Below are positions 1 to 64,000 of a stretch of DNA of 64,000 bases, piece after piece; within the stretch, counting starts at the first letter, position 1; the number at the start of each line of letters is the position of its first letter. The notes beneath the pieces are model-generated. The model did no database searches, was not told the origin of the DNA, and saw only the letters and a list, made by a program, of their open reading frames with translations. The stretch spans positions 388,800 through 452,799 of IMG/VR virus record IMGVR_UViG_3300032315_001715. One strand, 5' to 3'. The position numbers were made by a program, and so were the translations under genes.

Positions 1-1556
1 GTTGGTTCAAACGCCCAAACCCGTGCGTTGGTAAAAACACGGGCTAGGTTCTTGCTTTCATATCCGTGTGCAGCACCAACGTCGATTATGTTTTTTACCT
101 CGTTGAAATCAATGATATTTTCTAGGTGAGAAAGCCGTTCTGCCATCATATCCATGCTGAGACCGGTTGGGTTTCGCAGCAGTGCCGGGCCTCGATCGGG
201 TGGTGAATGGCCCTGTGATATTTCCGGAATCCTAACCACCAGCATGATGTCGTCGTATCTGTTCTTGATGCCGCGTAGATCGACGATTTCGGCATATGGC
301 TTGAGATGGAACGGTACCGCTGCTAGCAGCTGATCGGCCCAGTCTCGCCGGGCGATGTCCTCGATGACAAACAATCCACCGGGTCGCACCCTGGTTAGGA
401 AATGCTGCACGGCAAAAAGCTGGCTTTCCAGGGTGTGCGGACCGTCGTCGATGATGATGTCAGCTTGTGGAAAATGTGCCAGGCTTTCGAACATGTATGC
501 ATTGCCGAGGCTGAGCTGTATCCGTCCCTGGTATTTGGCGCAGTTACGCTCACAGTCACCCCTAAGCTGTAGATCAACCCCGATGATGTGGGCCTGTGGC
601 AAGGCCTCGGCCCACATCATGAGGCTACCGCCCTGATCAATGCCAATCTCGACAAGGGTCACCGGCTTGTCCCGGTAACGCCGGATCTCTCGTTCATAGA
701 AATGATCACAATAGGAGTGCAGGCTGTTCTTGTCGGTAACGAGCAAATGCCGTTCGATGATGTCGGCCAATCGGGTTTCAGAGGTCTCGCTTGCTAGAGC
801 AGGAATGAATCTATTGGCGGTGTTTTCCATGTGGTTCCAGAACTTGCTTTGGTCGATGCGATGGTAGGGGTCATAACACCAATCCCGATGCGAGCTTGTT
901 GGATTTCCGTACGGGGTTGGAAGATCGTGATCCTTTCCCCATTTTGCAGCAACGTAGCGCTCGTTCCTGGCCTGTGTTTCGCCATTGGCAGCACGGTAAG
1001 TGTCTGAACTGCGTATGGCCCAGCTACCATTATTAGCCTCACCGATGTCGCTGTTCAACGGCAATAGCTTAACGTTGCTCCTGCGCATGCGTATGATGTA
1101 ATCCAAATCCTCGCTGTAGATCGGCCAGATGTTCTCATCAAACAATCCAACCGTTGCGACCACCGCCGGTCCCATGGCAAAGCAGCTAAACGCACCGTTG
1201 GGTGCCGTGATGACCGAATCTTGGTTGGCTTGCCAGGATGCGTGTATCTTCATGAGATCTCCAGGAAGAAACAGGGTATCGTTGTTGGATATCAACCAAT
1301 ACTGGCATTCAGGAAAGCTCTTGATGATGGAGTTCCATGCCGGTGCCACACCTGTGTTGCGAAACGGTCGCTCGACATATACCGAGTTGATCCATTGGTT
1401 CTTAACGGTGGTAATCTGTTCAACCGCTGCGACCACATCTGGATCGCCGCTGTTTTGAACTATGCATAGCTTGTCAACTGGATGGTCAATCGAGCTGACC
1501 AATCTCAGCAAGAGGTCAGCTCGATTGAGCACCAGCACACCGAGGCATGGTATCAT
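1..1556 (-). CDS. Multidomain glycosyltransferase (GT2-like) + class I SAM methyltransferase + FkbM-type methyltransferase; 3' end runs off window
   Basis: Absent from ORF track; hand translation is open from ATG 1556 to the edge: MIPCLGVLVLNRADLL..WLISNND..FDENIWPIYSEDLDY; TDKNSLHSY..VEIGIDQGGS..IIIDDGPH..GGLFVIED; IIDVGAAHGY..VWAFEP. Confidence 0.8.
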   Translation of the reverse strand, partial: MIPCLGVLVLNRADLLLRLVSSIDHPVDKLCIVQNSGDPDVVAAVEQITTVKNQWINSVYVERPFRNTGVAPAWNSIIKSFPECQYWLISNNDTLFLPGDLMKIHASWQANQDSVITAPNGAFSCFAMGPAVVATVGLFDENIWPIYSEDLDYIIRMRRSNVKLLPLNSDIGEANNGSWAIRSSDTYRAANGETQARNERYVAAKWGKDHDLPTPYGNPTSSHRDWCYDPYHRIDQSKFWNHMENTANRFIPALASETSETRLADIIERHLLVTDKNSLHSYCDHFYEREIRRYRDKPVTLVEIGIDQGGSLMMWAEALPQAHIIGVDLQLRGDCERNCAKYQGRIQLSLGNAYMFESLAHFPQADIIIDDGPHTLESQLFAVQHFLTRVRPGGLFVIEDIARRDWADQLLAAVPFHLKPYAEIVDLRGIKNRYDDIMLVVRIPEISQGHSPPDRGPALLRNPTGLSMDMMAERLSHLENIIDFNEVKNIIDVGAAHGYESKNLARVFTNARVWAFEP

Positions 1557-2092
1557 GATTGCGTCCTTTCTAACACAGTGAGGCCGTTGTCGTGGTAAAA
1601 TCTGTTTCGTATGGACCAGTTGGGATGCTTGGCAACAAACTCCTCAACCGCGGGCCAAAGGCCGGATCCACCATCCTCGCCGCGCTGTCTAAATGTTTCG
1701 GTATCATGCAGAACGATGTATCGCCTGACCCGATGATGATGCAGCATCATCTCAGCGGATAGCTGCGCATAGGTATGCAGACTATCAATGAAGAGCAGAT
1801 CGGTTTCTTCCATGTCGTGTGCATCAAGACTGTTGGCTATGATGTATCGCACATCCCTGCCTTCGGATTCGGCGGCATAAAACAGTGATCGAGCTTGGTA
1901 TGTTGGTTCGATATCGTAGCCTCGAAAAACCGCACCGCTGTCTATGAATGCCGACGTGGATGAACCCCAGCGCACTCCGAACTCGGTGATGTGTGAGCAG
2001 GTTGCTGCCAGCTCTCGGAGAAACCCCAAATGGCCGCGTATGTCAGGCGACGTTTCAAGATGATGCAGATATATCTCTCTTACGGTTGCCAT
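1553..2092 (-). CDS. Class I SAM-dependent methyltransferase (Methyltransf_24-like)
   Basis: ITEFGVRWGSST motif I, LLFIDSLHTY, IVLHDT. Confidence 0.8.
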   Translation of the reverse strand: MATVREIYLHHLETSPDIRGHLGFLRELAATCSHITEFGVRWGSSTSAFIDSGAVFRGYDIEPTYQARSLFYAAESEGRDVRYIIANSLDAHDMEETDLLFIDSLHTYAQLSAEMMLHHHRVRRYIVLHDTETFRQRGEDGGSGLWPAVEEFVAKHPNWSIRNRFYHDNGLTVLERTQS

Positions 2093-3093
2093 CAGAATAG
2101 CCTTTCGGTCCAGGTTCGTGGTATGAGATGATTCCGTATCTCAACATCAAAATGGTATTCAAAAGGTTTTGGCCCGCGAGAGCGTATGTTGTCGATCAAC
2201 AGCTTTAGCCCGTCATCGAGGAACACTCGTGTTTCGTAGCCTAGAAGCCTGCGTGCTTTGTCAGCTGAGCAGGTTGCTAGCTTGACCTCAGCCGGTCTTC
2301 CAGGCATGTAAATGGGATCAAGATTCATGCCGGTGATGTTGGCCAAGCGTTGTGCAAGGTCATTGATGGTGACGAATTCCTCATCGGGTCCGATGTTAAT
2401 GGTCTCGCCAACGACGTTGTCCTGCAGGGCCATGGCCTCGAGGCTGCCGATGCAATCGGTGATGTAGGAAAAGCAACGCTTTTGTTCTCCATCACCATAG
2501 ATGATGGGCTGCCGACCCTGCAACATGAGATTGGCCATGATGCTGACCACGTTGCGATATGGATCATCATATTTCTGCCTGGGACCGTATATGGAATGGG
2601 GAACGGCGATGACGTATTCAACTCCATGTGTATTACACAGGACCTTGAGAACCCGTTCGGCAGCCTCCTTGGCTATACCATAGGGATCCTGCGGAACGGG
2701 ACCGTAGCTTTCCAAAAACGGGGTCTGATTGGTACCATATCTTGCCATGCTTGAGCAGTAAACTATCCTCTTGGCACCTGCTTGTATCGCGGCGGTAAAA
2801 GTGTTGACTGACCCGGTGAAGATGTTCTCACAGATAAACGCAGGGGCAAACATGCTCACACCTTCATATGCGCATGCAGCAGCGTGTATGACCACGTCGC
2901 TACCTTCCATGATATCCTTGTAACCATCAATAACGGTAACATCATGCTTGTAAAATTTAACACGTGGATCGACATTATCCAGGGTACCTCCAAATAGATT
3001 ATCGCATCCTGCTACATTAAACCCTCGAGCCAGGAATCTATCAGCAAGATGGCTCCCGAGAAATCCGGCTACGCCGGTTATAAAAATTTGCAT
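2092..3093 (-). CDS. NAD-dependent epimerase/dehydratase (extended SDR, nucleotide-sugar)
   Basis: ITGVAGFLGSH Rossmann motif, YGIAK (YxxxK), HSIYGP. Confidence 0.9.
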   Translation of the reverse strand: MQIFITGVAGFLGSHLADRFLARGFNVAGCDNLFGGTLDNVDPRVKFYKHDVTVIDGYKDIMEGSDVVIHAAACAYEGVSMFAPAFICENIFTGSVNTFTAAIQAGAKRIVYCSSMARYGTNQTPFLESYGPVPQDPYGIAKEAAERVLKVLCNTHGVEYVIAVPHSIYGPRQKYDDPYRNVVSIMANLMLQGRQPIIYGDGEQKRCFSYITDCIGSLEAMALQDNVVGETINIGPDEEFVTINDLAQRLANITGMNLDPIYMPGRPAEVKLATCSADKARRLLGYETRVFLDDGLKLLIDNIRSRGPKPFEYHFDVEIRNHLIPRTWTERLF

Positions 3094-3096
3094 AAT

Positions 3097-3858
3097 TTAC
3101 ACCTTACCGTTTAATTTGCATCGATCAAAATGATGCCGTTTCATGACAGGTCCTTTACCGGTTTTTAGGCAATAGGGACATTGGTATATTTTACCATTAA
3201 CATGCCTTCCCGACTCAATCAAATTTTTGGTAAATTCTTTACCAAAATGATGAATACCTTTTGCTGTTCTTTGACAAGACGGGTTTCTTTCTCCTAGGAA
3301 GTTATGGGTACCTGCATCAATTCTACGCCTGTTGGATTCGGGCCCTAGGAAGTTATGGGTACCTGCATCAATTCTACGCCTGTTGGATTCAGGCCCTAGG
3401 AGATTATGGGTGCCTGCATCAATTCTGCGCCTGTTGGATTCAGGACCGAGAAAGTTATGGGTTCCGTCTTCTATACGTTTCATATTTGCAGATGGCCCAT
3501 TCCAGTGATGGTTACCGATTTTTGATTTTTTTCTTGATGGATTCTGTTCACCAAGAAAATTATGGGTTCCGTCAGCAACCCGTTTGTTTGCAGCAGATCT
3601 TGCAAGCTCTTTGATCTCGTCACCAGTTATATCCAGATACTGAGAAAGATATAGTGCCGCTGCCCAATCTCCTTGATTTAGATGAATTTGATAATGCTCT
3701 TCGGGACTAACGGCTAATAGGTTCGACGGATCATTTTTTGAATGATTACCGTCTATGTGATGTATATGATATGATCTACCTTTTTCATCAATTGGTCTTG
3801 GGCCAAAATTGTTTTCGTAGATCCGTATATGATCGTTATTAGATTTTTTGTCAGACAT
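3097..3858 (-). CDS. HNH homing endonuclease with 17-aa internal repeats and C-terminal zinc finger
   Basis: YHIHHIDGNHSKNDPSNL..HYQIH HNH motif; GTHN(F/L)LG repeats; CPYC..HHFDRC. Confidence 0.8.
   Translation of the reverse strand: MSDKKSNNDHIRIYENNFGPRPIDEKGRSYHIHHIDGNHSKNDPSNLLAVSPEEHYQIHLNQGDWAAALYLSQYLDITGDEIKELARSAANKRVADGTHNFLGEQNPSRKKSKIGNHHWNGPSANMKRIEDGTHNFLGPESNRRRIDAGTHNLLGPESNRRRIDAGTHNFLGPESNRRRIDAGTHNFLGERNPSCQRTAKGIHHFGKEFTKNLIESGRHVNGKIYQCPYCLKTGKGPVMKRHHFDRCKLNGKV
3294..3465. repeat. 51-bp coding tandem repeat (about 3.4 copies) in HNH gene
   Basis: Units start at 3294, 3345, 3396, 3447 (ctaggaagttatgggtacctgcatcaattc...). Confidence 0.9.
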
Positions 3859-4020
3859 GCTAGTAATCCTTTCATATCTAATATGTATTATCGCAATGCA
3901 GCAGCCGCATTATGCATCCTGACATGTGAGAGTATCCAAGATTATATACAATCATCACCGATGCTGCAATATGCCACGACGAAATGGAAGGATCAGGAAA
4001 CGATGCTGGCTAACAGGAAA

Positions 4021-4392
4021 TCAGCGATTTTCAAGCTCGCGGATTCTATCCCGATTCTTGGCAATGGTGTCTTGCAATCCTTGCCGATAATCCTGCAACC
4101 CATCAGGAACTGCAACGCTTCGGTGCAGGAGATCAGCTATCTCCTGCTCGACCTCGCGCAAGCTCCTGAGATCATTGCGAAGGCTGCGCTGACGATATTC
4201 AATCTCAAGATCAAAGACGTGATTCTTCAGTTCCTGATACTCGGAAATGAACACCGGTCTCGGAAGTCCCAGCCCATCATATACCGTGCGGAATCCCCAG
4301 ATGGTGCTAACGGCGCCGAGGATTGACGCTACCGTTAGAATTGTGGCTTTGATCTTGTTGGCCTTGGTCCGGGCTACCATTGTTGTCAGCAT
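4021..4392 (-). CDS. Hypothetical membrane-anchored coiled-coil protein
   Basis: N-terminal hydrophobic helix then heptad-like segment; TAAATA 4 nt upstream of ATG. Confidence 0.6.
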   Translation of the reverse strand: MLTTMVARTKANKIKATILTVASILGAVSTIWGFRTVYDGLGLPRPVFISEYQELKNHVFDLEIEYRQRSLRNDLRSLREVEQEIADLLHRSVAVPDGLQDYRQGLQDTIAKNRDRIRELENR

Positions 4393-4432
4393 GCATTATT
4401 TACATGTTGATCATCAGCAATATCTAGTGGGT

Positions 4433-5164
4433 TTAATAACCTTTGGTGATTTGAGTGTGTAGATCGAATGCTGTAACCGGATCAAATGGTATCTGGCATT
4501 CTATGCTAGCAGCAACGACAGCACCGACAGCGGCTAGCATTGGACCTTTGGTCGGTAATATCAATGCCATCTTGGTACCAGTTGGCATGATCACCGTTCG
4601 ACGATGATTTCTTTTGGCTGCGATCGTTGCATTAACGACATCGGGCCACCATGGGACGCAGTCGTCGATGACGATCAATGTTTCCGGATCGTCGATGAAC
4701 ATGTCTATGTCTTGTGTGGGTATGCCGTTGGTATGGTCACCATCAACCAATACCATGTTAACTGGATTGATTTTTTTGAATTCTCGACTGTTAGCAACCA
4801 ACACTTCAAAATCATCGTGATGTTCAATGGTCTTTAAAAATCCAGGCAACCAAGATTTGTGCGTGTCGGCCATCGATATGAGAGAATCGATCATCGATGG
4901 CTCGCCTTCGATATTACCAACGTTTAGATACTCTTTCGTATAAGGTGTTACATAGGAAAATGTGTCAACGACCGTGATCAATGTATCGGTCGTTCTATTA
5001 TGCAACAACGGGTAGGTCGATCTACCACACCATGCTCCGATTTCCACTATGTGGCCTCCGGAAGGAACTTGGCTTGATAGCATGGCCAACCAATATAGTT
5101 CCTTGGGATACATCCATCCGGGTGTGGACTTGTTGATTTTGTATGCGGACTTGTCCAAGATCAT
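4433..5164 (-). CDS. Class I SAM methyltransferase (Methyltransf_24-like), paralogue of 9435..10151
   Basis: GWM..EL..L, IVEIGAWCGRST, VLVDGDH, IVIDD. Confidence 0.8.
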   Translation of the reverse strand: MILDKSAYKINKSTPGWMYPKELYWLAMLSSQVPSGGHIVEIGAWCGRSTYPLLHNRTTDTLITVVDTFSYVTPYTKEYLNVGNIEGEPSMIDSLISMADTHKSWLPGFLKTIEHHDDFEVLVANSREFKKINPVNMVLVDGDHTNGIPTQDIDMFIDDPETLIVIDDCVPWWPDVVNATIAAKRNHRRTVIMPTGTKMALILPTKGPMLAAVGAVVAASIECQIPFDPVTAFDLHTQITKGY

Positions 5165-5183
5165 TAATGATATTTATTGCATG

Positions 5184-5217
5184 TTATAATCGTGCCGACG
5201 TGTCGGCACGATTATAA
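5184..5217. repeat. Perfect 16-bp inverted repeat directly after the CCA of tRNA-Ser(CGA)
   Basis: ttataatcgtgccgac-gt-gtcggcacgattataa; TATAAT on both strands. Confidence 0.85.
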
Positions 5218-5303
5218 TGGCGGATCCTAATCGCATCGAACGATTGACCTTGCGGTCACCACTGCTTTCGAAACAGTTTAGGGAGCCAACCCTGGTAGGA
5301 TCC
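5218..5303 (-). tRNA. tRNA-Ser(CGA), 8/4-type
   Basis: Acceptor GGATCCTA/TAGGATCC, T-stem ATCG/CGAT, loop TTCGAAA, long V-arm, GCCA. Confidence 0.85.
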
Positions 5304-5309
5304 AAACAA

Positions 5310-5403
5310 TGGCGGAGAGCTGTGGTCTTGATCCACATACCAAATATTATTCGGTACCAACTGTTTTCCAAACAGTGCCATCCACCTGGATGGTTAACTC
5401 TCC
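5310..5403 (-). tRNA. tRNA-Ser(GGA), 6-bp D-stem, T-loop ATCAAGA
   Basis: ACTGT TTGGAAA ACAGT; D-arm CCATCC-AGGT-GGATGG; long V-arm; GCCA. Confidence 0.8.
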
Positions 5404-5526
5404 AATTTTTACCCCAGCCGGTCGTTACACCGGCAGCTATGCTTGATGGACCAAATCCTCCCGGAGCGCCAGGAAACGATCTTGTCAGCTTTGATCCAGG
5501 CTTCACTTGGCGAACCATGGGGAACT

Positions 5527-5612
5527 TGGAGGAGGGTGATGGCATCGAACCATTGACCTTTCGGTCACCACAGTTTTCAAGACTGCGCAAGGAGCCAACC
5601 TTGGCACCCTCC
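5527..5612 (-). tRNA. tRNA-Ser(TGA), 8/4-type, U73
   Basis: Acceptor GGAGGGTG/CACCCTCC, T-stem ATGG/CCAT, GCAGT CTTGAAA ACTGT. Confidence 0.85.
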
Positions 5613-5699
5613 ATGCGGCTATTTAAGCATATTTTATCGTGATTGTCAAGGAGTGTTCATAGAGACTTCGTTTCGGGGGTATCATCTAGACCGGTATGA

Positions 5700-7190
5700 T
5701 CATATGCTATCAAGAAGTTGATTGTATTGCGTAACAAAAACCGCATGTCTATTTTTAATTTCCTCGGCGACGAACACATACTGTCCTGGTCTCTGTTGCG
5801 TTTTGTCAAAATCGGTTAATTTATAGCCTAGGCTCATTAGTGCTAATATATCCCAGCTTTTCAACCATGCGTTGTGTTTGTTCAACATTGGAGTTAGGAT
5901 ATTGATGTTGAATTCACTAGCTTCTTGTTGTGTCCAATAATCAGTTTCCCACATATCAATGTTGTCGTTAGGGAACCGAAATCCATACTTGGCATGGTTA
6001 CGTTCAAATTCGCTATGATTGCCTATCTTTCTATTGATGTTAAGGGTTTGCATGACCGCACTATACAGATCATTTTGTGCAAACCAGTACACGGTATCCA
6101 CGAGACTTTCTTTTGTATCTCCAGGGAGACCAACAATGAAACTGAGATGCTGGAGCACCTTCTTGCCCCAGATATCATGATAAAGCGTTGGGATCCACTC
6201 CCTGGCATGTTTTCCTGACCAGCCTTTTCCGACTATTTGGCTGGCTTCCACGCCGAGGCTTTCTATACCATGGTATGCAGTAGCTAGCCCGGTCTCTTTT
6301 AAAAGGTACGGAACATCCTGGAATCGATGTAGAAGATCAGCCCTTAGGTATGCGGTGTATTGTATCTTGAACGGCAATCGACTGACCATGCTGTGCCAGG
6401 CTTTCATCTTGGTTTCGGTATCATTAAATGTGTCGCAGATTACAAAATAGTTGGTGATACCCCACTTGGCGTGATTATGGCACATTTCGGCCTCCACGCA
6501 CTCGAAACTTCTCAGATAATCCAGTTTGCCTCTGCCCAACAGCAAATGATTGCAGAATTTGCAGCTGAATATGCAACCTCTGCTAATTTCGATCGGGAGG
6601 GTCTCTCCTGGAATGATGCAATCCTGATCAGTAAACAGATGATTGTCGGATTGTATGTTGTGCTTGATCGATAACGGTCTGAGATATGTTTTTCTTTTGT
6701 ATGTTGGATCATATCCTGTGGGCCGCATTTCGAACGGAGGCTCAGGAGTACCTTTCTTTAGATGGTTGATCACATCTACAAATATGTCTTCTCCGTACTG
6801 ATTCACGCTGGCATCAGCTACGGCTGATCTAGCAACAGCATCGCTCTGATATCCGCCTAAAATGATCATTATCGTTGGATGCTCTGCCTTGATCCTATTT
6901 AGAACCCTGTAAAGATGATAAGGTATCCTAGCTCGAGTTCCGTCGGGCCAGTACCACCACCGTTGGCAAAGAAATGTGGTGCTGATTGCCAGCACCACGG
7001 TGTCGTTGTTTATAAACTTGCAGGTTATCTGGTATAGTCGGTCCTCGTCCATGCTTGTAATAAAATCTATCACCTGGACCTGATAACCAGCGGTTCGGCA
7101 TGAATGTGCGATCTTATAAGGACCTAGATATCGATAAGGCACATAGTGATCGTCAACGGTCTGACCGCTGGTCCAGATGATAACATCCAT
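5700..7190 (-). CDS. B12-binding-domain radical SAM protein
   Basis: EISRGCIFSCKFC (CxxxCxxC), N-terminal cobalamin-binding-like region, FIVGLPGDT. Confidence 0.85.
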   Translation of the reverse strand: MDVIIWTSGQTVDDHYVPYRYLGPYKIAHSCRTAGYQVQVIDFITSMDEDRLYQITCKFINNDTVVLAISTTFLCQRWWYWPDGTRARIPYHLYRVLNRIKAEHPTIMIILGGYQSDAVARSAVADASVNQYGEDIFVDVINHLKKGTPEPPFEMRPTGYDPTYKRKTYLRPLSIKHNIQSDNHLFTDQDCIIPGETLPIEISRGCIFSCKFCNHLLLGRGKLDYLRSFECVEAEMCHNHAKWGITNYFVICDTFNDTETKMKAWHSMVSRLPFKIQYTAYLRADLLHRFQDVPYLLKETGLATAYHGIESLGVEASQIVGKGWSGKHAREWIPTLYHDIWGKKVLQHLSFIVGLPGDTKESLVDTVYWFAQNDLYSAVMQTLNINRKIGNHSEFERNHAKYGFRFPNDNIDMWETDYWTQQEASEFNINILTPMLNKHNAWLKSWDILALMSLGYKLTDFDKTQQRPGQYVFVAEEIKNRHAVFVTQYNQLLDSI

Positions 7191-7307
7191 TTAAAATCGC
7201 TTCCGATGAAAACTCATATGTGTTGTTGATAACGCGGTTGCTACAGATATTTTGTAAGAAATTTCTATCTCACCGAGGTACAAACTCGTGTTCTTGTAAT
7301 CCAGCAT
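7191..7307 (-). CDS. 38-aa small ORF abutting radical SAM start (MLDYKNTSLYLGEIEISYKISVATALSTTHMSFHRKRF)
   Basis: TAAATA 5 nt before ATG as in other genes; TAA stop immediately followed by the rSAM ATG. Confidence 0.4.
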   Translation of the reverse strand: MLDYKNTSLYLGEIEISYKISVATALSTTHMSFHRKRF

Positions 7308-7501
7308 ATTAATATTTATCTAGAGAAACGACGCTCATCATATGAAGCTAACCCAGGTGTTGTCAGTGCCTGTTAATGTTGTGCCTGGAGAGCCACCCCT
7401 CACGGGATCTCCTTTAGCCCGGCATGGGCTGCTGCGTGGAATATATCCGCAGCGCTCACCGTCCATGCTATGGTGCAGACGGCCCCCCTGGACATTGGTC
7501 C

Positions 7502-7556
7502 AGTGCCTCTGAGCATGCGCTCGGGCATTCCTAGTGGGATAAAATCATTTGATTGC
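7502..7556. repeat. 55-bp element identical to 9370..9424
   Basis: agtgcctctgagcatgcgctcgggcattcctagtgggataaaatcatttgattgc in both places. Confidence 0.95.
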
Positions 7557-7592
7557 GGTGTTAACACTCGTAATCCGTTGTCGGTCTAACCG

Positions 7593-7703
7593 CTATACTT
7601 CTTTCATGCGCTTTCGTAGATTTTCTACATGCCGGTTGTTGCAGGTGATGCGAATCAATACGGTAGCTGGTTCTACTCTAATCTCTGACCTTGCTGTCAC
7701 CAC
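7593..7703 (-). pseudogene. Short ORF or gene remnant homologous to the C-terminal tail of methyltransferase 9435..10151
   Basis: VEPATVLIRITCNNRHVENLRKRMKEV* vs MEPSTTLMRITSNNRHIEHLRKRMKEV*; five synonymous changes; possible GTG start after GGAAAGG. Confidence 0.6.
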
Positions 7704-7777
7704 GCCTTTCCGGGTCGGTTAGGGTGCTAACCCAGTCACACCCTCTATTATGTAAAATTATACGACATTCTGCGTTC

Positions 7778-9262
7778 TCATGCGACCGAATTCAGCAGGG
7801 TTGTGTAGGTTTTCATGTACGAGCTCGCAATGTTATTGGTCATCTTGGAATATTCGGTCCTGCCGATGGATCGCAGATTGTTCTTGTCAAAAAATTCATG
7901 ATTGTGTCCACGTCCCATTAGGTTTGCGACATCCCACGGGCTACATGTTAGATCCTTCCCGAGCTGTTCCAGCCGAGGTTTAAACTCATCGGCAACAAAC
8001 TTGATGGCATCCTTGCGATGCCAATTAGGCAAATGCCAAACGGTCCTGTCATCGTCTGGAAATGTGTATCCATGTTTTTCAAGCTCGAAGCTTAGCCTGC
8101 TAGGAGAAAGCATGTCCTTGGCCAACCACAACGGTGCTATACCGATGTGATACAGATCATTTTCCATGAACCAGTCGGCCCACGTTAGTATGTCTTCCTT
8201 GGTATCTCCAGGCAAGCCTGCTATGAATCCGACCTGTTGTCGGATCTGTCCTTTCCATATATCATGATATAAGTGTGGGATGTAAGTTCGAGCGTGCTTA
8301 CCACTCCAGCCCTTACCGACTGCCATCGATGCTTCAAGCCCCAGGCTTTCGATGCCATGATATGTGGATACCAGCCCGGATTCTTGCAGCATTATCGGAA
8401 CGTCGGGCATGCTTTGTAATAGATCGGCCCTGAGGAATGCTGCATATCGTATCTTGAACGGCAAAGACATTACCATTTCGTGCCAGGCTTGCATTTTTAT
8501 CATGGTGTCATTAAAGGTATCGCATATTATGACGTAGCTTGTTGTTTGCCATTTTTCATGATTATATAGGAGTTCTTGCTTGATCATTTCCATGCTGCGA
8601 AGGTAATCAAGTTTCTTTCTCCCGAGTAATGGATGGTTGCAAAACTTGCAGCTGAATATGCACCCCCGGCTGACCTCCAAGGGCAAGGTTTCTTTTGGTA
8701 ATATAGCATCATGCTCAGTAAATCGAAAATCATCGCATTCTATGTTGTACCTTACCTGATTTGGTTTTTTCCAAGAGATTCTCGACGATACGGTTTCTCT
8801 GATACCGACTGGGGCCGGCGTACCGAGCTTGAGATGCTCAAGGAGGTCTAGGAATATGTCCTCAGCGTATTCCTTGATGCTGCTATCAACGATACCCCAA
8901 TCCGGAAGCCAATTTGAGTTGAATCCTCCGATGATCACGTGTATCAATGGGTAATGAGACTTTATCACACGCATCGCTAAGTAAACATGATATGGAAGTA
9001 GGTGTTTTTGGCCGTCAGGCCATTGGTGCATTCTTTGCGATATGAATGTTGCACTTAGACCGAGTATCTTGGTGCTCGGGGTGATGAATCGATTAATGGA
9101 TGCTATTAGTTGGTTAGGTTCCATTCGAGCAACATGATCGATGATCTGAATGGTATGTCCGTGTTTTCTAACGAAATGGGCCAGCTTGTATGGCCCTATG
9201 TATCGATGTATTATTCCCGGTACATCGCCTTCAGCACCATTCGATAGTATGATTGCATCCAT
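7778..9262 (-). CDS. B12-binding-domain radical SAM protein, paralogue of 5700..7190
   Basis: EVSRGCIFSCKFC; collinear similarity to the 496-aa copy. Confidence 0.85.
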   Translation of the reverse strand: MDAIILSNGAEGDVPGIIHRYIGPYKLAHFVRKHGHTIQIIDHVARMEPNQLIASINRFITPSTKILGLSATFISQRMHQWPDGQKHLLPYHVYLAMRVIKSHYPLIHVIIGGFNSNWLPDWGIVDSSIKEYAEDIFLDLLEHLKLGTPAPVGIRETVSSRISWKKPNQVRYNIECDDFRFTEHDAILPKETLPLEVSRGCIFSCKFCNHPLLGRKKLDYLRSMEMIKQELLYNHEKWQTTSYVIICDTFNDTMIKMQAWHEMVMSLPFKIRYAAFLRADLLQSMPDVPIMLQESGLVSTYHGIESLGLEASMAVGKGWSGKHARTYIPHLYHDIWKGQIRQQVGFIAGLPGDTKEDILTWADWFMENDLYHIGIAPLWLAKDMLSPSRLSFELEKHGYTFPDDDRTVWHLPNWHRKDAIKFVADEFKPRLEQLGKDLTCSPWDVANLMGRGHNHEFFDKNNLRSIGRTEYSKMTNNIASSYMKTYTTLLNSVA

Positions 9263-9276
9263 TATGTACTATTTAA

Positions 9277-9366
9277 TGGCGGAAGGTAACAGAATCGAAC
9301 TGTCAACTGTATTAAAGTTAAGACGGTTTTCAAGACCGCATCGTCACCTCGGTGATCTGATGATCC
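9277..9366 (-). pseudogene. tRNA-Ser(TGA)-like sequence whose 5' acceptor strand does not match
   Basis: GCGGT CTTGAAA ACCGT, V-arm, T-arm and TACCTTCC-GCCA intact; 5' strand GGATCATC cannot pair. Confidence 0.6.
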
Positions 9367-9369
9367 TCA

Positions 9370-9424
9370 AGTGCCTCTGAGCATGCGCTCGGGCATTCCT
9401 AGTGGGATAAAATCATTTGATTGC
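9370..9424. repeat. 55-bp element identical to 7502..7556
   Basis: Exact match by eye. Confidence 0.95.
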
Positions 9425-9434
9425 AATTTTAACG

Positions 9435-10151
9435 CTATACTTCTTTCATGCGCTTTCGTAGATGTTCTATGTGTCGATTGTTAGAGGTGATGCGCATCAA
9501 TGTTGTGGACGGTTCCATCATCGGACCGCGTTTTGGCACCACGATGGCAAATCTGCCCCAAGGAGGGCAATAAATCGCCCGATTGCTACCCATCCTGGCT
9601 AATACCGATGCATTAATAACATCAGGCCAACTACTATTCCAGTCGTCTAACACGATCAAGCATTCGTCGTCGCCGAGGAATTTTTCTAAATCTCGCTGAG
9701 GAACTCCACCGTCATGTTGACCGTCGATAAACACCATGTTGATCGGTTCGGTTGGTAGATAATCGCCGCTGTCCATTTCTAAGATCTCGAGATTGGGTCG
9801 TTTGACCGCGCTGATCATTTTTTCCAAACACGGCCTCCATGACCCATGTGTCTTGGCCAATAATAGCATGTCTTCTAGAACGGTTCGGCTACCTTCCATG
9901 TTTTTATAAAGTCTAGGATTTTCGACAATATACGGGGATTGGTATGTAAATCTGTCAATCAGGGTTACCTTGACATTGTTGTTGCGGTTTGCAACGATCG
10001 AAAACGAGGATCGACCACACCAAGACCCAATCTCAACTATGTGACCGTTTGCTGGTACCTTTGACGTCAACCAACCGAGAAGCGACAGATCATAATCAGT
10101 TGGCCATCCGGGAATGTCTGGATCAATGAAAGGAAATGTTCTGAGATCCAT
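9435..10151 (-). CDS. Class I SAM methyltransferase (Methyltransf_24-like)
   Basis: IVEIGSWCGRSS, VFIDGQHD, IVLDDW. Confidence 0.8.
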   Translation of the reverse strand: MDLRTFPFIDPDIPGWPTDYDLSLLGWLTSKVPANGHIVEIGSWCGRSSFSIVANRNNNVKVTLIDRFTYQSPYIVENPRLYKNMEGSRTVLEDMLLLAKTHGSWRPCLEKMISAVKRPNLEILEMDSGDYLPTEPINMVFIDGQHDGGVPQRDLEKFLGDDECLIVLDDWNSSWPDVINASVLARMGSNRAIYCPPWGRFAIVVPKRGPMMEPSTTLMRITSNNRHIEHLRKRMKEV

Positions 10152-10204
10152 TGTGATCGTGGTCCTTCTAATAAAAGCAGTTGTTAATTATTTATCCGGT
10201 ATGA

Positions 10205-10984
10205 TCACACCTGGACGATCTTTGCTCGCTCCATTATCTCTGGCCAATGTTTGGAATGGGGTCGGTGATCGCGGCACGGCCATGATAGGGCATATTTTCT
10301 GATCGCCGACTTCCAAACATCGACGATCATTATCGTTCTTGGTTTTAACCCAACATGGGCAGTGCCATGGAGAACATTAGCGTCATCAAATCCAAAAATA
10401 TCGCCGTCTTTCCACTGGTGCTTCCACCCCTCTATGTCAAACACGCAGCCGTTTGCTTCATCGAGGCACAGATGTAGCCTGATGTAGTTGTGATTCAGCC
10501 CCCAATGGTGATTTAATATTGATCCTGGATGTGAGATATTGAAGGTTACTGAACCGATAAAATCCTTGACCATACCGATGTACGATGTCATGAACGGCAT
10601 GCTCTCCGTCCAATATGTTGGGTTCCATCTAAGAGTTTCTTCTTCTTTCCAAGAGCTTGATTGTTTTTCGTTATCGTCCAACAGTGAATTCCGGATAAAC
10701 ATGCTGATACCGTCAAATCTTCCGTGATAAAGAGGTTTTTGAAATCGATGGGTGATGCCATTTGGCTTTGATATCGTCTGATCCGTCCAGGTATTTTTGG
10801 TTCGAACACCTTTTTTAATCAAATAACTCCAAAGCTCATCGCGTATCCGCGTCCAATTTTCAGTCAAAGGATTGATAATGGGATTGTTGGTAAATCTAAT
10901 ATACGGCGATTCTGTCAAATGCATTGCCATCAGAACTGATCCTCTGTTATCATGATATTTATCTGACGGCTGCCCTAACTTCAT
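10205..10984 (-). CDS. Aspartyl/asparaginyl beta-hydroxylase-like 2OG-Fe(II) oxygenase
   Basis: HWG..IRLHLCL..WKDGDIFGFDDANVLHG..RTIMIVD. Confidence 0.75.
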   Translation of the reverse strand: MKLGQPSDKYHDNRGSVLMAMHLTESPYIRFTNNPIINPLTENWTRIRDELWSYLIKKGVRTKNTWTDQTISKPNGITHRFQKPLYHGRFDGISMFIRNSLLDDNEKQSSSWKEEETLRWNPTYWTESMPFMTSYIGMVKDFIGSVTFNISHPGSILNHHWGLNHNYIRLHLCLDEANGCVFDIEGWKHQWKDGDIFGFDDANVLHGTAHVGLKPRTIMIVDVWKSAIRKYALSWPCRDHRPHSKHWPEIMERAKIVQV

Positions 10985-11060
10985 TGGTGCTCCCGCCCGG
11001 ACTCAAACTGGGTTCTGAGGTTTACGCAAACCCCTGCATCACCATATATGCTTTGAGAGC
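10985..11060 (-). tRNA. tRNA-Thr(CGT)-like with 8-nt anticodon loop
   Basis: GGGGT TTGCGTAA ACCTC; A7-C66 and one T-stem mismatch; ACCA end. Confidence 0.6.
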
Positions 11061-11075
11061 TTGATCTGATTTTTC

Positions 11076-11843
11076 TTATAGGAGGCTTATCAGTGTATTA
11101 ATACCCTCAACGGCCGTGTGCGACATGCTAACATCATGTCTACGATTGACCTTGCTCTCATATGGATTGATCCGTATCAACGTTGACGTCCGTTCTTCGG
11201 CGATGTAACGTATGGATGGTATCACCGTGCCGGCACCTATCTCAATACCCAGCACGCTCATCCTGGGTTCCATCCATCTGCGGAAACGATCCTCTCCGAG
11301 ATCTATGTTGGTCCAAACCATGCTTGGATCGCTAAACATCAGAACGTTGGGCCTCAAGGACTGCTGGCACCGAGCGCACCTAGGGATCTCATCGATCGAT
11401 GACAGGGTTGCAGTAAATCTTGGCATCGGTTGCAGTTGTCTCGTGCATGGCTGCTTGCATTGTGCATGCCGTAGATCGCCGTGTATCTCGTAAATGCGAG
11501 CAGGATCATATCCGGCCATGTGGAAATGCCCGTCAACATTGCTGGTCACCACGAAATAATCCTTGCCATGCTGGTTCACGGCATCGAGCAACCTGGTGTA
11601 ACCAGCATGGGGTTTGGTGTGACCATAGGCCAGCATGCGGCTTATGTAAAAATTCCAGGAGGCCAATGGATCGTCGTCAAATCCCCTAGCGGTTGCCAGG
11701 GATATGAAATCCTCCTTGGCCTTGGTCCACATGCCATTGCTTCCACGGAAATCAGGCAATCCGCTATCAACGCTCATTCCGGCTCCGGCAAGTATGAGGA
11801 TACCATCTGCTGAATGGAACAAGCTTGAAATGTAATCTTGCAT
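11076..11843 (-). CDS. Sir2/CobB-family NAD-dependent deacylase
   Basis: AGAGMSVDSGLPDFRG, TSNVDGH, EIHG, CxxxC..CxxC, RPNVLMF, IGAG, INP. Confidence 0.9.
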   Translation of the reverse strand: MQDYISSLFHSADGILILAGAGMSVDSGLPDFRGSNGMWTKAKEDFISLATARGFDDDPLASWNFYISRMLAYGHTKPHAGYTRLLDAVNQHGKDYFVVTSNVDGHFHMAGYDPARIYEIHGDLRHAQCKQPCTRQLQPMPRFTATLSSIDEIPRCARCQQSLRPNVLMFSDPSMVWTNIDLGEDRFRRWMEPRMSVLGIEIGAGTVIPSIRYIAEERTSTLIRINPYESKVNRRHDVSMSHTAVEGINTLISLL

Positions 11844-11865
11844 TATCTCGACCTTTGCTTATCTA

Positions 11866-11940
11866 TGGTGCTCCCACCCGGACTTGCGCCGAGCTCAATC
11901 CCATACCAAGGGATCACATCGCTGTCTATGCTTTGGGAGC
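11866..11940 (-). tRNA. tRNA-Thr(GGT)
   Basis: ATCCC TTGGTAT GGGAT; T-loop CGCAAGT; ACCA. Confidence 0.85.
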
Positions 11941-11944
11941 AAAC

Positions 11945-12114
11945 TGGTGCCGGATGAGGGATTTGAACCCCCGACCTTCGGTTTTTCTTGGACTTGCGGG
12001 CTTTAGGCCTTCTGTCCTTCATGGACGTACACAGAAGTAAATTCTCTGCACGGCTCCTGAGATGTTACCCATCACGGAAACAAAACCGCTGCACTACCAC
12101 TGTGCTAACCCGGC
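11945..12114 (-). tRNA. tRNA-Thr(TGT) interrupted by a 95-nt insert (11985..12079)
   Basis: 35-nt 5' part ending GCGGT TTTGT and 40-nt 3' part starting AAACCGA join to a canonical 75-nt cloverleaf. Confidence 0.85.
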
Positions 12115-12120
12115 ATATCC

Positions 12121-12196
12121 TGGTGGAGCATGTCGGATCTGCCCCGACGGCCTCTGCCATGCCATGACAGCGCTCTCCTAACTGAGCCAATGCCCC
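12121..12196 (-). tRNA. tRNA-Ala(GGC)
   Basis: G3:U70, A32-U38, loop ATGGCAT, T-loop GGCAGAT. Confidence 0.9.
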
Positions 12197-12219
12197 AAGA
12201 AACAATTATTGCAGGCTAC

Positions 12220-12804
12220 TTATCTCCTGTCAACCACAAATGGGTTGAATATGTCGATTGCTTGGTCCCACTGGACCAATTCGTTGGTGCTGCGGTGCTT
12301 GAGGACCAAGCTCATGCACCATCGTCCCTCGTCTGTATCATTAACGATGTTGTGTGGACCTCCAACGTTGACCAAGCTTGGCTGGCCGATGTTGGCCGAC
12401 CATGCCATGTCGCAATCAGCCGGATCCCAGCGGTAGTATTCCGTTCCTATCCGTGTCTTGGCCGTGGTGTATCCTAGACCACCTTTGTTATCATTGTACC
12501 AACACATGCGACTGCTGGCAGCACCGTAGGCCCAGTTCAGCTTGACATGCTCGTCAAGCCTGGAACCATCGGCATGTATGGCGGTTGACCATCTAGGCGC
12601 TGTGTAAAAGATCTCTGCATGATGAACCATGATACCACGCAGTGCAAGCCATCCGTGTATGCGAGGATCAATCTTCTCGACCGGTAGATTCCATATCGTG
12701 GATTTTTGTGGTAGTCCGAACGATTTGATGCCATCCATGGCGTACGTCGTTGCGGTAAATCCGATGCCGATGATCCGTTCATATCTGTTTTTTATCATCG
12801 GCAT
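12220..12804 (-). CDS. Hypothetical cupin/2OG-oxygenase-like protein, paralogue of 14930..15502
   Basis: IHADG..KLNWAYG..PSLVNVGGPHNIVN..RWCMS. Confidence 0.6.
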   Translation of the reverse strand: MPMIKNRYERIIGIGFTATTYAMDGIKSFGLPQKSTIWNLPVEKIDPRIHGWLALRGIMVHHAEIFYTAPRWSTAIHADGSRLDEHVKLNWAYGAASSRMCWYNDNKGGLGYTTAKTRIGTEYYRWDPADCDMAWSANIGQPSLVNVGGPHNIVNDTDEGRWCMSLVLKHRSTNELVQWDQAIDIFNPFVVDRR

Positions 12805-12818
12805 CGGACATTTAAATT

Positions 12819-12894
12819 TGGTGGAGCCTATCGGGATCGAACCGATGACCTGAAGCTTGCAAAGCTACTGCTCTCCCATCTGAGCTAAGACCCC
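12819..12894 (-). tRNA. tRNA-Ala(TGC)
   Basis: Canonical cloverleaf, G3:U70. Confidence 0.95.
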
Positions 12895-12986
12895 ATTTGC
12901 TTTTATTTAACTTCGCTAGAAGTGTCTGTCAACCCCCTCCTGCGTGATTTCGTCCGGTAATCTGGCAATATTATTGAATCGACAGA

Positions 12987-13616
12987 TTATCTAGAGTCGG
13001 TAACCGTGTAGTTATTAATCAACAAATGCATTCTGGGTTTATCGCCGTCGTTTTTAAACGTATGGGCTATGCGATTAGCTTCAACCTTCCAAACGCGCCC
13101 GTCGGCAGGCATGTGCAGCTTGGTTTTGTTGCCATTGTGATCAAATACCCAATGGCAATCCGGATTGGTAAAAACAGCCACATGGTATCGTTCGGCCACA
13201 TGCAGATCCTTGTGCATGGGATATTGACGACGCGAACCTAACCAGGTTAGCTGGCATCTTCCAACAAACGGCTGCCGTAATCCGAACGTGGAAACATCAG
13301 TTAACACCTGTCCTAGATAGAGATCCTTGATCTCGTCGAGCATTTCGGTAAAATCAATCTCCTTGATACCGTGTTCACGTAATTCCGAGTGGCTTTTTTG
13401 CCATAGATGCCATCTATCTGACCCCTGCAATCCTGGTATATGGGTAAGATTGATGGAGTATCCAAACCATCGTTCAACACTGCAAACATGATTGATCCAA
13501 TCAAGGGATATGTCCAATCGATCAAGCAGGGTCATCACGCTATCGCACAATCTCTGATGGTCGACGACGTAATCAATCGGATAACAAAAGTTTGGTATTG
13601 AGGTGACGGTTTGCAT
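12987..13616 (-). CDS. Asp/Asn beta-hydroxylase-like (jelly-roll) protein
   Basis: MHKD..RYHVAVFTNPDC..HMPADG..HTFKN..RMHLLI. Confidence 0.65.
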   Translation of the reverse strand: MQTVTSIPNFCYPIDYVVDHQRLCDSVMTLLDRLDISLDWINHVCSVERWFGYSINLTHIPGLQGSDRWHLWQKSHSELREHGIKEIDFTEMLDEIKDLYLGQVLTDVSTFGLRQPFVGRCQLTWLGSRRQYPMHKDLHVAERYHVAVFTNPDCHWVFDHNGNKTKLHMPADGRVWKVEANRIAHTFKNDGDKPRMHLLINNYTVTDSR

Positions 13617-13634
13617 GCATGATTCTCCTAAAAA

Positions 13635-13724
13635 TGGCGGAACGGGTGGGATTCGAACCCACGGTACCTGTTAGGGTACGCACAGTTAGCAACCGTGTGC
13701 CTTCAGCCTCTCGGCCACCGTTCC
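13635..13724 (-). tRNA. tRNA-Ser(GCT)
   Basis: Canonical type II cloverleaf, G73. Confidence 0.95.
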
Positions 13725-13735
13725 GTATCACTTAT

Positions 13736-14287
13736 TTAATAAAGATCCTTGATCTTTTCAAGAATCGATTTCATCTCAACAACGTCGCTGTGCTTGGTGA
13801 TGCTCACGGCATTGTCCATGTGTCGGTGCATCTTGGCTCGACGCTCGTCCATGATCAAATCAAACAGCGCATTGTTGAGGTTAAATCGGTCATCAAGCAT
13901 GCGGATGATCCGTCCGTTTGGCAATAGTATGTCCCGCACGCTTTCAACGTAGCGATAAGCTGATTCAGCGTCCATGCCATGTTGTACCATGATGCCGATG
14001 GCAGCAGCGGTGCTGCGGCTGAGACCTTGATGGCAATGCACCAACAACCGATCGCCAGCTTGCAGGTTCTTGGAAAAATCAAGAATGGCATCAAGGTGTT
14101 GTTCATTTGGCAGCACCCACTCGTCCCTCAATTGGCTTTCAACATCATGGAGATGAATGACTAGATGGTTCTCGCAGGTAAACGGCAAGTTTACACCCGG
14201 ATCCACCATGCTGATGGTGTGCGTGGGCCAGCCATTGTGGGCCCACCTGCCCGCTTCGAATATACCGCCAATCTTTAATTCAAACAT
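13736..14287 (-). CDS. CX5R (PTP/DSP-like) phosphatase
   Basis: LLVHCHQGLSRSTAAA; likely start MFELKIGG. Confidence 0.8.
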   Translation of the reverse strand: MFELKIGGIFEAGRWAHNGWPTHTISMVDPGVNLPFTCENHLVIHLHDVESQLRDEWVLPNEQHLDAILDFSKNLQAGDRLLVHCHQGLSRSTAAAIGIMVQHGMDAESAYRYVESVRDILLPNGRIIRMLDDRFNLNNALFDLIMDERRAKMHRHMDNAVSITKHSDVVEMKSILEKIKDLY

Positions 14288-14377
14288 GCACGCCCCCGGT
14301 GAAATGATGCAGGGTATTACCAGCGTTAAGTCTGCGAGCTGGAGGAGTTTGACCAATGCACCTCCAAAGGTTCCTCG

Positions 14378-14563
14378 TTAGGCCTGGACGACCTTGAGCT
14401 GGTATCCACATGCAACCAGCCAGATGTTGAGATTTTCCATGACCTCTTCCGGGCTGCGGTTTTCCCAGTTCATGCTCACGCATCTAATATCCTCGCTGGA
14501 ACTGCGTTCCCGTGCGTTGTAGCTTACGTTCCAGCTTTCGTTTACTTGCTTGTTCTTGGCCAT
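14378..14563 (-). CDS. Small hypothetical protein
   Basis: ATG after GGAAAA (MAKNKQ..); the longer ORF call overlaps a tRNA. Confidence 0.5.
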   Translation of the reverse strand: MAKNKQVNESWNVSYNARERSSSEDIRCVSMNWENRSPEEVMENLNIWLVACGYQLKVVQA

Positions 14564-14589
14564 GTGTTTTCCTTGTTTTTTTTGAAAAT

Positions 14590-14707
14590 TGGCTCCTTCT
14601 GCTGGACTCGAACCAGCAACCACCTGATTAATCTTGGACCTGATGGAGTTGCACCATCCAATCTATTGATCCCACAGTCAGGGGCTCTACCATTGAGCTA
14701 AGAAGGA
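14590..14707 (-). tRNA. tRNA-Asn(GTT) interrupted by a 43-nt insert (14631..14673)
   Basis: CCTGA CTGT | TAA TCAGG restores a canonical arm; U1-A72, G73. Confidence 0.85.
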
Positions 14708-14714
14708 ATAAAAC

Positions 14715-14791
14715 TGGAGTTGTGGGAGGCGCTCGCATCCTCGAATACCTGTTTTGCAGACAGGGCCATTACTATCTCTGGTCACCACAAC
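14715..14791 (-). tRNA. tRNA-Cys(GCA)
   Basis: CCTGT CTGCAAA ACAGG; U73; atypical T-loop. Confidence 0.8.
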
Positions 14792-14797
14792 ATAACT

Positions 14798-14871
14798 TGG
14801 AGTTCGGAGAGGGAATTGAACCCCCGTGGCGGGTTTTGCAGACCCGTGCCTAACCACTCGGCCACCCGAAC
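14798..14871 (-). tRNA. tRNA-Cys(GCA)
   Basis: Canonical, U73. Confidence 0.9.
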
Positions 14872-14929
14872 ATTTAACTGATTCTAACATGACATTTATA
14901 GTGGTCTTTTTCCCATAAAGCAACCAACA

Positions 14930-15502
14930 TCATGATTCCTTAATCCACGGACCGAGTCGATCAATGGCATCGGCCCATTGCAGGATCTTACCTGTGCGTA
15001 GATTTCGTATGGTATAGCTGAAACACCACCTTCTATGTGGTGTATGGTTGATCACGGTGTGAGGTCGTCCGACGTTTAGCAAGCTTGGGCTTGCTGGTTC
15101 CATATCAAGCACCTTGCGTATCTTGTGCGGCTCAAAAACTCGGCTAACCGTGCCGGCCGAGGTCACATGATCCACTCCGGTATAGCCTTCCTCAACTGGT
15201 TCGAACCACACCATTCGGCTGCCCGGCGCACCATATATCCAGTTTATCTTGCATCTGGTTGCGTTTGGACCATCTCGACCATCGGTATGGATACCAAGCG
15301 TCATGCCCGGAGGGGTATAAAACGCTTCGCTGTAGGCAACGTCAAGTTCTATGGTTCTCAACCAAGAAGAAACGATGTTGTCCCCGGAAAACGGTATTAT
15401 ACCACGTTTGGTACAATCCGTCCATTTTGACATGCACTGCGCGATTATCTCCGGATCGGGCGATATTGGTATCGCTAACGGTTGGTGATATATGTTTTCC
15501 AT
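14930..15502 (-). CDS. Hypothetical cupin/2OG-oxygenase-like protein, paralogue of 12220..12804
   Basis: IHTDG..KINWIYG..PSLLNVGRPHTVIN..RWCFS. Confidence 0.6.
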   Translation of the reverse strand: MENIYHQPLAIPISPDPEIIAQCMSKWTDCTKRGIIPFSGDNIVSSWLRTIELDVAYSEAFYTPPGMTLGIHTDGRDGPNATRCKINWIYGAPGSRMVWFEPVEEGYTGVDHVTSAGTVSRVFEPHKIRKVLDMEPASPSLLNVGRPHTVINHTPHRRWCFSYTIRNLRTGKILQWADAIDRLGPWIKES

Positions 15503-15537
15503 GCCGTTTCATTACCATTGATGTGATTTAATGTGTT

Positions 15538-15614
15538 TGGCGGACCCGGAGGGATTCGAACCCCCATCGAAGAGCTTAGAAGGCTCTTGCCTTATCCTGT
15601 TAGACCACGGATCC
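15538..15614 (-). tRNA. tRNA-Arg(TCT)
   Basis: AGAGC CTTCTAA GCTCT. Confidence 0.95.
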
Positions 15615-15620
15615 AAATTT

Positions 15621-15696
15621 TGGAGCGGCGTGCGGGATTCGAACCCGCGTCATCAGCTTGGAAGGCTGGGGTAATTGGCCTTTATACGAACGCCGC
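15621..15696 (-). tRNA. tRNA-Gly(TCC)
   Basis: Loop CTTCCAA, U73. Confidence 0.95.
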
Positions 15697-15701
15697 CTAT
15701 G

Positions 15702-15734
15702 AAGTATTTATACGCTATCTTACAGCGTCTGTCA
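15702..15734 (-). promoter_or_regulatory. Overlapping sigma70-like (TTGACA-N17-TATAAA) and late (TATAAATA) promoter
   Basis: Minus strand TTGACA gacgctgtaagatagcg TATAAATA. Confidence 0.7.
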
Positions 15735-15826
15735 AGCACTTCCATGATCCTTCGTGCCAGTTCCACCCACCTTCGAGCATTGCTACCCGGGACGTGCATC
15801 CCATGGGATAAACACCTTGGATTCCA

Positions 15827-15902
15827 TGGCCGTCCCGGAGGGACTCGAACCCCCAACCTTCGCGTTCGAAGCGCGCTGCTCTATCCATTGAGCTACGGAA
15901 CG
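15827..15902 (-). tRNA. tRNA-Arg(TCG)
   Basis: Loop CTTCGAA, canonical. Confidence 0.9.
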
Positions 15903-16397
15903 TTATCTGAAATACTGATACCTGTCCTCGAGGTTTGACCGGTCCTTGATCAATCCATCGAACTGGCCCTGACCATTTGGATAAAAACCGCTTGGATCAA
16001 GTATCTTGCCTCGGTTCTCTACCCAAGCATGTGGTATCCACCTCAGCTGATCCTCCATGTTTTCAGATCTAGCATACTTTGCACGATCCGTTTCCTTTCT
16101 TGGATTGAAGCCGTGCTGCTTCATCGCTGCCAGCTCCTCCTTAGTAAAGGCATCCAAGTCCAGATCCGGCACATCGGTCCGAAACCACCCCTTGGCCTTC
16201 TTGCCACCTCGCATGTGTCCAGCTGGTATGACCTCGGCGGTGACGATACCCCGGCTTTCTAAAAATTCTAGGAAATCAGACGCGGCACCGCCGCATCCGC
16301 CCCTGGTGGCATAGATGCTTAATCTCTTGTCTCCAGCGGTCTCCCAAAATTCCAGCAGCAACGGGTCAAAGCCTTGGGCTATTTCAATGAGTCTCAT
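15903..16397 (-). CDS. Hypothetical protein
   Basis: Start MRLIEIAQ with TAAATA 5 nt upstream; the longer ORF call runs over two tRNAs. Confidence 0.65.
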   Translation of the reverse strand: MRLIEIAQGFDPLLLEFWETAGDKRLSIYATRGGCGGAASDFLEFLESRGIVTAEVIPAGHMRGGKKAKGWFRTDVPDLDLDAFTKEELAAMKQHGFNPRKETDRAKYARSENMEDQLRWIPHAWVENRGKILDPSGFYPNGQGQFDGLIKDRSNLEDRYQYFR

Positions 16398-16422
16398 GCC
16401 GATATTTATCGGCAATGGAGCA

Positions 16423-16516
16423 TGGCGGAGAGCAGTGGTCTTGATCCACATGCCGGTTTCTAGCCGGCACCCACTCCTTAGCAGGGAGGGACGAACACTC
16501 GTTCGCTTTACTCTCC
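16423..16516 (-). tRNA. tRNA-Ser(GCT), 6-bp D-stem, T-loop ATCAAGA
   Basis: Loop CTGCTAA; D-arm GCGAAC-GAGT-GTTCGT; same design as 5310..5403. Confidence 0.8.
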
Positions 16517-16521
16517 AAAAT

Positions 16522-16597
16522 TGGCTGCCCACCCTCGGTTCGAACGAGGAACCTCCTGTTTCAGAGACAGGCGATCTGCCAGTTGATCTAGTGGGCA
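16522..16597 (-). tRNA. tRNA-Gln(CTG)
   Basis: CCTGT CTCTGAA ACAGG; U1-A72. Confidence 0.95.
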
Positions 16598-16606
16598 ATA
16601 AATTAT

Positions 16607-17179
16607 TTATTTTTCGATAAAATACAGAGCTGTTTGAATGAATTGCTCTTTATCTTTGACACATTCTTTCCATTCTATTCGAAGTGTTTGCCATCCTTGC
16701 TCTAAAAGCCATGCATCTCGTTTTGCATCACTCTCTCTGGTGTTTTCGTGAGTGCCGCCGTCGATTTCAATGCATTTCTTTATTTCTGGCCAAGCAAAAT
16801 CAAGTGAATAAATTCCAAATGGGTATTCCGCAATGTAGTTTTTATTCTCAAATCTTTTATCAATCACAGATTCGAACCACTGCTCTGGATAACTTTTTGG
16901 ACGCCCTTTGAAATTTTTTCCCAAAGTAGGGTATGTCCCCTCCTTCAAACGTCTCAGCATGTGATGTCTGAGCTTGATTTTGGTTTCATCTGAGTGCTTC
17001 TGAGGAGGTCGATGTTTCCTGCTCATCTTTTGAGCTTCGCTTTTAGAACGAGGTGTGAACAATCCATTTTTGATTGCCTTGTTGATCGTGTTCAAGGTTG
17101 GTCCTAATTCTCGCATTGGGACCCCACTATCATATAGGCTCTGTAATTCTTTCCAATTAAACGGAGTTTTGTTTCTCAT
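16607..17179 (-). CDS. Free-standing endonuclease, DUF559/Vsr-like PD-(D/E)xK with NUMOD-like N-terminus
   Basis: YSLDFAWPEIKKCIEIDGGTH..DAKRDAWLLEQGWQTLRI; HSDETKIKL. Confidence 0.8.
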   Translation of the reverse strand: MRNKTPFNWKELQSLYDSGVPMRELGPTLNTINKAIKNGLFTPRSKSEAQKMSRKHRPPQKHSDETKIKLRHHMLRRLKEGTYPTLGKNFKGRPKSYPEQWFESVIDKRFENKNYIAEYPFGIYSLDFAWPEIKKCIEIDGGTHENTRESDAKRDAWLLEQGWQTLRIEWKECVKDKEQFIQTALYFIEK

Positions 17180-17193
17180 GACTTATTTATGAT

Positions 17194-17226
17194 AAGTCGG
17201 TTGTTCTACCATTAAACTAATCCCCA
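17194..17226 (-). pseudogene. Orphan tRNA 5' half fused to the endonuclease promoter
   Basis: TGGGGAT TA GTTT AATGGTA GAAC A ACCGA CTT then hairpin GACTTAT-CATAA-ATAAGTC and ATG; no 3' half seen. Confidence 0.7.
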
Positions 17227-17233
17227 AAATTAT

Positions 17234-17309
17234 TGGCTGCCCGTGATGGTTTCGAACCACCAACATCGAGATTCAAAGTCTCGCGTTCTGCCAATTGAAC
17301 TAACGGGCA
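17234..17309 (-). tRNA. tRNA-Gln(TTG)
   Basis: Loop CTTTGAA. Confidence 0.95.
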
Positions 17310-17319
17310 ATAAACTCTT

Positions 17320-17396
17320 TGGTGTTCTCGACGGGATTCGAACCCATGACCTTCGGCTTAGGAGGCAGACGCTCTATCCAGCTGAGCTACGAGAAC
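17320..17396 (-). tRNA. tRNA-Arg(CCT)
   Basis: Loop CTCCTAA. Confidence 0.9.
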
Positions 17397-17401
17397 AAGA
17401 T

Positions 17402-17476
17402 TGGTTGGACCGGTCAGGATCGAACTGACACTCTATCGGTTATCAACCGATTGCTTTACCATTAAGCTACGGTCCA
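17402..17476 (-). tRNA. tRNA-Ile(GAT)
   Basis: ATCGG TTGATAA CCGAT. Confidence 0.95.
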
Positions 17477-17529
17477 ACAGCTAGTGATATTTATAGTCTA
17501 TCGCCGGCAAAAAAGCAAGCGATGATTTT

Positions 17530-17614
17530 TGGTGCCCAGGGCGAGATTTGAACCCGCATGACCTTGCGGCCGCCACCTTCTGAGGATGGAGTGTATGCAT
17601 TCCACCACCTGGGC
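17530..17614 (-). tRNA. tRNA-Leu(CAG)
   Basis: Type II, A73. Confidence 0.95.
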
Positions 17615-17744
17615 AATATCATGGGTCTTACGGTGCCAGGACACCCGCCCTTGTTATGGTTGCCGGATTCTGTTCCCGGGGCCGGCACCCCGGATCGTTC
17701 CCATGGCTTCTACTAAGCAGTCACTCCATGGGAACATCAATATT

Positions 17745-17821
17745 TGGTGCATCCGGTGGGATTCGAACCCACACTGTATGATCTCTCAAACCATTGACTC
17801 TACCAGTTGGCCTACGGATGC
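17745..17821 (-). tRNA. tRNA-Leu(GAG), short variable loop
   Basis: ATGGT TTGAGAG ATCAT; no V-arm. Confidence 0.8.
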
Positions 17822-17826
17822 AAAAT

Positions 17827-17901
17827 TGGTAGGTGAGGAGAATTTTGAAATCCCGTCCCTCGGTATGTAACACCGATGCTCTGCCTCTGAGCTACTCACC
17901 C
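17827..17901 (-). tRNA. tRNA-Val(TAC)
   Basis: TCGGT GTTACAT ACCGA. Confidence 0.85.
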
Positions 17902-17906
17902 ATGTT

Positions 17907-17982
17907 TGGTACCAACCGTGGGGATTGAACCCACCTAGATCTGCTTGTAAAGCAGACGCCCTCCCCAGATGGCTCGGTTGGC
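17907..17982 (-). tRNA. tRNA-Val(TAC), near-identical to 18435..18510
   Basis: TCTGC TTTACAA GCAGA. Confidence 0.85.
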
Positions 17983-18011
17983 ATACAACTGATATCATGA
18001 TAGACGGGCTA

Positions 18012-18302
18012 TTAAGCCTCGCTTACTGCATCCGGGAATGGTGGATTTCCGCCGCTGCCAACTCCCGTGACTGACACGAAGCCGGTATATCCCGATAGTC
18101 CTGGTAGCTCCAGCACGCCGGTTGGTGCAGGCACTGCTGCATCGCCAACGCGCACGATGACGGTCATTTCAGAGTCATCCTTGCTGATAATCGCACGCGG
18201 AACGACGATCCATGATGATCCGTCAAATCCTAGGACGGTGTCACCGTCTAGTCTGTAATCTCCTGTATTTGCCATTTTCTTGGCTCCTTTCTCTTGATCC
18301 AT
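18012..18302 (-). CDS. Hypothetical protein
   Basis: ORF between tRNAs with upstream TAAATA; start may be MANTGDY. Confidence 0.55.
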   Translation of the reverse strand: MDQEKGAKKMANTGDYRLDGDTVLGFDGSSWIVVPRAIISKDDSEMTVIVRVGDAAVPAPTGVLELPGLSGYTGFVSVTGVGSGGNPPFPDAVSEA

Positions 18303-18354
18303 GTTGGATTCAATGCATATTTATGTTCTAACATGGACAAAAAGCAATAAATGA

Positions 18355-18430
18355 TGGTACCTACTGTGGGGATCGAACCCACCTCTAACAGCGTGTCGAG
18401 CTGTCGCCATCCCCAGATGACAAAGCAGGC
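18355..18430 (-). tRNA. tRNA-Val(GAC), C33
   Basis: ACAGC TCGACAC GCTGT. Confidence 0.8.
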
Positions 18431-18434
18431 ATAT

Positions 18435-18510
18435 TGGTACCAACCGTGGGGATTGAACCCACCTAGATCTGCTTGTAAAACAGACGCCCTCCCCAGATGG
18501 CTCGGTTGGC
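18435..18510 (-). tRNA. tRNA-Val(TAC), duplicate
   Basis: One base differs from 17907..17982. Confidence 0.85.
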
Positions 18511-18519
18511 ATGTAAAAC

Positions 18520-18596
18520 TGGTGCCCGTGGAGGGATTCGAACCCCCAACATCCTGGTTCTAAACCAGGCGCCTCTTCCAGTTGCGCTACACGGGC
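18520..18596 (-). tRNA. tRNA-Leu(TAG), short variable loop
   Basis: CCTGG TTTAGAA CCAGG; A73. Confidence 0.85.
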
Positions 18597-18602
18597 AAAA
18601 CT

Positions 18603-18676
18603 TGGCGACCATACGGGGAATCGAACTCCGGCGACCTGCTAGACAGGCAAGCGTTCTACCATTAAACTATATGGCC
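18603..18676 (-). tRNA. tRNA-Asp(GTC), U37
   Basis: Loop CTGTCTA; G73. Confidence 0.85.
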
Positions 18677-18683
18677 ATAAAAT

Positions 18684-19184
18684 TCAAGGATTGTTGAGTT
18701 TCCACCAACGATTAATGGAATCAGCACCAATCTCATCACACACCTCAACAAGCTTGCCGCCGAGGCCAAGGATATCATCAAAGTGTTGGGCTAACAGCAT
18801 GTTCGGGCATGCTCGCGGACGATCCGCTTTTAGCCATTCCACACCTTCCTCAAGCCTATCAACACCGTTGGCCTGCAACCACAGCGCCAGCGCCGACGCC
18901 GTTGAGCGGCATGCACCAGCAAAGCAATGCACCACCACCCGGGCATCTCCGGGCAAACGCTGGCCAAACTCTAGGATCGATTCTGCGTGCTCTCTCGTCG
19001 GTGCATACAGCTTGGCAGGATCCTCTTCGTCATCAAAGTTGATGGCAAAGTGATTCTTGGCATCGATGCGTGGCGGACGGAATACCCGATCACCAACATC
19101 CAGCATGGTGATGAGATGCGTGGCAGCAAACCGCTTGGCGGTCTTTTTGACCTCGCTCTTTCCACAAACGGTAAACTCGGGCAC
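18684..19184 (-). CDS. CX5R (PTP/DSP-like) phosphatase, paralogue of 13736..14287
   Basis: VVVHCFAGACRSTASA..RACPNMLL. Confidence 0.85.
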   Translation of the reverse strand: MPEFTVCGKSEVKKTAKRFAATHLITMLDVGDRVFRPPRIDAKNHFAINFDDEEDPAKLYAPTREHAESILEFGQRLPGDARVVVHCFAGACRSTASALALWLQANGVDRLEEGVEWLKADRPRACPNMLLAQHFDDILGLGGKLVEVCDEIGADSINRWWKLNNP

Positions 19185-19206
19185 GTTACACCTCCTTGTT
19201 AGAAAA

Positions 19207-19281
19207 TGGTCTCGCGTGCGGGTGCCGGCCCCGCTACTCCGGGATGAAAGCCCGGTGTTTTAGCTGGTAAACTAACGCGAG
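19207..19281 (-). tRNA. tRNA-Glu(TTC), T-loop GCCGGCA
   Basis: CCGGG CTTTCAT CCCGG; ACCA. Confidence 0.8.
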
Positions 19282-19425
19282 TTACGATTCCGCATGCGCT
19301 GGCCCCCCAATCCCGCCGCGCTGCACGACACCACCTGCCTTGCTTCTTTCGTCGCGTAACATGGCATCTTACCGGTCCATGACATGCTAACCTGTCCGCA
19401 GACAGGGAACCATGCACGGATGATT

Positions 19426-19510
19426 TGGCTCAACCGGCAGGCTTCGAACCTGCACGCCTTGCGGCGCCTGATTAACAGTCAGGTGGGTCTACCAGTTCCC
19501 CCACAGTTGA
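19426..19510 (-). tRNA. tRNA-Asn(GTT) with long variable arm
   Basis: CCTGA CTGTTAA TCAGG then CGCC-GCAA-GGCG arm; U1-A72, G73. Confidence 0.85.
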
Positions 19511-19569
19511 ATAAAACCCAGTAGTTGTTGTTCTTGTTGCATGCTTTATAGCACGCACCGTATTTGGTG

Positions 19570-20244
19570 TCAACGCCTATTTTTTATCGTTCTTCCTTTG
19601 ATCCATCCGACTGGTATAGGATCAGATTTTTTAATTTTTACAGATTTTTGACCATCTGTTATCCACATTGTGTCAAACTGACTATTGGATTTGCCAAATC
19701 CTCGCCCTTTTGATGATTCGGACATTTTAGATCTAGTTTCAGCCGAATGTGTCTTTCCTTTGAAAGATGCAAATATGTCAGGCGTATATTTTGATTTAAT
19801 GGTTTCTTGCCATTTTTTTGAACGATTTGCAACTCTTTCTGTATCTAATAGAAAAAGTCTTAGACCCTCCTTGGCTTTTTCTTCTATCCCTCTAGATTTT
19901 GCTACTTTCATAGCCTTTTGATTTTTTTCTTTTCTTAACGATTCATTTGAATTGATATAACCAAATCCGCCATGTCCTCCTGGACATAAATTATATGTAT
20001 CTGGTCTTGCACACATTTCTTCTGTCACAAGTTCTTTTTCTTTGTCGTTCATTTCTTTTTCACAAGAAAAGACGTGTAAGATTTCTTTGGAAAAATTTTC
20101 AATACCATATTTGTCAATTGCAAGTTTTATGAGCTTGCCAGATCCAAAATATTCATCATTAAGGTCAGCAGTTTTATGCTTTCCTATATAAATCTTGCTG
20201 TTAAGGAGATTAGTAATTTTGTATATTATGAAGAACATAAACAC
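19570..20244 (-). CDS. GIY-YIG homing endonuclease (Seg-like) with NUMOD3 motif
   Basis: IIYKITNLLNSKIYIGKH..YFGSG..YNLCPGG; FKGKTHSAETRSKMS. Confidence 0.9.
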   Translation of the reverse strand: MFMFFIIYKITNLLNSKIYIGKHKTADLNDEYFGSGKLIKLAIDKYGIENFSKEILHVFSCEKEMNDKEKELVTEEMCARPDTYNLCPGGHGGFGYINSNESLRKEKNQKAMKVAKSRGIEEKAKEGLRLFLLDTERVANRSKKWQETIKSKYTPDIFASFKGKTHSAETRSKMSESSKGRGFGKSNSQFDTMWITDGQKSVKIKKSDPIPVGWIKGRTIKNRR

Positions 20245-20272
20245 CCCCGTTTGGAGTATTTATGAAAAAATG

Positions 20273-20343
20273 AGCGGGTAGCGAGAATCGAACTCGCGCG
20301 TCCACCATGGCAAGGTGGCAGGCTACCTCTACATCATACCCGC
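20273..20343 (-). tRNA. tRNA-Gly(GCC), CCA not encoded
   Basis: CCACC TTGCCAT GGTGG; GCGGGTA/TACCCGC. Confidence 0.9.
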
Positions 20344-20581
20344 ATTATATGGTTAGTTATCCATGCAAGGCGCGTCTAATCCAGTTCTGTCCAAGAGGAC
20401 GACCTTCATGTGGGGTCGCGTCGTTCAATGCACCTTGCCTTGGTGCACCTTGCAAGATTGAAATCCCGTGTTCTACGATACTCGGCTGTAGGTGACTAGC
20501 CCACTATATCCTGGACGGTTGAGTCCAGGCCACCGAATGCTACCATGTCACGGGGTCTTTGGTGGGGGTAAGTCCCAGATT

Positions 20582-21169
20582 CTATATCAACCCTAAACTT
20601 TTGAGCTTGGTTTTATCCCATACCTCGCAGACGACATCTGGATATAACTGGCGCCAAAGCTCGAACTTTTCTTTGTTTGCTTTTCGCCAATAACCCTTGA
20701 CCTCTATGATTTTTCCGCAGGATAAAACAAAGTCAGGTCTGTATGACCTATTTTTTGATAACAGGAAAACCTTCTTGCTGTAATCCCATTTGATACCTTG
20801 GCTATCGAGGTAAGACGCAACTTTCACCTCCCAGGATGAATCCATCCTGATGCCATTATAATAACTTTGTCTATCTCCTCTATGTTTGGCGTTATTGTTA
20901 CCTCTCATAGATTCGGATATTTTAGCTTTGGTGTCATCGGTATGTTTCACCAACGAATTGAGCTTTCTGCCTTTTATCTTTAAGGCATGCCCTAGAATCC
21001 TTGAATCTGTTTCCTTGCTAAGTCCTTTGTTCCAGCTAACATGCGCTGTCTTGAGACGTGCTCGATAACCGGGACATTTGTAATAAACTGGTTGGCAGCA
21101 CCACCCGCTCCATTTAGAGCGAGGTGGATACGAAGCGGTGTCTCCGCAATACTTGCATGTGTTGTTCAT
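20582..21169 (-). CDS. Free-standing PD-(D/E)xK endonuclease with NUMOD3-like motif
   Basis: MDSSWEVKVASYLDSQGIKWDY..YRPDFVL..IIEVKGYW; KHTDDTKAKIS; TAAATA 5 nt before ATG. Confidence 0.75.
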   Translation of the reverse strand: MNNTCKYCGDTASYPPRSKWSGWCCQPVYYKCPGYRARLKTAHVSWNKGLSKETDSRILGHALKIKGRKLNSLVKHTDDTKAKISESMRGNNNAKHRGDRQSYYNGIRMDSSWEVKVASYLDSQGIKWDYSKKVFLLSKNRSYRPDFVLSCGKIIEVKGYWRKANKEKFELWRQLYPDVVCEVWDKTKLKSLGLI

Positions 21170-21227
21170 GAAAGTATTTATGCAAACAGTCTGCTCCAAC
21201 CCTCCAACGTTGGCGCTTCCCCAAATT

Positions 21228-21306
21228 TGGTAGACCAGGTGGGACTCGAACCCACGGTTTTTACTGATTAAGAATCAGCTGCCTTGGCCGCTCGGCGCAC
21301 TGGTCT
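21228..21306 (-). tRNA. tRNA-Lys(CTT)
   Basis: GCTGA TTCTTAA TCAGT; A73. Confidence 0.85.
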
Positions 21307-21427
21307 GTGGTATAATGGCCTTAGAACACTCCGCCGGTGCTGCCCTAACCCTTGTTTGCGCTCAAGTCCCCGGTCTACGGCTGCATCTCAACCAGGGAGG
21401 GCTATCTGCTCTCGTCGTGCTCTAACT

Positions 21428-21502
21428 TGGTCTCGCGTGCGGGTGCCGGCCCCGCTACTCCGGGATGAAAGCCCAGTATTTTAGCTGGTAAACTAACGCG
21501 AG
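21428..21502 (-). tRNA. tRNA-Glu(TTC), duplicate of 19207..19281
   Basis: Two differences, both leave G:U pairs. Confidence 0.8.
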
Positions 21503-21518
21503 AAATCTCATTCTAACT

Positions 21519-21598
21519 TGGAGGACCACCAGGGAATCGAACCCTGCTTGTTGCTGCTTCCGCGGTGGGTTTTAGCGCAACAAGAGCCATCGTGGCCC
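21519..21598 (-). ncRNA. tRNA-like RNA lacking D-arm and anticodon loop
   Basis: Acceptor GGGCCAC/GTGGTCC-TCCA, T-arm CAGGG TTCGATT CCCTG, 8-bp stem CTTGTTGC/GCAACAAG around 22 nt. Confidence 0.65.
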
Positions 21599-21608
21599 GT
21601 AAATTTGG

Positions 21609-21616
21609 TATAAATA
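21609..21616 (+). promoter_or_regulatory. T4-like late promoter TATAAATA
   Basis: ggTATAAATAg upstream of the only plus-strand gene in the array. Confidence 0.7.
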
Positions 21617-21652
21617 GATTAAATAGTTTTTTAAGCAACAGGAGAATGTCGC

Positions 21653-22282
21653 ATGTCTTATGAAATTTTCATTAAAAGTCAGTCATACACTCGACAATCA
21701 CCTAATCTTTCTAAGCTTGGGTTTGATTTTGTAAACCATGATAGCAAAGCTGAATATCAAAAAATTCAGAACCTTCTTAGCACTGAATATTTAATTCTTG
21801 GCGAAAGTATGATAACCTTGCAAGAAAAATACAGCATCCCAAGTTCACGGACCTTACATGATTTGTTCAAACTATTTGATATTGAAGCACGATCATTTAG
21901 TAATGCTAATAGGTTAGCATTGACAACGGAGCGATCCACAATGCCGTGTTGTTACAAATACAAGACAGGATGGCATACAACTTGGGATCAAAAACAAGTC
22001 TTCTTGCGAAGTTCGTATGAATTTGATTATGCGAAAATTCTCGATGAGTCAAAAATACCGTATGAGGTGGAAGCACTTCGAATCAAATACTATTCCTCAA
22101 CCGAGGAGAAATATCGTATAGCTATACCCGATTTTTTACTACCTTGCAGTCATACCATAGTTGAGATCAAATCTCAATTTACCTACGATAGTCAACAAAT
22201 GAAAGACAAGTTCTGTGCATATCAAGCACTCGGATATAAAGCGATTTTGATTCTAGAGGGCAAAGAAACCTCTCTAGAATGA
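21653..22282 (+). CDS. Free-standing endonuclease (TnsA-N-like PD-(D/E)xK)
   Basis: LRSSYEFDYAKILD..YE..IPDF..IVEIKS; inverted relative to the array. Confidence 0.7.
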   Translation: MSYEIFIKSQSYTRQSPNLSKLGFDFVNHDSKAEYQKIQNLLSTEYLILGESMITLQEKYSIPSSRTLHDLFKLFDIEARSFSNANRLALTTERSTMPCCYKYKTGWHTTWDQKQVFLRSSYEFDYAKILDESKIPYEVEALRIKYYSSTEEKYRIAIPDFLLPCSHTIVEIKSQFTYDSQQMKDKFCAYQALGYKAILILEGKETSLE

Positions 22283-22285
22283 AGT

Positions 22286-22419
22286 TGGAGGACCCCGGTG
22301 GTAACGATCCACTTGCGGGCGGGTTAATCTTGGCATAGAGGACTTGCACCTCATGTGACCTGGTTGTCATCTGCCTAAAGTCCGCTGCCGGCACCTGCCT
22401 GGCTATACGCTCGGGGTCC
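22286..22419 (-). tRNA. tRNA-Lys(TTT), 8/4-type body, interrupted by a 50-nt insert (22327..22376)
   Basis: GGACCCCG/CGGGGTCC-TCCA; GCGGA CTTT | TAA CCCGC; T-arm GTGG ATCGTTA CCAC. Confidence 0.7.
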
Positions 22420-22468
22420 TTGTTATCTATTGTTTAATGGGATTTCCTTGGTAATGCAAGGAAAAACT

Positions 22469-22541
22469 TGGAGGACCGTGTGGGAATCAAACCTTCCCGG
22501 CCGGATTAAGAGCCCAGCTGAGCCTCAGGCTGCAATGGTCC
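22469..22541 (-). tRNA. Atypical tRNA-Lys(CTT): 6-bp anticodon stem, 3-nt variable loop, U73
   Basis: GCTGGG CTCTTAA TCCGGC; small D-arm; weak T-stem. Confidence 0.6.
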
Positions 22542-22638
22542 ATCTAACTCTCGGAAGAGCCGCACGCTCTCCATTCCCGTGTCGCCCAGGGACCCTTATC
22601 GGACCCTTCTGGTGCGGTTAGGCAACGCGGGGTATTCT

Positions 22639-22715
22639 TGGTAGCCCCACCGGGATTTGAACCCGGATTTCCCGCTTGAGAGGCGAGTGTTCTAGACCGC
22701 TTAAACTATGGGGCC
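22639..22715 (-). tRNA. tRNA-Glu(CTC)
   Basis: CTCGC CTCTCAA GCGGG. Confidence 0.9.
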
Positions 22716-22763
22716 GTATGGTTGGTTCACAAACTACCGTGCTTGTGAATGTGTTTGATCTGT

Positions 22764-23351
22764 TTAACGAGGAGCAAACGGATCTATTATCACCGGGCAA
22801 TCGCCTCGTTGCATGATGTTTTCATCATGTAGATCAAAATCAATTGCTGAATTGGTACTAACAACATTAGCCAGTAGCTCGATTGCATGTAAGAAATCCG
22901 GCCATTTTTTAATGAAATGCTCGATGTGAGATTTGAGTTTCTCGTCAGTCATGTTGCTGAGATAGTCTCGCCATTTAGGCTCGTCGATGTATCTCAAAAA
23001 CCAATCAGTTGCTATATGATCAGGGTCGGTTCGAACATATTCCCAGGGTGACAGCATTTCTAATCTCAATGCACGGATACCTGGGACCAAAGTAACCGGT
23101 AATCCTCTAAACTTTGGAAAATGTGGATTATCCTGATGTTTTCGGGCTAGTTCGACAAATTTAGCGTAACCTATATCTGCCTCGTCGTACAGCTTTAGAA
23201 CATAATTCAAGTTCGGATGTTGCCAAACACTGCCAAATGTGCCGTCTCCCAGCATTTCGAATCCATGCTTGAGAAGCTTTTTCTTCGCGCTGTCTGTGTT
23301 TGTGATGTCTTGTCGCAGGCTATCTGCGCCCACAAGTTCATTGAGTTTCAT
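22764..23351 (-). CDS. Protein-kinase-like fold enzyme
   Basis: LGDGTFGSV, VLKLY, DLHDENIM, VIIDP. Confidence 0.8.
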   Translation of the reverse strand: MKLNELVGADSLRQDITNTDSAKKKLLKHGFEMLGDGTFGSVWQHPNLNYVLKLYDEADIGYAKFVELARKHQDNPHFPKFRGLPVTLVPGIRALRLEMLSPWEYVRTDPDHIATDWFLRYIDEPKWRDYLSNMTDEKLKSHIEHFIKKWPDFLHAIELLANVVSTNSAIDFDLHDENIMQRGDCPVIIDPFAPR

Positions 23352-23363
23352 GATGCTATTTAT

Positions 23364-23438
23364 TGGTCAGCGTGGGGAATTTTGCGATCCCGGCCTCCAG
23401 GCTCCCGACCTGGCACTCTTCTCCTGAGCTACACGCTG
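23364..23438 (-). tRNA. tRNA-Pro(GGG), C33/A37
   Basis: CCAGG TCGGGAG CCTGG; C1-G72, A73. Confidence 0.75.
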
Positions 23439-23445
23439 TTGTAAA

Positions 23446-23520
23446 TGGTCAGGGAGGGGAATTTCGAAATCCCGGCTTCCAGGTTCCAGGCCTGGCACTC
23501 TGCCTCTGAGCTACTCCCTG
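23446..23520 (-). tRNA. tRNA-Pro(TGG), C33/A37
   Basis: CCAGG CCTGGAA CCTGG. Confidence 0.8.
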
Positions 23521-23530
23521 ATGTTGTTAG

Positions 23531-23604
23531 ATGCGGAGGATGGATTCGCACCATCGACCTCTTGGTTATGAGCCAAGCGAGCTACTAGACTGCTCCACTC
23601 CGCA
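23531..23604 (-). tRNA. tRNA-Met(CAT), initiator-like D-arm, CCA not encoded
   Basis: TGCGGAG TGGAGCAG..CTTGG CTCATAA CCAAG. Confidence 0.8.
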
Positions 23605-23611
23605 ATAAACT

Positions 23612-23688
23612 TGGCGATCCTAGAGGGATTCGAACCCCCATTCTCCGGTTTCGTAGACCAGCGCTCTATCCAGTTGAGCCATAGGATC
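23612..23688 (-). tRNA. tRNA-Arg(ACG)
   Basis: Loop CTACGAA. Confidence 0.95.
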
Positions 23689-23695
23689 AAATAAT

Positions 23696-23772
23696 TGGTG
23701 GACGCGTCTGGATTCGAACCAGATGGGGTAGCGAACCCCGTCGCCATAGCTTGATACCTACCAAGGAAGCCC
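23696..23772 (-). ncRNA. tRNA-like RNA (possible degenerate Ala-CGC)
   Basis: Perfect T-arm and ACCA, G3:U70, hairpin GGGG TTCGCTA CCCC, poor acceptor pairing. Confidence 0.5.
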
Positions 23773-23776
23773 ATAT

Positions 23777-23847
23777 TGGTGGACCCGACGGGAATCGAAC
23801 CCGCCTGCATCACGCCCGTGATTGGCTTAGCGTTTTACCCCATGTCC
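23777..23847 (-). ncRNA. tRNA-like RNA with 4-nt loop in place of anticodon
   Basis: GGACATG/CGGGTCC-ACCA, T-arm GCGGG TTCGATT CCCGT, ATCAC-GGGC-GTGAT. Confidence 0.5.
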
Positions 23848-23922
23848 ACACCATGTTGTGCGTGGTACTCGATCTCCCAACAGCTTTGAACTGAGAGATT
23901 GGAAGCATGGGCAACGCTAACC

Positions 23923-23999
23923 TGGCGATCCTGGAGAGATTCGAACTCCCAACCTGCGGCTTCGAAGGCCGACACTCTGTCCAGTTGAGCTACAGGACC
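23923..23999 (-). tRNA. tRNA-Arg(TCG)
   Basis: Loop CTTCGAA. Confidence 0.9.
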
Positions 24000-24004
24000 A
24001 ATAT

Positions 24005-24080
24005 TGGCGCACATGACGGGAATTGAACCCGCCTAAACCTGTTAGACAGACAGGTGTTCTCACCAGAGAACTACATGTGC
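24005..24080 (-). tRNA. tRNA-Asp(GTC), U37
   Basis: CCTGT CTGTCTA ACAGG. Confidence 0.85.
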
Positions 24081-24087
24081 ATATCAG

Positions 24088-24163
24088 TGGTGCCGGCGGT
24101 TGGTTCCGCCCCAACTCCTCCTGCTCTTCAGGCAGGCGCTTCTACTAAGTTAGCTTCACCGGC
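24088..24163 (-). tRNA. tRNA-Phe(GAA)
   Basis: CCTGC CTGAAGA GCAGG; T-loop GGCGGAA. Confidence 0.85.
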
Positions 24164-24168
24164 AAAAA

Positions 24169-24240
24169 TGGAAGCGGGAGAATGAGTCGAACATTCGTAG
24201 GAAAGTTTATGAGACTTTCTGGACACCGTGTCTTCCCGCT
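24169..24240 (-). tRNA. tRNA-Met/Ile2(CAT), tiny D-loop
   Basis: AAAGT CTCATAA ACTTT. Confidence 0.7.
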
Positions 24241-24247
24241 GTAAACT

Positions 24248-24338
24248 TGGTGTGTAAGGTGGGATTCGAACCCTTCGCCCAGCGCGCGTTTTACAGCATC
24301 AGGGTTACTGCCATCCAGCTGCTGCTGGAGCCTCACAC
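24248..24338 (-). ncRNA. tRNA-like RNA, 6-bp D-stem, disrupted anticodon arm
   Basis: GTGTGAG/CTTACAC-ACCA; TCCAGC-AGCA-GCTGGA; TTCGAAT loop. Confidence 0.5.
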
Positions 24339-24350
24339 ATAAAACTAAAT

Positions 24351-24449
24351 TGGCTCTTTGTGATGGGTGCTGCCCCCACGTTGTCTGGGCCCTTGCATGG
24401 GACCTCTCCATACCTACCGGGTCGCGAACGCCAGCGATACACACAAAGA
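24351..24449 (-). ncRNA. tRNA-like RNA with 8/5 acceptor/T geometry
   Basis: TCTTTGTG/CACAAAGA-GCCA; T-arm GTGGG GGCAGCA CCCAT; extra segment before an imperfect anticodon arm. Confidence 0.5.
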
Positions 24450-24456
24450 TCAAAAC

Positions 24457-24530
24457 TGGTACCGGCTGCAGGTAACGCTCCTGCCTCGAACATCGTTATG
24501 AGCAATGTCGGGTCGCTTGACCAAACCGGC
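24457..24530 (-). tRNA. tRNA-Met/Ile2(CAT)
   Basis: CATTG CTCATAA CGATG; T-loop AGCGTTA. Confidence 0.75.
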
Positions 24531-24671
24531 TTAGCAACAACGTGGCCCAACAGAACTACACCGTCTGGGGGTGCCTCTTGGAGGACTCTATGTCCTTGCA
24601 TTTTTTGCCATGTCATGCCAGCGTTCTGCGCCTTATCGTTGCCGCTGCGTATGCATGCTCTATGGCTTATT

Positions 24672-24747
24672 TGGGGTGACCGACGGGTACTGCCCCCGCT
24701 TGGATGGTTTCACAGACCACCGTCCATACTTACTGACTCCGGCCACC
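24672..24747 (-). tRNA. tRNA-His(GTG) with encoded G-1:C73
   Basis: GTGGT CTGTGAA ACCAT; G-1 and C73 present. Confidence 0.85.
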
Positions 24748-24889
24748 ATGTTAATGTACCCTGCCCGGGCTGTACCCAACAATAGGTGGGGCCTTGGCTT
24801 CTCGGTGCTAGGGTTATTTGTTTTCCTTGACCACGCTGGCCATTGGCCTTTCCCTACTTTTGTCATATCGGTAGTGGTTCTAAGGAACT

Positions 24890-24963
24890 TGGTTGGCCTG
24901 GATGGGATTGAACCATCATCGGTCGATTATCGGTCGACTGCTCTACCATTGAGCTACAAGCCA
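24890..24963 (-). tRNA. tRNA-Ile(GAT), C33
   Basis: GTCGA CCGATAA TCGAC. Confidence 0.85.
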
Positions 24964-24967
24964 GCAT

Positions 24968-25039
24968 TGGTTACGATTGGCGCTCACCGACCTAACCCGG
25001 GTTCACAGCCCAGCGAAGCGATGCGGCACTCTAATCGCA
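24968..25039 (-). tRNA. Degenerate tRNA-His(GTG)
   Basis: CTGGG CTGTGAA CCCGG; weak D/T arms; A73. Confidence 0.5.
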
Positions 25040-25042
25040 TAT

Positions 25043-25130
25043 TGGCAGAAGTGACAGGGTTCGAACCTGCTCAGGCGTTAGCTCACTGGTTTTGGAGACC
25101 AGCCCGTCTCTCCATCTACGGCGCACTTCC
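25043..25130 (-). tRNA. tRNA-Trp(CCA) with 15-nt variable region
   Basis: CTGGT CTCCAAA ACCAG; GGAAGTG/CACTTCT, G73. Confidence 0.8.
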
Positions 25131-25138
25131 ATAAAACT

Positions 25139-25210
25139 TGGTGGGATGCGGTGGAGTTTAACCACCCTCGACACTGCTACCAGTGCTCAGCCACCCGGCT
25201 GTTCCATCCC
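25139..25210 (-). ncRNA. tRNA-like RNA with shortened anticodon loop
   Basis: GGGATG/CATCCC-ACCA; GCACTG-GTAG-CAGTGT; T-arm GGTGG TTAAACT CCACC. Confidence 0.55.
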
Positions 25211-25216
25211 ATAAAC

Positions 25217-25307
25217 TGGTGGAGGGCTTTGGAGTCGAACCAAACAATGTGTTTTGCCGTAAACATTCATGGCTGGATGATGCCCGCACCACGCGAGCAA
25301 GCCCTCC
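25217..25307 (-). ncRNA. Type II tRNA-like RNA with 6-nt anticodon loop (Leu-like, A73)
   Basis: GGAGGGC/GCCCTCC-ACCA; 6-bp D-stem; TCAT-CCAGCC-ATGA; long V-arm; TTCGACT. Confidence 0.55.
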
Positions 25308-25313
25308 GTAAAT

Positions 25314-25389
25314 TGGTGGAGCATGTCGGTTCTGCCCCGACTACCTCCGCATTGCAAATGCGGCGCTCTCCTGATTGAGCTAATGCCCC
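25314..25389 (-). tRNA. tRNA-Ala(TGC)
   Basis: CCGCA TTTGCAA TGCGG; G3:U70; T-loop GGCAGAA. Confidence 0.9.
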
Positions 25390-25397
25390 AGTTAACC

Positions 25398-25495
25398 TGG
25401 CACCGGATCATGGATTCGAACCATGCAAGCGACTGTCCGTACTTCATCTGAGTCGCGCGCTTTTTGGATTGGGTTCACCAGCTCCCTCATCCGGT
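25398..25495 (-). ncRNA. tRNA-like RNA, anticodon arm replaced
   Basis: ACCGGAT/ATCCGGT-GCCA, normal D- and T-arms, GCGACT/AGTCGC stem instead of anticodon arm. Confidence 0.55.
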
Positions 25496-25504
25496 ATGTT
25501 ATTT

Positions 25505-25600
25505 TGGTGCATCGCCCGATGTCCGACTCGGCTCTTCCAACAACACCTTGCCTAGGCAACGTCGTTGGACGTTTTATCCGCTACTAAACTAGCCCGATGC
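25505..25600 (-). ncRNA. tRNA-like RNA with extended anticodon arm capped by TTGC-CTAG-GCAA
   Basis: GCATCG/CGATGC-ACCA; D-stem GTTT/AAAC; 9-bp TCCAACGAC/GTTGTTGGA. Confidence 0.5.
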
Positions 25601-25613
25601 ATATACAATATAT

Positions 25614-25698
25614 TGGTGGGAGTGGTAGGATTCGAACCTACTCACCCAAAGGAACGGATTTACAGTCCGCCGCCGCTCTCCAACTCAGCCGCACTCCC
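25614..25698 (-). tRNA. tRNA-Tyr(GTA)
   Basis: GCGGA CTGTAAA TCCGT; type II; A73. Confidence 0.95.
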
Positions 25699-25964
25699 AT
25701 GAAACCATCTGCGAAACAGCGCAACACGCTGCTTGGCGGATGGTTCCTAACTCGGGGGTGTTGCGCTTACATAACGCAACACCCCGTCATTTCTTCTTAC
25801 ATGCCGGGACCTAAGTGGATGCTTGGCCCAGTTGCGCCGTGGTTCCTGTGCCGCGATGCGGACAGTCAGCACGAAACTCCTGGAGTTCCAAACGATCCGC
25901 ATGGTTTCCCAGCAACTTATCGTTTCCTGATTCGATTTTTAAACAGCACAACTTTGAAAACAAT

Positions 25965-25995
25965 AAAAAACCCCGGTAAGCTGTTGCTTCCGGGG
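25965..25995 (-). terminator. Intrinsic terminator (attenuator) upstream of the tRNA array
   Basis: CCCCGG AAGC-AACA-GCTT A CCGGGG TTTTTT. Confidence 0.9.
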
Positions 25996-26041
25996 CCTGT
26001 CCACTTGTTTTGATCCAATGATCAATCTAGGTGGCAGACCC
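25993..26041 (-). promoter_or_regulatory. Antiterminator helix overlapping leader ORF end and terminator 5' arm
   Basis: GGGTCTG-CCAC (26041..26031) pairs with GTGG-A-CAGGCCC (26004..25993): 11 bp, one bulge. Confidence 0.75.
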
Positions 26042-26104
26042 TCGTGTATCAGGCTTTTGGGCCCAATGGCTAAACAGTTCGACGCGATAATTCATTGTAA
26101 TCAT
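26027..26104 (-). CDS. 25-aa attenuator leader peptide MITMNYRVELFSHWAQKPDTRGSAT
   Basis: Below ORF-track cutoff; lies between promoter and terminator; AAGGA 14 nt upstream; 19 of 20 amino acids. Confidence 0.75.
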   Translation of the reverse strand: MITMNYRVELFSHWAQKPDTRGSAT

Positions 26105-26138
26105 TGTTGAAGAGAAAATCCTTTTTGTCTCGTGCAGT

Positions 26139-26168
26139 TATTTATACACGCTTTATTTAGCGTGTCAA
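26139..26168 (-). promoter_or_regulatory. Promoter of tRNA array: TTGACA-N16-TATAAA overlapping late TATAAATA
   Basis: Minus strand TTGACA cgctaaataaagcgtg TATAAATA. Confidence 0.75.
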
Positions 26169-26293
26169 CCACTTTCTGCCGTTGAATTGGTATTATTTCA
26201 ACCTTTTCCGTGCAAAGCGTGATCAACTCCGCCGTGCCATGTGTTTACAACGGTATGGCAAAGCTGTCAACCGTGTTTTTTGGCGTTTGATCG

Positions 26294-26497
26294 TTAGCAA
26301 CGATAGTAGCAGCGTCCACCGTAATATGGACGTGGTGCATAATAGGACCGAGGTGCGTAATAGGGCCGAGGTGCCACATAAACTGGCGGCCTATGGACGA
26401 TCACCGGTGCAGGCGCCACATAGTACGGATCGGCCGGATAAACCGCACATCCGGGGAGGGCAACGATCAAGCATGCTGCTAACAGGAACTTTTTCAT
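26294..26497 (-). CDS. Small Pro/Tyr/Arg-rich putative lipoprotein
   Basis: MKKFLLAACLIVALPGC lipobox, YYAPR repeats. Confidence 0.7.
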   Translation of the reverse strand: MKKFLLAACLIVALPGCAVYPADPYYVAPAPVIVHRPPVYVAPRPYYAPRSYYAPRPYYGGRCYYRC

Positions 26498-26505
26498 GCA
26501 ATTAT

Positions 26506-26775
26506 TTACCGACACACGCGATACGATACATATTGTTTCAGATAGTGGTCGTATCTGTTTTCCCAATAGCACGTTGGACGATACCGATGTGGTTCATAAT
26601 GGTATCTCGGCGGGGCATAATATCGCGGAGGCTCGTGATATCTATGTTGATAGTGGTGATGATGGGGACGATCGTATCGCCGACGGTGATCATGATATTG
26701 GGCAGCGGCATCCGCCGTTCCCAATCCTAGAGTGATCACCGTTGCTGTGATCAGCAGCTTGCCCAAACGGTTCAT
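26506..26775 (-). CDS. Small secreted His/Tyr/Arg-rich protein
   Basis: Signal peptide ending ADA; C-terminal C..VCR. Confidence 0.7.
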   Translation of the reverse strand: MNRLGKLLITATVITLGLGTADAAAQYHDHRRRYDRPHHHHYQHRYHEPPRYYAPPRYHYEPHRYRPTCYWENRYDHYLKQYVSYRVCR

Positions 26776-26817
26776 GCCGTGCCCTTTCCGTGCGATCCTC
26801 AGACCGCAATACTTATA

Positions 26818-27357
26818 TTATAGCATCGTCGACGGATTGGTCAAGCCGATTTCTTGCAATATTCGTGTCACGGCCCATTCACCGCCGACGACGGTCTTGA
26901 ACGGTATGTCACGTGCGTCCAACAGGGCTGCGACCTTTTGATCATAGATCTCGGCTGCTTCTAGATCCTTTTGATTTCGCCCAATGGGATTGTACTCAAA
27001 ATTCCGCTGCAAGAGGAAGTTATGATTTTCAAAGGAGTCAAACACCTCCATGACGAGATCACGAAAGTTGTTGCTCAGGGAGCCTTCCCTGAGATATACC
27101 AATCCAAGTGCAATTGGGCTATCGGTAATGACCCAGTCTATGCGGTGATCGCGAAGCCTGGAAATCCGGCGTTGCTGCTTGGCAAAGATATAGATCTGAT
27201 CCTCGAGGATGTTGTGCCGACCTTCCCATACCATGTCCTTGGCGTATTCGGTAACCAGCTCAACTTCCAGCCGCATTTTTTTCATTTCATAGAACAAACC
27301 AGCCGCCGTGGTGCTCTTACCAGCGCCGGGACCGCCGAACAAATTGATTACCTGCAT
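26818..27357 (-). CDS. P-loop kinase (NadR/AAA_28-like)
   Basis: INLFGGPGAGKST, EYAKD, VITDSP. Confidence 0.8.
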   Translation of the reverse strand: MQVINLFGGPGAGKSTTAAGLFYEMKKMRLEVELVTEYAKDMVWEGRHNILEDQIYIFAKQQRRISRLRDHRIDWVITDSPIALGLVYLREGSLSNNFRDLVMEVFDSFENHNFLLQRNFEYNPIGRNQKDLEAAEIYDQKVAALLDARDIPFKTVVGGEWAVTRILQEIGLTNPSTML

Positions 27358-27382
27358 GGTATTCTCCCCTGAGAATTGTGTT

Positions 27383-28183
27383 TTACAAGCGGCGTTCAAG
27401 CTCTGCCGCAACACTAGCGGCTAGATCAGCGTCATACCCATCCTTGTCCTCGTTGAGGGCATCCATGTTCTCCATGGCCCACATGTAGTAATCCGTTTCA
27501 ATTTCGGACAACAGCTTGCCACGATTCTTGCCAAATGGCCATGTTACCACGATCAACGGTTTCCAACACAAGGCATGTATCTGCTCACCTAGATCCGGGC
27601 CCTCGGTAACCTGGTTGGTAGCAAGGGCGTAGTCAACCAGGAACTCAAAAAGCAAGGCACATGTTATGGTATCGGCTCCCGCCCTGTGGGCACCTAGCTC
27701 GTCGGGAACCGGCAGATCAAGCTTGTAGCGAAGATAGCTGAGATTATATTGTAAATCAGGGAAATCAACGTTGAGAAGCTGCTTGCTTAGCCGGTGCGTG
27801 CAAATCCACTTGGATCTGTCAGCGGCAATCTCAGCATCCTCGATTGAACCTGCGTTGGCCCATGCATACATCAGCACGTCTTGATCGTACTTGCAGTTGT
27901 GGGCTACCAAATATGGTTGCGTCCACCCGAGGATATGCTTGGCCTGATCTGGTGCATCGAGCATGGTTGGCAAACCCTCGATCATTCGATTGCTGATGTG
28001 ATTCTTGGCGGATGCTTCCGGAGGTATGCCGTTTTCGGCGCCGAACAACATGTCAGAAACCTGCCATCTCTGCCCGTCGTAGCGAGCCCCGGCGATTTCA
28101 ACTATTTCTGCTTGTGCTGGGTGTAGATTTGTGGTTTCGGTATCAAGCACCGATACGGTGCTGAGAAATGTGTCTCTGTTCAT
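27383..28183 (-). CDS. DEDDh 3'-5' exonuclease (exonuclease X/DnaQ-like)
   Basis: VLDTETT, VEIA, LVAHNCKYD, AHRAGAD; C-terminal WPFGKNRGK. Confidence 0.9.
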   Translation of the reverse strand: MNRDTFLSTVSVLDTETTNLHPAQAEIVEIAGARYDGQRWQVSDMLFGAENGIPPEASAKNHISNRMIEGLPTMLDAPDQAKHILGWTQPYLVAHNCKYDQDVLMYAWANAGSIEDAEIAADRSKWICTHRLSKQLLNVDFPDLQYNLSYLRYKLDLPVPDELGAHRAGADTITCALLFEFLVDYALATNQVTEGPDLGEQIHALCWKPLIVVTWPFGKNRGKLLSEIETDYYMWAMENMDALNEDKDGYDADLAASVAAELERRL

Positions 28184-28644
28184 TCCACATGTGTAATACC
28201 GTTACCGTGGAATGTAAATCTCAGAAAGAAAAAGGCCTGCTTGTTTTGCAGGTTTTGGACCATGAACCAGTAGGTGTCATTTTGATAGATCCATTGATAG
28301 AGATCAGCTTCTTGCAGGTTGTTTTCGTCGGCTTGATCCAACACCCAAAAGTTCCATTTGCATCCATTTGGTCCAAGATTTATGGTACCCTGGGATGACA
28401 CCGGTGCGGCCGTCATGCTGATACCAACCGGTTCTCGTGACGGCCAACAGCGTATCACCGGAACGAAACAGCTTTCAAATGGTGTGGTGTCAGCCGCGTC
28501 AACAACCACCTGGTTGTAGTACCTGCGCATCTTGAACGGGAAACACAGCGTGGTTGACGGTGGAAGAACGTAATAGTGTTCTTTTTCCAGGGTAGTAACG
28601 ATCTTTGACCCTTGTGGAAGGCCGCCGGAATAGTAGGTGCTCAT
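28180..28644 (-). CDS. Hypothetical protein
   Basis: ORF with TAAATA 4 nt upstream; stop overlaps next start. Confidence 0.65.
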   Translation of the reverse strand: MSTYYSGGLPQGSKIVTTLEKEHYYVLPPSTTLCFPFKMRRYYNQVVVDAADTTPFESCFVPVIRCWPSREPVGISMTAAPVSSQGTINLGPNGCKWNFWVLDQADENNLQEADLYQWIYQNDTYWFMVQNLQNKQAFFFLRFTFHGNGITHVE

Positions 28645-28691
28645 GATATATTTATCGCTAAATAACCCAAAGCAATTGGTGGTCTTGAGAA

Positions 28692-30047
28692 ATGAGCATT
28701 TACAACTATCCTGTCACTGGATTACCTGGTCCAACTGGTATCACGGGTGCGATCGGTCCAACCGGAAATACCGGACCAACCGGAAATACTGGACCAAGTG
28801 GCATCAGCTTCACCGGGCCTACCGGTGCAACTGGCGCCGATTCCACGATAACCGGGCCTACCGGTGCAACCGGTGATTCTTTCACCGGACCAACCGGCGC
28901 GACCGGATCTGATTCAATGGTAACCGGTCCTACCGGCGCGACGGTTACTGGTCCCACGGGAGAACGCGGTCCAACCGGTGCGACCGGCCGAGCTAGCACG
29001 GTTGCTGGTCCCAGCGGTCCGACCGGACAGCGAGGTTTCACCGGCCCGATCGGGCTGCGTGGTGCAACAGGTCCGTCGGGCGTAACGGGTTCGACCGGAC
29101 CATTTGGTGAGGGCAGCACGGGTCCGCAGGGTGAGGTTGGTCCAGAAGGACCGACGGGTCCCAGCGGTGCAGGCAGCACGGGACCTTCGGGTGCCACCGG
29201 ACCAGCTGGGGGTCCTACTGGATCCCCAGGATCGACCGGTACTACCGGACCGACAGGTCGAGCAGGTACCAGTTTCACCGGTCCAACAGGTTCACAGGGC
29301 ACCATTGGAGCACAGGGACCAACCGGTGCGACCGGTGCCCAGGGAGTGCAGGGCCTGACCGGGTCACCATCGACCACACCAGGACCAACCGGTCCGCAAG
29401 GATCGCAGGGCAATGCCGGTGCAACAGGACCAACTGGGGCAAGTGGTGCTACTGGTCCGCAGGGATTGATCGGAAATACCGGTCCACAGGGTGTGCAAGG
29501 CCCACAGGGCAATGTTGGTGCCACGGGCGCTATCGGTACAACAGGTGCCACGGGCGCTACCGGTACAACCGGACCGCAGGGTGTGCAGGGGTCACAAGGC
29601 AATCTAGGATCAACCGGGACCACGGGTGCTACCGGTGCTACCGGTGCTACCGGCCCAACAGGGCTGCTAGGATCAACAGGTCCACGGGGGTCACAGGGTA
29701 ATCTAGGTGCCACTGGATCAACCGGATCGACCGGGCCAACCGGCGTGTCAAGCTATCCAACATCTAGATCCCAGGTAACCACATCGACATGGAATGCGGT
29801 GATCACCGATCAATACCTCGGCGTGACCTACTCTGGTAACGTAACCATTAATCTTCCCACGGGAGTTGATCAAAAGGGATTGATAATCAAGGATGAAAAC
29901 GGGTCTGCTAACAGCAATCCCATCACCTTGGTGCCGAACGGTTCCCAGACCATTGACGGTCAATCGTCGGTCAGCATTAACAACAGCCACGGTGCCGCAA
30001 CGTTATGGTTCCACAGCGGTGTTTGGCATGTGATAAGCAAGGCATGA
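28692..30047 (+). CDS. Collagen-like (G-X-T) virion fibre protein
   Basis: About 350 aa of GPT/GAT triplets; C-terminal fibre domain [19 protein letters not shown]. Confidence 0.85.
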
Positions 30048-30084
30048 TGCACCACATAAATATCATGAGATTGGATGACAAGAA

Positions 30085-31038
30085 ATGACCGTAGGTAGCC
30101 GAGTAAATCCCAACTTTCCGATACCTGGCATCGACCAAAGCAGCCGCGGTTTCCGCGATAACTTTGCCACGATCAAACAGGAAATCGAAAACATACAAAG
30201 CAAGCACATACAGCTGACTGGGGCGTTCATCAGCGATCCGATTGAAATTGGCAATGGCGAGAGCGACGTAATAATACCTGTCAACGTTAGCCTTACCAAC
30301 ATACAAGCGGCTGGGGCTAATCTCAGCGTTCAATACAATCTAAACAACACCATCACCGGTTCAGAGATGTATTATAATTCCGGCCGTGTTGGTATCAACA
30401 CCAGCCTACCAACCGAAGCGCTGGATGTGGTGGGTAACATCAAGATCGTCAACGGTGAATCCACCACCATGCAGCTTGGTAGCAATCTACGCATCAAGGC
30501 TGGTCAGGCATCAACCGTATTTTCGATCAACAATTCAAATATCATCGTCATTGACAACGCCAACAGTTATGTAGGCATTGGTACCAATCCAATGACCACC
30601 CTTGACATGGTGTCGGCCAACTCTGATGCCATGATGATACGATACACCAAAAACAACAGTGATAGCGGTGTTCGTTTGACGACAACCCAGACCAACACCA
30701 CCCTGGCCACGGTATTTGAGCAGAGAAACACCAACAAGGTCGGCGGCATGCGATTGGATCAGCAAGGCAATCTAAGCCTGCATGTCAACGAAAGCATGGA
30801 TGCTAATCTCAGTGATGCCAGCCGTGTCGTGGTGATATTGCCAAACAACAACGTTGGTATCGGTTCAATGGTACCAAAAAATCAGCTGGATGTGCAAGGC
30901 AATGCGCATGTCAGCGGTATGCTGTCGGTCGGATCAGTGCCAAGCATAACCGGATCAAGGGGTGGTAACGCTGCCTTGGCCAGCTTGCTGACCGCCCTGG
31001 TTGGCATGGGACTCATAGTAGACAACACAACAGCATGA
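30085..31038 (+). CDS. Virion/tail-fibre-like protein
   Basis: Repeated GRVGINT/NVGIG..LDV fibre motifs. Confidence 0.7.
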   Translation: MTVGSRVNPNFPIPGIDQSSRGFRDNFATIKQEIENIQSKHIQLTGAFISDPIEIGNGESDVIIPVNVSLTNIQAAGANLSVQYNLNNTITGSEMYYNSGRVGINTSLPTEALDVVGNIKIVNGESTTMQLGSNLRIKAGQASTVFSINNSNIIVIDNANSYVGIGTNPMTTLDMVSANSDAMMIRYTKNNSDSGVRLTTTQTNTTLATVFEQRNTNKVGGMRLDQQGNLSLHVNESMDANLSDASRVVVILPNNNVGIGSMVPKNQLDVQGNAHVSGMLSVGSVPSITGSRGGNAALASLLTALVGMGLIVDNTTA

Positions 31039-31052
31039 TCTGGAGCAGATAG

Positions 31053-31382
31053 ATGGTCACCCAAACACCAAAAATATTCGGACAAAACAAACCCGACGCT
31101 GGTATCAACACCAATCTGTTCACGGTGTCGACCGGTAACAACGCACAGATCAGCATCTTTGTTGCCAACCAGCTGGAAGATTACGATCGGTTTAACATCG
31201 CGTTGGTCCCAGCATCGACCAGCCAACAACCGGAAAACTATCTTGCATATTCAACCCCGTTAAGCGCCAACGGAGTGCTGGCATTTAGCGGTATCTATCT
31301 AAATTCAGGGGACAAGGTATTCGTGTCGTCTGAGCTAGGCAACTGTTCGTTTACCGCAACTGGTATTGATTTTAGCGCATGA
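31053..31382 (+). CDS. Hypothetical virion-associated beta-sandwich protein
   Basis: Clean ORF after GGAG; beta-rich sequence. Confidence 0.6.
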   Translation: MVTQTPKIFGQNKPDAGINTNLFTVSTGNNAQISIFVANQLEDYDRFNIALVPASTSQQPENYLAYSTPLSANGVLAFSGIYLNSGDKVFVSSELGNCSFTATGIDFSA

Positions 31383-31422
31383 TCAGCTCAGTTTGGCCTG
31401 TTGTTACGTAAATATGCCGGCA

Positions 31423-31689
31423 ATGGGCAAACTGATAAGATTCCCTGGCAAGAAAACACCATCCAAGATCCGCTTGGAGGATTTCTTCCTCCAACGGCTT
31501 CCAGACCATCAACAATATTGCGATCTTGGTAACGTGCAGTTTACCTGTGCATCATGCGGAAACGTTTCCAAGTTCTCATTCACCGGCGTGGTGTTTAGGG
31601 AATGCCATTTTTATTGCAGCCAGTGTGGCGTCGGATATAAGCTTAACAATCCACTATTTGGTCGCAAACGCGGCTCTGGGAGCCAGTAA
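31423..31689 (+). CDS. Small zinc-ribbon protein
   Basis: CASC..CSQC; upstream TAAATA; alternative start 31414. Confidence 0.6.
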   Translation: MGKLIRFPGKKTPSKIRLEDFFLQRLPDHQQYCDLGNVQFTCASCGNVSKFSFTGVVFRECHFYCSQCGVGYKLNNPLFGRKRGSGSQ

Positions 31690-31955
31690 TGTTTGGCGGA
31701 GATCATCCATTTTCAATACCACTGGGAGAGCTAACATCAGAAGAGCTCGACCAACGCTACTCCACGCTGATGAATCGCTGGCACATTGCCCGACGCATGA
31801 ACATGGATCAGGGAGTCATGCATCAGCTTGATCTGCTGCTGTCATCGATCGACATGGAAAAAGAAAAGCGTGCTGCCGTTGACGATCGCATCAACGGTGT
31901 AGTATTAGATACAGACCCGATCCAAATGAACGGATCCAAAGAAAAGAGAACTTAA
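31689..31955 (+). CDS. Hypothetical protein
   Basis: Translationally coupled ORF. Confidence 0.65.
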   Translation: MFGGDHPFSIPLGELTSEELDQRYSTLMNRWHIARRMNMDQGVMHQLDLLLSSIDMEKEKRAAVDDRINGVVLDTDPIQMNGSKEKRT

Positions 31956-31956
31956 A

Positions 31957-32616
31957 TTGCCTTTGATCCTGGAAACCAAGATGCATGCGGCATTTCGCAT
32001 CATCAGGTTATTGGATAATCAATTGATCGCTAGCAACTGCATCATTGATTGTTCCATTGATATCTTGCCAACATCTAACCCGTCAAATGCCAAGGATCGC
32101 ATAAAAGCCATGCGTTTATGGATCGAGGAATACCTCGACGGTGCGTTAGCATTTGGCATCAATACCAATGCTAATACTGAAACCTTTGAATCCATCGGAA
32201 ATCAGATCATGATGTGCCCTGATGATCCGCACGATTATCTGTTGCTGTTGTTGATACACAGCAAGCTGGATGCCATCGGCGGCAGTGGGATCGTGGTATC
32301 AAAAACCAATCTAATCTCGGATACCGGAGAAGGATTTTCCAATTCCGTTGAAGGAACTGCGGAGGATTGGTTACCAGTGAATTCCCAATGGATCGGAGAG
32401 CCTGCATATCACGATCGCCCTTGGTGGCACCGAGACGACAGCAGCACGGTTGATATGAAATATGAGGAAGGTGAGGACATCACCGATGTTCCAGAGCTTG
32501 GTATCAATCTCATTGAGCTCGTTGGCCAAAAGCAGCCATCTCCCGATAATGAACAACCGTTGGCCGAAATCGTCAAGCCGGCATTTAAACCTCGAGTGCT
32601 AACACTGGATGATTGA
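31957..32616 (+). CDS. Hypothetical protein
   Basis: Operon-like packing; start may be ATG 31981. Confidence 0.65.
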   Translation: MPLILETKMHAAFRIIRLLDNQLIASNCIIDCSIDILPTSNPSNAKDRIKAMRLWIEEYLDGALAFGINTNANTETFESIGNQIMMCPDDPHDYLLLLLIHSKLDAIGGSGIVVSKTNLISDTGEGFSNSVEGTAEDWLPVNSQWIGEPAYHDRPWWHRDDSSTVDMKYEEGEDITDVPELGINLIELVGQKQPSPDNEQPLAEIVKPAFKPRVLTLDD

Positions 32617-33130
32617 TCTAGGTAATCGCCGTATATTGGACGACGGCACCGTGATTTGTACCAGCGACGCCGTGATGGAAATGCTGTACTCCGGAAAAAG
32701 CATTGCCGGAGTTTTGTGTGAGGATTGGAGAGATGCCGACGAATGGGCCACGGCTTCCAAGGTTTGCGACAACGAATGGCCTGGACCGGTACATGCAACA
32801 GGGAAATACTACCAAGACATTGATTGGTTCCAGCACTGGTTGACCCCAGAGCCATATACCCTCATTGATCTAGGCAGCTGGTGCAGGGAAAGATGCCGCA
32901 CGCCCGACGAACTCAGTCGGGTAGATTTGGAAATCCGTGAGTTTGAAACTCGCGGCATGATTCCCATAATGAAACACCTAATATATTGCGTCGATGTTTG
33001 GCGGCAACACGGCGTCGTATGGGGTGTTGGCCGCGGTAGCTCGGTGTGCTCGTTTGTTTTGCATTTAATTGGCATAAATCGCATAAATCCCATCGAACAC
33101 GGTCTTGATATCGGCGAATGGTTGAAATAA
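32609..33130 (+). CDS. Stand-alone fragment homologous to DNA polymerase III alpha (DnaE) palm region
   Basis: RVDLEIREF..VWGVGRGSSVCSFVLHLIGINRINPI. Confidence 0.75.
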   Translation: MIDLGNRRILDDGTVICTSDAVMEMLYSGKSIAGVLCEDWRDADEWATASKVCDNEWPGPVHATGKYYQDIDWFQHWLTPEPYTLIDLGSWCRERCRTPDELSRVDLEIREFETRGMIPIMKHLIYCVDVWRQHGVVWGVGRGSSVCSFVLHLIGINRINPIEHGLDIGEWLK

Positions 33131-33157
33131 ATACCCACATATAACAAGGAGCCCAAC

Positions 33158-33595
33158 ATGGCAAAAAAGCACTACACGTCATTGGGAGAGCAGATCGACA
33201 TGTCGGCACTCGCCATCAAGCATTCACAAACGGTTGCACTTGGTAACGCTAGGATGAACGCCAGGGGAGACATTCTCGGCAACGGCGGGGTCGTTCTTCG
33301 CACGCAGGAACAGATCGAATCAGAATGGAAGCGCACACAGACCGAGAATCGGGACCTTTCAGGTATTTCCGCAAACATCAAGGATCCGCTGCCAGCGTCG
33401 ATGACCAAGGGTAAAAGGCTCACCGAAGATCGGGATTTTGATCCGGCGGTTGCTGATTCGTCGGTGCCAGCGGCAGCCACACATACCGCTGTTGAAGACC
33501 AAGCAACCAATGGTGCAATCCTCAAGGAATTGGTGGAAAAGCAAGCAACCGGCAACGTTCCCCCACGTCGTCGCAAGATAGTGGATTCAGACTAA
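33158..33595 (+). CDS. Hypothetical protein
   Basis: AAGGAG SD and upstream TAAATA. Confidence 0.7.
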   Translation: MAKKHYTSLGEQIDMSALAIKHSQTVALGNARMNARGDILGNGGVVLRTQEQIESEWKRTQTENRDLSGISANIKDPLPASMTKGKRLTEDRDFDPAVADSSVPAAATHTAVEDQATNGAILKELVEKQATGNVPPRRRKIVDSD

Positions 33596-33909
33596 TGGGA
33601 AAAACCATCAAGGCCTTGCATGACAAGGTGCTGGTCGTCAACATCGAAAACGGCGGTAAGATCACCTCCGGAGGCATCATCATCCCCGATGACAATGGCA
33701 AGGAGCGAGGCATCCGCCCTAGATGGGCTGAGATCTATGCCGTCGGATCTGACATCACGGATCTAACCCCGGGGCAGTGGATACTGATCAGCCACGGTCG
33801 ATGGAGCCGAGGAGTTGACTTTGTTACGGATGCCGGAAAGATCACCCTTCGCCAGGTCGATTATCCCGAGGCCGTGCTGCTGGTTTCCGACACTGATCCT
33901 CTAGCCTAA
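33595..33909 (+). CDS. groES: Co-chaperonin GroES-like
   Basis: IKALHDKVLV..TSGGIIIPD..AEIYAVG. Confidence 0.8.
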   Translation: MGKTIKALHDKVLVVNIENGGKITSGGIIIPDDNGKERGIRPRWAEIYAVGSDITDLTPGQWILISHGRWSRGVDFVTDAGKITLRQVDYPEAVLLVSDTDPLA

Positions 33910-33953
33910 ACAAACACCTTGACACAACCGAGAGGTTGTTACATAGTTGATGT

Positions 33954-34409
33954 ATGATCACCTATGTTCAAGGCGACCTTCTAGGAGCCACCCAAAAGGT
34001 AATAGTCCATGGTACCAATAACCGTGGCGTAATGGGATCTGGCGTGGCCCGCCAGATCCGAGCTAGATGGCCAAACGTCTATGAGGTATATGCACTCAAG
34101 CACAAGGTCTTTGGCCTTGATCTGGGAGACGTGATACCGGTAGCAACGCTGGATGGCAAGGTCATCGTCAATGCCGTGACGCAGGACGGATTTGGTCGGG
34201 ATGGTCAACGATATGTTGACTATGCTGCCATCGAGCGATGCTTTGAGATCATCAACGATAAGGTACATGCCTGGGAGGTCACCGAGGTGGCATTTCCTTT
34301 TATCGGTGCAGGCCTCGGAGGAGGAGACTGGAAGATCATAGAAGAGATTCTCACCCGAACTGCAACGTTTTATACACCGGTGGTCTATGATTTCCAGGTA
34401 GATCCGTGA
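33954..34409 (+). CDS. Macrodomain protein
   Basis: GDLL..IVHGTNNRGVMGSGVA..VAFPFIGAGLGGGDW. Confidence 0.9.
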   Translation: MITYVQGDLLGATQKVIVHGTNNRGVMGSGVARQIRARWPNVYEVYALKHKVFGLDLGDVIPVATLDGKVIVNAVTQDGFGRDGQRYVDYAAIERCFEIINDKVHAWEVTEVAFPFIGAGLGGGDWKIIEEILTRTATFYTPVVYDFQVDP

Positions 34410-34437
34410 TATGCTTGCGTTCAAACAGGGGATTTAG

Positions 34438-35370
34438 ATGAGCATCAAAAATAATTTATGGACTGAGCGCTATCGCCCAATCAAGCTAGACGACTATGTA
34501 TGGATCGATGACGATCAGAAGCGAGAAGTTGAAGGCTGGGTTGCTGAAAAAGAAATCCCACATATCCTATTAAGTGGTGGTCCGGGCTGCGGTAAGACCA
34601 GCCTTGCTAAAATGGTCCTCAAGGAAATGGGAGTGGATGACAGCGACGTCAAGTATGTCAACGCATCGATGATGACCGGTATCGATGGCATGCGCGACCT
34701 CGTTGGATTCTGTGAAACCATGCCTAGCGGTGATTTTCGATATGTGTTGCTTGACGAAGCTGATCGTCTGAGCCCACAGGCACAGGACTCACTCAAGAAC
34801 ATGATAGAGGAATACAGCTCAATATGCCGCTGGATCCTTACCACCAATCGACCACACAAGATATTTGGTCCGATACATTCTCGTGTGCAGGGCTTCCATG
34901 TCGAGGCATTGGACCGGGAACAGTTCGTTACACGGGTGGGAACAATTCTTCTCACCGAGGGCGTTGATCTCAATGAACAAAATCTCGAAATACTTGATGA
35001 ATATGTCACGGTCACATACCCTGATCTTCGCAAGTGTCTCAACATGCTACAGCAAAATTGCAAGGATGGCGAGCTGCGTCGACCCAAGAAATCCGGCGGC
35101 GGTGTGGCTGAATACATGATCGAGGCCGTTTCCCTGTTCAAGAACGGTAAGATCCATGAGGCTCGCAAATTGGTATGCGCTAATGCAAGCGATGCTGATT
35201 ACGAGGAGATTTATCGGCTGCTGTATCGCAATCTCGAATGGTGGGGTCGTGATGACGATACACAAAATCGTGCGGTGGTGATCATTGCCAACCGGCTAAA
35301 GGATCATGCACTGGTAGCAGATCCTGAAATTGCCATGGCAGCATGCTTGATTGAATTATCGATGCTGTGA
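34438..35370 (+). CDS. Clamp loader small subunit (RFC/T4 gp44-like AAA+)
   Basis: LWTERYRP, GGPGCGKT, LLDEAD, IHSR, YPDLRK. Confidence 0.9.
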   Translation: MSIKNNLWTERYRPIKLDDYVWIDDDQKREVEGWVAEKEIPHILLSGGPGCGKTSLAKMVLKEMGVDDSDVKYVNASMMTGIDGMRDLVGFCETMPSGDFRYVLLDEADRLSPQAQDSLKNMIEEYSSICRWILTTNRPHKIFGPIHSRVQGFHVEALDREQFVTRVGTILLTEGVDLNEQNLEILDEYVTVTYPDLRKCLNMLQQNCKDGELRRPKKSGGGVAEYMIEAVSLFKNGKIHEARKLVCANASDADYEEIYRLLYRNLEWWGRDDDTQNRAVVIIANRLKDHALVADPEIAMAACLIELSML

Positions 35371-35388
35371 TGATTTATTAAAAATCCA

Positions 35389-35419
35389 TGTGCTGTATGT
35401 GGATATCACATACAGCACA
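35389..35419. terminator. 13-bp hairpin between convergent gene blocks
   Basis: tgtgctgtatgtg-gatat-cacatacagcaca. Confidence 0.65.
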
Positions 35420-35529
35420 ATATGAAATGATTATTGTGGTATCTCTAGCCAAATGACTTCCCAGGGAAAACCAGATTAGGCGGTGATATCACGCAATGCT
35501 TGGCGATAAACGGTTCGAAGGCTGACCAG

Positions 35530-36006
35530 TTATAAACTACTGTCACTGTGGGGAGCCTCCGGCCACATAATGTTTAGGGGGAATTCGGGCTGGTCAGGAA
35601 GGTCTCTAAGGGCTTGACGATAAGCTGCCCAAGCAGCTTTGTCCACTGGTGCATCCGCTACTTGTGTCCAATCACAAGCGGTGAGCCTAGCGTTGCGTTG
35701 GTTGCGGATCAATGTTGCAATGTTTATATCTACCGTGCTTTTCTCTTGGTCAGTCATAGGCACAACTGCAAAAGTCTGCCTCCAGATTCCGTATTCATTT
35801 CGAACAGGAGCAACCTCTACCGTTTTTTCGTAGCGTCCTGTATCGGGCGTATTGGAAAAATCGTAAATGCCATAACCCAACGATTCTACTGTATCTGCTG
35901 TGAAATAGTTTGGAAACGATGTGTATGGAAAGAGTTGCCGGAAATTTTCCTCTGCAATTGGATAACCCACAGGTTGCCCGTCTAGTAACTGAATGAATAA
36001 TGTCAT
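35530..36006 (-). CDS. Tail fibre assembly chaperone-like protein
   Basis: RNARLTACDWTQ..WAAYRQALRDLP..FP..WP. Confidence 0.8.
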   Translation of the reverse strand: MTLFIQLLDGQPVGYPIAEENFRQLFPYTSFPNYFTADTVESLGYGIYDFSNTPDTGRYEKTVEVAPVRNEYGIWRQTFAVVPMTDQEKSTVDINIATLIRNQRNARLTACDWTQVADAPVDKAAWAAYRQALRDLPDQPEFPLNIMWPEAPHSDSSL

Positions 36007-36977
36007 CACACATTCCCCGTGTTGGTTGATGGAAATTGCCGTGTGGTTCCTGGCCAAATTATGCGTACTGCGCCCACACCGCCATTTCCACCTACAGATG
36101 TACCCGAACTAGCGTTTCCAGATCCGCCGCCTCCACCATATGATCCACCGTCGCCACCAAACTGACTTCCCAAGTTTACAGGTACAAATCCGTTGGTGCC
36201 GCCTGAACCTGCTTGTCCCACCATTGTGGCATCAGGAGATGCTGATGTAAGATCCGTAGTGCCTGCCGCCCCGTTTGAGCCTGATCCTAATATACCCACA
36301 CCTCCTCCACCGGCGCCACCATAGTTGATGGTACCGGTTGAAGTTGCCATACCAGCACCGCCACCACCGCCACCTCCGGAGCCTGCAGTGGGTTGAACAT
36401 ATGTACCGTTACTTGCTAGACTTCCGGCTCCTGCACCGCCGGTGCCGCTATACCCTCCGGCACCTCCACCCCCCGATGACATATAACTTGAATCACCACC
36501 AGCATTGGCAGAATAATTACCTGCACTGATTCCACCTGTGCCACCACCATCAAAAGTCCCAGAAGCTACCCCACCTGAGGGGGCTGTGGCAGATGAGTTT
36601 CCCGAACCGTGCTGCCCACCTGTTGCGCTCACCGTGATAACACCATTAGAGAATGAACTAGTTCCACCAGTATAGGGTGTGCCCAAACTACCTGCTGCTG
36701 TAGCCTGTGATGTGCCGGCAGGCAGTCCTGTGCCGCGTGCACCTACAATTACCGTATAAGATTGGTTGGGAACCACCGCGATATTATTTTTATATGCCAG
36801 GCCTCCCCCTGCTCCACCAGAACCAAAGTAGTTTCCCCCACCCCCGCCGCCCCCAACAACCACCACAGAAACGGAAGTTACTCCTGCGGGTGCAGTCCAG
36901 CTAAATGTGCCTGCAGTTGTGTATGCCTGCTGTCCACTTACAATACTGGTGACTCCAGATGTACTAGCGCCAAACAT
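36006..36977 (-). CDS. Glycine-rich virion protein
   Basis: WTAPAGVTSVSVVVVGGGGGG..GAVRIIW. Confidence 0.75.
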   Translation of the reverse strand: MFGASTSGVTSIVSGQQAYTTAGTFSWTAPAGVTSVSVVVVGGGGGGGNYFGSGGAGGGLAYKNNIAVVPNQSYTVIVGARGTGLPAGTSQATAAGSLGTPYTGGTSSFSNGVITVSATGGQHGSGNSSATAPSGGVASGTFDGGGTGGISAGNYSANAGGDSSYMSSGGGGAGGYSGTGGAGAGSLASNGTYVQPTAGSGGGGGGGAGMATSTGTINYGGAGGGGVGILGSGSNGAAGTTDLTSASPDATMVGQAGSGGTNGFVPVNLGSQFGGDGGSYGGGGGSGNASSGTSVGGNGGVGAVRIIWPGTTRQFPSTNTGNV

Positions 36978-37501
36978 TATAGATAATTCTGCCCTGCGTT
37001 TGATCCCCACCAATATAGACCATCAGCAGTGAACACAAACTTGTCTCCTTTGCTGGCAGTAGCAGTGATTGTGGGTGCTGAGGAACTGGGCCACTTGACT
37101 GATGCTGGCCAAGTAGCGCTGCGGCTACCAGTGGCGTCTTGTTGCAAGAACAAGGTAAACGACTTTCCCACCGTGGGTGTGGGGAAAGTGAATGTGCAGT
37201 TGCCTGTCAATGTCAAAATTTGTAGTGTGCCAGTGGTCAAATCAATGGTATAAGCAGTGCCAGTGTTGGCAGCCAAGGTTTTTTCCGTGTATCCACCGTT
37301 CACATCTAGATTACCTGATATGGTCAATCCGCCTGTGGAGGTGAAAACTGGTATCTCCTGGTATGACAGACTAGTGCCAGATGACACCAACCTTTTATAC
37401 AACTTGTTGGTGGTGGTGTTAAAATATTCATCTCCCACATCGCCAGTGACTGGAGCAGAAGTGGATGGCAAATGTTTCACATAATCCTTGGATGACATCA
37501 A
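36977..37501 (-). CDS. Virion structural protein
   Basis: LFLQQDATGSR..WPASVKWP fibre-tip-like motif. Confidence 0.7.
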   Translation of the reverse strand: MMSSKDYVKHLPSTSAPVTGDVGDEYFNTTTNKLYKRLVSSGTSLSYQEIPVFTSTGGLTISGNLDVNGGYTEKTLAANTGTAYTIDLTTGTLQILTLTGNCTFTFPTPTVGKSFTLFLQQDATGSRSATWPASVKWPSSSAPTITATASKGDKFVFTADGLYWWGSNAGQNYL

Positions 37502-37520
37502 TCGTTCCTATGGGTTAGCA

Positions 37521-40403
37521 TTAAGCCTGTGCTTCTTTCCAGGCCAAGCGGGCTGCAACTGATGCGTTAGTCGCCAACGGAGTCACGCATACTGTGATGA
37601 TATCCGGGCCGTCTGGAAAGATGTTTGCAGGAGTGGTGGGAGCAGTCAGGGTGTTTCCTCCGCCCAAAATACTGTTACCAATATCACGAATCTCACTTAA
37701 ACTCGATGTAGTAACAGAATTAATTGGCACAATAGATGTGTAGATTGATTCACCACCTGAGATTGTGGCAGTATTTCCGTGTGTTGCAAATTGTGCCAGA
37801 CTGGAGCCACCCACGGCAGCAAATGTGCCTGTGCTCACCCTACCATTTAAAAGCAATTCCACACGCACAGCAGCAGTGGTTGTATAAACACCAATACTGG
37901 CGGGTGCCAATTGCATGCGATTGATGATTTCTCTTGCACCCAGCAAACCGGTACTACCATTGTCCACAGTGGGTGCTAGTCGGATACTGAACACGGGATA
38001 ACGGGTGCCTGCTGTGGCATAGATAGACTGTGTGTTTTGACCATAGTTGAACAAGAATGATTTATCATCGTCATAGCGTCCGTCCATGATCACCGAACTA
38101 CCCCAGTGACTGATTGTGCTGGCAACCTGTGGACTGTACAATTCCACCATCACAGGTGCTGTGCCACCCGGGTTGCCCGCAGTGGCACCAGTCACAGTGA
38201 ATGTGGTGGCTGTGGTACCGCCTGTTTGTGCTCTAGCCGCAATGGTCAAAGTGGTGGCAGTTTTGGCACTATATGTTATGTATTCAATTGCACCAGCTGT
38301 GGCGGCGGGTGTGTACAATACTGCTGTGCCACTGGGAGGCCAGCCTGTGGTGTCTGCCACACTGATGGTTCCACCCGTGCTGGTGGCACTGGACAAGGTG
38401 GCTGTCAGGTATGTGTAATAGGACAAGTGATTTACTTCGTATCGTGCGGGCAGGTTACCTGACCGCATGTATGCTTCTGTGTTCACGTTGTTGTTGGGAA
38501 TTCTGTGGCAATATATGACCTCGCCACGATTATTTTTAAATCCAAATCGCACCGCGCCCGCACCATACCAGGTATAGTCTGCATAGAACATCTGCATCTT
38601 GGTCAGGTCCAAATTGAATTGACTTGCACCAGTTCCGTCGCATTTATCAATATTCCATGCACTTTGTGGATATCTGGTGTTAATAGTTTTGCTTAAAATA
38701 CCAGCGGCTAGGGTGGTTCCGCGGTATTCGGGATAGATATACATCTGTGTGTCGCTGGTGATTCCAGTAACCAAATAACTCATTCCACGGATAACAACAA
38801 AATCTCCTTGTTTTAGCTGCTGGCTAAATTTTGTAGCAGTGCCAACCACAGATTGTACACCGTTGCTGACTGCGATTTTTCCAGCCAGCTGGGTGGTGCT
38901 GGATCGTTCAACTGCAAACAGTGTCTGCCCATCGTATTCAAAATAGAATCCATTTTGACTGTCAAACATACCCAAGCGGTTGGATGCACCATACCATGTG
39001 AAGGGGCCCACAATGATGTTGGTGCCAGTGGCAGGTGAAGCACTGGGCGTGGATCCAGCAGTGTAGGTGAATGTCAATTGAGTGGCTGCAGATACAACTG
39101 TAAAGGTTCCATTATAGGCTGTTTCGTTACAGCCAGACACTCTGACCACTGCGCCAGCGAATAAACCATGGGGGTATTTTGTGGTCACGGTGACAGTTGC
39201 GCCTGAGCTGGTTACGTTATCCAGTGCCAGTGTGGGCTTGACAATGCTGCCAGTGGAGAATTGAATGCCTTTGCCACTCTGATAACGGAATTGGCGACGG
39301 GTTTGACGCATGACCTGATAACCATGGTAGGGGATCACGTTGGTGAATTGCACACCACCATCGAACGGTCTGTGTTCCACATAACCCAGTGCTCGGGGGT
39401 ACAAGCTGGCATTTGCACCTGCTGCTAGTGTTACTGTGCCTGTGGCAGTTGTGGCAAATGTGAACACGCTGTTGGACGGGGTTGTGGCCACAATCCAGCT
39501 GGAGTTGATGGTGCCTGCTGCGGTGCCTGATCCACTGGTGCCCGTGGTGCCGTTGATGTAAACTGAATCACCCACCCTCAAGCCGTGCGCATATGTGGTG
39601 GTCACAGTGCCCACTGAGCCGCTGAGTGAGATGCTGGTACAGGGAATACCTGCACCGGTGTAGAAAAATGCAGGATAAAAGTATGTTTTTGTTGCATCAT
39701 ATAATGCTGCGGCTGGGGCGGTGGTGCATGTAAACTGAATGTTGGTGTTGGAGTTCACCACCTCAATTATCCACCATCCATCTGCGTTGGCCACATCCAA
39801 AGTACCAAAAATGAAAAATGGAGTGCCCACTGTGAGGCCAGTGGTGTTGGGCATGGCCACGGTGACGGTTCTACCGCTTGCGGTCACGTTGGTGATGCTG
39901 TAGTTGCTGGCATTTGAGCCATTGAATACTACTGGCTGTGCTGTGCTGGTTATTGGTTGGGTGGGATCATAAAATGCACTGGGACGATTGTTTAGCAGGT
40001 TTAGGCTTTCCCATTTAGTGCTTTGTAAACCATATTCAAAGTCCGTGTCAATCAATGACTGTGGTGTGGACACACGCAATTTATCCACCGGGTCACGCAA
40101 CACCTCTGAGGGCGTGATTTCCTGATAAGTTTCTTCCACCAATATAGAAATCTTGTCAGTTGAGTTCATTGAACCAGTGGCATAACTTAGAACAATTGTG
40201 GCAGTTTCCTGCCCTGTGGTTGCGTCCACAGTGTTGGTGACAGTTCCCATCAGACTGGGATCACTGAAGTTATAGATGACTGTGCCTGTGGTCACGTTGG
40301 TGATCAACAACAACTGTTCCTTGCGGATGTTTTTACCTGTGACCACCACGGTTTTTGTGCTGGGGGTAAATGTATAGCTTTCCAGTATTACGTGCTTTGC
40401 CAT
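37521..40403 (-). CDS. 960-aa virion structural protein
   Basis: Long Thr-rich ORF; repeated VTVTT.YPHGL beta modules. Confidence 0.75.
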   Translation of the reverse strand: MAKHVILESYTFTPSTKTVVVTGKNIRKEQLLLITNVTTGTVIYNFSDPSLMGTVTNTVDATTGQETATIVLSYATGSMNSTDKISILVEETYQEITPSEVLRDPVDKLRVSTPQSLIDTDFEYGLQSTKWESLNLLNNRPSAFYDPTQPITSTAQPVVFNGSNASNYSITNVTASGRTVTVAMPNTTGLTVGTPFFIFGTLDVANADGWWIIEVVNSNTNIQFTCTTAPAAALYDATKTYFYPAFFYTGAGIPCTSISLSGSVGTVTTTYAHGLRVGDSVYINGTTGTSGSGTAAGTINSSWIVATTPSNSVFTFATTATGTVTLAAGANASLYPRALGYVEHRPFDGGVQFTNVIPYHGYQVMRQTRRQFRYQSGKGIQFSTGSIVKPTLALDNVTSSGATVTVTTKYPHGLFAGAVVRVSGCNETAYNGTFTVVSAATQLTFTYTAGSTPSASPATGTNIIVGPFTWYGASNRLGMFDSQNGFYFEYDGQTLFAVERSSTTQLAGKIAVSNGVQSVVGTATKFSQQLKQGDFVVIRGMSYLVTGITSDTQMYIYPEYRGTTLAAGILSKTINTRYPQSAWNIDKCDGTGASQFNLDLTKMQMFYADYTWYGAGAVRFGFKNNRGEVIYCHRIPNNNVNTEAYMRSGNLPARYEVNHLSYYTYLTATLSSATSTGGTISVADTTGWPPSGTAVLYTPAATAGAIEYITYSAKTATTLTIAARAQTGGTTATTFTVTGATAGNPGGTAPVMVELYSPQVASTISHWGSSVIMDGRYDDDKSFLFNYGQNTQSIYATAGTRYPVFSIRLAPTVDNGSTGLLGAREIINRMQLAPASIGVYTTTAAVRVELLLNGRVSTGTFAAVGGSSLAQFATHGNTATISGGESIYTSIVPINSVTTSSLSEIRDIGNSILGGGNTLTAPTTPANIFPDGPDIITVCVTPLATNASVAARLAWKEAQA

Positions 40404-40409
40404 TTTAAA

Positions 40410-41018
40410 TTAATCTCCTAACGCGATCGTTGTTGCTGAATATGGATACGATCTTGTTTGTTTGCTTGCTGATATACTTAGCTGTGTTACTGATATCTGA
40501 GATCCAACATCTGGCGCATTGTAAATAACCAACTGATTTGCCGTTGTCCCCGTGGTAACCACGGCAAATCCTTTGTTATTAATGAACGTGTTAATCCAAG
40601 GATACGTTCTTTCCGTCACATATGGAGGGATCATTCTTCCGTTTACAACAACCTGTAAATCCTTGTTATCAACTATTCCGGTTACGGCGGTTTGATCGAT
40701 CAATAACGGGAACACCGCTTTTAGGCCGTCTGCCTGATTGGAAATATCGTTGAGTACCAGCGGTAATCCTGTTCGTAGGATTATTGTACCGCCAACATAC
40801 AGGTTTCCGCTGATGCTAGCGTCGCCAAATGCTGATAGCGTGTTACCAGTGGTGATGGTGGTGGCGGTTCCAATGCCTACGTTGCCGGTAGAACTGATGA
40901 TGATTGACCCAACAGCACGAACGTTACTGCCGTCACCAACCGACAACACTGATCCCTGCGCATACGTGACGTTGCCGTCCGATGCATATAGGCTCGATAG
41001 TGGTACGTTATATGCCAT
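40410..41018 (-). CDS. Virion/fibre-associated protein
   Basis: NVGIGT motif; upstream TAAATA. Confidence 0.65.
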   Translation of the reverse strand: MAYNVPLSSLYASDGNVTYAQGSVLSVGDGSNVRAVGSIIISSTGNVGIGTATTITTGNTLSAFGDASISGNLYVGGTIILRTGLPLVLNDISNQADGLKAVFPLLIDQTAVTGIVDNKDLQVVVNGRMIPPYVTERTYPWINTFINNKGFAVVTTGTTANQLVIYNAPDVGSQISVTQLSISASKQTRSYPYSATTIALGD

Positions 41019-41073
41019 GGCTGTTTTCCAGATGTATTGATATATTTACCAGCATAAACTCCCGATGATCATT

Positions 41074-48093
<7,020 letters not shown>

Positions 48094-48225
48094 GAACTTC
48101 CCTTTCCATCCTTGGCGATGTGTTAATTAGTATTTATGAGATAACACTTGCCGTGGCAAGCTCAGTCGTGGTTATATGAATCGGATCTGCCGAGATTTAA
48201 AATGGACCGTTGATGAGGGTCCTGG

Positions 48226-48687
48226 TTAACCTTGTTCAGGTTTGGCGGGCCATGTGATATCCCAGGGAAATCCTGGTTGGCCCGGAAGGTCTCTCAGAGA
48301 TTGTCGATAGTGTTTCCACGTCGGATCGATCGCTGCATCGTTTTCCAATGCTTTCAGCACCACCCAGTCCGTGTTGGTTAGCAAAAGGTCTCGGTTTTGT
48401 CTCACGGCTTGTGCATGGGTTTGATCAAGAATAGCTCTAGCTTCCGTGGATAAATCAATCGCTACCCAGTTTGTGTACCATTTACCTTCAGCTTGTATCA
48501 CACCCTGCATCGCTGCTGTTTGATATCTAGAAAGTGTTGGCTGAGGTCCTTCAAACACCGGATCCGCGTTGAGAAGTTCCAGGATCTCTGGTGTGAGCTG
48601 ATCAAATGATGGACCACCGTTGGACAGAATCCATCTACGCCACTCGTCATCATAAAATACTTGACCAGTTTGTCTGTCTCTAATCAT
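48226..48687 (-). CDS. Tail fibre assembly chaperone-like protein
   Basis: RDLLLTNTDW..WKHYRQSLRDLP..FPWDITWP; paralogue of 35530..36006. Confidence 0.8.
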   Translation of the reverse strand: MIRDRQTGQVFYDDEWRRWILSNGGPSFDQLTPEILELLNADPVFEGPQPTLSRYQTAAMQGVIQAEGKWYTNWVAIDLSTEARAILDQTHAQAVRQNRDLLLTNTDWVVLKALENDAAIDPTWKHYRQSLRDLPGQPGFPWDITWPAKPEQG

Positions 48688-48700
48688 TGGATGTATCCTT

Positions 48701-51700
48701 TTATGCGATTGCTAGGAAAATATATGTGCCACCTGTGGCGTTTAATGCTGCTGGAGCCAAACCGCTGATTGTAAATCCGGTCGCAGATGGTTCAATATAT
48801 GTTGTGCTGGTGTTTTCCGCACTAGTGCTGTTTAATAACAAAAATGGATCAAGCCCGCCAGTAGCTGTGATACTGGTGCTAGGGAACTGCCTGGATGATC
48901 CGGACCAAACTATTCTGACTGCGCCTGATCCGCCATTACCACCACCACGTTGAGTTGGGTTACCAGAATTTTGACCTAGACCTCCTGCGCCAACCTGAAC
49001 CGTATAGGTTTGTCCTGCTGTCACAGAGACATTGTTGATGTAGGCTATGGCTCCACCACCACCACCTGTTCCGTCTCTGCCGCCACCAGCACCACCGCCA
49101 TGACCTCCACCCAGACCACCTTTGGCTTCTCCAGTTTCACTTTCTGCTCCCCCAGCATTCGAAGACGTTCCATACAAATAAGCGCCACCGCCACCGCCAC
49201 CACCCCAACTAGACTCAGCCCCATTTGTTGCTGCTAGTCCGCTCAATGTGCCGGCACCGCCACCGCCCACAGCTTGATAAACAGTAACACGTGCAGGTCC
49301 ACTTGCTCCATTTGTTCCTGTACCTGCTAGAACAGTACCACCGGCTCCCCCAACACTCCCGGCTCCGTTAGTATTTGTCCCAGCACCCCCGCCGCCTGCA
49401 GCAACAGTGCTTGTATTATTAAAAAAACTTGTCCCGCCAGCCGTTACAGCGGCACCGCCACCACTACCACCACCGCCACCACCGCCACCAACACATACAA
49501 CAGACACACTGGTAACACCAGCTGGCACTGTCCATGTGTAAGTTCCTGGTGTACTAAAAACCGCCTCGTTTTGTATAGCAACTATACCACGTGCACTGTC
49601 CCATACATACCAGTCACCAGTGCTGTCGGTACGCTTGATGAGAACAAACCTTGCTCCTGCCGTGAAGCCGCAATTGATGTCCTGGGTTGCGCCTGTGCCG
49701 GTGTAGGAACCAACCTTGCTGACGCCTGCAACGGTGGCAAAAAGATAGGCGACGTAGTTGCTGGAAATGCCATCATTAACAGCTACGTTTGTTCCGACTG
49801 AAAACACTGATGCGGTTGGATTAGTACTATTCCAATATGTTGATCCGCTTACATTTGATTTTGCTGCTGTAGAAGCAAGATCGAGAAATTCGGTATTTAG
49901 CAATGACGCCGAATAGGCAGCCCATAAACGGGCAGCAGATCTGTTTTTTACAATCATCAATTCAGGAGCAACTCCTAAATTGTGGTTAATTGTTCTAGCG
50001 ATTCCGGTTGCGGTATAACACACCACATCAAAGAAGCCAGGAGCACGGCGAAACAGGTAATTAATAAATGTATTGGCGGATGAGTTGGTGATGGTAGATG
50101 TCGTGCCTACTTTAACACCATCCATTACATCCCAAGGATTTGCTTGCAAGATGGTTGTGCCCGCCGCCACTTCTGCGGCGGTAGTAGATGTGTCCAGATA
50201 GCCAGTGCCGGTAAGCCTTGAAGAAAATAGACTTCCAACAACAGCGCCACGATTTTTAATCAATACTGCATCATCTGTTTGCCCGCCTGTAACGGTAGCG
50301 TTAACACCCGTACCGGTACTGGCATTAATGCCAAACACGCTCGTTCCGCTTGTCGGCGTCTTCATGGGACCGCGACGGATGGCGATGTAGATGTAGGTAG
50401 CTCCCGAACCACCTATAGGATCATGAGAGTTGAATGCGCTATCTGTCCCCGCAATACGAAACCCCGTTGAGAGCAATTGAATGGATGAAGCCCCCGCCAC
50501 TCCTTCCGCAGAACTGCCATCAGGAGCCACCGTTTGCGCTGCGCCACTCATGGGCATGCCGCGCATATTATCAACAACCCTCCAGCTAGAAGCAACAGGA
50601 GTGCCTCCACCAGCCGATTTAATTAACACCCACTGAGGTTCCCAACCAAGCGTTACAGTTACTCCATTGGTGTCTGCTGCGTACAATCCACAGCTAATCA
50701 CATTATCCGCGCCAGCATTACCAAACCCGCCTGCGTCGTGGGCAAAGAGGTAGGCGACGTAAGTTTCGCCCGAACTGTTTACGCTGCCATCTGTGCCCAC
50801 GCTGAACACGGTGCTTGAGGGCGCTGTGCTATTCCAAATTGATGGCTGGCTGGACTGTATGTTGGGTTGATTTAATTGCAAAGTAAATGCAGCAGAGGTG
50901 AGGCTCCTGTGATAAACACGCCAATTAAATCCAGCAGTTCCAGCGGACGTGCCTTTAACAATAATGCAGCCCGGCACTGAGCCGAGATTGTGCGCGATTG
51001 TTCTGGCAGAACCTGTGCCTGTGTAGGTTACAACGTCAAAGAACTTCGGCTGCTTGCGGAAGGTCCAAGAGGCGTATGTTGCGGCGCTGGTGTTGATCTT
51101 GGCGAGAGAGCCAATGCTAAAGCCATTTGAAAGGAAGGCGGTCAGACCCGTCGATTGCGTTGTCTGCGCCGCTGTTGAATTAGAAACGATGTCAAAAGTT
51201 GCTCCGCGCGCGGTATCATAGATAGCATGATCGGTCGCAGCGCTGCGACTTTTCATCCACACCATGCCGGTAGAGCTAACTTGATTTAGTGTGGCCAAAT
51301 AAGGTGTGAGAGAACTTGTCGAATTGGTTAGAGAGGTCGTAGAACTTGTGAAAGACGGTGTAGAGTCCGTCAAAGTTCCTGCCGCATCGGTGTTTGTGCT
51401 CGTGGCCGGTGTGAAAGAAGACTGGTTGTAAGAGAAGCTGCCAGATCCAAGAATGTAGGTTCCTATACCAGTGCCGTCTGCAGGAATTTTACCAAAAAAC
51501 ACCCTAACAGCAAACAACTGATCTTGAAAGCCTCCGCTAAAATAAATATTGGAACTAGAGTCAACTTTGATAGACCAAGAAGTTCCATAAGTATAAACAC
51601 TTGTAGCACTTAAAATGCTACGTTGCCACTGAAGCGTGCCATTTGTGTCATATCTAGCTAAAAGTATGCCACTCCCTAGATTGTTTGTTGTCTGACCGCA

Positions 51701-52648
51701 TACAAAAGAATCGCCGCTAGAATTGACAGCTATCGAATTAAAACTGGCACCAATTGAAGAAGGGTTTGTTAGAGATCGCTGCCATTGAATAACGCCGCTA
51801 GTGTTATACTTTGCAATAAACGCCGCAACGTCATTGTTGCCAGCCACATAAACATTAGAACTGGTATCAAAAGAGACCGCGTTAAATGTGCCGCTGTTTA
51901 TAGTGCGCTGCCATTGAAGAGTACCGCTGCTGTTATATTTTGCAACCACGGCAAGCCCGTTTGAATAACCACAGACAAGGGGGTTATTGCCCGAATCAAC
52001 CGCTACACCATAACCTAACGTAGTAAAATTTCTAAGCCGCCGTTGCCACTGAAGGACGCCGTCAGTATCATATTTTATAAGTGTAATACTAGGCTGGTTC
52101 CCTTGGTCAGTAGTACCACAAACGTACACAGCGCCAGTAGAATCTGTAGCAATTGAATATGCTATGTCAAAACTTAAAGAACTGGTGTAAACCCGTTGCC
52201 AAAGAAGCGTACCATTTGTATCGTATTTAATAATACGCCAGCCTGCAGGGTTATTGCTCGCAGTAACATAAACATTTGCACTAGAATCAAGAGCAATTCG
52301 AGTAACATTGCTACCACCAACAGATAGACCGCGCTGCCAAATAAGCTGCCCTGACGAATTGTACTTTAAAACTTGCATAGAGTTATCGGTAGAAATGTAA
52401 ACATTTCCAGAAGCATCTACGGCATTACCGTATCCCGTCGTTTGACCCCCCAAATCAACTAGTGAAAACCAGCCGGAAGTCGTAGCACCCGGAGCAAGAT
52501 TAATCCCGTTGTTGATCGTCTGCGTGCTGCCGTTGCCTGTGTAAAGCCACGTTGAGAATACGTCTTCTATATAAACAGGTGAGGAACTCGATCCAGTAAA
52601 TCCAAGATTTCTAGCACTGGCTGCACCTAGTGTTTCAATCACAGGCAT
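48701..52648 (-). CDS. 1315-aa virion/receptor-binding protein: beta-propeller repeats, FFDVV.YTG modules, Gly-rich end
   Basis: KYnssGtLqWQR repeats; PGFFDVVCYT; WTVPAGVTSVSVVCVGGGG. Confidence 0.8.
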   Translation of the reverse strand: MPVIETLGAASARNLGFTGSSSSPVYIEDVFSTWLYTGNGSTQTINNGINLAPGATTSGWFSLVDLGGQTTGYGNAVDASGNVYISTDNSMQVLKYNSSGQLIWQRGLSVGGSNVTRIALDSSANVYVTASNNPAGWRIIKYDTNGTLLWQRVYTSSLSFDIAYSIATDSTGAVYVCGTTDQGNQPSITLIKYDTDGVLQWQRRLRNFTTLGYGVAVDSGNNPLVCGYSNGLAVVAKYNSSGTLQWQRTINSGTFNAVSFDTSSNVYVAGNNDVAAFIAKYNTSGVIQWQRSLTNPSSIGASFNSIAVNSSGDSFVCGQTTNNLGSGILLARYDTNGTLQWQRSILSATSVYTYGTSWSIKVDSSSNIYFSGGFQDQLFAVRVFFGKIPADGTGIGTYILGSGSFSYNQSSFTPATSTNTDAAGTLTDSTPSFTSSTTSLTNSTSSLTPYLATLNQVSSTGMVWMKSRSAATDHAIYDTARGATFDIVSNSTAAQTTQSTGLTAFLSNGFSIGSLAKINTSAATYASWTFRKQPKFFDVVTYTGTGSARTIAHNLGSVPGCIIVKGTSAGTAGFNWRVYHRSLTSAAFTLQLNQPNIQSSQPSIWNSTAPSSTVFSVGTDGSVNSSGETYVAYLFAHDAGGFGNAGADNVISCGLYAADTNGVTVTLGWEPQWVLIKSAGGGTPVASSWRVVDNMRGMPMSGAAQTVAPDGSSAEGVAGASSIQLLSTGFRIAGTDSAFNSHDPIGGSGATYIYIAIRRGPMKTPTSGTSVFGINASTGTGVNATVTGGQTDDAVLIKNRGAVVGSLFSSRLTGTGYLDTSTTAAEVAAGTTILQANPWDVMDGVKVGTTSTITNSSANTFINYLFRRAPGFFDVVCYTATGIARTINHNLGVAPELMIVKNRSAARLWAAYSASLLNTEFLDLASTAAKSNVSGSTYWNSTNPTASVFSVGTNVAVNDGISSNYVAYLFATVAGVSKVGSYTGTGATQDINCGFTAGARFVLIKRTDSTGDWYVWDSARGIVAIQNEAVFSTPGTYTWTVPAGVTSVSVVCVGGGGGGGGSGGGAAVTAGGTSFFNNTSTVAAGGGGAGTNTNGAGSVGGAGGTVLAGTGTNGASGPARVTVYQAVGGGGAGTLSGLAATNGAESSWGGGGGGGAYLYGTSSNAGGAESETGEAKGGLGGGHGGGAGGGRDGTGGGGGAIAYINNVSVTAGQTYTVQVGAGGLGQNSGNPTQRGGGNGGSGAVRIVWSGSSRQFPSTSITATGGLDPFLLLNSTSAENTSTTYIEPSATGFTISGLAPAALNATGGTYIFLAIA

Positions 52649-52659
52649 ATGTTGTATCC

Positions 52660-53403
52660 TTATGCAAACCTGGTCTGGCTTTCAAATGCCGAAAATGTGG
52701 CCGAACCGGTTTTGATGATGGTGATCGAATAGATATCAACGCTACTGGCATTTCCAGAGGTCGGAGCAGAGCCTCCTTGCCATTTTGGTGTAACGGGCGT
52801 GCCATCTACTTGCAATGCTGTCTGATAGTATGCCGTGACACCGTTGGTGACCATGAATGCAGCCGATACCGAATCACCAATATTTAACAAGCTATCAAGT
52901 GTGTTGGTTACATTTCCTCGGATATTAATGCTGAAATTCGCAGACGAATTGACAGTATAATATAATACCTGCTGGGTTAGCACATCAAAATTGACGGTTC
53001 CGGATGTTGCTGTTGCAGAAACCGTGGTCTTTTCCTTTAGGTTACCATTTAGCAGGGTAGTTGTAAGGGTTTTGTTGGTCAGGGTTTGTGTGGTGGTCGT
53101 TCCAACCACCTGCCCGGACGACGGCAGCGCCGTGGTTCCCTGGAAGGTTCCATCCGAGAATAAAATACCGTTGGATACCGTGGAGGTGTTGCCCATGCGT
53201 AGGTTGCCGGCAACAAAGACATTGCCACCGTAAACGGCCATCACGTTGCCGGCAACTATGGCGGAGGTTCCGACACCTATGTTGCCACTGCTGTTGATTC
53301 GCATTCGTTCAGTATTGCTGGTGCTAAACACCGTCGTGTTGCTGACGATGTTGGCATTCACCGAATAAATCGAATCACCAAGAAGACGAATGGTTCCGGA
53401 CAT
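52660..53403 (-). CDS. Virion/fibre-associated protein
   Basis: [15 protein letters not shown]; PKWQGGSAP. Confidence 0.7.
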   Translation of the reverse strand: MSGTIRLLGDSIYSVNANIVSNTTVFSTSNTERMRINSSGNIGVGTSAIVAGNVMAVYGGNVFVAGNLRMGNTSTVSNGILFSDGTFQGTTALPSSGQVVGTTTTQTLTNKTLTTTLLNGNLKEKTTVSATATSGTVNFDVLTQQVLYYTVNSSANFSINIRGNVTNTLDSLLNIGDSVSAAFMVTNGVTAYYQTALQVDGTPVTPKWQGGSAPTSGNASSVDIYSITIIKTGSATFSAFESQTRFA

Positions 53404-53421
53404 GTATGCTTGATCCCCTTA

Positions 53422-56400
53422 TTATACGTCTATGGCGGTTCTGAGTACCTTGACGGTCTTGTTGGTAGCTGCACTTGGTGTGAACTGTAGCTGCACCGTT
53501 CCCGCTGCTATGGTCGAGTCAAAGGTTCCCAACACCGCATTTGAGTAGATGAGGTTGTATTCGCTTTGGAACACCGTTGATCCGTTGTGTATCAGCATGA
53601 TCTGCGTGGAGTGGTACTGGCTGTTGGTATTGTCAGTGACCTGCACCAAGTAGTGTGCCGTTCGATAGCTAGCCGTTGCAAAGCTGTCCAGTGTCAGCGC
53701 ACCGGTTGTGGAGGTCGAGCTGACGTTGCCGTTCATGATGAACGCATTGCCCTGCACGGTAGTGTTGCTGACGACCCTGTTAACCGTTGCCGTTCCGCTG
53801 GCGGTTAGCGTGGCGGTTGTTACGCTGGTGTTGGCGATAAACGTGCCGGTGAGCATGCTGGTCGAACCCTGCACGGTGGTACCAACCACCGCTGCATTGC
53901 TGTACAGATTTGCACCGGTGATGTTGGAAACGGCACTGATCGCACCCGAACTGTAAACGCTTGCACCATTAACGAAGCCGTTGCTGGTGATGTTGGCACC
54001 AATGATCGCACCGCTTGAGTTAAGAGCGGTGGTCTGTACAAAGCCGTTGCTGGTGATGTTGGCACCAATGATCGCACCGCTTGAGTTAAGAGCGGTGGTC
54101 TGTACAAAGCCGTTGCTGGTGATGTTGGCAAAGCTGGCATTACCGCCGGCATTTATCGCACCGGTTGCATAGAAGTTAACGGTTTGTATGCCCGCGTTGC
54201 TGACAAGGTTTGCGCCGGTTATGGTACCAACCGCTGATATCGGACCCGAACTGTAGAGGCTTGTTCCATTGATGAAACTGTTAGATACCAGAGCATTGAC
54301 CGTTGCGGTGTTTTGCGTGATCAGCGTGGTGAACTGGCCGGTGCTGGGTGTTATGTTACCCACCGCCGTGGTATTGAGGCTTTGTGCATCGAGCACACCA
54401 CCAACATGTACGTCGCCTGCAATACCTGCACCGCCGGCGACCACCAATGCTCCACTGAATGCATTGGTTGATGCTGTTGTGTTGGTTACCGAGATGTTGC
54501 CGGTCCACGTGGCACCGGAAACAAACAGGTTGTTTCCGGTTGCTATACCACCGGTAACCACCAATGCACCCGTGGTAGAGCTTGTCGTGGTGTTGGCAGA
54601 TGTAAAGCGTACCGAACCGGTTGCGTTTAGCGATAGCGTGCTGATCGCGCTGTTGGAAGTGATGGCGTTGCCGGTGATGGTGCTGTTGCTGACGATGCTG
54701 CCGCCGGTTATCTGACCCGGTGCTGAGATCGTCGTTGCTGCGCTGATACCAGCGTTGGATACCAACAATGCACCTGTTATGGTTCCGCCGGTTATGCCGC
54801 CGTTGGTGCTGATGCTGGTGCCGCTGACCACGCCGTTGCTGATGACGCTAGCACCGATGATCTGTCCACTGCTGTTTAACGCGGTGGTTTGCACGAACCC
54901 GTTGCTGGTAACGTTGGCAAACGTGCCATTGCCGGCAGCCGATATCGCACCACTGGAGCTGATGCTGGTTCCGATTATAAAGCTGTTGCTGGTTACACCG
55001 TTGAATATCGCCGAGCCAGCTCCGTTTACGCTACCGCTGGCATAAAACGTGCTGGTCGATGTCAAGCCGTTGGATGTCAGCGATGCTCCGGTAATAGCAC
55101 CTGCTGCACTGAGCGGACCACTGGAGTTGATGCTGGTTCCATTTATGAAGCTGTTGCTGACAACGCTAGCACCGGTGATGGCACCGGCTGCGCTGAGAGG
55201 ACCGCTGGAATTGATGCTGGTACCATTGATGTAGCTGTTGGAAACAAGCGCCCCGCCAAACACCGTGTTGACGGCGTTGATGTTGCCTCCGCTGTAAACT
55301 CCAATGTTACCAATTAGAATGTTACCACTGATGGTACCGCTTGCGCTGATGTTGCTAAAAGTAACCGCGGTGTTAAGCACCAATCCGGCTGCGGTAATGG
55401 TACCGCCTACGTTTAGGGATCCACCAATGTATGCACCGGCGTTGACATTTAGCGTGTTGCTGAAAACACCGCTGTTGCTGAGGATGTTACCGCCGGTGAT
55501 CTGGCCCGGTGCGGATATTGTAGTGCCGGCAACGATCGCCGTGTTGCTGACCAATCTGTTGACGGTTGCGGTTCCACCGGTGTTGAAACCAGACGCTACA
55601 TATGCAAATGTTCCGACATGCAATGCACCGCCTATTCCTGCCCCGCCGGCACCTTCAATGACCAATGCACCCGTGGACGAGCTTGTGGATATTGAATTAG
55701 CCCCTGCGCTCAGTATCAGGTTACCAAAATTTGCTGTGCCCCATACAAACCCCGGGCTGTTGGCAAGTATTGGATTTGCGATGTTTGTTGCACCGGGTTG
55801 CACGTTAGTAACAAACAACAGCCTTCCGGTGTCATCAGCACGTCCCAGATAGCTATGAGCATCTCCGCTGCCTGTTGTATAATAGTGCATGATCATGCCG
55901 CGATCGAGACCGTCATCCGTCGTGAGCGGTGCTCCGTTTGGTCCGGTGCCAATCTGTATCAGCGGATCCTCGATGCTGAGCTGATCGGTGTTGATCGTGG
56001 TTAGATTACCTTGGATGTTCAGGTTGCCGGAAATCAGCACATTGCCCGTGAGGTGCGTGGATCCGCCAACGTTTAGGTTGCCGCCGATTCCCACGCCACC
56101 AGCAACCACCAGCGCACCCGTGGTTGTGTTGGCGCTGATGTTGGTACCATTAATGGCCACGGTGAGATTAGAAACTATGGTTCTTGCTGTGACCGAGCTG
56201 TTGCTTTGTATGGCACCGCCTGTTATGGTGCTGTTGCTGATCAGAGAACCAACGGATACCGCACCGCCGGCACTTACCGTGGTATTGCTGATGATGCTGG
56301 CAAAGGATGCGGATCCTGCTCCGTTAATACCCCCAGTAGCATAGAAGTTGGCAGTTTGTATGCCTGCGTTGCTGACCAGGTTTGCACCGGTTATGGTACC

Positions 56401-58464
56401 GACTGCGGAGATGGAACCTGAGCTGTACAGGCTGGTACCCTGCACGTAGCCGTTGCTGATGATATTGGCAAAGATCGCATTACCACCGGTATTGATGGTG
56501 CCGCTGGCGTACAGGGTAGCACCCTGTACATAGCCATTGCTTTGTATGTTTGCGCCGGTTATGGTGCCAACGGCAGAGATCGGACCAGTGCTGTAAACGC
56601 TAGCACCCTGTACCGCACCGTTGCTGGTAACGGTAGCAGCGATGACTGATCCAACGAAGTTGCCCGTGCCCGCCTGCACATACAATCCACCAGCAACAAT
56701 GTTACCACCGTTGCGCATGGTAGCAACGCCGTTAACATCCAATGTCGTGGTCGGGGTTGTGGTGCCTAGACCAAGTCGATTGTTGGAGTTATCCCAGAAA
56801 AACTGTGCGTTGTTTTGTGCAAGGGATGATGCACCTGCGAATATGATGGAACCCTGTGTCCAGCTGGTGCTAGCATTGGTACCACCGTTGGCATACGGTA
56901 GTATGCCCGATACGTCCGTGGCCAGCGCCACCTGGCTGAAGGTTATGCTGGTACCGTTTGATCGCAGAACGGTGTTACCACTAGCACCGGATACCCATTG
57001 TGGTGCACCTGTTAGGCTTGTTACCAGCGCCGAGGTAGACGCCGTGAGCAAGGTGCTCATTACTGCGGTGTTACCGCTACCATACAGCAATGCATATTGA
57101 GGAACTGATGCCATTCCAGATCCACCATTTGCTATGGTCAGCGTGCCTGTAACACCATTTGCAAGATCAACCTTGCTAAAGCTTAGGTTTCCTCCTGGAC
57201 CACCCGGGGATAGGTATGTATAAGGACCGCCGCTCAGGGACGATGGAACGCCGGTGTTATCAAACACCACCACGGCGTTGGTTGCACTGATAACGCTGGT
57301 CATTGACAGCCCATTAGCTGCCGTTACAACAAACGCATTACCAGAGAACGACGACGCGTTGGTACCGCCCTTGGATATCGGCAACACACCGGATGTGGAG
57401 TTGCTGTTAAGACTTATGTTACCCCAGTAGGGCGATGTACCATTGCTGAGCAGCACGTTGCCAATGTTAGCAGCGGACATTCCCAGCTTGCTCAGCGTCG
57501 TGGTGCTGGCGGTGGCAAAAAGCATGTCACCGGCCGCGTATGTGGTTAGGCCCGTTCCGCCGTAGTTTGCGGCGATGACGTTGCCTTGCCAGCCACCAAC
57601 GGTAACGTTACCACTTGGATTGATCGTAAATTTCTGTTGCGACGCGGCATCCACGGCTTGTAGGAAGAAATAACCGGTTGAAACTGGGCCTAGTTCCAGC
57701 GCCGTTTGGTTGACCGACGGCGCAACATTCAGTCGTACGATCGACGACGTTGTTCCGATTCCAACATTTCCCTGCACCAGCATGCCGTTGATCGGGGCCG
57801 TGGTTACACCTGCGTATCCTGATCCAACCGCAACGGTACCTGCAACATCAAGCTTGTTGACCGGTGAGATCACACGGATGCCAATGTTGCCCGTGCCGGT
57901 TATGGTGACGTTCTGCGTGGTGGATCCGTTGGTGCTGACGTATGCGCTTTGGGAAACAACGTTATATCCGATGATGGCATTACCGGTAGCAGATCCGATG
58001 CCGACTTGGTAATGGTCCGCATTACCGGCGTTGCGGGTAGCAAACAGTGCTGGCCCGTCGGTGGCAGAAACCACCAGGGCAAAGTCTGCCTTGTTGGTTC
58101 CGATGCCAACATGGGTATTACCGGTATGGAAAACAAAGTTTGAAGAACCACCAAATGTGCCGCCTGCGTTAAACTGCACGCTATTGGTGCTACCTCCGGG
58201 AGGGGTTGAAAAGCTAGCCGCACTGGTCGCTTGGTACGTACCGTCGGCAAATCTTATACCACTTATCGCAGCCGCGGTGTTGGTTATTTGTATGTTACCA
58301 CGAACTTCCAGCTGCGAAGTAGGACTTGCTGTGCCAATACCAACATTACCGCTTACTATCATTCCGTAAAGCGGAGCAGCGTTTGTCATTGCATAGGTAC
58401 CAACCACCACGTTCGTGGTGGCCTGCAACCCTTGCCTTACTATGAAATCTATCTGGTTGGCCAT
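53422..58464 (-). CDS. 1680-aa Ser/Asn/Gly/Thr-rich fibre protein
   Basis: Many ITSNG/GAI beta-helix-like repeats; C-terminal domain shared with 58561..59271. Confidence 0.8.
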   Translation of the reverse strand: MANQIDFIVRQGLQATTNVVVGTYAMTNAAPLYGMIVSGNVGIGTASPTSQLEVRGNIQITNTAAAISGIRFADGTYQATSAASFSTPPGGSTNSVQFNAGGTFGGSSNFVFHTGNTHVGIGTNKADFALVVSATDGPALFATRNAGNADHYQVGIGSATGNAIIGYNVVSQSAYVSTNGSTTQNVTITGTGNIGIRVISPVNKLDVAGTVAVGSGYAGVTTAPINGMLVQGNVGIGTTSSIVRLNVAPSVNQTALELGPVSTGYFFLQAVDAASQQKFTINPSGNVTVGGWQGNVIAANYGGTGLTTYAAGDMLFATASTTTLSKLGMSAANIGNVLLSNGTSPYWGNISLNSNSTSGVLPISKGGTNASSFSGNAFVVTAANGLSMTSVISATNAVVVFDNTGVPSSLSGGPYTYLSPGGPGGNLSFSKVDLANGVTGTLTIANGGSGMASVPQYALLYGSGNTAVMSTLLTASTSALVTSLTGAPQWVSGASGNTVLRSNGTSITFSQVALATDVSGILPYANGGTNASTSWTQGSIIFAGASSLAQNNAQFFWDNSNNRLGLGTTTPTTTLDVNGVATMRNGGNIVAGGLYVQAGTGNFVGSVIAATVTSNGAVQGASVYSTGPISAVGTITGANIQSNGYVQGATLYASGTINTGGNAIFANIISNGYVQGTSLYSSGSISAVGTITGANLVSNAGIQTANFYATGGINGAGSASFASIISNTTVSAGGAVSVGSLISNSTITGGAIQSNSSVTARTIVSNLTVAINGTNISANTTTGALVVAGGVGIGGNLNVGGSTHLTGNVLISGNLNIQGNLTTINTDQLSIEDPLIQIGTGPNGAPLTTDDGLDRGMIMHYYTTGSGDAHSYLGRADDTGRLLFVTNVQPGATNIANPILANSPGFVWGTANFGNLILSAGANSISTSSSTGALVIEGAGGAGIGGALHVGTFAYVASGFNTGGTATVNRLVSNTAIVAGTTISAPGQITGGNILSNSGVFSNTLNVNAGAYIGGSLNVGGTITAAGLVLNTAVTFSNISASGTISGNILIGNIGVYSGGNINAVNTVFGGALVSNSYINGTSINSSGPLSAAGAITGASVVSNSFINGTSINSSGPLSAAGAITGASLTSNGLTSTSTFYASGSVNGAGSAIFNGVTSNSFIIGTSISSSGAISAAGNGTFANVTSNGFVQTTALNSSGQIIGASVISNGVVSGTSISTNGGITGGTITGALLVSNAGISAATTISAPGQITGGSIVSNSTITGNAITSNSAISTLSLNATGSVRFTSANTTTSSTTGALVVTGGIATGNNLFVSGATWTGNISVTNTTASTNAFSGALVVAGGAGIAGDVHVGGVLDAQSLNTTAVGNITPSTGQFTTLITQNTATVNALVSNSFINGTSLYSSGPISAVGTITGANLVSNAGIQTVNFYATGAINAGGNASFANITSNGFVQTTALNSSGAIIGANITSNGFVQTTALNSSGAIIGANITSNGFVNGASVYSSGAISAVSNITGANLYSNAAVVGTTVQGSTSMLTGTFIANTSVTTATLTASGTATVNRVVSNTTVQGNAFIMNGNVSSTSTTGALTLDSFATASYRTAHYLVQVTDNTNSQYHSTQIMLIHNGSTVFQSEYNLIYSNAVLGTFDSTIAAGTVQLQFTPSAATNKTVKVLRTAIDV

Positions 58465-58560
58465 CGTTGATATTTCCCTGCTCGAATTTCCGGGCGGAGT
58501 CGTACCGCCAGCACTGTTATGATATTTAGCCTAACCGGTACTTAACGATGCTGTCTTCGT

Positions 58561-59271
58561 TCAAGGCTCGATGCTGGTTCGAATTACCTTGATGTTTTTA
58601 TCGCTGGTATAAAACGGCGTAAATGTCAGCAATACATTGCCAGTTTCAACCGTGCAGTCAAAAATTCCAATCCGTTCATGGGTGGTCACTATGTTATATT
58701 CGCTCTTGAATGCGTTGAGACCATCGTGTATCAGCATGATCTGCGTGGTATGGAACCAGCTATTATTGGTATCAGTTACCTGCACGATGTAATGGCATGA
58801 TCGATAGTTGGGAACCGGGAATGAATCCAATGTTACCGTTGATAGATCATCGACCGAGGTGTTGGTACTTTCGTATCCAACATCCTTGATCTGCAGGGTT
58901 GAAAGGGGATTATCATTTCCAACACCAAGACGTCCGGTCGATGAGATCCAACAAAACGTGTTGATGCCGCCGAAACTACCGGAATCGTTAAACTGTACCG
59001 CACCCGGGGTACCGCCTGGTAACATGGTTACCGCAGCGGTGCTCTGGAGCGATCCGTCGGAAAAATAATATCCGGACGACCCAAACACCGCAACATTACC
59101 AGCAACGCTGAGTGTCTGTGATGGATTGGATGATCCAATGCCAACCCGTCCATTTCGAACCACCAAGCTTGGGGTGATTTCAACTCCCAGGCTGGATCCG
59201 GTCACCAAGACCTGGCCAGCCGAGGTGTTCTGCGCCCTGAGATATTGCAGATCTAAAAGCTTTAAGGTCAT
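58561..59271 (-). CDS. Fibre-associated protein
   Basis: LDSF..YRSCHYIVQVTD..TQIMLIHDG shared with upstream gene. Confidence 0.75.
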   Translation of the reverse strand: MTLKLLDLQYLRAQNTSAGQVLVTGSSLGVEITPSLVVRNGRVGIGSSNPSQTLSVAGNVAVFGSSGYYFSDGSLQSTAAVTMLPGGTPGAVQFNDSGSFGGINTFCWISSTGRLGVGNDNPLSTLQIKDVGYESTNTSVDDLSTVTLDSFPVPNYRSCHYIVQVTDTNNSWFHTTQIMLIHDGLNAFKSEYNIVTTHERIGIFDCTVETGNVLLTFTPFYTSDKNIKVIRTSIEP

Positions 59272-60833
59272 TATTTCTGATCCTGCATGGTCTTGATCTC
59301 GTTTTCAAGGCAGGTAACCTTGGTGTTTAGTTCCTTGACAGCTTCTATCAGCAGTGCCGTGAGCTTTTCATACTGCACCGTGAGATAGTTTTCTCCGCTT
59401 TTGCTCTTGGACGGGTCTTGCAGGTCTCGATCAAACGGCGCCGGTCGAACCGCTTCTGGTAGCACCAGTTCAAGCTCCTGGGCTATGACACCGATGTCAT
59501 GCTGCTGTTCCGGTGAAAAACCAAATTCCTCAGCGGTATCGTTCCAATCAAATGACACGCCCCTAAGCATGATGACCTTTTCCAGTGCATCGGTTATAAC
59601 GGTGACGTTGTCCTTGAGCCGAGCATCAGAGGAGTATGCGGTTATTTCGCCGGGTACTGATAACGCACCGGCATCCGTTAGAGTTAGGATTACCGTGGTG
59701 TTGAGATGGTTTGAGATCTCAAACACTCCGCTCTTAGCCCTGAGATGCTTGGTGGGTGTTGTTGCGCCGTTTCCATAAAGATAGATGGATGCACCCTGCG
59801 CGGTATTTGACTGTGCTGATATCCAAAGTGCCGCTGTTGTATTGCCTGCATCATTTAGATATACCAGCGGGAATGTGCTGCTGGTGCCGTTTACATATAG
59901 CTTGGCCAGGGAAGTTGTTGTGCTACCGATAGCGACGTTGCCTACCGAATCGACGCGCATTTTCTCACTGCTGTTGGTAGAAAATCCCAGCGTGTTTGCA
60001 GCGGGAAGGAACATGCCGTTGCTTGTGGCGGTTGAACTGGATGGTATGAAAGCGCCTGCTGTTAGATATTCGGTGCTGGGATTGAAGGTAAATCCGGTGT
60101 CAACCCTTACCCCGAGATTGCCACTGGTTGCTTCAACGAATGTTGGATAAAACGTAGCATTTGTTGTCGTTGCGGTAATACCAACGTTGCTGGCAGATCC
60201 TGCCGTTATTCCGTTGGTGCTTGCTATAAACGTGCCGTCCGAAAATCGTATGCCGCTTATTGTAGCTGCTGCATTGGTTATTTGTATGTTACCTCGAACC
60301 TCTAGCTGCGATGTTGGGCTTGACGTTCCGATACCAACACTTCCGGTTGAATTGATGCGAATGCGCTCAGATCCCGCCGTGGCAAATCCCAATGTAGACG
60401 TGGTTGGTAACCATAGCCCGTTTGGAGGTATCGACGACCCGGTAACGTTGATGTTTGCTCCGTTGATTCGACCATTGGCATTTAATGCACCGGTTGCCAC
60501 TTGAACGTTGCCATAAACATCCAAGGCAGCCCGGGGAGAAGCTGTTCCAATACCCACGTTAGCACCGCCAAGCGGGATCAGTGAAACATTGCCGCTGGCG
60601 TTGACCGAAACAAACGGTATCCCGGATATGTCGTTGACAGAGAATATGGTACCAGATGTTACGTTGTTGGTGATGCTGAACAGCTGGCCAGAGAAATTCT
60701 CAAAGCTAAGGCTATTGTCATCTGCCACCCTCAGCGTCATGGCAACGTTAGCGTTGCCGGTGAACACTATGTTTGGTTGGTTCAGTGACCCGCGATTGGG
60801 TGTTATGACTATGTTTTTGTTGGTATCAGCCAT
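59271..60833 (-). CDS. Tail fibre protein with S74-like chaperone
   Basis: [26 protein letters not shown]. Confidence 0.85.
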   Translation of the reverse strand: MADTNKNIVITPNRGSLNQPNIVFTGNANVAMTLRVADDNSLSFENFSGQLFSITNNVTSGTIFSVNDISGIPFVSVNASGNVSLIPLGGANVGIGTASPRAALDVYGNVQVATGALNANGRINGANINVTGSSIPPNGLWLPTTSTLGFATAGSERIRINSTGSVGIGTSSPTSQLEVRGNIQITNAAATISGIRFSDGTFIASTNGITAGSASNVGITATTTNATFYPTFVEATSGNLGVRVDTGFTFNPSTEYLTAGAFIPSSSTATSNGMFLPAANTLGFSTNSSEKMRVDSVGNVAIGSTTTSLAKLYVNGTSSTFPLVYLNDAGNTTAALWISAQSNTAQGASIYLYGNGATTPTKHLRAKSGVFEISNHLNTTVILTLTDAGALSVPGEITAYSSDARLKDNVTVITDALEKVIMLRGVSFDWNDTAEEFGFSPEQQHDIGVIAQELELVLPEAVRPAPFDRDLQDPSKSKSGENYLTVQYEKLTALLIEAVKELNTKVTCLENEIKTMQDQK

Positions 60834-60860
60834 TTTGGATGTTTCCTTGCGATGACATAT

Positions 60861-61532
60861 TTATAGACCGTACCTTCCGCGATAGGCGTTGAAGTTTTGT
60901 TGTATCTCTGACCGTGACAATGCTCGGTTATAGACTTGGGCAGAGGAAATCCTGCCATTGAAATATCTACCTCCGCCGATGGGGTCCTCTGCTAATGAAA
61001 GTCCGGGAAAGGTAAACGATGATGCTGCGTGAGAATTGGTAGCAAAATTATTATTTAGGTATAATGTTGCAGATGTCGTTGTTGTGCTAATTGCCACCAT
61101 GCTCCATTGGTTGTTCGGAACTATCAGTCCAGAAATCCAATTGTATGTTGTGAGCGATGACCAATTGTATCCCAATTGATTTGATGTACCGGCAAATCCA
61201 AGTCCAACACCGTATGCTGCGGCACCGCTCCTAGACATGCAGATCCCGTTGACGCCACCGTGAAATACCGCGCTGTATATCCAACAGATCATGGAATACT
61301 GAGAAACGGTAGGAGTAAAGCTGGCTATGCTGGTGGATTGCGTAGAGCCGTTAAAGGTGAAATATCCACCCGTGGTGCTATACGTTGGCGTACCTACCAG
61401 TGTTCCATTGCGGCCATTACCACTCAAATCCGCCCAGGTGGTGCCAGATCCCGGATAGCTACGAGGATTTGCAGCATCCGCCAACATCAACAGGTCGTTG
61501 TTTACAACACTGGCTCCGTGTGCAAGGGTCAT
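60861..61532 (-). CDS. LamG/concanavalin A-like domain protein
   Basis: DAANPRSYPGSGTTWADLSGN..FNGRISSAQVYNRALS. Confidence 0.85.
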   Translation of the reverse strand: MTLAHGASVVNNDLLMLADAANPRSYPGSGTTWADLSGNGRNGTLVGTPTYSTTGGYFTFNGSTQSTSIASFTPTVSQYSMICWIYSAVFHGGVNGICMSRSGAAAYGVGLGFAGTSNQLGYNWSSLTTYNWISGLIVPNNQWSMVAISTTTTSATLYLNNNFATNSHAASSFTFPGLSLAEDPIGGGRYFNGRISSAQVYNRALSRSEIQQNFNAYRGRYGL

Positions 61533-62194
61533 ATTCCATACCTTCCGACATATGCATTGTAGTTCTGTTGTATCTCGGACGGTGACAATCCTCGGTTATA
61601 GATCTGGGCAGCGGAAAATCTACCATCGAAATTAGATAACCACGGTGTATTATATGCCATCGTGACCCCGGCAGTGTTGGTAAACGATGCCACGGATTGC
61701 GATTGGGTTACGGAACTTTGGTTCAAATACAACGTTGCCGAGGTTTCCCCAACGCTAACTGCCACCATGCACCACTGGTTGTTTGGTATTATCAGTCCTG
61801 AGCTCGTGAGACTACCTCCAGGGGTGGTGTATGCCAATTCATTGATAACACTGCCAAATCTGCAACTGATACCATATGGGACTGTTCCCCCACCATTATC
61901 CCACGAACAAATGCCAGCATTAGCTGTCTGGTTTCCATTGCTGTATATCCAGCAGACTATTGAAAACGTAGAAAACGTTCCTCGAAGGTCGCCAAAGTTT
62001 GCGCGCCGATTAAAACCAAACATGAAATATCCAGCCGTGCTATACGACACCGAAAGGAACAGTGATCCATTGCGGTTATTACCGCTTAAATCCGCCCAGG
62101 TGGTGTCAGATCCCGGATAGCTACGAGGATTTGCAGCATCCGCCAACATCAACAAGCCGTTGGTCACCACCGATGCACCGTAGTTAACCGCCAT
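61529..62194 (-). CDS. LamG/concanavalin A-like domain protein (tandem paralogue)
   Basis: Start MAVNYGAS; same motifs as neighbour. Confidence 0.85.
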   Translation of the reverse strand: MAVNYGASVVTNGLLMLADAANPRSYPGSDTTWADLSGNNRNGSLFLSVSYSTAGYFMFGFNRRANFGDLRGTFSTFSIVCWIYSNGNQTANAGICSWDNGGGTVPYGISCRFGSVINELAYTTPGGSLTSSGLIIPNNQWCMVAVSVGETSATLYLNQSSVTQSQSVASFTNTAGVTMAYNTPWLSNFDGRFSAAQIYNRGLSPSEIQQNYNAYVGRYGI

Positions 62195-62196
62195 CG

Positions 62197-64000
62197 TCAG
62201 ACCTCCACCATCAGCCTTGGCACGTCCCTGCGTTCGGCATATACCGTGTAGTAGCAGTTGATCACCGACGTACCAAACCAACCATCAACACCTATGGCGA
62301 TGTGTTCATCGGTTATCTCGCCAACATACAGCTTCTGGTATTGACCAAACGGTGTTAAGGTTACCGTCACGGTGTCCATGTCAACCAACGAGCTCCAGTA
62401 TTCTGGCAGCATGATTTTGCCATGTCCGGCCAGCTTGCCCCGCAGATAAACACCGTTCTCAGGCCCTTCAAGGCTGGCATATTGTAGCTTCTTACCGTCC
62501 TTTGTCGGGTGAGGTATGACGAAGCTCTTGGTTGTAGCAGCTATGCCACCATTGACGCTGAGGATGTATCCAGCGGTGGCAGTTGTTGTACCTATACCAA
62601 CGTTACCGGCAAAGGTCGATATTCCTGCCGCATTGCTCACCGTGAGATTTCCACCAACCGCAACGTTGCCTGTTAGTGGATAGTAGACCAGCTTGGTTGA
62701 GCTGACATTAATATTGCCGGCAGTACCTGAAGTGGCGGACGTAAAGTTGATGTACCTTGCCGCAGCCGTTGTTGTATCATCGACAATTGTCACGTTAGAA
62801 CCGGACGACGCAGTTGTTTGGAAGGTACCGTCAGGGAAGCGTATGCCGCCGATGAATGCTGCGTTGTTGCTGACCCAGATGTTGCCCATGACATGCAGAT
62901 TGCCTAGGGGAGTTGCGGTTCCAATTCCGACGTTTCCGGAATTGCCAATTCGAATGCGTTCAATGTTGGTAGTCGATAATCCCAGGGTGTTTGCCGCGGG
63001 CAGGAACATACCAGTTGTGGGAACCGTGGTCTGGCTTGGTATGAACGCCCCGGCAGACAGTGCGTCTGTGGAAGGATTATAGGTAATACCAGAATCTGTT
63101 CTAATTCCTAGATTACCGGTCGTTGCTTCAACAAATGTCGGATAGAAGGCTGCATTCGTTGATGTTAGGGTTAGATTAACATTGCTCGTTGTTACCGCAG
63201 TTGGATTTGACGGTCCTGTCGCGCCTGTCGCACCTGTCGCACCAGTTAGTCCGGTTGCACCAATATTACCCTGCGAGCCCTGCACACCTGTTGGTCCGGT
63301 AACACCCGTGCTGCCAGTGGTTCCGGCTGCACCTGTTGGACCAGTTGCACCTACATTACCCTGTGATCCTTGGGTACCGGTTGGACCAGTTAGACCAGTT
63401 CCGCCTACCGTACCTGCTGCACCAGTTGCACCAGTTGCACCGGTGCTACCGGATGGTCAAGTTCGGCCAGTCGGGCCAGTAACACCGCTTGCACCAGCTA
63501 AACCAGTTGCTCCTGTTGCACCAGTTGGACCTGTGGTTCCGCTTGCACCAGCTAAACCAGTTGCTCCTGTTGCACCAGTAGTCCCAGTTGGACCCGTGCG
63601 GCCAGTTGGACCGGTTAGACCAGTTCCGCCTGCCGTACCTGCCGCACCGGTTGCACCTGTCGGACCGGTTGCGCCCACTGTACCCTGTGATCCCTGGGTA
63701 CCGGTTGGGCCAGTTAGACCAGTTCCGCCTACCGTACCTGCTGCACCAGTTGCACCAGTTGCACCAGTTGGACCCGCGGTGCCCTGAATACCCTGCGATC
63801 CGGTTGGACCGGTTAAGCCCGTTCCGCCTGCCGTCCCTGCCGCACCAGTTGCACCGGTTGGACCAGTTGCACCGGCATTACCCTGTGATCCCTGGGTACC
63901 CGTTGGACCGGTTAAGCCCGTTCCGCCTGCCGTCCCTGCCGCACCAGTTGCACCGGTTGGACCAGTTGCACCGGCATTACCCTGTGATCCCTGGGTACCC
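62197..64000 (-). CDS. Collagen-like fibre with C-terminal chaperone-like domain; 5' end off window; in-frame TGA at 63457..63459
   Basis: G-X-T frame open from the edge except one TGA at a Gly position; [16 protein letters not shown]. Confidence 0.75.

Follow-up and report, generated by a model that had tools for sequence, protein, structure and literature searches.

How can a transfer RNA be made from a gene whose anticodon is itself interrupted by a few dozen bases, and what are these bases? The question is raised by two genes on the minus strand of a 64,000-nt stretch of DNA (the window), which is the last 64 kb of the 452,799-bp IMG/VR contig IMGVR_UViG_3300032315_001715 from a giant freshwater phage. 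A canonical tRNA-Asn(GTT) gene (14590-14707) and an odd tRNA-like gene with anticodon TTT (22286-22419, referred to as Lys-like) are each split between anticodon positions 35 and 36, by inserts of 43 nt and 50 nt, respectively. An initial annotation made from the sequence alone had claimed that the two inserts share a fold containing a T-arm mimic, with paired stems of different sequence and constant GG-TGCAA(C/G)T-CC and CCAAGAT elements, and had inferred a selected three-way-junction RNA that mimics a tRNA elbow and possibly recruits RNase P/Z-like or phage enzymes. The observation proved to be real and its sequences and coordinates exact, whereas the interpretation was only partly borne out: the selected fold and its T-arm look-alike are supported, the three-way junction and the CCAAGAT block are not family features, and the recruitment of RNase P, RNase Z or phage enzymes remains an inference. 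It was also not stated that the inserts split the anticodon and must therefore be removed for the tRNA to work.

The tRNA-Asn gene consists of a 5' exon (14674-14707), the insert (14631-14673, minus strand, GGGATCAATAGATTGGATGGTGCAACTCCATCAGGTCCAAGAT) and a 3' exon with encoded CCA (14590-14630). Rfam detects it as a tRNA with 56.5 bits over 115 nt, and after removal of the 43 nt in silico ARAGORN calls a 75-nt tRNA-Asn(gtt). In minus-strand order, the insert comprises a free G (14673), the 5' strand of a closing helix (GGATC, 14668-14672), a single-stranded segment (AATAGATTG, 14659-14667), a T-like stem (GATGG, 14654-14658), a 7-nt loop (TGCAACT, 14647-14653), the second stem strand (CCATC, 14642-14646), an A (14641), the 3' strand of the closing helix (GGTCC, 14636-14640), and the tail AAGAT (14631-14635). 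The Lys-like gene consists of a 5' exon (22377-22419), the insert (22327-22376, minus strand, AGGCAGATGACAACCAGGTCACATGAGGTGCAAGTCCTCTATGCCAAGAT) and a 3' exon (22286-22326). Its insert comprises a free A (22376), GGCA (22372-22375), a hairpin TGAC-AACCAG-GTCA (22356-22369), a T-like stem GAGG (22349-22352), the loop TGCAAGT (22342-22348), CCTC (22338-22341), TA, TGCC (22332-22335), and the tail AAGAT (22327-22331). The body of this gene is atypical (6-bp D stem with a 4-nt loop, T-loop ATCGTTA, and U73-CCA), and the gene is missed by Rfam and ARAGORN even after in-silico splicing, but its homologue in a relative (locus L069:10785-10917; L numbers denote the loci compared) is called tRNA-Lys(ttt), 84 nt, after splicing.

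Are the folds real? All pairings drawn in the initial annotation are possible (GGATC/GGTCC and GATGG/CCATC in Asn; GGCA/TGCC, TGAC/GTCA and GAGG/CCTC in Lys), and for the Lys insert they constitute the minimum-free-energy fold. The shared pattern GGTGCAASTCC-N3-20-CCAAGAT occurs twice in the window against 0.00 expected from 100 shuffles. However, single-sequence folding energy is not significant (z -0.08 and -0.42) and was not used as evidence; the fold is established by comparison with relatives, in which absence of compensatory changes had been named beforehand as grounds for rejection. Eight more members of the family, here termed class A, were found in relatives (Asn, Lys-like, Ser twice, Leu twice, Met, and Tyr). 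RNAalifold on a plain MAFFT alignment of 8 members recovers the T-like hairpin and the GG/CC start of the closing helix, with 10 of 12 pairs showing compensatory change. Counting intron pairs only, 92.9% of cells are paired against 68.0 +/- 4.3 in shuffles (0 of 500 as high), and the covariation score is 0.76 against 0.22 in shuffles (0 of 500 as high) and 0.06-0.15 in slid registers. Across the 10 members the closing helix is paired in 40 of 40 cells and the T-like stem in 39 of 39, and 7 of 8 helix positions show compensatory pair types. The Asn orthologue (L083:12885-12945) keeps the fold with two compensatory pairs in the T-like stem (GATGG/CCATC to TGTGG/CCACA), while the L069 homologue of the Lys-like gene shows changes of TGAC/GTCA to TGAG/CTCA and of GAGG/CCTC to CAGG/CCTG. 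A structural descriptor of class A gave 0 hits in reversed sequence, 4 weak AT-rich hits in 1.4 Mb of unrelated phage loci, and 0 hits in 0.9 Mb of cellular genomes. These results bear on the reading of the similarity as chance or as a DNA-level relic, such as a miniature transposon with short terminal inverted repeats or a recombination scar without RNA function. The 4-6 bp closing helix could be read as terminal inverted repeats and the inserts are patchily distributed, but there is no consistent target-site duplication, G-U (G-T in DNA) wobble positions pair only as RNA, covariation extends to the internal hairpins, and the T-loop motif always lies on the tRNA sense strand, which points to selection on the RNA rather than the DNA. 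This reading is contradicted by the covariation data and we regard it as very improbable.

The common design of class A is one free base, a closing helix of 4-6 bp that begins GG/CC, an optional variable hairpin, a T-arm look-alike joined to the closing helix through 0-3 nt, and a 5-nt single-stranded tail AANNN. The T-arm look-alike has a 3-5 bp stem and a 7-nt loop T-(T/G)-C-(A/G)-A-N-N in 10 of 10 members, eight of which were found by ARAGORN or Rfam without reference to the loop. It lies 15-16 nt from the 3' end of the insert in all 10, against 16 nt for positions 61-76 of a tRNA. Several details of the initial annotation required correction. Of CCAAGAT, only CC (paired with GG; 9 of 10 members) and the following AA (10 of 10) are conserved, the last three tail bases being variable (AAGAT, AAACC, AAAAT, AACAC, AACAA, AATAC, AAGCG, AAGAA, and AAAAG). 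The extra hairpin that makes a three-way junction is absent from both Asn members. The loop had been likened to CGCAAGT T-loops of the phage's own tRNAs, but no window tRNA has such a T-loop; the nearest is tRNA-Met (23530-23604), with GATGG TGCGAAT CCATC.

A second, longer class of inserts (class B, 85-95 nt, between positions 36 and 37) was also found, which includes a third interrupted gene in the window, tRNA-Thr(TGT) at 11945-12114 (minus strand), with a 95-nt insert at 11985-12079. Rfam scores this gene at 49.6 bits over 167 nt, the spliced form is a perfect tRNA-Thr(tgt), and the whole-gene fold has z = -3.2. Its 3' domain (11990-12017) reads GGAC AGAA GGC CTAAA GCC CGCAA GTCC, followed by the tail AAGAA, so that a CTAAA hairpin is found instead of a T-loop. 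Relatives of this gene are a Thr gene (L119) and a Pro gene (L059). A search of IMG/VR with the class B 3'-domain pattern gave at least 118 loci, of which only the source and L119 lie in tRNAs, and a search of cellular genomes gave at least 120 loci, none in a tRNA. The pattern GGTGCAASTCC..CCAAGAT gave 49 loci in IMG/VR, of which only the source contig and a near-identical 31-kb contig are true hits; many others are ordinary tRNA 3' ends (T-arm, then acceptor strand, then CCA), which prompted the idea of a minihelix. The Ser-type T-hairpin pattern gave 0 hits in IMG/VR, and a generic scan for cloverleaves with an intron was too noisy to be used (132 hits against 97 in the control). Among GenBank phages, megablast of 6 kb and sensitive blastn of the two interrupted genes matched only tRNA exons. 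Homologues of the ORF at 12987-13616 led to a different jumbo-phage clade with no synteny.

Do the inserts behave as introns? In-silico splicing between 35 and 36 gives tRNAs accepted by ARAGORN in 8 of 9 class A genes (the tenth, Tyr, is left out of this count), with anticodons for Asn, Asn, Lys, Ser, Ser, Leu, Leu and Met. In the Ser and Leu genes the restored anticodon fits a body with a long variable arm, and the Asn body resembles E. coli tRNA-Asn (G73). An uninterrupted tRNA-Ser(GCT) in the window (13635-13724, minus strand) sits just downstream of the phosphatase gene, where a relative (L072) carries an interrupted tRNA-Ser(GCT); in alignment, the window gene equals L072 exon 1 plus exon 2, joined exactly between TTGC and TAA, which defines the insertion point. 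Two alternative readings of the junctions were rejected: if the loop were supplied wholly by the 5' side, the resulting anticodons (His, ochre-suppressor, Arg and similar) would contradict the tRNA bodies, and if the 3' junction fell right after the AA, orthologues would give different anticodons. Exons of orthologous interrupted genes have diverged to 61-79% identity yet still fold as tRNAs, and their introns are 61-76% identical; these genes are maintained, not decaying.

It could be argued that the inserts are never removed, the genes being either disabled or the source of tRNA-shaped RNAs with an enlarged anticodon arm that act as decoys or sponges for host anticodon nucleases or tRNA-targeting defences. 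The only RNA-library contig over the Asn gene (run X10, 204 nt, covering 14582-14757) is unspliced, although it could be precursor RNA or contaminating DNA, and no sequencing run showed a joint that removes exactly an insert; the two joints near the Thr intron are other organisms' uninterrupted tRNA-Thr with different anticodon arms. In addition, the window Lys-like gene has an aberrant body, and an uninterrupted tRNA with the same GTT anticodon exists at 19426-19510. On the other hand, the anticodon halves flanking every intron still match the tRNA body type after 20-40% exon divergence, Thr(TGT) has no uninterrupted copy among the tRNAs called by ARAGORN in the window, and a decoy needs neither an exact 7-nt loop after removal nor constant splice-site geometry. 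We therefore consider this explanation unlikely.

The inserts do not fit the introns known from bacterial or archaeal tRNA genes. Bacterial and phage group I introns also interrupt bacterial-type tRNA genes in the anticodon loop and can be associated with homing endonucleases (PMC3984707). Group I ribozymes are roughly 200 nt or longer, with P1-P9 helices, a terminal G and a U-G pair at the 5' site. The present inserts are 43-95 nt, with last bases in class A of T, T, C, T, C, A, C, G, A or G and a last exon base of T, C or A. A search of positions 11800-26000 with Rfam 15, at gathering scores and at E <= 1, returned only tRNA-clan and spurious plastid-UTR hits; nothing fell on the inserts, with no match to group I or to hammerhead, twister, twister-sister, pistol, hatchet or HDV-like ribozymes. 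Hammerhead-like and group II-like readings were also rejected by inspection. Archaeal and eukaryotic tRNA introns (bulge-helix-bulge, EndA/Sen endonuclease plus RtcB or Trl1 ligase) are protein-spliced and, like the present inserts, short and located in the anticodon loop, and a cut-and-ligate logic is likely here as well. However, inspection of all 10 class A members showed 4+1 unpaired nt on the 5' strand and 5+3 unpaired nt on the 3' strand between the anticodon stem and the closing helix, i.e., both splice sites lie in one 5 x 8-nt internal loop with 3 nt between the 3' site and the anticodon stem, and no conserved 4-bp helix can form as required for two 3-nt bulges on opposite strands. 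The position is between 35 and 36 or between 36 and 37, inside or right after the anticodon, not between 37 and 38, and the host is a bacterial virus.

A new class of very small self-cleaving or self-splicing ribozyme, with the internal loop as active site and exons rejoined by reversal of cleavage or by host RtcB, was also considered. The size (43-95 nt) is in the range of hammerhead, twister and pistol ribozymes, the structure is conserved, with an invariant AA and GG/CC next to both splice sites, and class B has GNRA-like loops and three hairpins. Nevertheless, very few bases are invariant outside the helices and the T-like loop, the loop sequence is explained by T-loop mimicry, and the 5' exon end and the last three tail bases vary freely. 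In view of this and of the absence of Rfam ribozyme matches, such a ribozyme appears unlikely.

The closest precedent is the "enigmatic" tRNA introns of Lak megaphages (Devoto et al. 2019, Nat Microbiol, PMC6784885), whose splicing is unexplained and for which that paper proposed no architecture, covariation analysis or mechanism. Both are non-group-I introns in anticodon loops of tRNA genes of very large phages (over 200 kb), both are patchily present among related genomes, and both have no Rfam match except to tRNA. By our reading of Table S6 of that paper and of a Lak locus (L223), Lak introns also carry a T-arm plus acceptor-like helix that ends 1-2 nt before the 3' splice site, with a T-loop distance of 14-15 nt against 15-16 nt in class A; class B has the helix but a CTAAA loop. 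Lak introns differ in being 79-114 nt and AT-rich, in starting with a separate 5-bp hairpin and an A-rich linker, in containing a nearly complete tRNA-like module (7-8 bp stem, D-like and capped anticodon-like arms), and in sitting between 36 and 37 with a 1-2 nt tail. Class A is cut down to 43-71 nt, its closing helix abuts both splice sites, and it sits between 35 and 36 with a 5-nt AA-led tail. No sequence homology was detected: blastn of the interrupted genes against 50,697 phage records, which include the Lak genomes, matched exons only, and the class A descriptor gave 0 hits in L223.

We propose that the two inserts are true tRNA introns of class A. The analysis itself demonstrates the split between nucleotides 35 and 36 and the shared fold, which resembles a miniature tRNA acceptor/T-arm minihelix whose two ends are the two splice sites. 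That the intron must be cut out and the two halves of the anticodon loop rejoined before the tRNA can decode is a strong inference, which we consider likely. The mechanism is inferred only, and tentatively: excision may be carried out by protein or ribonucleoprotein enzymes that read the tRNA-like shape. An RNase P-type cut would fall at the 5' end of the minihelix, whose first base faces the first A of the tail as positions 1 and 72 do in a tRNA, a second endonucleolytic cut would fall 15-16 nt past the T-like loop, and an RNA ligase that repairs anticodon loops (phage Rnl1-type or host RtcB-type) would then seal the exons. Class A keeps exactly the acceptor/T-arm part of the fuller Lak module, the part recognised by RNase P and RNase Z. 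Partial tRNA mimics of this kind mark endonucleolytic cut sites in other transcripts, as in plant mitochondrial t-elements and the mascRNA of MALAT1, but those elements punctuate transcripts without subsequent ligation, whereas here the mimic sits inside an anticodon, the flanks must be rejoined, and cleavage by these enzymes is inferred. The geometry appears to fit RNase P at the 5' end, and the T-loop motif is present, but the stack is 10-11 bp (10-11 nt on the 3' strand) plus one mismatch (an N-A apposition) against 12 bp in a tRNA, and there is no 3' RCCA. Canonical RNase Z cuts 13 nt past the T-loop, not 15-16, and the tail is not CCA, which leaves the 3' cut unexplained. In class B and in Lak introns the 5' splice site does not abut the tRNA-like helix, so RNase P cannot define it there. 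No RNA ligase, polynucleotide kinase-phosphatase or splicing endonuclease, EndA/Sen-type included, was found among the window ORFs scanned, which do not cover the other 389 kb of the genome, and among 120 of the 2,158 Rnl1 homologues none lay on a 452,799-bp contig.

A less favoured but possible alternative is a dedicated, still unidentified phage-encoded splicing endonuclease that recognises the GG/CC helix end and the AA-led tail and cuts both strands of the internal loop, a ligase then sealing the exons, with the T-arm look-alike serving folding, stability, or binding of T-loop enzymes or a chaperone. The only elements common to classes A and B are the GG...CC helix end followed by AANNN just before the 3' splice site, the splice sites lie at fixed distances from both flanking helices, and the arrays carry many genes of unknown function. 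No candidate nuclease was identified, however; the unknown ORFs of ~190 aa next to the interrupted genes look like 2OG-Fe(II)/cupin oxygenases, and this alternative does not explain why unrelated Lak phages place a full tRNA-like module at the same spot.

Why the introns persist is a separate inference. Three homing-endonuclease-like genes lie inside the tRNA array, at 19570-20244 (minus strand), 20582-21199 (minus strand) and 21653-22282 (plus strand), the last ending 4 nt from the Lys-like gene, with matches to Pfam SegE_GIY-YIG, NUMOD3 and Phage_endo_I and to a PHROG homing endonuclease (E = 1.8e-47). The introns are patchily distributed among orthologous tRNA genes in arrays full of such free-standing genes, and may therefore spread with these nucleases or protect the tRNA gene DNA from them. 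Free-standing homing endonucleases in phage tRNA clusters and collaborative homing (T4 SegB, PMC2330249; mobE and the nrdB intron, PMC2790892) offer a parallel, but any link between these introns and the nucleases is conjecture.

Standard tRNA finders miss or mis-assign these genes: ARAGORN in default mode missed all three interrupted window genes, and with its intron option called Asn as (att) and Thr as Tyr. tRNA inventories and codon-usage inferences for huge phages are therefore biased. The family gives the Lak introns a common architecture, i.e., a tRNA-like module at the 3' splice site, and provides a minimal 43-nt substrate that can be transcribed and tested directly with RNase P, RNase Z/BN, RtcB or Rnl1. 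In the boldest reading, which is possible but doubtful, giant phages use a third kind of tRNA splicing, in which the intron imitates a minihelix so that the cell's own tRNA end-processing machinery (RNase P and a 3'-end endonuclease) cuts it out of the anticodon and an anticodon-loop RNA ligase reseals the tRNA; if so, T4-type tRNA repair enzymes would have a constitutive splicing role, and bacteria could host protein-dependent tRNA splicing. Protein-dependent tRNA splicing is textbook for archaea and eukaryotes, and bacterial tRNA introns are thought to be self-splicing group I ribozymes. The conserved, covarying family of 43-95-nt introns in the anticodons of phage tRNA genes fits neither scheme and, if the inferred removal takes place, would imply a way of splicing tRNAs in bacteria or their viruses that has not been described.

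The stretch analyzed here is the last 64 kb of the 452,799-bp IMG/VR contig IMGVR_UViG_3300032315_001715 (window x = contig x + 388,799), and the DNA runs that hold related sequence are freshwater and lake metagenomes. Between about 5 and 26 kb it carries a minus-strand array of about 40 tRNA genes (34 by ARAGORN, 35 by Rfam), interleaved with homing-endonuclease-like genes, two dual-specificity (cysteine) phosphatase genes (13736-14356 and 18684-19184, minus strand), a Sir2 gene (11076-11843, minus strand), and several paralogous 2OG-Fe(II)/cupin-like genes. Relatives carry NADAR, ADP-ribosylglycohydrolase, and ART-PolyVal genes nearby, and the role of this group could be NAD/ADP-ribose-linked RNA repair or counter-defence. 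Four genes of 190-259 aa on the minus strand (10205-10984, 12220-12804, 12987-13616, and 14930-15502) all look like the 2OG-Fe(II)/cupin fold (Asp/Arg-hydroxylase or JmjC-like); two of them match the same large all-viral clusters without a Pfam family, and they might be RNA or protein hydroxylases. Two paralogous radical-SAM proteins of ~495 aa, each followed by a methyltransferase gene, lie next to two Ser tRNAs (5700-9262, minus strand), and a separate 451-aa protein (28692-30047, plus strand) carries collagen triple-helix repeats. Two tRNA-Val(TAC) genes with identical T-arms and acceptor strands (17907-17982 and 18435-18510, minus strand) lie 528 nt apart and a third Val(TAC) is at 17827-17901, which looks like a recent local duplication. 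Unusually long tRNAs are found at 25043-25130, 25217-25307, and 5527-5612 (minus strand): two "Trp(CCA)" genes of 88 and 91 nt, the latter scoring 32.7 bits as tRNA-Sec, and a Ser(TGA) gene that passes the Rfam tRNA-Sec gathering score (52.2 bits). Relatives also encode tRNAs with anticodon CTA (amber-suppressor type, labelled "Pyl" by ARAGORN) at the related-phage loci L059, L075 (20055-20129), L077 (14580-14655), and L083 (two copies), which hints at TAG readthrough or recoding in this phage clade, while none was called in the window.

Two genes of this array are the subject of this work. The first, at 14590-14707 (minus strand), is a canonical tRNA-Asn interrupted by 43 nt (14631-14673); Rfam scores it 56.5 bits as a 115-nt tRNA, ARAGORN in default mode misses it, and removal of the 43 nt gives a perfect 75-nt tRNA-Asn(GTT). 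The second, at 22286-22419 (minus strand), is an atypical tRNA-like gene with loop CTTT|TAA that is interrupted by 50 nt (22327-22376) and is missed by both programs even after the insert is removed, although its homologue in a relative (locus L069, 10785-10917) is accepted as an 84-nt tRNA-Lys(TTT). This second gene, its homologue at L069:10785-10917, and the gene at 19426-19510 (minus strand) are tRNAs with a long variable arm or an atypical body that carry the anticodons GTT (Asn) and TTT (Lys); in bacteria a long variable arm marks Ser, Leu, and Tyr tRNAs, so their charging identity is uncertain and they could mis-decode. All coordinates were confirmed base by base.

The sequence strings and base pairings drawn for the two inserts in the initial annotation are correct, and the sequence pattern that the inserts share occurs twice against zero expected. 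Folding energy alone does not support a structure (z = -0.08 and -0.42), and relatives were therefore sought. None was found among GenBank phages, but homologues of the adjacent phosphatase (87-51% identity, on contigs up to 478 kb) gave access to the tRNA arrays of related phages (loci with L numbers), in which ARAGORN with introns allowed and Rfam found more interrupted tRNAs. We then wrote a structural descriptor consisting of the anticodon stem, U33, one free base, a closing helix of at least 4 bp, a T-like hairpin, 0-3 nt, the closing strand, a 5-nt tail starting with AA, and R37. It found 12 distinct hits against 0 in reversed sequence, of which ten are credible: window Asn, L083 Asn, window Lys-like, L069 Lys-like, L069 Ser(GCT), L072 Ser(GCT), L075 Leu(CAA), L077 Leu(CAA), L077 Met(CAT), and L082/L083 Tyr(GTA). 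These ten are referred to as class A. In 1.4 Mb of unrelated IMG/VR loci the descriptor gives 4 weak AT-rich hits outside tRNAs, and in 0.9 Mb of cellular genomes it gives none. One further gene, L077:1691-1817, looks like class A, but its loop count is off by one.

Orthologous pairs show many double changes that keep pairing. In Asn the T-like stem changes from GATGG/CCATC to TGTGG/CCACA; in the Lys-like genes the hairpin changes from TGAC/GTCA to TGAG/CTCA and the T-like stem from GAGG/CCTC to CAGG/CCTG; in Ser the closing helix changes from GAGGTT/AACCTC to GGACCC/GGGTTC; and in Leu the closing helix, hairpin, and T-like stem all change. In our structural alignment 40/40 closing-helix cells and 39/39 T-stem cells pair, and 7 of 8 positions carry compensatory pair types, a count that is partly circular because the descriptor demands pairing. 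Two independent checks were made. RNAalifold on a plain MAFFT alignment of 8 members predicts the anticodon stem, the GG/CC start of the closing helix, and the T-like hairpin, with 10 of 12 pairs showing compensatory change. When intron pairs only are counted, 92.9% are paired against 68.0 +/- 4.3 in shuffles (0/500), and the covariation score is 0.76 against 0.22 +/- 0.06 in shuffles (0/500) and 0.06-0.15 in registers slid by 1-3 columns. The fold is therefore real and selected at the RNA level, since G-U pairs occur and the motif is strand-specific.

In RNA order the class A design is exon nucleotides 32-35, the 5' splice site, one free base N, a closing helix of 4-6 bp in which the two pairs next to the splice sites are G-C, G-C in 8-9 of 10 members, an optional hairpin (absent in both Asn introns and long in Tyr), a T-like hairpin of 3-5 bp (loops TGCAACT, TGCAAGT, TTCAACT, TTCGATC, TTCAATC, TGCAAAT, and TGCGATA), 0-3 nt, the closing strand, a 5-nt tail AANNN, the 3' splice site, and exon nucleotides 36-38. 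The distance from the end of the T-like loop to the 3' splice site is 15 or 16 nt in all ten members, and in a tRNA positions 61-76 span 16 nt. The free base after the 5' splice site (G in 7 of 10) faces the first A of the tail, as positions 1 and 72 would. The description of the inserts as containing a T-arm mimic is thus right, and the whole intron looks like a shortened acceptor/T-arm minihelix. The three-way junction and the conserved CCAAGAT that were also claimed are not family features, and none of the window's own tRNAs has the T-loop CGCAAGT that had been attributed to them; they mostly have TTCRANN T-loops, and one has TGCGAAT on the same stem GATGG/CCATC as the Asn intron. Non-canonical T-loops are found in the tRNA genes at 19210-19281, 21431-21502, 24091-24163, 25317-25389, and 24457-24530 (minus strand): GCCGGCA (twice), GGCGGAA, GGCAGAA, and AGCGTTA, and the first four of these genes are found by Rfam only and missed by ARAGORN.

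Rfam also flags 11948-12114 as a 167-nt tRNA. This third interrupted gene, which was not part of the initial annotation, is tRNA-Thr(TGT) at 11945-12114 (minus strand), with a 95-nt structured insert (11985-12079) between positions 36 and 37; ARAGORN with introns allowed mis-calls it Tyr(gta), and the whole gene folds with z = -3.2. The insert has three hairpins, the last of which reads GGAC-AGAA-GGC-CTAAA-GCC-CGCAA-GTCC and is followed by AAGAA. The same 3' domain occurs in a tRNA-Pro(TGG) intron of a relative (L059, 85 nt, tail AAAAG) and in a tRNA-Thr(TGT) intron of a different, 333-kb IMG/VR phage (L119, 85 nt, tail AAGGG), with a compensatory GGC/GCC to AGC/GCT change. We refer to these inserts as class B. 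Classes A and B share only the GG...CC helix end plus the AA-led 5-nt tail before the 3' splice site, and a dedicated phage endonuclease that reads this GG/CC plus AA element is a possible, though in our view rather unlikely, means of excision.

Several lines of evidence indicate that the inserts are introns. Splicing in silico at 35|36 gives tRNAs that ARAGORN accepts in 8 of the 9 genes that were spliced at the correct coordinates (the tenth, Tyr, is not included in this count). In the Ser and Leu genes the reconstituted anticodon fits a body with a long variable arm, and the Asn body (G73) resembles E. coli tRNA-Asn. Other junction choices give anticodons that contradict the body or differ between orthologues. 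The window's uninterrupted tRNA-Ser(GCT), at the same place after the phosphatase gene, equals exon 1 plus exon 2 of the interrupted L072 gene, joined exactly at TTGC|TAA. Interrupted orthologues have diverged to 61-79% identity in the exons yet still fold as tRNAs, their introns are 61-76% identical, and the genes are kept by selection. Intron presence is patchy, as Asn, Thr, Ser, and Pro genes are interrupted in some genomes and not in others, sometimes with both forms in one array. No spliced RNA was seen: the single RNA-library contig over the Asn gene, a 204-nt contig of about 95% identity from an aquaculture metatranscriptome assembly (run X10, spanning 14582-14757), is unspliced and may be DNA or precursor, although it shows that a relative occurs outside lakes and that the unspliced form is present in an RNA library. 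The alternative that the interrupted genes are unspliced decoys or dead genes is considered unlikely.

The inserts do not conform to the intron and ribozyme types with which they were compared. No Rfam family other than tRNA is detected at E <= 1 across the array. The inserts are far too short for group I introns, with no conserved terminal G and no U-G pair. No bulge-helix-bulge can be drawn, because both splice sites lie in one 5 x 8-nt internal loop. There are no hammerhead or other ribozyme cores, and a new small ribozyme is regarded as an unlikely explanation. There is no target-site duplication. The closest precedent is the set of tRNA introns of Lak megaphages (Devoto et al. 2019, PMC6784885), whose authors stated that phage tRNA introns had not been reported before and noted that the Thr(TGT) intron "itself may encode a tRNA"; no later paper that explains them was found in the literature searched. 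From Table S6 of that paper and from Lak-A1 (locus L223), each Lak intron consists of a short 5' hairpin, an A-rich linker, and a tRNA-like module, i.e., a 7-8 bp acceptor-like stem, a T-arm with a TTCGAAT-type loop, and an end 1-2 nt before the 3' splice site. There is no sequence similarity to the window's introns. Two unrelated groups of huge phages therefore place a tRNA-like acceptor/T-arm module at the 3' splice site of anticodon-loop introns, and class A is the minimal form.

What is kept in the minimal form is the domain that RNase P and RNase Z read on real tRNAs. We therefore favor enzyme-dependent excision guided by this mimicry, with an RNase P-type cut at 35|+1, followed by sealing of the anticodon loop by an RNA ligase (T4 Rnl1-type or RtcB-type). 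Whereas the covarying fold and its position within the anticodon are shown by the sequence comparisons, the removal of the inserts by splicing is an inference, which we hold to be likely, and the cleavage and ligation steps and the enzymes that would perform them are inferred as well, the chain as a whole being tentative and put at somewhat less than an even chance. There are four weak points in this model. The 3' site is 15-16 nt from the T-like loop, not the 13 nt of a canonical RNase Z cut, and it lacks CCA; in class B and in Lak introns the 5' site does not abut the tRNA-like helix; no ligase or nuclease gene for such a pathway was found in the part of the genome that was read; and, as noted, spliced RNA was not seen. 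A different jumbo-phage clade (L056:13626-14525 and L057, contigs of 345-393 kb), which shares the 2OG-oxygenase-like gene, carries a T4 Rnl1-type RNA ligase that some JGI records label "tRNA splicing ligase", next to AAA_33 kinase and HD genes. The reason that the introns persist may be their association with the many free-standing homing endonuclease genes in these arrays. T4 SegB is a homing endonuclease encoded in the T4 tRNA gene cluster and favors inheritance of that region (PMC2330249), and introns can ride with, or protect against, such nucleases (PMC2790892), but this remains conjecture here.

In conclusion, the structured inserts described in the initial annotation are confirmed and extended to a family, and the interpretation offered for them is supported in part. 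Introns of this kind had been noticed once before, in Lak megaphages, but never explained, and those found here differ in lacking sequence similarity to the Lak introns and, in class A, in being reduced to the minimal form. The finding matters because it implies an undescribed tRNA-splicing route in the bacterial world and supplies a 43-nt substrate with which to find it.

What the first reader, a model, noticed from the sequence alone, without database searches (positions are those of the whole stretch)
21519..21598. D-armless, anticodon-less mini RNA with G3:U70
Seen: perfect acceptor (GGGCCAC/GTGGTCC, G3:U70), perfect T-arm, 7-nt linker in place of D-arm, 8-bp stem around 22 nt. Known: this matches the tmRNA tRNA-like domain layout and G3:U70 is the AlaRS determinant, but U73 differs and there is no tag ORF. 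It shares GGxCC...GGTCC-TCCA with the two odd Lys tRNAs across the inverted endonuclease.
Basis: partly seen in the sequence, partly recalled or inferred. Interest (0 to 1): 0.6.

Follow-up and report, generated by a model that had tools for sequence, protein, structure and literature searches.

The report
Tag-less tmRNA-like mini RNA in phage
An 80-base gene in the tRNA cluster of a 453-kb phage encodes a tRNA-shaped RNA with no anticodon; it is best read as a stripped-down, tag-less relative of the ribosome-rescue RNA tmRNA, a kind already known from one mycobacteriophage, so it is an unusual variant and not a new class.

Summary
On the minus strand, 21598 to 21519 folds into a perfect 7-bp acceptor stem with G3:U70, a 7-nt linker, an 8-bp stem around 22 nt, a perfect T arm, U73 and an encoded CCA. 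No tRNA or tmRNA finder calls it.

It is not a chance hairpin. Covariance models built from phage 'TLD-only' (tag-less) tmRNAs, without the candidate, score it at 42.6 and 47.8 bits. tRNAs in four huge-phage genomes reach at most 34 bits. Its apical loop motif recurs in the published TLD-only RNA of mycobacteriophage DS6A and in Streptomyces phage LuckySocke.

A freshwater relative keeps the gene with only mild changes, including A73, and lacks the neighbouring homing-endonuclease cassette. An unrelated phage (L048) carries a copy with the identical acceptor stem and its own terminator.

It fails Rfam's tmRNA model. It also lacks the UCGAC/GGAC neck that SmpB grips, and the phage has its own full two-piece tmRNA but no SmpB or AlaRS.

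Best reading: a divergent tag-less tmRNA derivative, processed like a tRNA and probably alanylated. It may modulate trans-translation, or it may have taken on an SmpB-independent role. Expression and charging are untested.

Novelty: new variant of a known kind.

The parts
21519..21598 (-). Mini tRNA-like RNA gene, 80 nt including the encoded CCA
   Evidence: Sequence read. Fold. Covariance model hits of 42.6 bits (R1) and 47.8 bits (R2).
21592..21598 (-). Acceptor stem 5' strand GGGCCAC (G3 at 21596)
   Evidence: Pairs perfectly with 21523-21529. Identical to the acceptor of L048. The first five pairs are identical to those of the phage's own tmRNA.
21585..21591 (-). 7-nt linker GATGGCT in place of a D arm. 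Its GG aligns with the conserved ATGG of the tmRNA D-loop analogue.
   Evidence: Alignment A5. The motif ATGG also occurs in DS6A, which was found independently of my search pattern.
21547..21584 (-). Helix-2a-like hairpin: an 8-bp stem (21577-21584 with 21547-21554) around 22 nt. The loop carries the motif AAAACC..GCGG.
   Evidence: Fold. All 8 pairs of this helix covary across the family. The loop motif is shared with DS6A and LuckySocke.
21530..21546 (-). T arm: CAGGG, TTCGATT, CCCTG
   Evidence: In the freshwater relative the loop reads TTCAATT, a purine-to-purine change at position 57.
21519..21529 (-). Acceptor 3' strand GTGGTCC (U70 at 21525), discriminator U73 (21522) and encoded CCA (21519-21521)
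   Evidence: The relative has A73, and A at position 69.
21599..22280 (+). Homing-endonuclease cassette inserted exactly at the 5' end of the mini RNA gene (ORF 21653-22282, 209 aa). It is not part of the RNA but explains the gene's isolation from the upstream RNAs.
   Evidence: A contig of a freshwater metagenome joins 21598 directly to 22281. The ORF has a weak DUF7487 match.
21428..21502 (-). Next gene downstream: tRNA-Glu(UUC) with an aberrant T loop, 16 nt after the mini RNA's CCA
   Evidence: Rfam tRNA 39.1 bits. ARAGORN in relaxed mode. A duplicate lies at 19207-19281.
22283..22541 (-). Two upstream Lys-like RNAs that end in GGTCC-T-CCA: 22469-22541, Lys(CUU)-like; and about 22286-22420, a 135-nt RNA with an insert in the anticodon region

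Best explanation
The 80-nt gene encodes a stable tRNA-like small RNA that descends from the tRNA-like domain of tmRNA. It has lost the whole messenger part (pseudoknots, resume codon, tag frame), like the 'TLD-only' RNA of mycobacteriophage DS6A.

Inferred steps, none of them shown:
1. It is transcribed with the minus-strand tRNA array.
2. RNase P cuts it at G1 and it is trimmed to its encoded CCA.
3. The acceptor stem stacks on the T arm, the GG of the 7-nt linker docks on the T loop, and the long hairpin projects like tmRNA helix 2.
4. The host AlaRS probably charges it with alanine through G3:U70.
5. Because it can neither decode nor template a tag, its likely effect is to compete with full-length tmRNA, host or phage, for AlaRS, EF-Tu or stalled ribosomes, and so tune trans-translation during infection.

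This variant has replaced the non-Watson-Crick GA-GA neck that SmpB binds with plain base pairs. It may therefore act without SmpB, or more weakly than the DS6A type.
For: Structure:
- Perfect helices and a canonical T loop.

Family membership:
- R1 was built from 7 tag-less phage tmRNAs, four of which pass Rfam tmRNA at 52-65 bits. It scores the candidate at 42.6 bits, against at most 24.3 for the window's tRNAs.
- R2 has 15 seeds, including DS6A and LuckySocke, which do not fit my search pattern. It gives 47.8 bits, against at most 33.9 bits over 1.84 Mb of four tRNA-rich huge phages.
- On R1, DS6A itself scores 45.7 bits, about the same as the candidate.
- The family structure covaries: 95% of cells paired, 15 of 20 pairs with compensatory changes, 0 of 500 shuffles as good, and G3:U70 in 16 of 17 members.
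- The apical motif AAAACC..GCGG is shared with DS6A and LuckySocke.

Links to the phage's own tmRNA:
- The 3' half resembles the acceptor piece of the phage's two-piece tmRNA. The first five acceptor pairs are the same, and AACAAG sits next to the T stem in both.

Gene-like context:
- In the relative that lacks the endonuclease cassette, the gene starts 5 nt after the previous CCA.
- LuckySocke's copy also lies inside a tRNA array.
- L048's copy has its own terminator.
- The relative's changes are A73, R57 and one acceptor position. The apical loop and the 3' strand of the helix (RNA positions 31-52) are unchanged; one further difference is unlisted and must lie near an end of the aligned piece.

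Published background:
- DS6A's RNA is TLD-only, and a similar molecule inhibits tmRNA in E. coli (PMC4131195; PMC11915505).
Against: - Rfam RF00023, the mitochondrial tmRNA model and the permuted tmRNA models give no match at E up to 10.
- The linker is 7 nt, against 10-13 nt in tmRNAs (PMC1168896).
- The GA-GA neck and the equivalents of A15, U17, C18, G19 and A334, which hold SmpB (PMC8363625), are absent.
- U73 replaces the usual A73.
- The seeds of my models were first found with a pattern derived from the candidate, so the scores are partly circular.
- The loop similarity alone is weak: shuffle p = 0.13 for the loop and 0.009 for the whole interior.
- The similarity to the phage's own tmRNA piece has p of about 0.04.
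- The phage already has a complete tmRNA and no SmpB or AlaRS, so a decoy would also hit its own tmRNA.
- G3:U70 with U73 also occurs on tRNAs with Lys and Arg anticodons.
- No RNA data exist.
Confidence: 0.45

Rival explanations
1. Decaying relic. It is a remnant of a tmRNA or tRNA gene that is still cut out of the precursor because it keeps an acceptor/T minihelix, but has no function of its own.
For: The array holds several degenerate tRNA-likes: 23696-23772, Ala(CGC)-like with two acceptor mismatches; 23777-23847; and the Glu(UUC) genes with an odd T loop. The SmpB neck is lost. The only close relative is about 96% identical over the gene, no better than the flanking block.
Against: All 20 pairs are perfect and the T loop is canonical. 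The relative's three substitutions fall on tolerant positions. An unrelated phage keeps the identical acceptor stem, U73 and CCA with a different interior and its own terminator.
Confidence: 0.2
2. A Lys-type acceptor arm turned decoy. The gene arose from the phage tRNA-Lys lineage (GGACC...GGTCC-U73-CCA) by loss of the D and anticodon arms. It acts as a bait or competitor for a factor that reads the acceptor/T half of tRNA, for example a host defence enzyme or toxin acting on tRNA 3' ends, or a phage repair or CCA enzyme.
For: The 3' end GGTCC-T-CCA is typical of phage tRNA-Lys (33 of 48 distinct viral sequences). The two nearest upstream genes are Lys-like with the same end. Only A3 to G3 separates the acceptor types. 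The phage has two CCA/poly(A)-type nucleotidyltransferases.
Against: The interior matches tag-less tmRNAs, not tRNA-Lys. The relative has A73. The first five acceptor pairs equal those of the phage's own tmRNA. No partner protein has been identified.
Confidence: 0.12
3. An SmpB-independent alanine carrier. It is charged by AlaRS and used off the decoding path, as an Ala donor for a transferase or as a sink that alters Ala-tRNA or EF-Tu pools.
For: G3:U70 is conserved. There is no anticodon and no SmpB neck. tRNA genes with Ala anticodons carry the same GGGCC..GGTCC-U73-CCA ends in metagenomes and in a Rickettsiales MAG.
Against: No candidate transferase was found or sought systematically. This is pure inference from identity rules. 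The same acceptor type also occurs with Lys and Arg anticodons.
Confidence: 0.1
4. A processing or punctuation element. It is a tRNA-shaped module whose only role is to direct RNase P and 3' trimming, or to stabilise the polycistronic precursor next to the endonuclease insertion site.
For: It lies in a dense array with 5-16 nt spacers. It has the minimal RNase P substrate shape.
Against: Neighbouring genes are themselves tRNA-shaped and need no extra signal. The conserved G3:U70, apical motif and encoded CCA are not needed for punctuation. The L048 copy stands alone with a terminator.
Confidence: 0.08

Closest known systems
TLD-only (CDS-less) tmRNA of mycobacteriophage DS6A (Mao et al. 2009, as cited in PMC4131195 and PMC11915505). 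The unannotated copies I found in Streptomyces phages LuckySocke, GiJojo and pSt2308 and in about 25 IMG/VR contigs belong with it.
   Same: About 80 nt. Acceptor with G3:U70, a D-loop analogue containing ATGG, one long hairpin, a T arm, and no pseudoknots or tag frame. Apical motif AAAACC..GCGG. Often inside phage tRNA arrays. Similar score on model R1 (DS6A 45.7 bits, candidate 42.6).
   Different: The candidate has a 7-nt linker instead of 12-14 nt. It has no UCGAC/GGAC (GA-GA) neck, U73 instead of A73, and a fully encoded CCA. It fails RF00023, whereas the DS6A type scores 43-65 bits. It also coexists with a full tmRNA gene in the same genome.
tRNA-like domain of standard and two-piece tmRNA (Rfam RF00023, RF04321), including the phage's own gene at G000 111695-112033
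   Same: G1-C72, G2-C71 and G3:U70. T arm. The GG of the D-loop analogue. A helix 2a leaving the elbow. The first five acceptor pairs and AACAAG next to the T stem match the phage's own tmRNA.
   Different: No mRNA-like domain, no pseudoknots, no tandem G-A pairs, a shorter linker, and U73. It is not detected by any Rfam tmRNA model.
CDS-less organellar tmRNAs: jakobid mitochondria (Jacob et al. 2004) and roughly 65-bp plastid forms (PMC11915505)
   Same: Reduction of tmRNA to little more than the tRNA-like domain.
   Different: The mitochondrial forms co-occur with a nucleus-encoded, mitochondrion-targeted SmpB (PMC11915505). Here there is no phage SmpB and no SmpB-binding neck. No Rfam mt-tmRNA match.
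tRNA-Ala and the alanine minihelix (AlaRS recognition of G3:U70; established knowledge)
   Same: G3:U70 in a G1-C72, G2-C71 context. The same GGGCC..GGTCC-U73-CCA ends occur on tRNA genes with Ala anticodons.
   Different: No D arm and no anticodon arm. Rfam tRNA and ARAGORN do not call it. R2 scores tRNA-Ala genes at only 32-33 bits, against 47.8 for the candidate.
Phage tRNA-Lys genes with a GGACC...GGTCC-U73-CCA acceptor
   Same: Positions 1, 2, 4 and 5, U73 and CCA are the same. Two such Lys-like genes lie just upstream.
   Different: A3:U70 in those genes against G3:U70 here. They have D and anticodon arms.
mascRNA (Rfam RF01684) and D-armless mitochondrial tRNAs
   Same: Small tRNA-shaped RNAs that are processed like tRNAs without a normal cloverleaf. 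There is a weak Rfam match to mascRNA (17 bits).
   Different: The mascRNA match is at chance level (E = 2.5). ARAGORN's mitochondrial and D-armless modes do not call the candidate, and it has no 7-nt anticodon loop.

Membership tests
tmRNA (Rfam RF00023 and permuted models) | Match to the curated covariance model at or above the gathering score (47 bits) | tested here: not met
   No match at E up to 10 in the region scan or in the whole-genome scan. The phage's own tRNA-Ala reaches 25 bits there, and the candidate is not listed at all.
tmRNA tRNA-like domain | Acceptor stem with G3:U70 | tested here: met
   GGGCCAC pairs with GTGGTCC. G:U is kept in 16 of 17 family sequences.
tmRNA tRNA-like domain | Discriminator A73 followed by CCA | tested here: inconclusive
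   U73 in this genome and in L048. A73 in the freshwater relative. CCA is encoded.
tmRNA tRNA-like domain | Single-stranded D-loop analogue of 10-13 nt ending in UCGAC, with tandem G-A pairs (19-GA-20 with 333-GA-334) forming the SmpB site | tested here: not met
   The linker is 7 nt. The neck is Watson-Crick CTTG/CAAG. The feature is defined in PMC1168896 and PMC8363625.
tmRNA | mRNA-like domain with a resume codon and a tag frame ending in a stop | tested here: not met
   There are only 22 nt between the strands of the hairpin. ARAGORN finds no tag.
Phage TLD-only (CDS-less) tmRNA, DS6A type | An RNA of about 80 nt with acceptor (G3:U70), D-loop analogue, a single hairpin and a T arm, scoring with a family covariance model above the tRNA background | tested here: met
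   R1 42.6 bits and R2 47.8 bits. tRNA background is at most 33.9 bits. DS6A scores 45.7 bits on R1. Caveat: the seeds were first found with a pattern derived from the candidate.
Phage TLD-only (CDS-less) tmRNA, DS6A type | Conserved apical loop motif (AAA-CCGC-N-GCGG/GCGA) | tested here: inconclusive
   The motif is present in a variant form and at the same structural position. The shuffle test gives p = 0.009 for the interior and 0.13 for the loop alone.
Phage TLD-only (CDS-less) tmRNA, DS6A type | Binds SmpB and inhibits trans-translation | not testable with these tools
   Known only for a DS6A-like molecule in E. coli (PMC4131195, PMC11915505). The SmpB-contact nucleotides are missing here.
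tRNA (Rfam RF00005, ARAGORN) | Cloverleaf with a D arm and an anticodon arm carrying a 7-nt loop | tested here: not met
   Not called by Rfam at E up to 10. Not called by ARAGORN in default, -ps80, intron, mitochondrial or D-armless modes.
Alanine-accepting RNAs (AlaRS substrates) | Aminoacylation with alanine | not testable with these tools
   G3:U70 is present. The phage has no AlaRS. There are no RNA or charging data.
Expressed small RNA gene | A transcript with defined ends | not testable with these tools
   No RNA run holds the locus. No consensus promoter was found. The L048 homologue has an intrinsic terminator.

The most novel reading that the evidence does not exclude
The candidate and its L048 counterpart form a distinct subclass. 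They share an identical acceptor stem, U73 and an encoded CCA, and neither has the GA-GA neck. On this reading the subclass has left the SmpB pathway altogether. These would be alanine-accepting, anticodon-less RNAs that phages use for a new purpose. Two examples are baiting a host defence enzyme that attacks tRNA acceptor ends, or feeding alanine to a non-ribosomal reaction. They would sit beside a normal phage tmRNA.
Probability: 0.12. Interest if true: 0.75.

Novelty: new variant of a known kind. Interest (0 to 1): 0.45.

Why it matters
Tag-less tmRNA had been reported in phages only for DS6A. This work shows that such RNAs are widespread and unannotated. They occur in about 25 IMG/VR contigs and in cultured Streptomyces phages, often inside tRNA arrays.

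A huge phage that already has a complete two-piece tmRNA also keeps a further-reduced form, and that form lacks the SmpB site. If the RNA is expressed and charged, it gives a natural minimal substrate for three questions:
- What does a tRNA-like domain do on its own in infection?
- How do phages manipulate ribosome rescue?
- Which parts of the domain are needed for AlaRS, EF-Tu and SmpB?

For annotation, it shows that tRNA and tmRNA finders miss this class.

Tried and rejected
- **Hidden tRNA.** ARAGORN in relaxed, intron, mitochondrial and D-armless modes, and Rfam tRNA, give no call.
- **Standard tmRNA.** No Rfam match.
- **Close relatives by DNA.**
  - blastn against 50,697 phage records found only T-arm matches to tRNA-Ala genes.
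  - The exact apical 21-mer occurs only in L017, a 100% identical fragment of the same phage, and in no bacterial genome.
  - The acceptor-only pattern gave mostly chance coding hits.
  - The A57 T-loop pattern gave no closer relative.
  - The metagenome and genome scans for GGGCC..GGTCC-T-CCA returned real or odd tRNAs, not minis.
- **Orthologues in other huge phages.** Genomes of 393, 456 and 543 kb have none above the tRNA background.
- **Antisense role of the apical loop.** No complementary site beyond chance in the phage genome.
- **Promoter in front of the gene.** No consensus site. The AT-rich stretch there belongs to the endonuclease cassette, which is absent in the relative.
- **Phage partner proteins.** No SmpB, AlaRS or RF-1/ArfB domain.
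- **Expression.** No RNA run holds the locus. The one read-laying run gave DNA contigs only.
- **Literature.** Mao et al. 2009 is not held.

Full report
**Setting.** The window is the last 64 kb (388800-452799) of a 452,799-bp IMG/VR virus record with 49% G+C. Its minus strand carries a dense tRNA array from about 5.2 to 25.7 kb. ARAGORN genes there and Rfam 35. Small homing-endonuclease-type ORFs are interspersed: a GIY-YIG SegE-like ORF, an endonuclease-I-like ORF with NUMOD3, and a weak DUF7487 match. Elsewhere the genome has a permuted two-piece tmRNA with the tag AANDNAAFENELLAA. Rfam RF04321 scores it at 67.7 bits, above the gathering score of 47. It also has two tRNA(CUA) genes.

**The observation.**
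- a 7-bp acceptor stem, GGGCCAC with GTGGTCC, giving G3:U70;
- a 7-nt linker, GATGGCT;
- an 8-bp stem, CTTGTTGC with GCAACAAG, around 22 nt;
- no spacer before a perfect T arm, CAGGG-TTCGATT-CCCTG;
- U73 and an encoded CCA.

The minimum-free-energy fold reproduces this. It adds three more pairs on the long stem, leaving a 15-nt apical loop. No standard tool calls it. ARAGORN fails in all modes, including relaxed, intron, mitochondrial and D-armless. Rfam tRNA and every Rfam tmRNA model give nothing at E up to 10. The only Rfam match is a chance-level one to mascRNA. GGTCCTCCA occurs three times in the whole genome, all within 1 kb here.

**Relatives.** A pattern taken from the candidate's 5' end and T loop retrieved a family of about 80-nt RNAs from many IMG/VR contigs. 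Their layout is: acceptor with G3:U70, a D-loop analogue ending in TTCGAC, an 8-bp hairpin with a 15-nt loop, GGAC, a T arm, and A73. Rfam's tmRNA model matches four of them end to end, positions 1-374 with the interior deleted, at 52-65 bits. So they are tmRNA tRNA-like domains without any messenger part.

The same RNA lies unannotated in Streptomyces phages LuckySocke, GiJojo and pSt2308. In LuckySocke it sits between tRNA-Val and tRNA-Ser. It scores 57 bits on RF00023, and that phage has no other tmRNA.

The kind is published. Hudson et al. 2014 list mycobacteriophage DS6A as 'TLD only' and note that a similar molecule inhibits tmRNA, perhaps by titrating SmpB (PMC4131195). The 2025 tmRNA database paper repeats this and adds CDS-less plastid forms (PMC11915505). 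I located the DS6A RNA at JN698994 28478-28560. It scores 43.2 bits on RF00023, just under the cut-off.

**Is the candidate a member?** Model R1, built from seven family members without the candidate, scores it at 42.6 bits. That is the best hit in the window; the window's tRNAs reach at most 24.3 bits. On the same model DS6A scores 45.7 bits.

Model R2 was built from 15 members, including DS6A and LuckySocke, which do not fit my search pattern. It gives 47.8 bits. Over four tRNA-rich huge-phage genomes, 1.84 Mb in all, nothing else exceeds 33.9 bits.

On the 17-sequence alignment the three helices are paired in 95% of cells. Fifteen of the 20 pairs show compensatory changes, no shuffle out of 500 does as well, and G3:U70 is kept in 16 of 17 sequences. 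That alignment is fitted to the model, so it leans towards the structure.

The apical loop adds some independent evidence. The candidate has AAAACC-CACC-GCGG, DS6A has AAAACC-GCAC-GCGG, and LuckySocke has AAAGCC-GCAC-GCGG, all at the same structural position. A shuffle test gives p = 0.009 for the whole interior but only 0.13 for the loop alone.

The candidate's 3' half also resembles the acceptor piece of the phage's own tmRNA. The first five acceptor pairs are the same and AACAAG abuts the T stem in both; p is about 0.04.

There is a caveat. The seeds were first ascertained with a pattern derived from the candidate, so about 20 of the matching positions are built in.

**What does not fit.** tmRNAs have 10-13 single-stranded nucleotides between helices 1 and 2a, and tandem G-A pairs (19-GA-20 with 333-GA-334) at the neck (PMC1168896). 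In ribosome-bound structures SmpB holds A15, U17, C18, G19 and A334, and a G19C change abolishes binding (PMC8363625).

The candidate has a 7-nt linker and a Watson-Crick neck, CTTG with CAAG, and so lacks these contacts. The phage's own tmRNA keeps them.

L048 comes from a phage with no detectable protein similarity to this one. It has the same losses, the identical acceptor stem, U73 and an encoded CCA. Its interior is different, and an intrinsic terminator follows directly after it. These two look like a subgroup.

The phage encodes no SmpB, AlaRS or RF-1/ArfB domain, but it has two CCA/poly(A)-type nucleotidyltransferases.

**Conservation.** L017 is a 100% identical fragment of the same phage from another sample.

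A 521-nt contig from a freshwater metagenome of a different study covers 21343-21598 with six differences. It joins 21598 directly to 22281. So the 682-bp endonuclease cassette (21599-22280) is an insertion. Without it, the mini RNA starts 5 nt after the CCA of the upstream RNA, which is typical array spacing.

Within the gene the relative differs in three places:
- the discriminator, U to A, which gives the canonical A73;
- T-loop position 57, G to A;
- acceptor position 69, G to A.

The partner of position 69, at 21595, lies too near the end of the aligned piece to be reported. One of the six differences is unlisted. The apical loop and the 3' strand of the helix (RNA positions 31-52) are unchanged. 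This is mild support for constraint, because the flanking block is equally similar. The next block upstream, 22377-22493, is only about 82% identical.

**Acceptor type.** Of 48 distinct viral sequences that end in GGTCC-T-CCA after a standard T loop, ARAGORN as tRNA-Lys. The two upstream RNAs are Lys-like.

With G at position 3, the same ends occur on tRNA genes with Ala anticodons in metagenomes and in a Rickettsiales MAG. They also occur with Lys and Arg(CCU) anticodons. Seven of the nine bacterial hits are Alphaproteobacteria, which agrees with the alpha-type two-piece tmRNA as a weak hint to the host.

**Mechanism.** What is shown: the sequence, its fold, its family resemblance and its conservation in one relative. 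What is inferred: co-transcription with the array, RNase P and 3' trimming, alanylation through G3:U70, and competition with full-length tmRNA. The absence of the SmpB neck and the presence of the phage's own tmRNA weaken the simple 'SmpB sponge' model. I therefore give the combined identity-plus-function statement a confidence of 0.45. Taken separately, I put a real structured RNA gene at about 0.8, tmRNA ancestry at about 0.6, alanine charging at about 0.5, and an effect on trans-translation at about 0.3.

**Limits.** No RNA run holds the locus, no consensus promoter was found, and no antisense target of the loop exists in the phage genome. The relative's contig could not be read letter by letter.

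**Verdict.** This is a real and unusual gene: a divergent member of a known but little-noticed kind.

Noticed in passing
window 14590-14707 (-), 11945-12114 (-), about 22286-22420 (-): Three tRNA genes carry short insertions (about 43, 93 and 50 nt) in or next to the anticodon loop. The insertions share a motif: a GG-TGCAA(C/G)T-CC hairpin followed by CCAAGA(T/A)(T/A)AA. The first gene reads as tRNA-His(GUG) once the insert is removed. The inserts are too short for group I introns. They may be a family of mini-introns or retained insertions.
   Followed up: partly
window 21599-22280 (+ ORF 21653-22282): This 682-bp cassette, with a 209-aa ORF (weak DUF7487 match), is absent from a freshwater relative, whose contig joins 21598 to 22281. 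It is a free-standing homing-endonuclease-type insertion placed exactly between two RNA genes.
   Followed up: partly
window 23696-23772 (-) and 23777-23847 (-): Two tRNA-like sequences are missed by ARAGORN and Rfam. One is Ala(CGC)-like, with G3:U70 and A73 but two acceptor mismatches. The other is a 71-nt RNA with a good T arm and no clear anticodon arm (R2 30.6 bits, RF00023 20.4 bits).
   Followed up: partly
window 21428-21502 (-) and 19207-19281 (-): Duplicate tRNA-Glu(UUC) genes, 97% identical, have an aberrant T loop (GCCGGCA instead of TTCGAAT). Default ARAGORN misses both.
   Followed up: no
G000 111695-112033 (-), locus L192: The phage has its own complete permuted two-piece tmRNA (RF04321, 67.7 bits) with the tag AANDNAAFENELLAA. 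It has no SmpB gene, so it must rely on the host's SmpB.
   Followed up: yes
G000 321051-321206 (+): Two adjacent tRNA genes have the anticodon CUA, making them amber suppressors. ARAGORN labels them Pyl. This hints at TAG read-through or recoding in part of the genome. I did not apply another genetic code.
   Followed up: no
L145 (Streptomyces phage LuckySocke) 2501-2581; also GiJojo, pSt2308 and DS6A JN698994 28478-28560: Tag-less tmRNA domains in cultured actinophages are unannotated in GenBank. In GiJojo the RNA lies under a 'hypothetical protein' CDS.
   Followed up: partly
viral loci L003-L060: Many unrelated phages carry tRNA-Lys(UUU/CUU) genes with a shared unusual acceptor, GGACC...GGTCC-U73-CCA. 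Several of them have long variable regions or enlarged D arms. This may be a phage-specific tRNA-Lys type.
   Followed up: partly
L193, L195, L198, L200 (Rhizobium and Ensifer genomes) and L153: A conserved 77-nt tRNA-like gene with GGGCC...GGTCC-U-CCA ends, only about 5 acceptor pairs and an odd anticodon region. ARAGORN calls it Asn(AUU) at a relaxed threshold.
   Followed up: no
window 5700-7190 (-) and 7778-9262 (-): Two paralogous radical-SAM proteins of about 495 aa lie at the edge of the tRNA array.
   Followed up: no

What the first reader, a model, noticed from the sequence alone, without database searches (positions are those of the whole stretch)
25965..26168. Pan-amino-acid leader-peptide attenuator controlling a phage tRNA array
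Seen: in transcription order, a promoter (TTGACA-N16-TATAAA plus TATAAATA), a 25-codon ORF MITMNYRVELFSHWAQKPDTRGSAT (26104..26027), an intrinsic terminator (25995..25965, ending T6) and then about 50 tRNA genes on the same strand. Residues 2-19 are 18 different amino acids in a row (about 5e-6 under uniform usage: 20!/(2!*20^18)); only Cys is missing from the peptide, and every codon is readable by a tRNA in the array. The last codons (GGGTCTGCCAC) pair over 11 bp with GTGGACAGGCCC, which includes the terminator 5' arm; a weaker 1:2 helix (GGCCC/GGGTC) is also present. Known: trp/his/thr attenuators use this layout but with runs of one amino acid. Inference: a ribosome that finishes the leader masks the antiterminator and the array stays off; a stall at roughly codons 2-18 from loss of almost any aminoacyl-tRNA (starvation or host anticodon nucleases) allows read-through. 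That would be a general tRNA-depletion sensor. I know of no description of it but could not search. Weak point: the SD-like AAGGA is 14 nt from the ATG.
Basis: partly seen in the sequence, partly recalled or inferred. Interest (0 to 1): 0.96.

Follow-up and report, generated by a model that had tools for sequence, protein, structure and literature searches.

The report
Pan-amino-acid leader upstream of phage tRNAs
A 450-kb lake phage and at least 18 relatives keep, just ahead of their tRNA genes, a strong promoter, a tiny gene whose roughly 25 codons use almost every amino acid once, and a terminator that competes for pairing with the end of that gene; this is the layout of a ribosome-operated switch that could raise tRNA output whenever any charged tRNA runs short.

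Summary
The promoter, the 25-codon ORF and the terminator sit exactly where stated. The 18-residue run without a repeat is the longest in all six frames of the window. The unit is conserved in 19 distinct sequences (about 12 lineages) of uncultured huge phages. In each contig that extends beyond the element, a same-strand tRNA array follows. The ORF stays open through in-frame indels, although the peptides are only 16-48% identical between lineages. Each peptide still holds 16-20 different amino acids, against about 13.5 expected. Tests that fix the conserved residues give p of about 1e-6 to 1e-10. The last codons form a helix with covariation, and its 3' strand shares 1-6 nucleotides with the terminator's 5' strand. 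The best reading is a ribosome-mediated transcription attenuator with a new kind of leader: no codon runs, but one codon of nearly every amino acid. The function is inferred, not shown. Internal promoters limit control to the first 16 or so tRNAs. The proposed 1:2 helix is not conserved. The overlap with the terminator is short in several members. I found no prior description.

The parts
26139..26168 (-). Promoter: -35 TTGACA (26168-26163), conserved TAAATAA in the spacer, and -10 TATAAA overlapping a T4-late-like TATAAATA (26146-26139)
   Evidence: Sequence. TTGACA is invariant in 17/17 main-family members and the -10 is nearly so. TATAAATA is enriched in the window, 5 matches against 1.6 expected.
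26105..26133 (-). 5' UTR with conserved AAGGA (26123-26119) and TTCAAC (26111-26106) before the ATG
   Evidence: AGGA-N7-9-TTCA-N0-4-ATG is kept in all members, including the distant L062 and L340. The AGGA-to-ATG spacing of 11-14 nt is longer than the 5-11 nt seen at the phage genes that have an SD.
26027..26104 (-). Leader ORF of 25 codons plus TAG; 19 different amino acids
   Evidence: The ORF is open in all 19 distinct homologues, with indels of 3, 6 and 9 nt.
26048..26067 (-). P0 hairpin inside the ORF (Trp-codon UGGG side paired with Pro-codon CCN side); a candidate pause or anti-antiterminator hairpin
   Evidence: It appears in the MFE of nearly every member folded on its own. Compensatory variants include UGGGC/GCCUA, GUUGGG/CCCAAC, CUGGG/CCCAG, UGGGCA/UGCCCA and CAGGC/GCCUG. 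It is only 57-63% paired in the CM alignment.
26031..26041 (-). P1 5' arm, formed by the last four to five codons and ending 1 nt before the stop codon
   Evidence: The G-run is kept although the encoded residues vary among G, R, W and E.
26010..26025 (-). P2 hairpin directly after the stop codon
   Evidence: The shape is conserved with unrelated sequences in every member.
25993..26004 (-). P1 3' arm; its last 3 nt are the first 3 C's of the terminator stem
   Evidence: P1 is 81% paired across 20 sequences, against 17-58% when the partner is slid. Seven of 12 pairs carry double changes.
25965..25995 (-). Intrinsic terminator: CCCCGGAAGC, loop AACA, GCUUaCCGGGG, then U6
   Evidence: 94% paired across the family. 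Unique in the window. The stop-to-terminator distance is 29-31 nt in the 14 members where the script measured it.
25699..25960 (-). Conserved structured spacer RNA between the terminator and the first tRNA
   Evidence: Conserved at DNA level. It has 4-5 hairpins and 19 of 58 pairs are compensatory. No Rfam family matches.
20236..25698 (-). First tRNA transcription unit (Tyr, Ala, Trp x2, Ile, Met x3, Phe, Asp, Arg x2, Pro, Glu, Lys, Gly, plus two ORFs) up to a terminator-like site at 20264-20236
   Evidence: The only other minus-strand sigma70-like match between 25965 and 19573 is a weak one at 23226, TTGGCA-N16-TATGTT, 9 of 12.
19545..19573 (-). Internal sigma70-like promoter before tRNA-Asn, with no leader; similar ones lie at 15735-15707, 12233-12205 and 5649-5621

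Best explanation
This is a ribosome-mediated transcription attenuator at the head of the phage's tRNA array. Its leader peptide is built to contain about one codon of nearly every amino acid instead of a run of one. RNA polymerase starts at a consensus promoter and transcribes a roughly 30-nt 5' UTR and the 25-codon ORF. If the leading ribosome crosses the ORF without delay, it sits on the last codons and the stop while the polymerase makes the next 60 nt. The 5' arm of helix P1 is then inside the ribosome, so the C-run is free, the full terminator stem forms next to the U-tract, and a leader RNA of about 165 nt is released. If the ribosome is held up anywhere in roughly codons 1-17, P1 and P2 fold as soon as their 3' strand emerges. 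The same happens if the ribosome never loads. P1 then takes the first 1-6 nt of the terminator's 5' strand, the stem base next to the U-tract cannot close, and the polymerase reads on. It continues into the structured spacer RNA and the first 16 or so tRNA genes. Because the sensing part of the ORF holds 15-18 different residues in 18-20 positions, the transit time samples almost every aminoacyl-tRNA species. The outcome would be a feedback loop that keeps tRNA supply matched to demand during infection, for example under starvation, host tRNA cleavage or codon mismatch. Shown here: the anatomy, its conservation, the covariation, selection for an open frame and for residue diversity, and the genomic context. 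Inferred: translation of the ORF, polymerase pausing at P0, the direction and size of the switch, and the physiological signal.
For: (1) The unit is conserved at 62-79% DNA identity in relatives. In all but one it lies downstream of the exonuclease gene (mostly with AAA_28), and wherever the contig extends far enough it lies upstream of a same-strand tRNA array. The promoter and terminator are nearly invariant. (2) The ORF is open in all 19 distinct members, has a fixed start context, and shows only in-frame length changes. Its stop lies a few nt after the P1 arm, and the terminator starts 29-31 nt later in the 14 members measured. (3) The peptides are 16-48% identical between lineages, whereas the neighbouring proteins are 55-70% identical. 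Synonymous to non-synonymous codon differences are 60:116. The peptide sequence itself is therefore weakly constrained. (4) Diversity is nevertheless kept at 16-20 distinct residues. The null means are 13.5 for random peptides with phage composition and 12.2 for windows of real proteins. Column shuffles give 15.4 +/- 0.36 against an observed 17.9, with 0 of 20,000 shuffles reaching it. With consensus residues fixed, the Fisher p is 2.5e-10 for phage composition and 1.6e-6 for uniform composition. Without the discovery sequence these become 2.3e-7 and 1.6e-4. Only 2.7% of 17,624 short ORFs in the fetched loci reach 17 distinct residues. F, H, M, Q, R, S, T, W and Y are present in 19/19 members, and the rare residues (F, H, W, Y) at about one copy each. 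The repeats fall mostly in the P1-arm codons. (5) P1 is 81% paired against 17-58% when slid, with 26 double-change cells against 11 +/- 3 in shuffles (0/500). The whole structure has 22/31 pairs with compensatory changes. Every member folds on its own into P0 plus P1(P2), with z scores from -3.2 to -5.7. (6) The overlap with the terminator is kept even when the sequence changes. In L062 the shared strand is CCCUCC, and GGAGGG occurs both in the ORF and in the terminator 3' arm, giving a 6-nt overlap. (7) Ribosome-masking partition functions mostly behave as the model requires. (8) In the window and eight other members, the scan found no further sigma70-like promoter within 400 nt after the terminator. 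In the window, the next strong one lies at 19573, with only a weak 9-of-12 match at 23226 before it.
Against: There are no expression, ribosome-occupancy or termination data. The P1/terminator overlap is only 1-2 nt in L005, L017, L164, L086 and L328. There the equilibrium model changes only the outermost 1-2 terminator pairs, and the L164 outer pair stays near 0.2 in every state. L014 with a ribosome at the stop, and L062 in the free state, also do not fit the simple model. One codon per amino acid should be much less sensitive than the 2-7 codon runs of classical leaders. L062, L020, L014, L017 and L164 have a sigma70-like promoter after the terminator, and the array has internal promoters, so read-through is not the only route to tRNA expression. 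The AGGA is 11-14 nt from the ATG. Cys is absent in 15 of 19 members and Asp in 7. The free leader is predicted to be antiterminated in most members, unlike the trp leader.
Confidence: 0.5

Rival explanations
1. It is an independent small gene. A strongly transcribed mRNA of about 165 nt encodes a 23-47 aa peptide, or acts as a dual-function small RNA, and ends at a constitutive terminator. P1 and P2 are a 3' stabilising structure. The tRNAs are made from other promoters or by leakage.
For: It has its own consensus promoter and a strong terminator. A second sigma70-like promoter follows the terminator in L062, L020, L014, L017 and L164. Internal promoters sit directly before tRNAs. The terminator overlap is small in several members. 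A partly conserved F-x-R-W...P pattern exists.
Against: The peptide is weakly constrained: 16-48% identity and a 60:116 synonymous to non-synonymous ratio. The conserved W and P codons are explained by the RNA hairpin P0. The peptides match no family convincingly in Pfam, PHROGs or NCBIfam; the best E-values are 0.1-0.2. This reading does not explain why residue diversity is maintained, why the stop codon is locked to P1, or why P1 shares nucleotides with the terminator through sequence change. In nine members the scan found no other sigma70 promoter in the 400 nt after the terminator, ahead of the first tRNAs.
Confidence: 0.22
2. It is a translation-dependent switch that senses something other than aminoacyl-tRNA supply. 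Candidates are a nascent-peptide arrest responding to a small molecule (TnaC- or Erm-type), or overall ribosome availability or inhibition. In this reading the residue diversity is incidental or serves another purpose.
For: It has the same anatomy as the attenuator model. Conserved aromatic, Arg and Pro positions recall arrest peptides. The free RNA is predicted to be 'on', so any loss of translation would induce it.
Against: Arrest peptides need a conserved sequence, whereas this peptide drifts to 16-25% identity and changes length to 36-47 aa. The maintained one-of-each composition has no role in such a model.
Confidence: 0.15
3. It is a non-coding RNA element, or simply a promoter plus terminator, and the ORF is an accident.
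For: There is strong RNA structure (z -4.0). The SD spacing is poor.
Against: The ORF is open in 19 of 19 distinct members across about 12 lineages. It has a conserved ATG context, indels only in multiples of three and a stop codon at a fixed structural position. The third codon position is the most variable, 110 differences against 64 and 78. The residue diversity is far beyond random.
Confidence: 0.05

Closest known systems
Leader-peptide transcription attenuators of enterobacterial amino-acid operons (trp, his, thr, leu, pheA, ilv)
   Same: Both have a promoter-proximal ORF of 14-32 codons. The ORF's 3' part belongs to a helix that competes with an intrinsic terminator. The stop codon is placed so that a terminating ribosome masks the antiterminator strand. 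Both have a multi-hairpin leader (the his type has three stacked hairpins) and release a short leader RNA.
   Different: This leader has no run of regulatory codons; instead almost every amino acid appears once. The regulated genes are tRNAs rather than biosynthetic enzymes. The element lies in a phage. The overlap with the terminator is shorter. The untranslated leader is predicted to read through rather than to super-attenuate, except in L062.
pheST (pheM leader) attenuation, a leader-peptide control of a translation-apparatus gene
   Same: A leader-peptide attenuator reports charged-tRNA supply to genes of the decoding machinery.
   Different: pheM senses one amino acid through Phe codon runs and controls a synthetase, not tRNA genes. 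This comparison rests on my own knowledge and was not tested here.
T-box riboswitches
   Same: Both use the charging state of tRNA as the physiological input and a terminator/antiterminator choice as the output.
   Different: T-boxes bind one specific uncharged tRNA directly and have no ORF. No T-box or any other Rfam family matches this region.
Antibiotic-responsive leader ORFs (ermC, cat, msrD, vmlR type)
   Same: A ribosome stalled in a short leader ORF remodels downstream RNA and relieves a terminator or sequestering hairpin, so it senses impaired translation in general (see PMC6851288 and PMC10314930 for examples).
   Different: Those depend on specific nascent-peptide motifs and a drug. 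This peptide sequence is not conserved, but its composition is.
rnTrpL/peTrpL of Sinorhizobium (attenuator RNA and leader peptide with functions in trans)
   Same: The released leader RNA and peptide could have second functions (PMC6614838, PMC7298713). This keeps the small-gene rival compatible with attenuation.
   Different: There is no sequence relationship, and any trans function here is pure speculation.

Membership tests
Ribosome-mediated (leader-peptide) transcription attenuator | Short ORF with start signals directly after a promoter and before the regulated genes | tested here: met
   A 23-47 codon ORF with a conserved AGGA...TTCA...ATG context is present in 19/19 members. Translation itself was not tested.
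Ribosome-mediated (leader-peptide) transcription attenuator | Intrinsic terminator between the leader ORF and the regulated genes | tested here: met
   A 10-11 bp GC-rich stem plus U4-6, 94% paired across the family. The terminator starts 29-31 nt after the stop in the 14 members measured.
Ribosome-mediated (leader-peptide) transcription attenuator | Alternative helix that shares nucleotides with the terminator 5' strand (antiterminator) | tested here: inconclusive
   P1 is conserved with covariation, and its 3' strand takes 1-6 nt of the terminator strand. The overlap pairs are G:C in 14-19 of 20 sequences (all 20 pair at one position), and L062 shows three-way covariation. The overlap is only 1-2 nt in five members, and its effect on termination is unknown.
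Ribosome-mediated (leader-peptide) transcription attenuator | The antiterminator 5' strand lies in the last codons, so a ribosome at the stop masks it | tested here: met
   The stop codon lies a few nt after the P1 5' arm in the aligned members. Masking restores the terminator in the folds of nearly all members.
Ribosome-mediated (leader-peptide) transcription attenuator | Runs or enrichment of codons for the regulating amino acid | tested here: not met
   There are no runs. The rare residues average about one copy each and the commonest (Ser, Thr) about two. This is the feature that makes it a variant rather than a plain member.
Ribosome-mediated (leader-peptide) transcription attenuator | Upstream hairpin acting as pause signal or anti-antiterminator (the 1:2 helix) | tested here: inconclusive
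The P0 hairpin is conserved in individual folds but only 57-63% paired in the CM alignment. Only L062 is predicted to terminate when untranslated.
Ribosome-mediated (leader-peptide) transcription attenuator | Read-through responds to aminoacyl-tRNA supply | not testable with these tools
   This needs reporter assays, in-vitro coupled assays or transcriptome data.
T-box riboswitch or any curated RNA family | Match to a covariance model (Stem I specifier, T-box motif, and so on) | tested here: not met
   Rfam 15 returned only tRNA hits at gathering score, and nothing relevant at E<=5 in 25300-26300.
Known small-protein family | Profile match in Pfam, PHROGs or NCBIfam | tested here: not met
   No significant hits for five divergent leader peptides; the best E-values are 0.1-0.2.

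The most novel reading that the evidence does not exclude
This is a general aminoacyl-tRNA supply sensor. The leader ORF has been selected to carry one codon of nearly every amino acid. Shortage of any single charged tRNA, whether from starvation, host anticodon nucleases or codon mismatch, then delays the ribosome and switches on a phage tRNA operon. That would give the virus homeostatic control of the decoding capacity of the infected cell.
Probability: 0.4. Interest if true: 0.92.

Novelty: new variant of a known kind. Interest (0 to 1): 0.85.

Why it matters
Why phages carry large tRNA sets, and how they deploy them, is an old open question. Recent work ties phage tRNAs to escape from host tRNA-cleaving defences (PMC10264068, PMC11555353). 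A cis-acting element that measures decoding of all amino acids and feeds back on tRNA gene transcription would be the first known regulator of phage tRNA supply. It would also be the first leader peptide whose selected property is composition (one of each) rather than a codon run or a peptide motif. The element uses a consensus sigma70-type promoter and an intrinsic terminator, so it should be directly testable in laboratory E. coli or in cell-free systems. If it works, it would also serve as a compact reporter of global tRNA charging.

Tried and rejected
1. DNA search of 50,697 cultured-phage records with the 1.2-kb region found no match. The nearest cultured phages share only 37-42% protein identity, so no laboratory relative is available.
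2. Scans of viral and genome contigs with the terminator pattern returned mostly unrelated terminators. After HMM filtering, only contigs already known were true members.
4. Protein search with the 47-aa L020 leader found only a near-identical copy. The 36-aa L062 query was too short for the tool.
5. RNAalifold on the plain MAFFT alignment found only the terminator. P1 needed register-aware inspection and a covariance-model alignment.
6. A long-range pairing of ORF codons 9-11 with the terminator loop covaries between group A and L013/L014/L164 (AGCUGUU:AACAGCU against GCAAUUU:AAAUUGC). It is absent in L005, L017 and L169, and is not better than shuffles in most members. It is left as unproven.
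7. I considered the conserved TTGACA about 25 nt after the terminator in the main family as a second promoter. No acceptable -10 follows it in most members, and the window has TTTAAA there. It is more likely part of the spacer RNA.
8. I considered chance and rejected it.
9. Literature searches found no description of such a leader. The library is incomplete, so this is absence of evidence only.

Full report
WHAT IS THERE

The window is part of IMG/VR contig IMGVR_UViG_3300032315_001715 (452,799 bp). A 31-kb contig carries an identical copy of the region. It is an uncultured huge myovirus-like phage. No DNA match exists among 50,697 cultured-phage records, and the best protein identities to cultured phages are 37-42%.

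On the minus strand the order is as follows.
- An RNase_T-type exonuclease gene (28183-27383).
- An AAA_28 gene (27414-26818).
- Two small secreted-looking ORFs.
- A roughly 600-nt gene-free stretch.
- 40 tRNA genes (34 by ARAGORN, 6 more by Rfam), interspersed with homing-endonuclease-like ORFs.

- TTGACA at 26168-26163.
- TATAAA/TATAAATA at 26146-26139.
- AAGGA at 26123-26119.
- ATG at 26104 and TAG at 26029-26027.
- The terminator at 25995-25965.

The 18-residue run without a repeated amino acid is the longest in any frame of the window; the next independent run is 15.

CONSERVATION

Homologues of the exonuclease were collected and their loci were fetched. These show that the up154-exonuclease-AAA_28 order is shared, and that a same-strand tRNA array follows.

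The 'intergenic' stretch itself aligns at 62-79% DNA identity. The aligned block runs from the -35 hexamer to the end of the terminator and on into the spacer before the first tRNA.

In the 17 distinct main-family sequences, four things are invariant or nearly so:
- the -35 hexamer;
- most of the -10;
- an AGGA...TTCA...ATG start context;
- the terminator (CCCCGG...TTACCGGGG plus a U-tract).

Two more distant members were found by geometry or pattern (L062, L340), and one by a covariance model (L020). L062 and L020 sit ahead of tRNA arrays; the L340 contig ends 318 nt after the terminator and no tRNA is found on it. One relative, L086, is included in the alignments, but its terminator register was not handled correctly in the ribosome-masking script.

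THE ORF IS MAINTAINED; THE PEPTIDE IS NOT

All 19 distinct members have an open frame from the aligned ATG to a stop codon placed a few nt after the same RNA helix arm. Lengths are 23-28 codons, with 36 and 47 in two distant members. All length differences are multiples of three.

Between lineages the peptides are only 16-48% identical. The flanking proteins are 55-70% identical.

Within close groups, differences by codon position are 64/78/110. Synonymous to non-synonymous codon differences are 60:116. This indicates a translated frame under weak constraint on residue identity.

The peptides match no Pfam, PHROG or NCBIfam profile with any significance.

RESIDUE DIVERSITY IS THE CONSERVED PROPERTY

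Each peptide contains 16-20 different amino acids.

The expected values are much lower.
- Random peptides with the phage's composition average 13.5 (sd 1.5).
- Windows of real proteins average 12.2.
- P(>=19 distinct in 25 residues) is about 1e-4.
- Of 17,624 short ATG ORFs in all fetched loci, 2.7% reach 17 distinct residues and 0.16% reach 19, with the family's own copies included.

Several tests address shared ancestry.
- Shuffling residues within alignment columns among ten lineage representatives gives 15.4 +/- 0.36, against an observed mean of 17.9. None of 20,000 shuffles reaches the observed value.
- Fixing every consensus residue and randomising only the variable positions gives combined p = 2.5e-10 with phage composition.
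- The same test gives p = 1.6e-6 with uniform composition, the most lenient null.
- Leaving out the discovery sequence gives p = 2.3e-7 and 1.6e-4.

Amino acids move between positions while staying present. Asp, Glu, Ile, Val, Leu and Lys occupy different columns in different lineages.

F, H, M, Q, R, S, T, W and Y occur in 19 of 19 members, and the rare ones (F, H, W, Y) at about one copy each. Cys occurs in only 4.

The part of the ORF upstream of the last six codons holds 15-18 different residues in 18-20 positions in the main family. Repeats fall mostly in the last codons.

The distant L062 leader (36 aa) and L020 leader (47 aa) each contain all 20 amino acids, with p = 8e-4 and 1e-2.

RNA STRUCTURE

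Each member, folded on its own from codon 12 to the C-run, gives the same architecture.
- P0, a hairpin inside the ORF, pairs the Trp-codon UGGG side with the Pro-codon CCN side.
- P1(P2) is a long stem. Its 5' arm is the last four to five codons, its internal hairpin P2 follows the stop codon, and its 3' arm abuts the terminator.
- The z scores are -3.2 to -5.7.

P1 changes sequence while staying paired. Variants of the distal part include CCAC/GUGG, GUCA/UGAC, ACCU/AGGU, AUCA/UGAU, AUCGC/GCGAU and UUGUC/GACAA.

On a covariance-model alignment of 20 sequences:
- the whole structure is 78% paired, against 68% in shuffles;
- 22 of 31 pairs have double changes;
- there are 69 double-change cells against 33 +/- 4.5 in shuffles (0/500);
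- slid controls give 20-49% pairing.

P1, including four pairs that use the terminator's first C's, is 81% paired, against 17-58% when slid. That alignment was fitted to the structure, which favours it. The unfitted MAFFT alignment already gave 81% against 21-59%.

The G-run that opens the P1 5' arm is kept although it encodes G, R, W or E in different members, so the constraint is at RNA level.

In L062 the shared strand is CCCUCC. Both the ORF arm and the terminator 3' arm read GGAGGG, giving a 6-nt overlap with three-way covariation relative to the CCCC/GGGG of the main family.

DOES THE GEOMETRY WORK AS A SWITCH?

I computed partition functions with 30 nt masked to imitate a ribosome.
- With the ribosome at the stop codon or at codon 20, the inner five of the six outer terminator pairs form with p of about 1 in all but two of the 17 main-family folds (L014 and the mis-registered L086). 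The outermost pair ranges from 0.2 to 1.0.
- In the free RNA, or with the ribosome at codons 5-15, the outer 2-4 pairs mostly drop to 0-0.6 in group A, L330, L013 and L019. A few positions do not follow this, for example L171 at codon 10.
- In L005, L017, L164 and L328 only the outer 1-2 pairs drop, and L164's outer pair is low in every state.
- L062 behaves like the classical trp leader. It terminates when free, antiterminates with a ribosome at codons 5-10, and terminates with a ribosome at or after codon 30.

These are equilibrium estimates only.

WHAT CAN IT CONTROL?

In the window, no strong sigma70-like promoter lies between the terminator and 19573; the only other match is a weak one at 23226 (9 of 12). 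A terminator-like site lies at 20264-20236. The unit fed by this promoter therefore holds the spacer RNA and about 16 tRNAs.

Further consensus promoters without leaders sit 10-90 nt before tRNAs at 19573, 15735, 12233 and 5649. The element therefore cannot govern the whole array.

Nine members have no recognisable promoter within 400 nt after the terminator; five do.

The promoter combines a sigma70-type -35 and -10 with TATAAATA. That motif also lies a few nt before many ORFs of this phage and resembles T4 late promoters (my own knowledge). The unit may therefore be transcribed throughout infection.

VERDICT

The anatomy is that of a ribosome-mediated attenuator. The comparative data show selection on exactly the features such a device needs: an open frame, the stop position, the competing helix and the terminator. 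They also show selection on a feature no known attenuator has, which is near-complete amino-acid coverage without runs.

I rate the attenuator reading at about 0.5 and the specific 'any-aminoacyl-tRNA sensor' reading at about 0.4. The main rival is an independent small gene or small RNA with a constitutive terminator, at about 0.2.

I found no prior description in the searchable literature.

Two weak points matter most. The overlap with the terminator is short in several members. No expression data of any kind exist.

Noticed in passing
window 25699-25960 (-): The stretch between the leader terminator and tRNA-Tyr is a conserved structured RNA. It has 4-5 hairpins, and 19 of 58 predicted pairs carry compensatory changes. 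It matches no Rfam family. Two sequence types exist among relatives, one starting TTTGACAATTGAATCAGGA and one starting TTTGGTyACCCAGGGCCAGGA.
   Followed up: partly
window, e.g. 26139-26146, 15705-15712, 17488-17495, 60858-60865, and upstream of many ORF starts: TATAAATA or TAAATA lies 6-12 nt before many start codons. There are 5 exact TATAAATA matches against 1.6 expected. This looks like a T4-late-type promoter motif, and many genes lack a Shine-Dalgarno sequence.
   Followed up: partly
window 19545-19573, 15707-15735, 12205-12233, 5621-5649 (-): Consensus sigma70-like promoters lie inside the tRNA array, each 10-90 nt before a tRNA gene and without any leader ORF.
   Followed up: yes
window 20582-21199, 19570-20244, 16607-17179 (-): Homing-endonuclease-like ORFs sit between the tRNA genes: Phage_endo_I plus NUMOD3, SegE-type GIY-YIG plus NUMOD3, and DUF559.
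   Followed up: partly
window 14593-14707 and 11948-12114 (-): Two tRNA genes found only by Rfam are 115 and 167 nt long, so they probably carry introns or insertions. Their anticodons are uncertain (possibly His and Thr).
   Followed up: partly
L012:5374, L013:11342, L080:13457 (approximate starts): Several relatives encode a tRNA with anticodon CTA (an amber suppressor) just upstream of the leader element. The leader stop codon is TAG in group A, L017, L330 and L086. In L017, suppression would carry ribosomes through the terminator.
   Followed up: no
leader ORFs of all members: Phe, Tyr, His and Asp codons end in T in 60 of 61 cases, against about 65% in the phage's long ORFs. Tyr, His and Asp (with Asn) are the queuosine-tRNA amino acids; Phe is not. 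One relative (L328) has a QueC-like gene in its tRNA region.
   Followed up: partly
window 25698-24091 and relatives L005, L155, L066, L157: The first tRNAs after the leader are usually Tyr, Trp, His and Phe. These residues (with Arg) are among the best conserved in the leader peptide.
   Followed up: no
window 28692-30047 (+): A 451-aa ORF is made almost entirely of collagen-like Gly-X-Y repeats.
   Followed up: no
window 26294-26572 and 26506-26775 (-): Two overlapping small ORFs lie directly upstream of the leader promoter. They have signal-peptide or lipobox-like N-termini and Pro/Tyr/His-rich repeats. It is unclear which of them is real.
   Followed up: no
window 5527-5613 (-): Rfam scores this tRNA as tRNA-Sec (52 bits, gathering score 47), whereas ARAGORN calls it tRNA-Ser with anticodon TGA. 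It is most likely an ordinary long-arm Ser tRNA.
   Followed up: no
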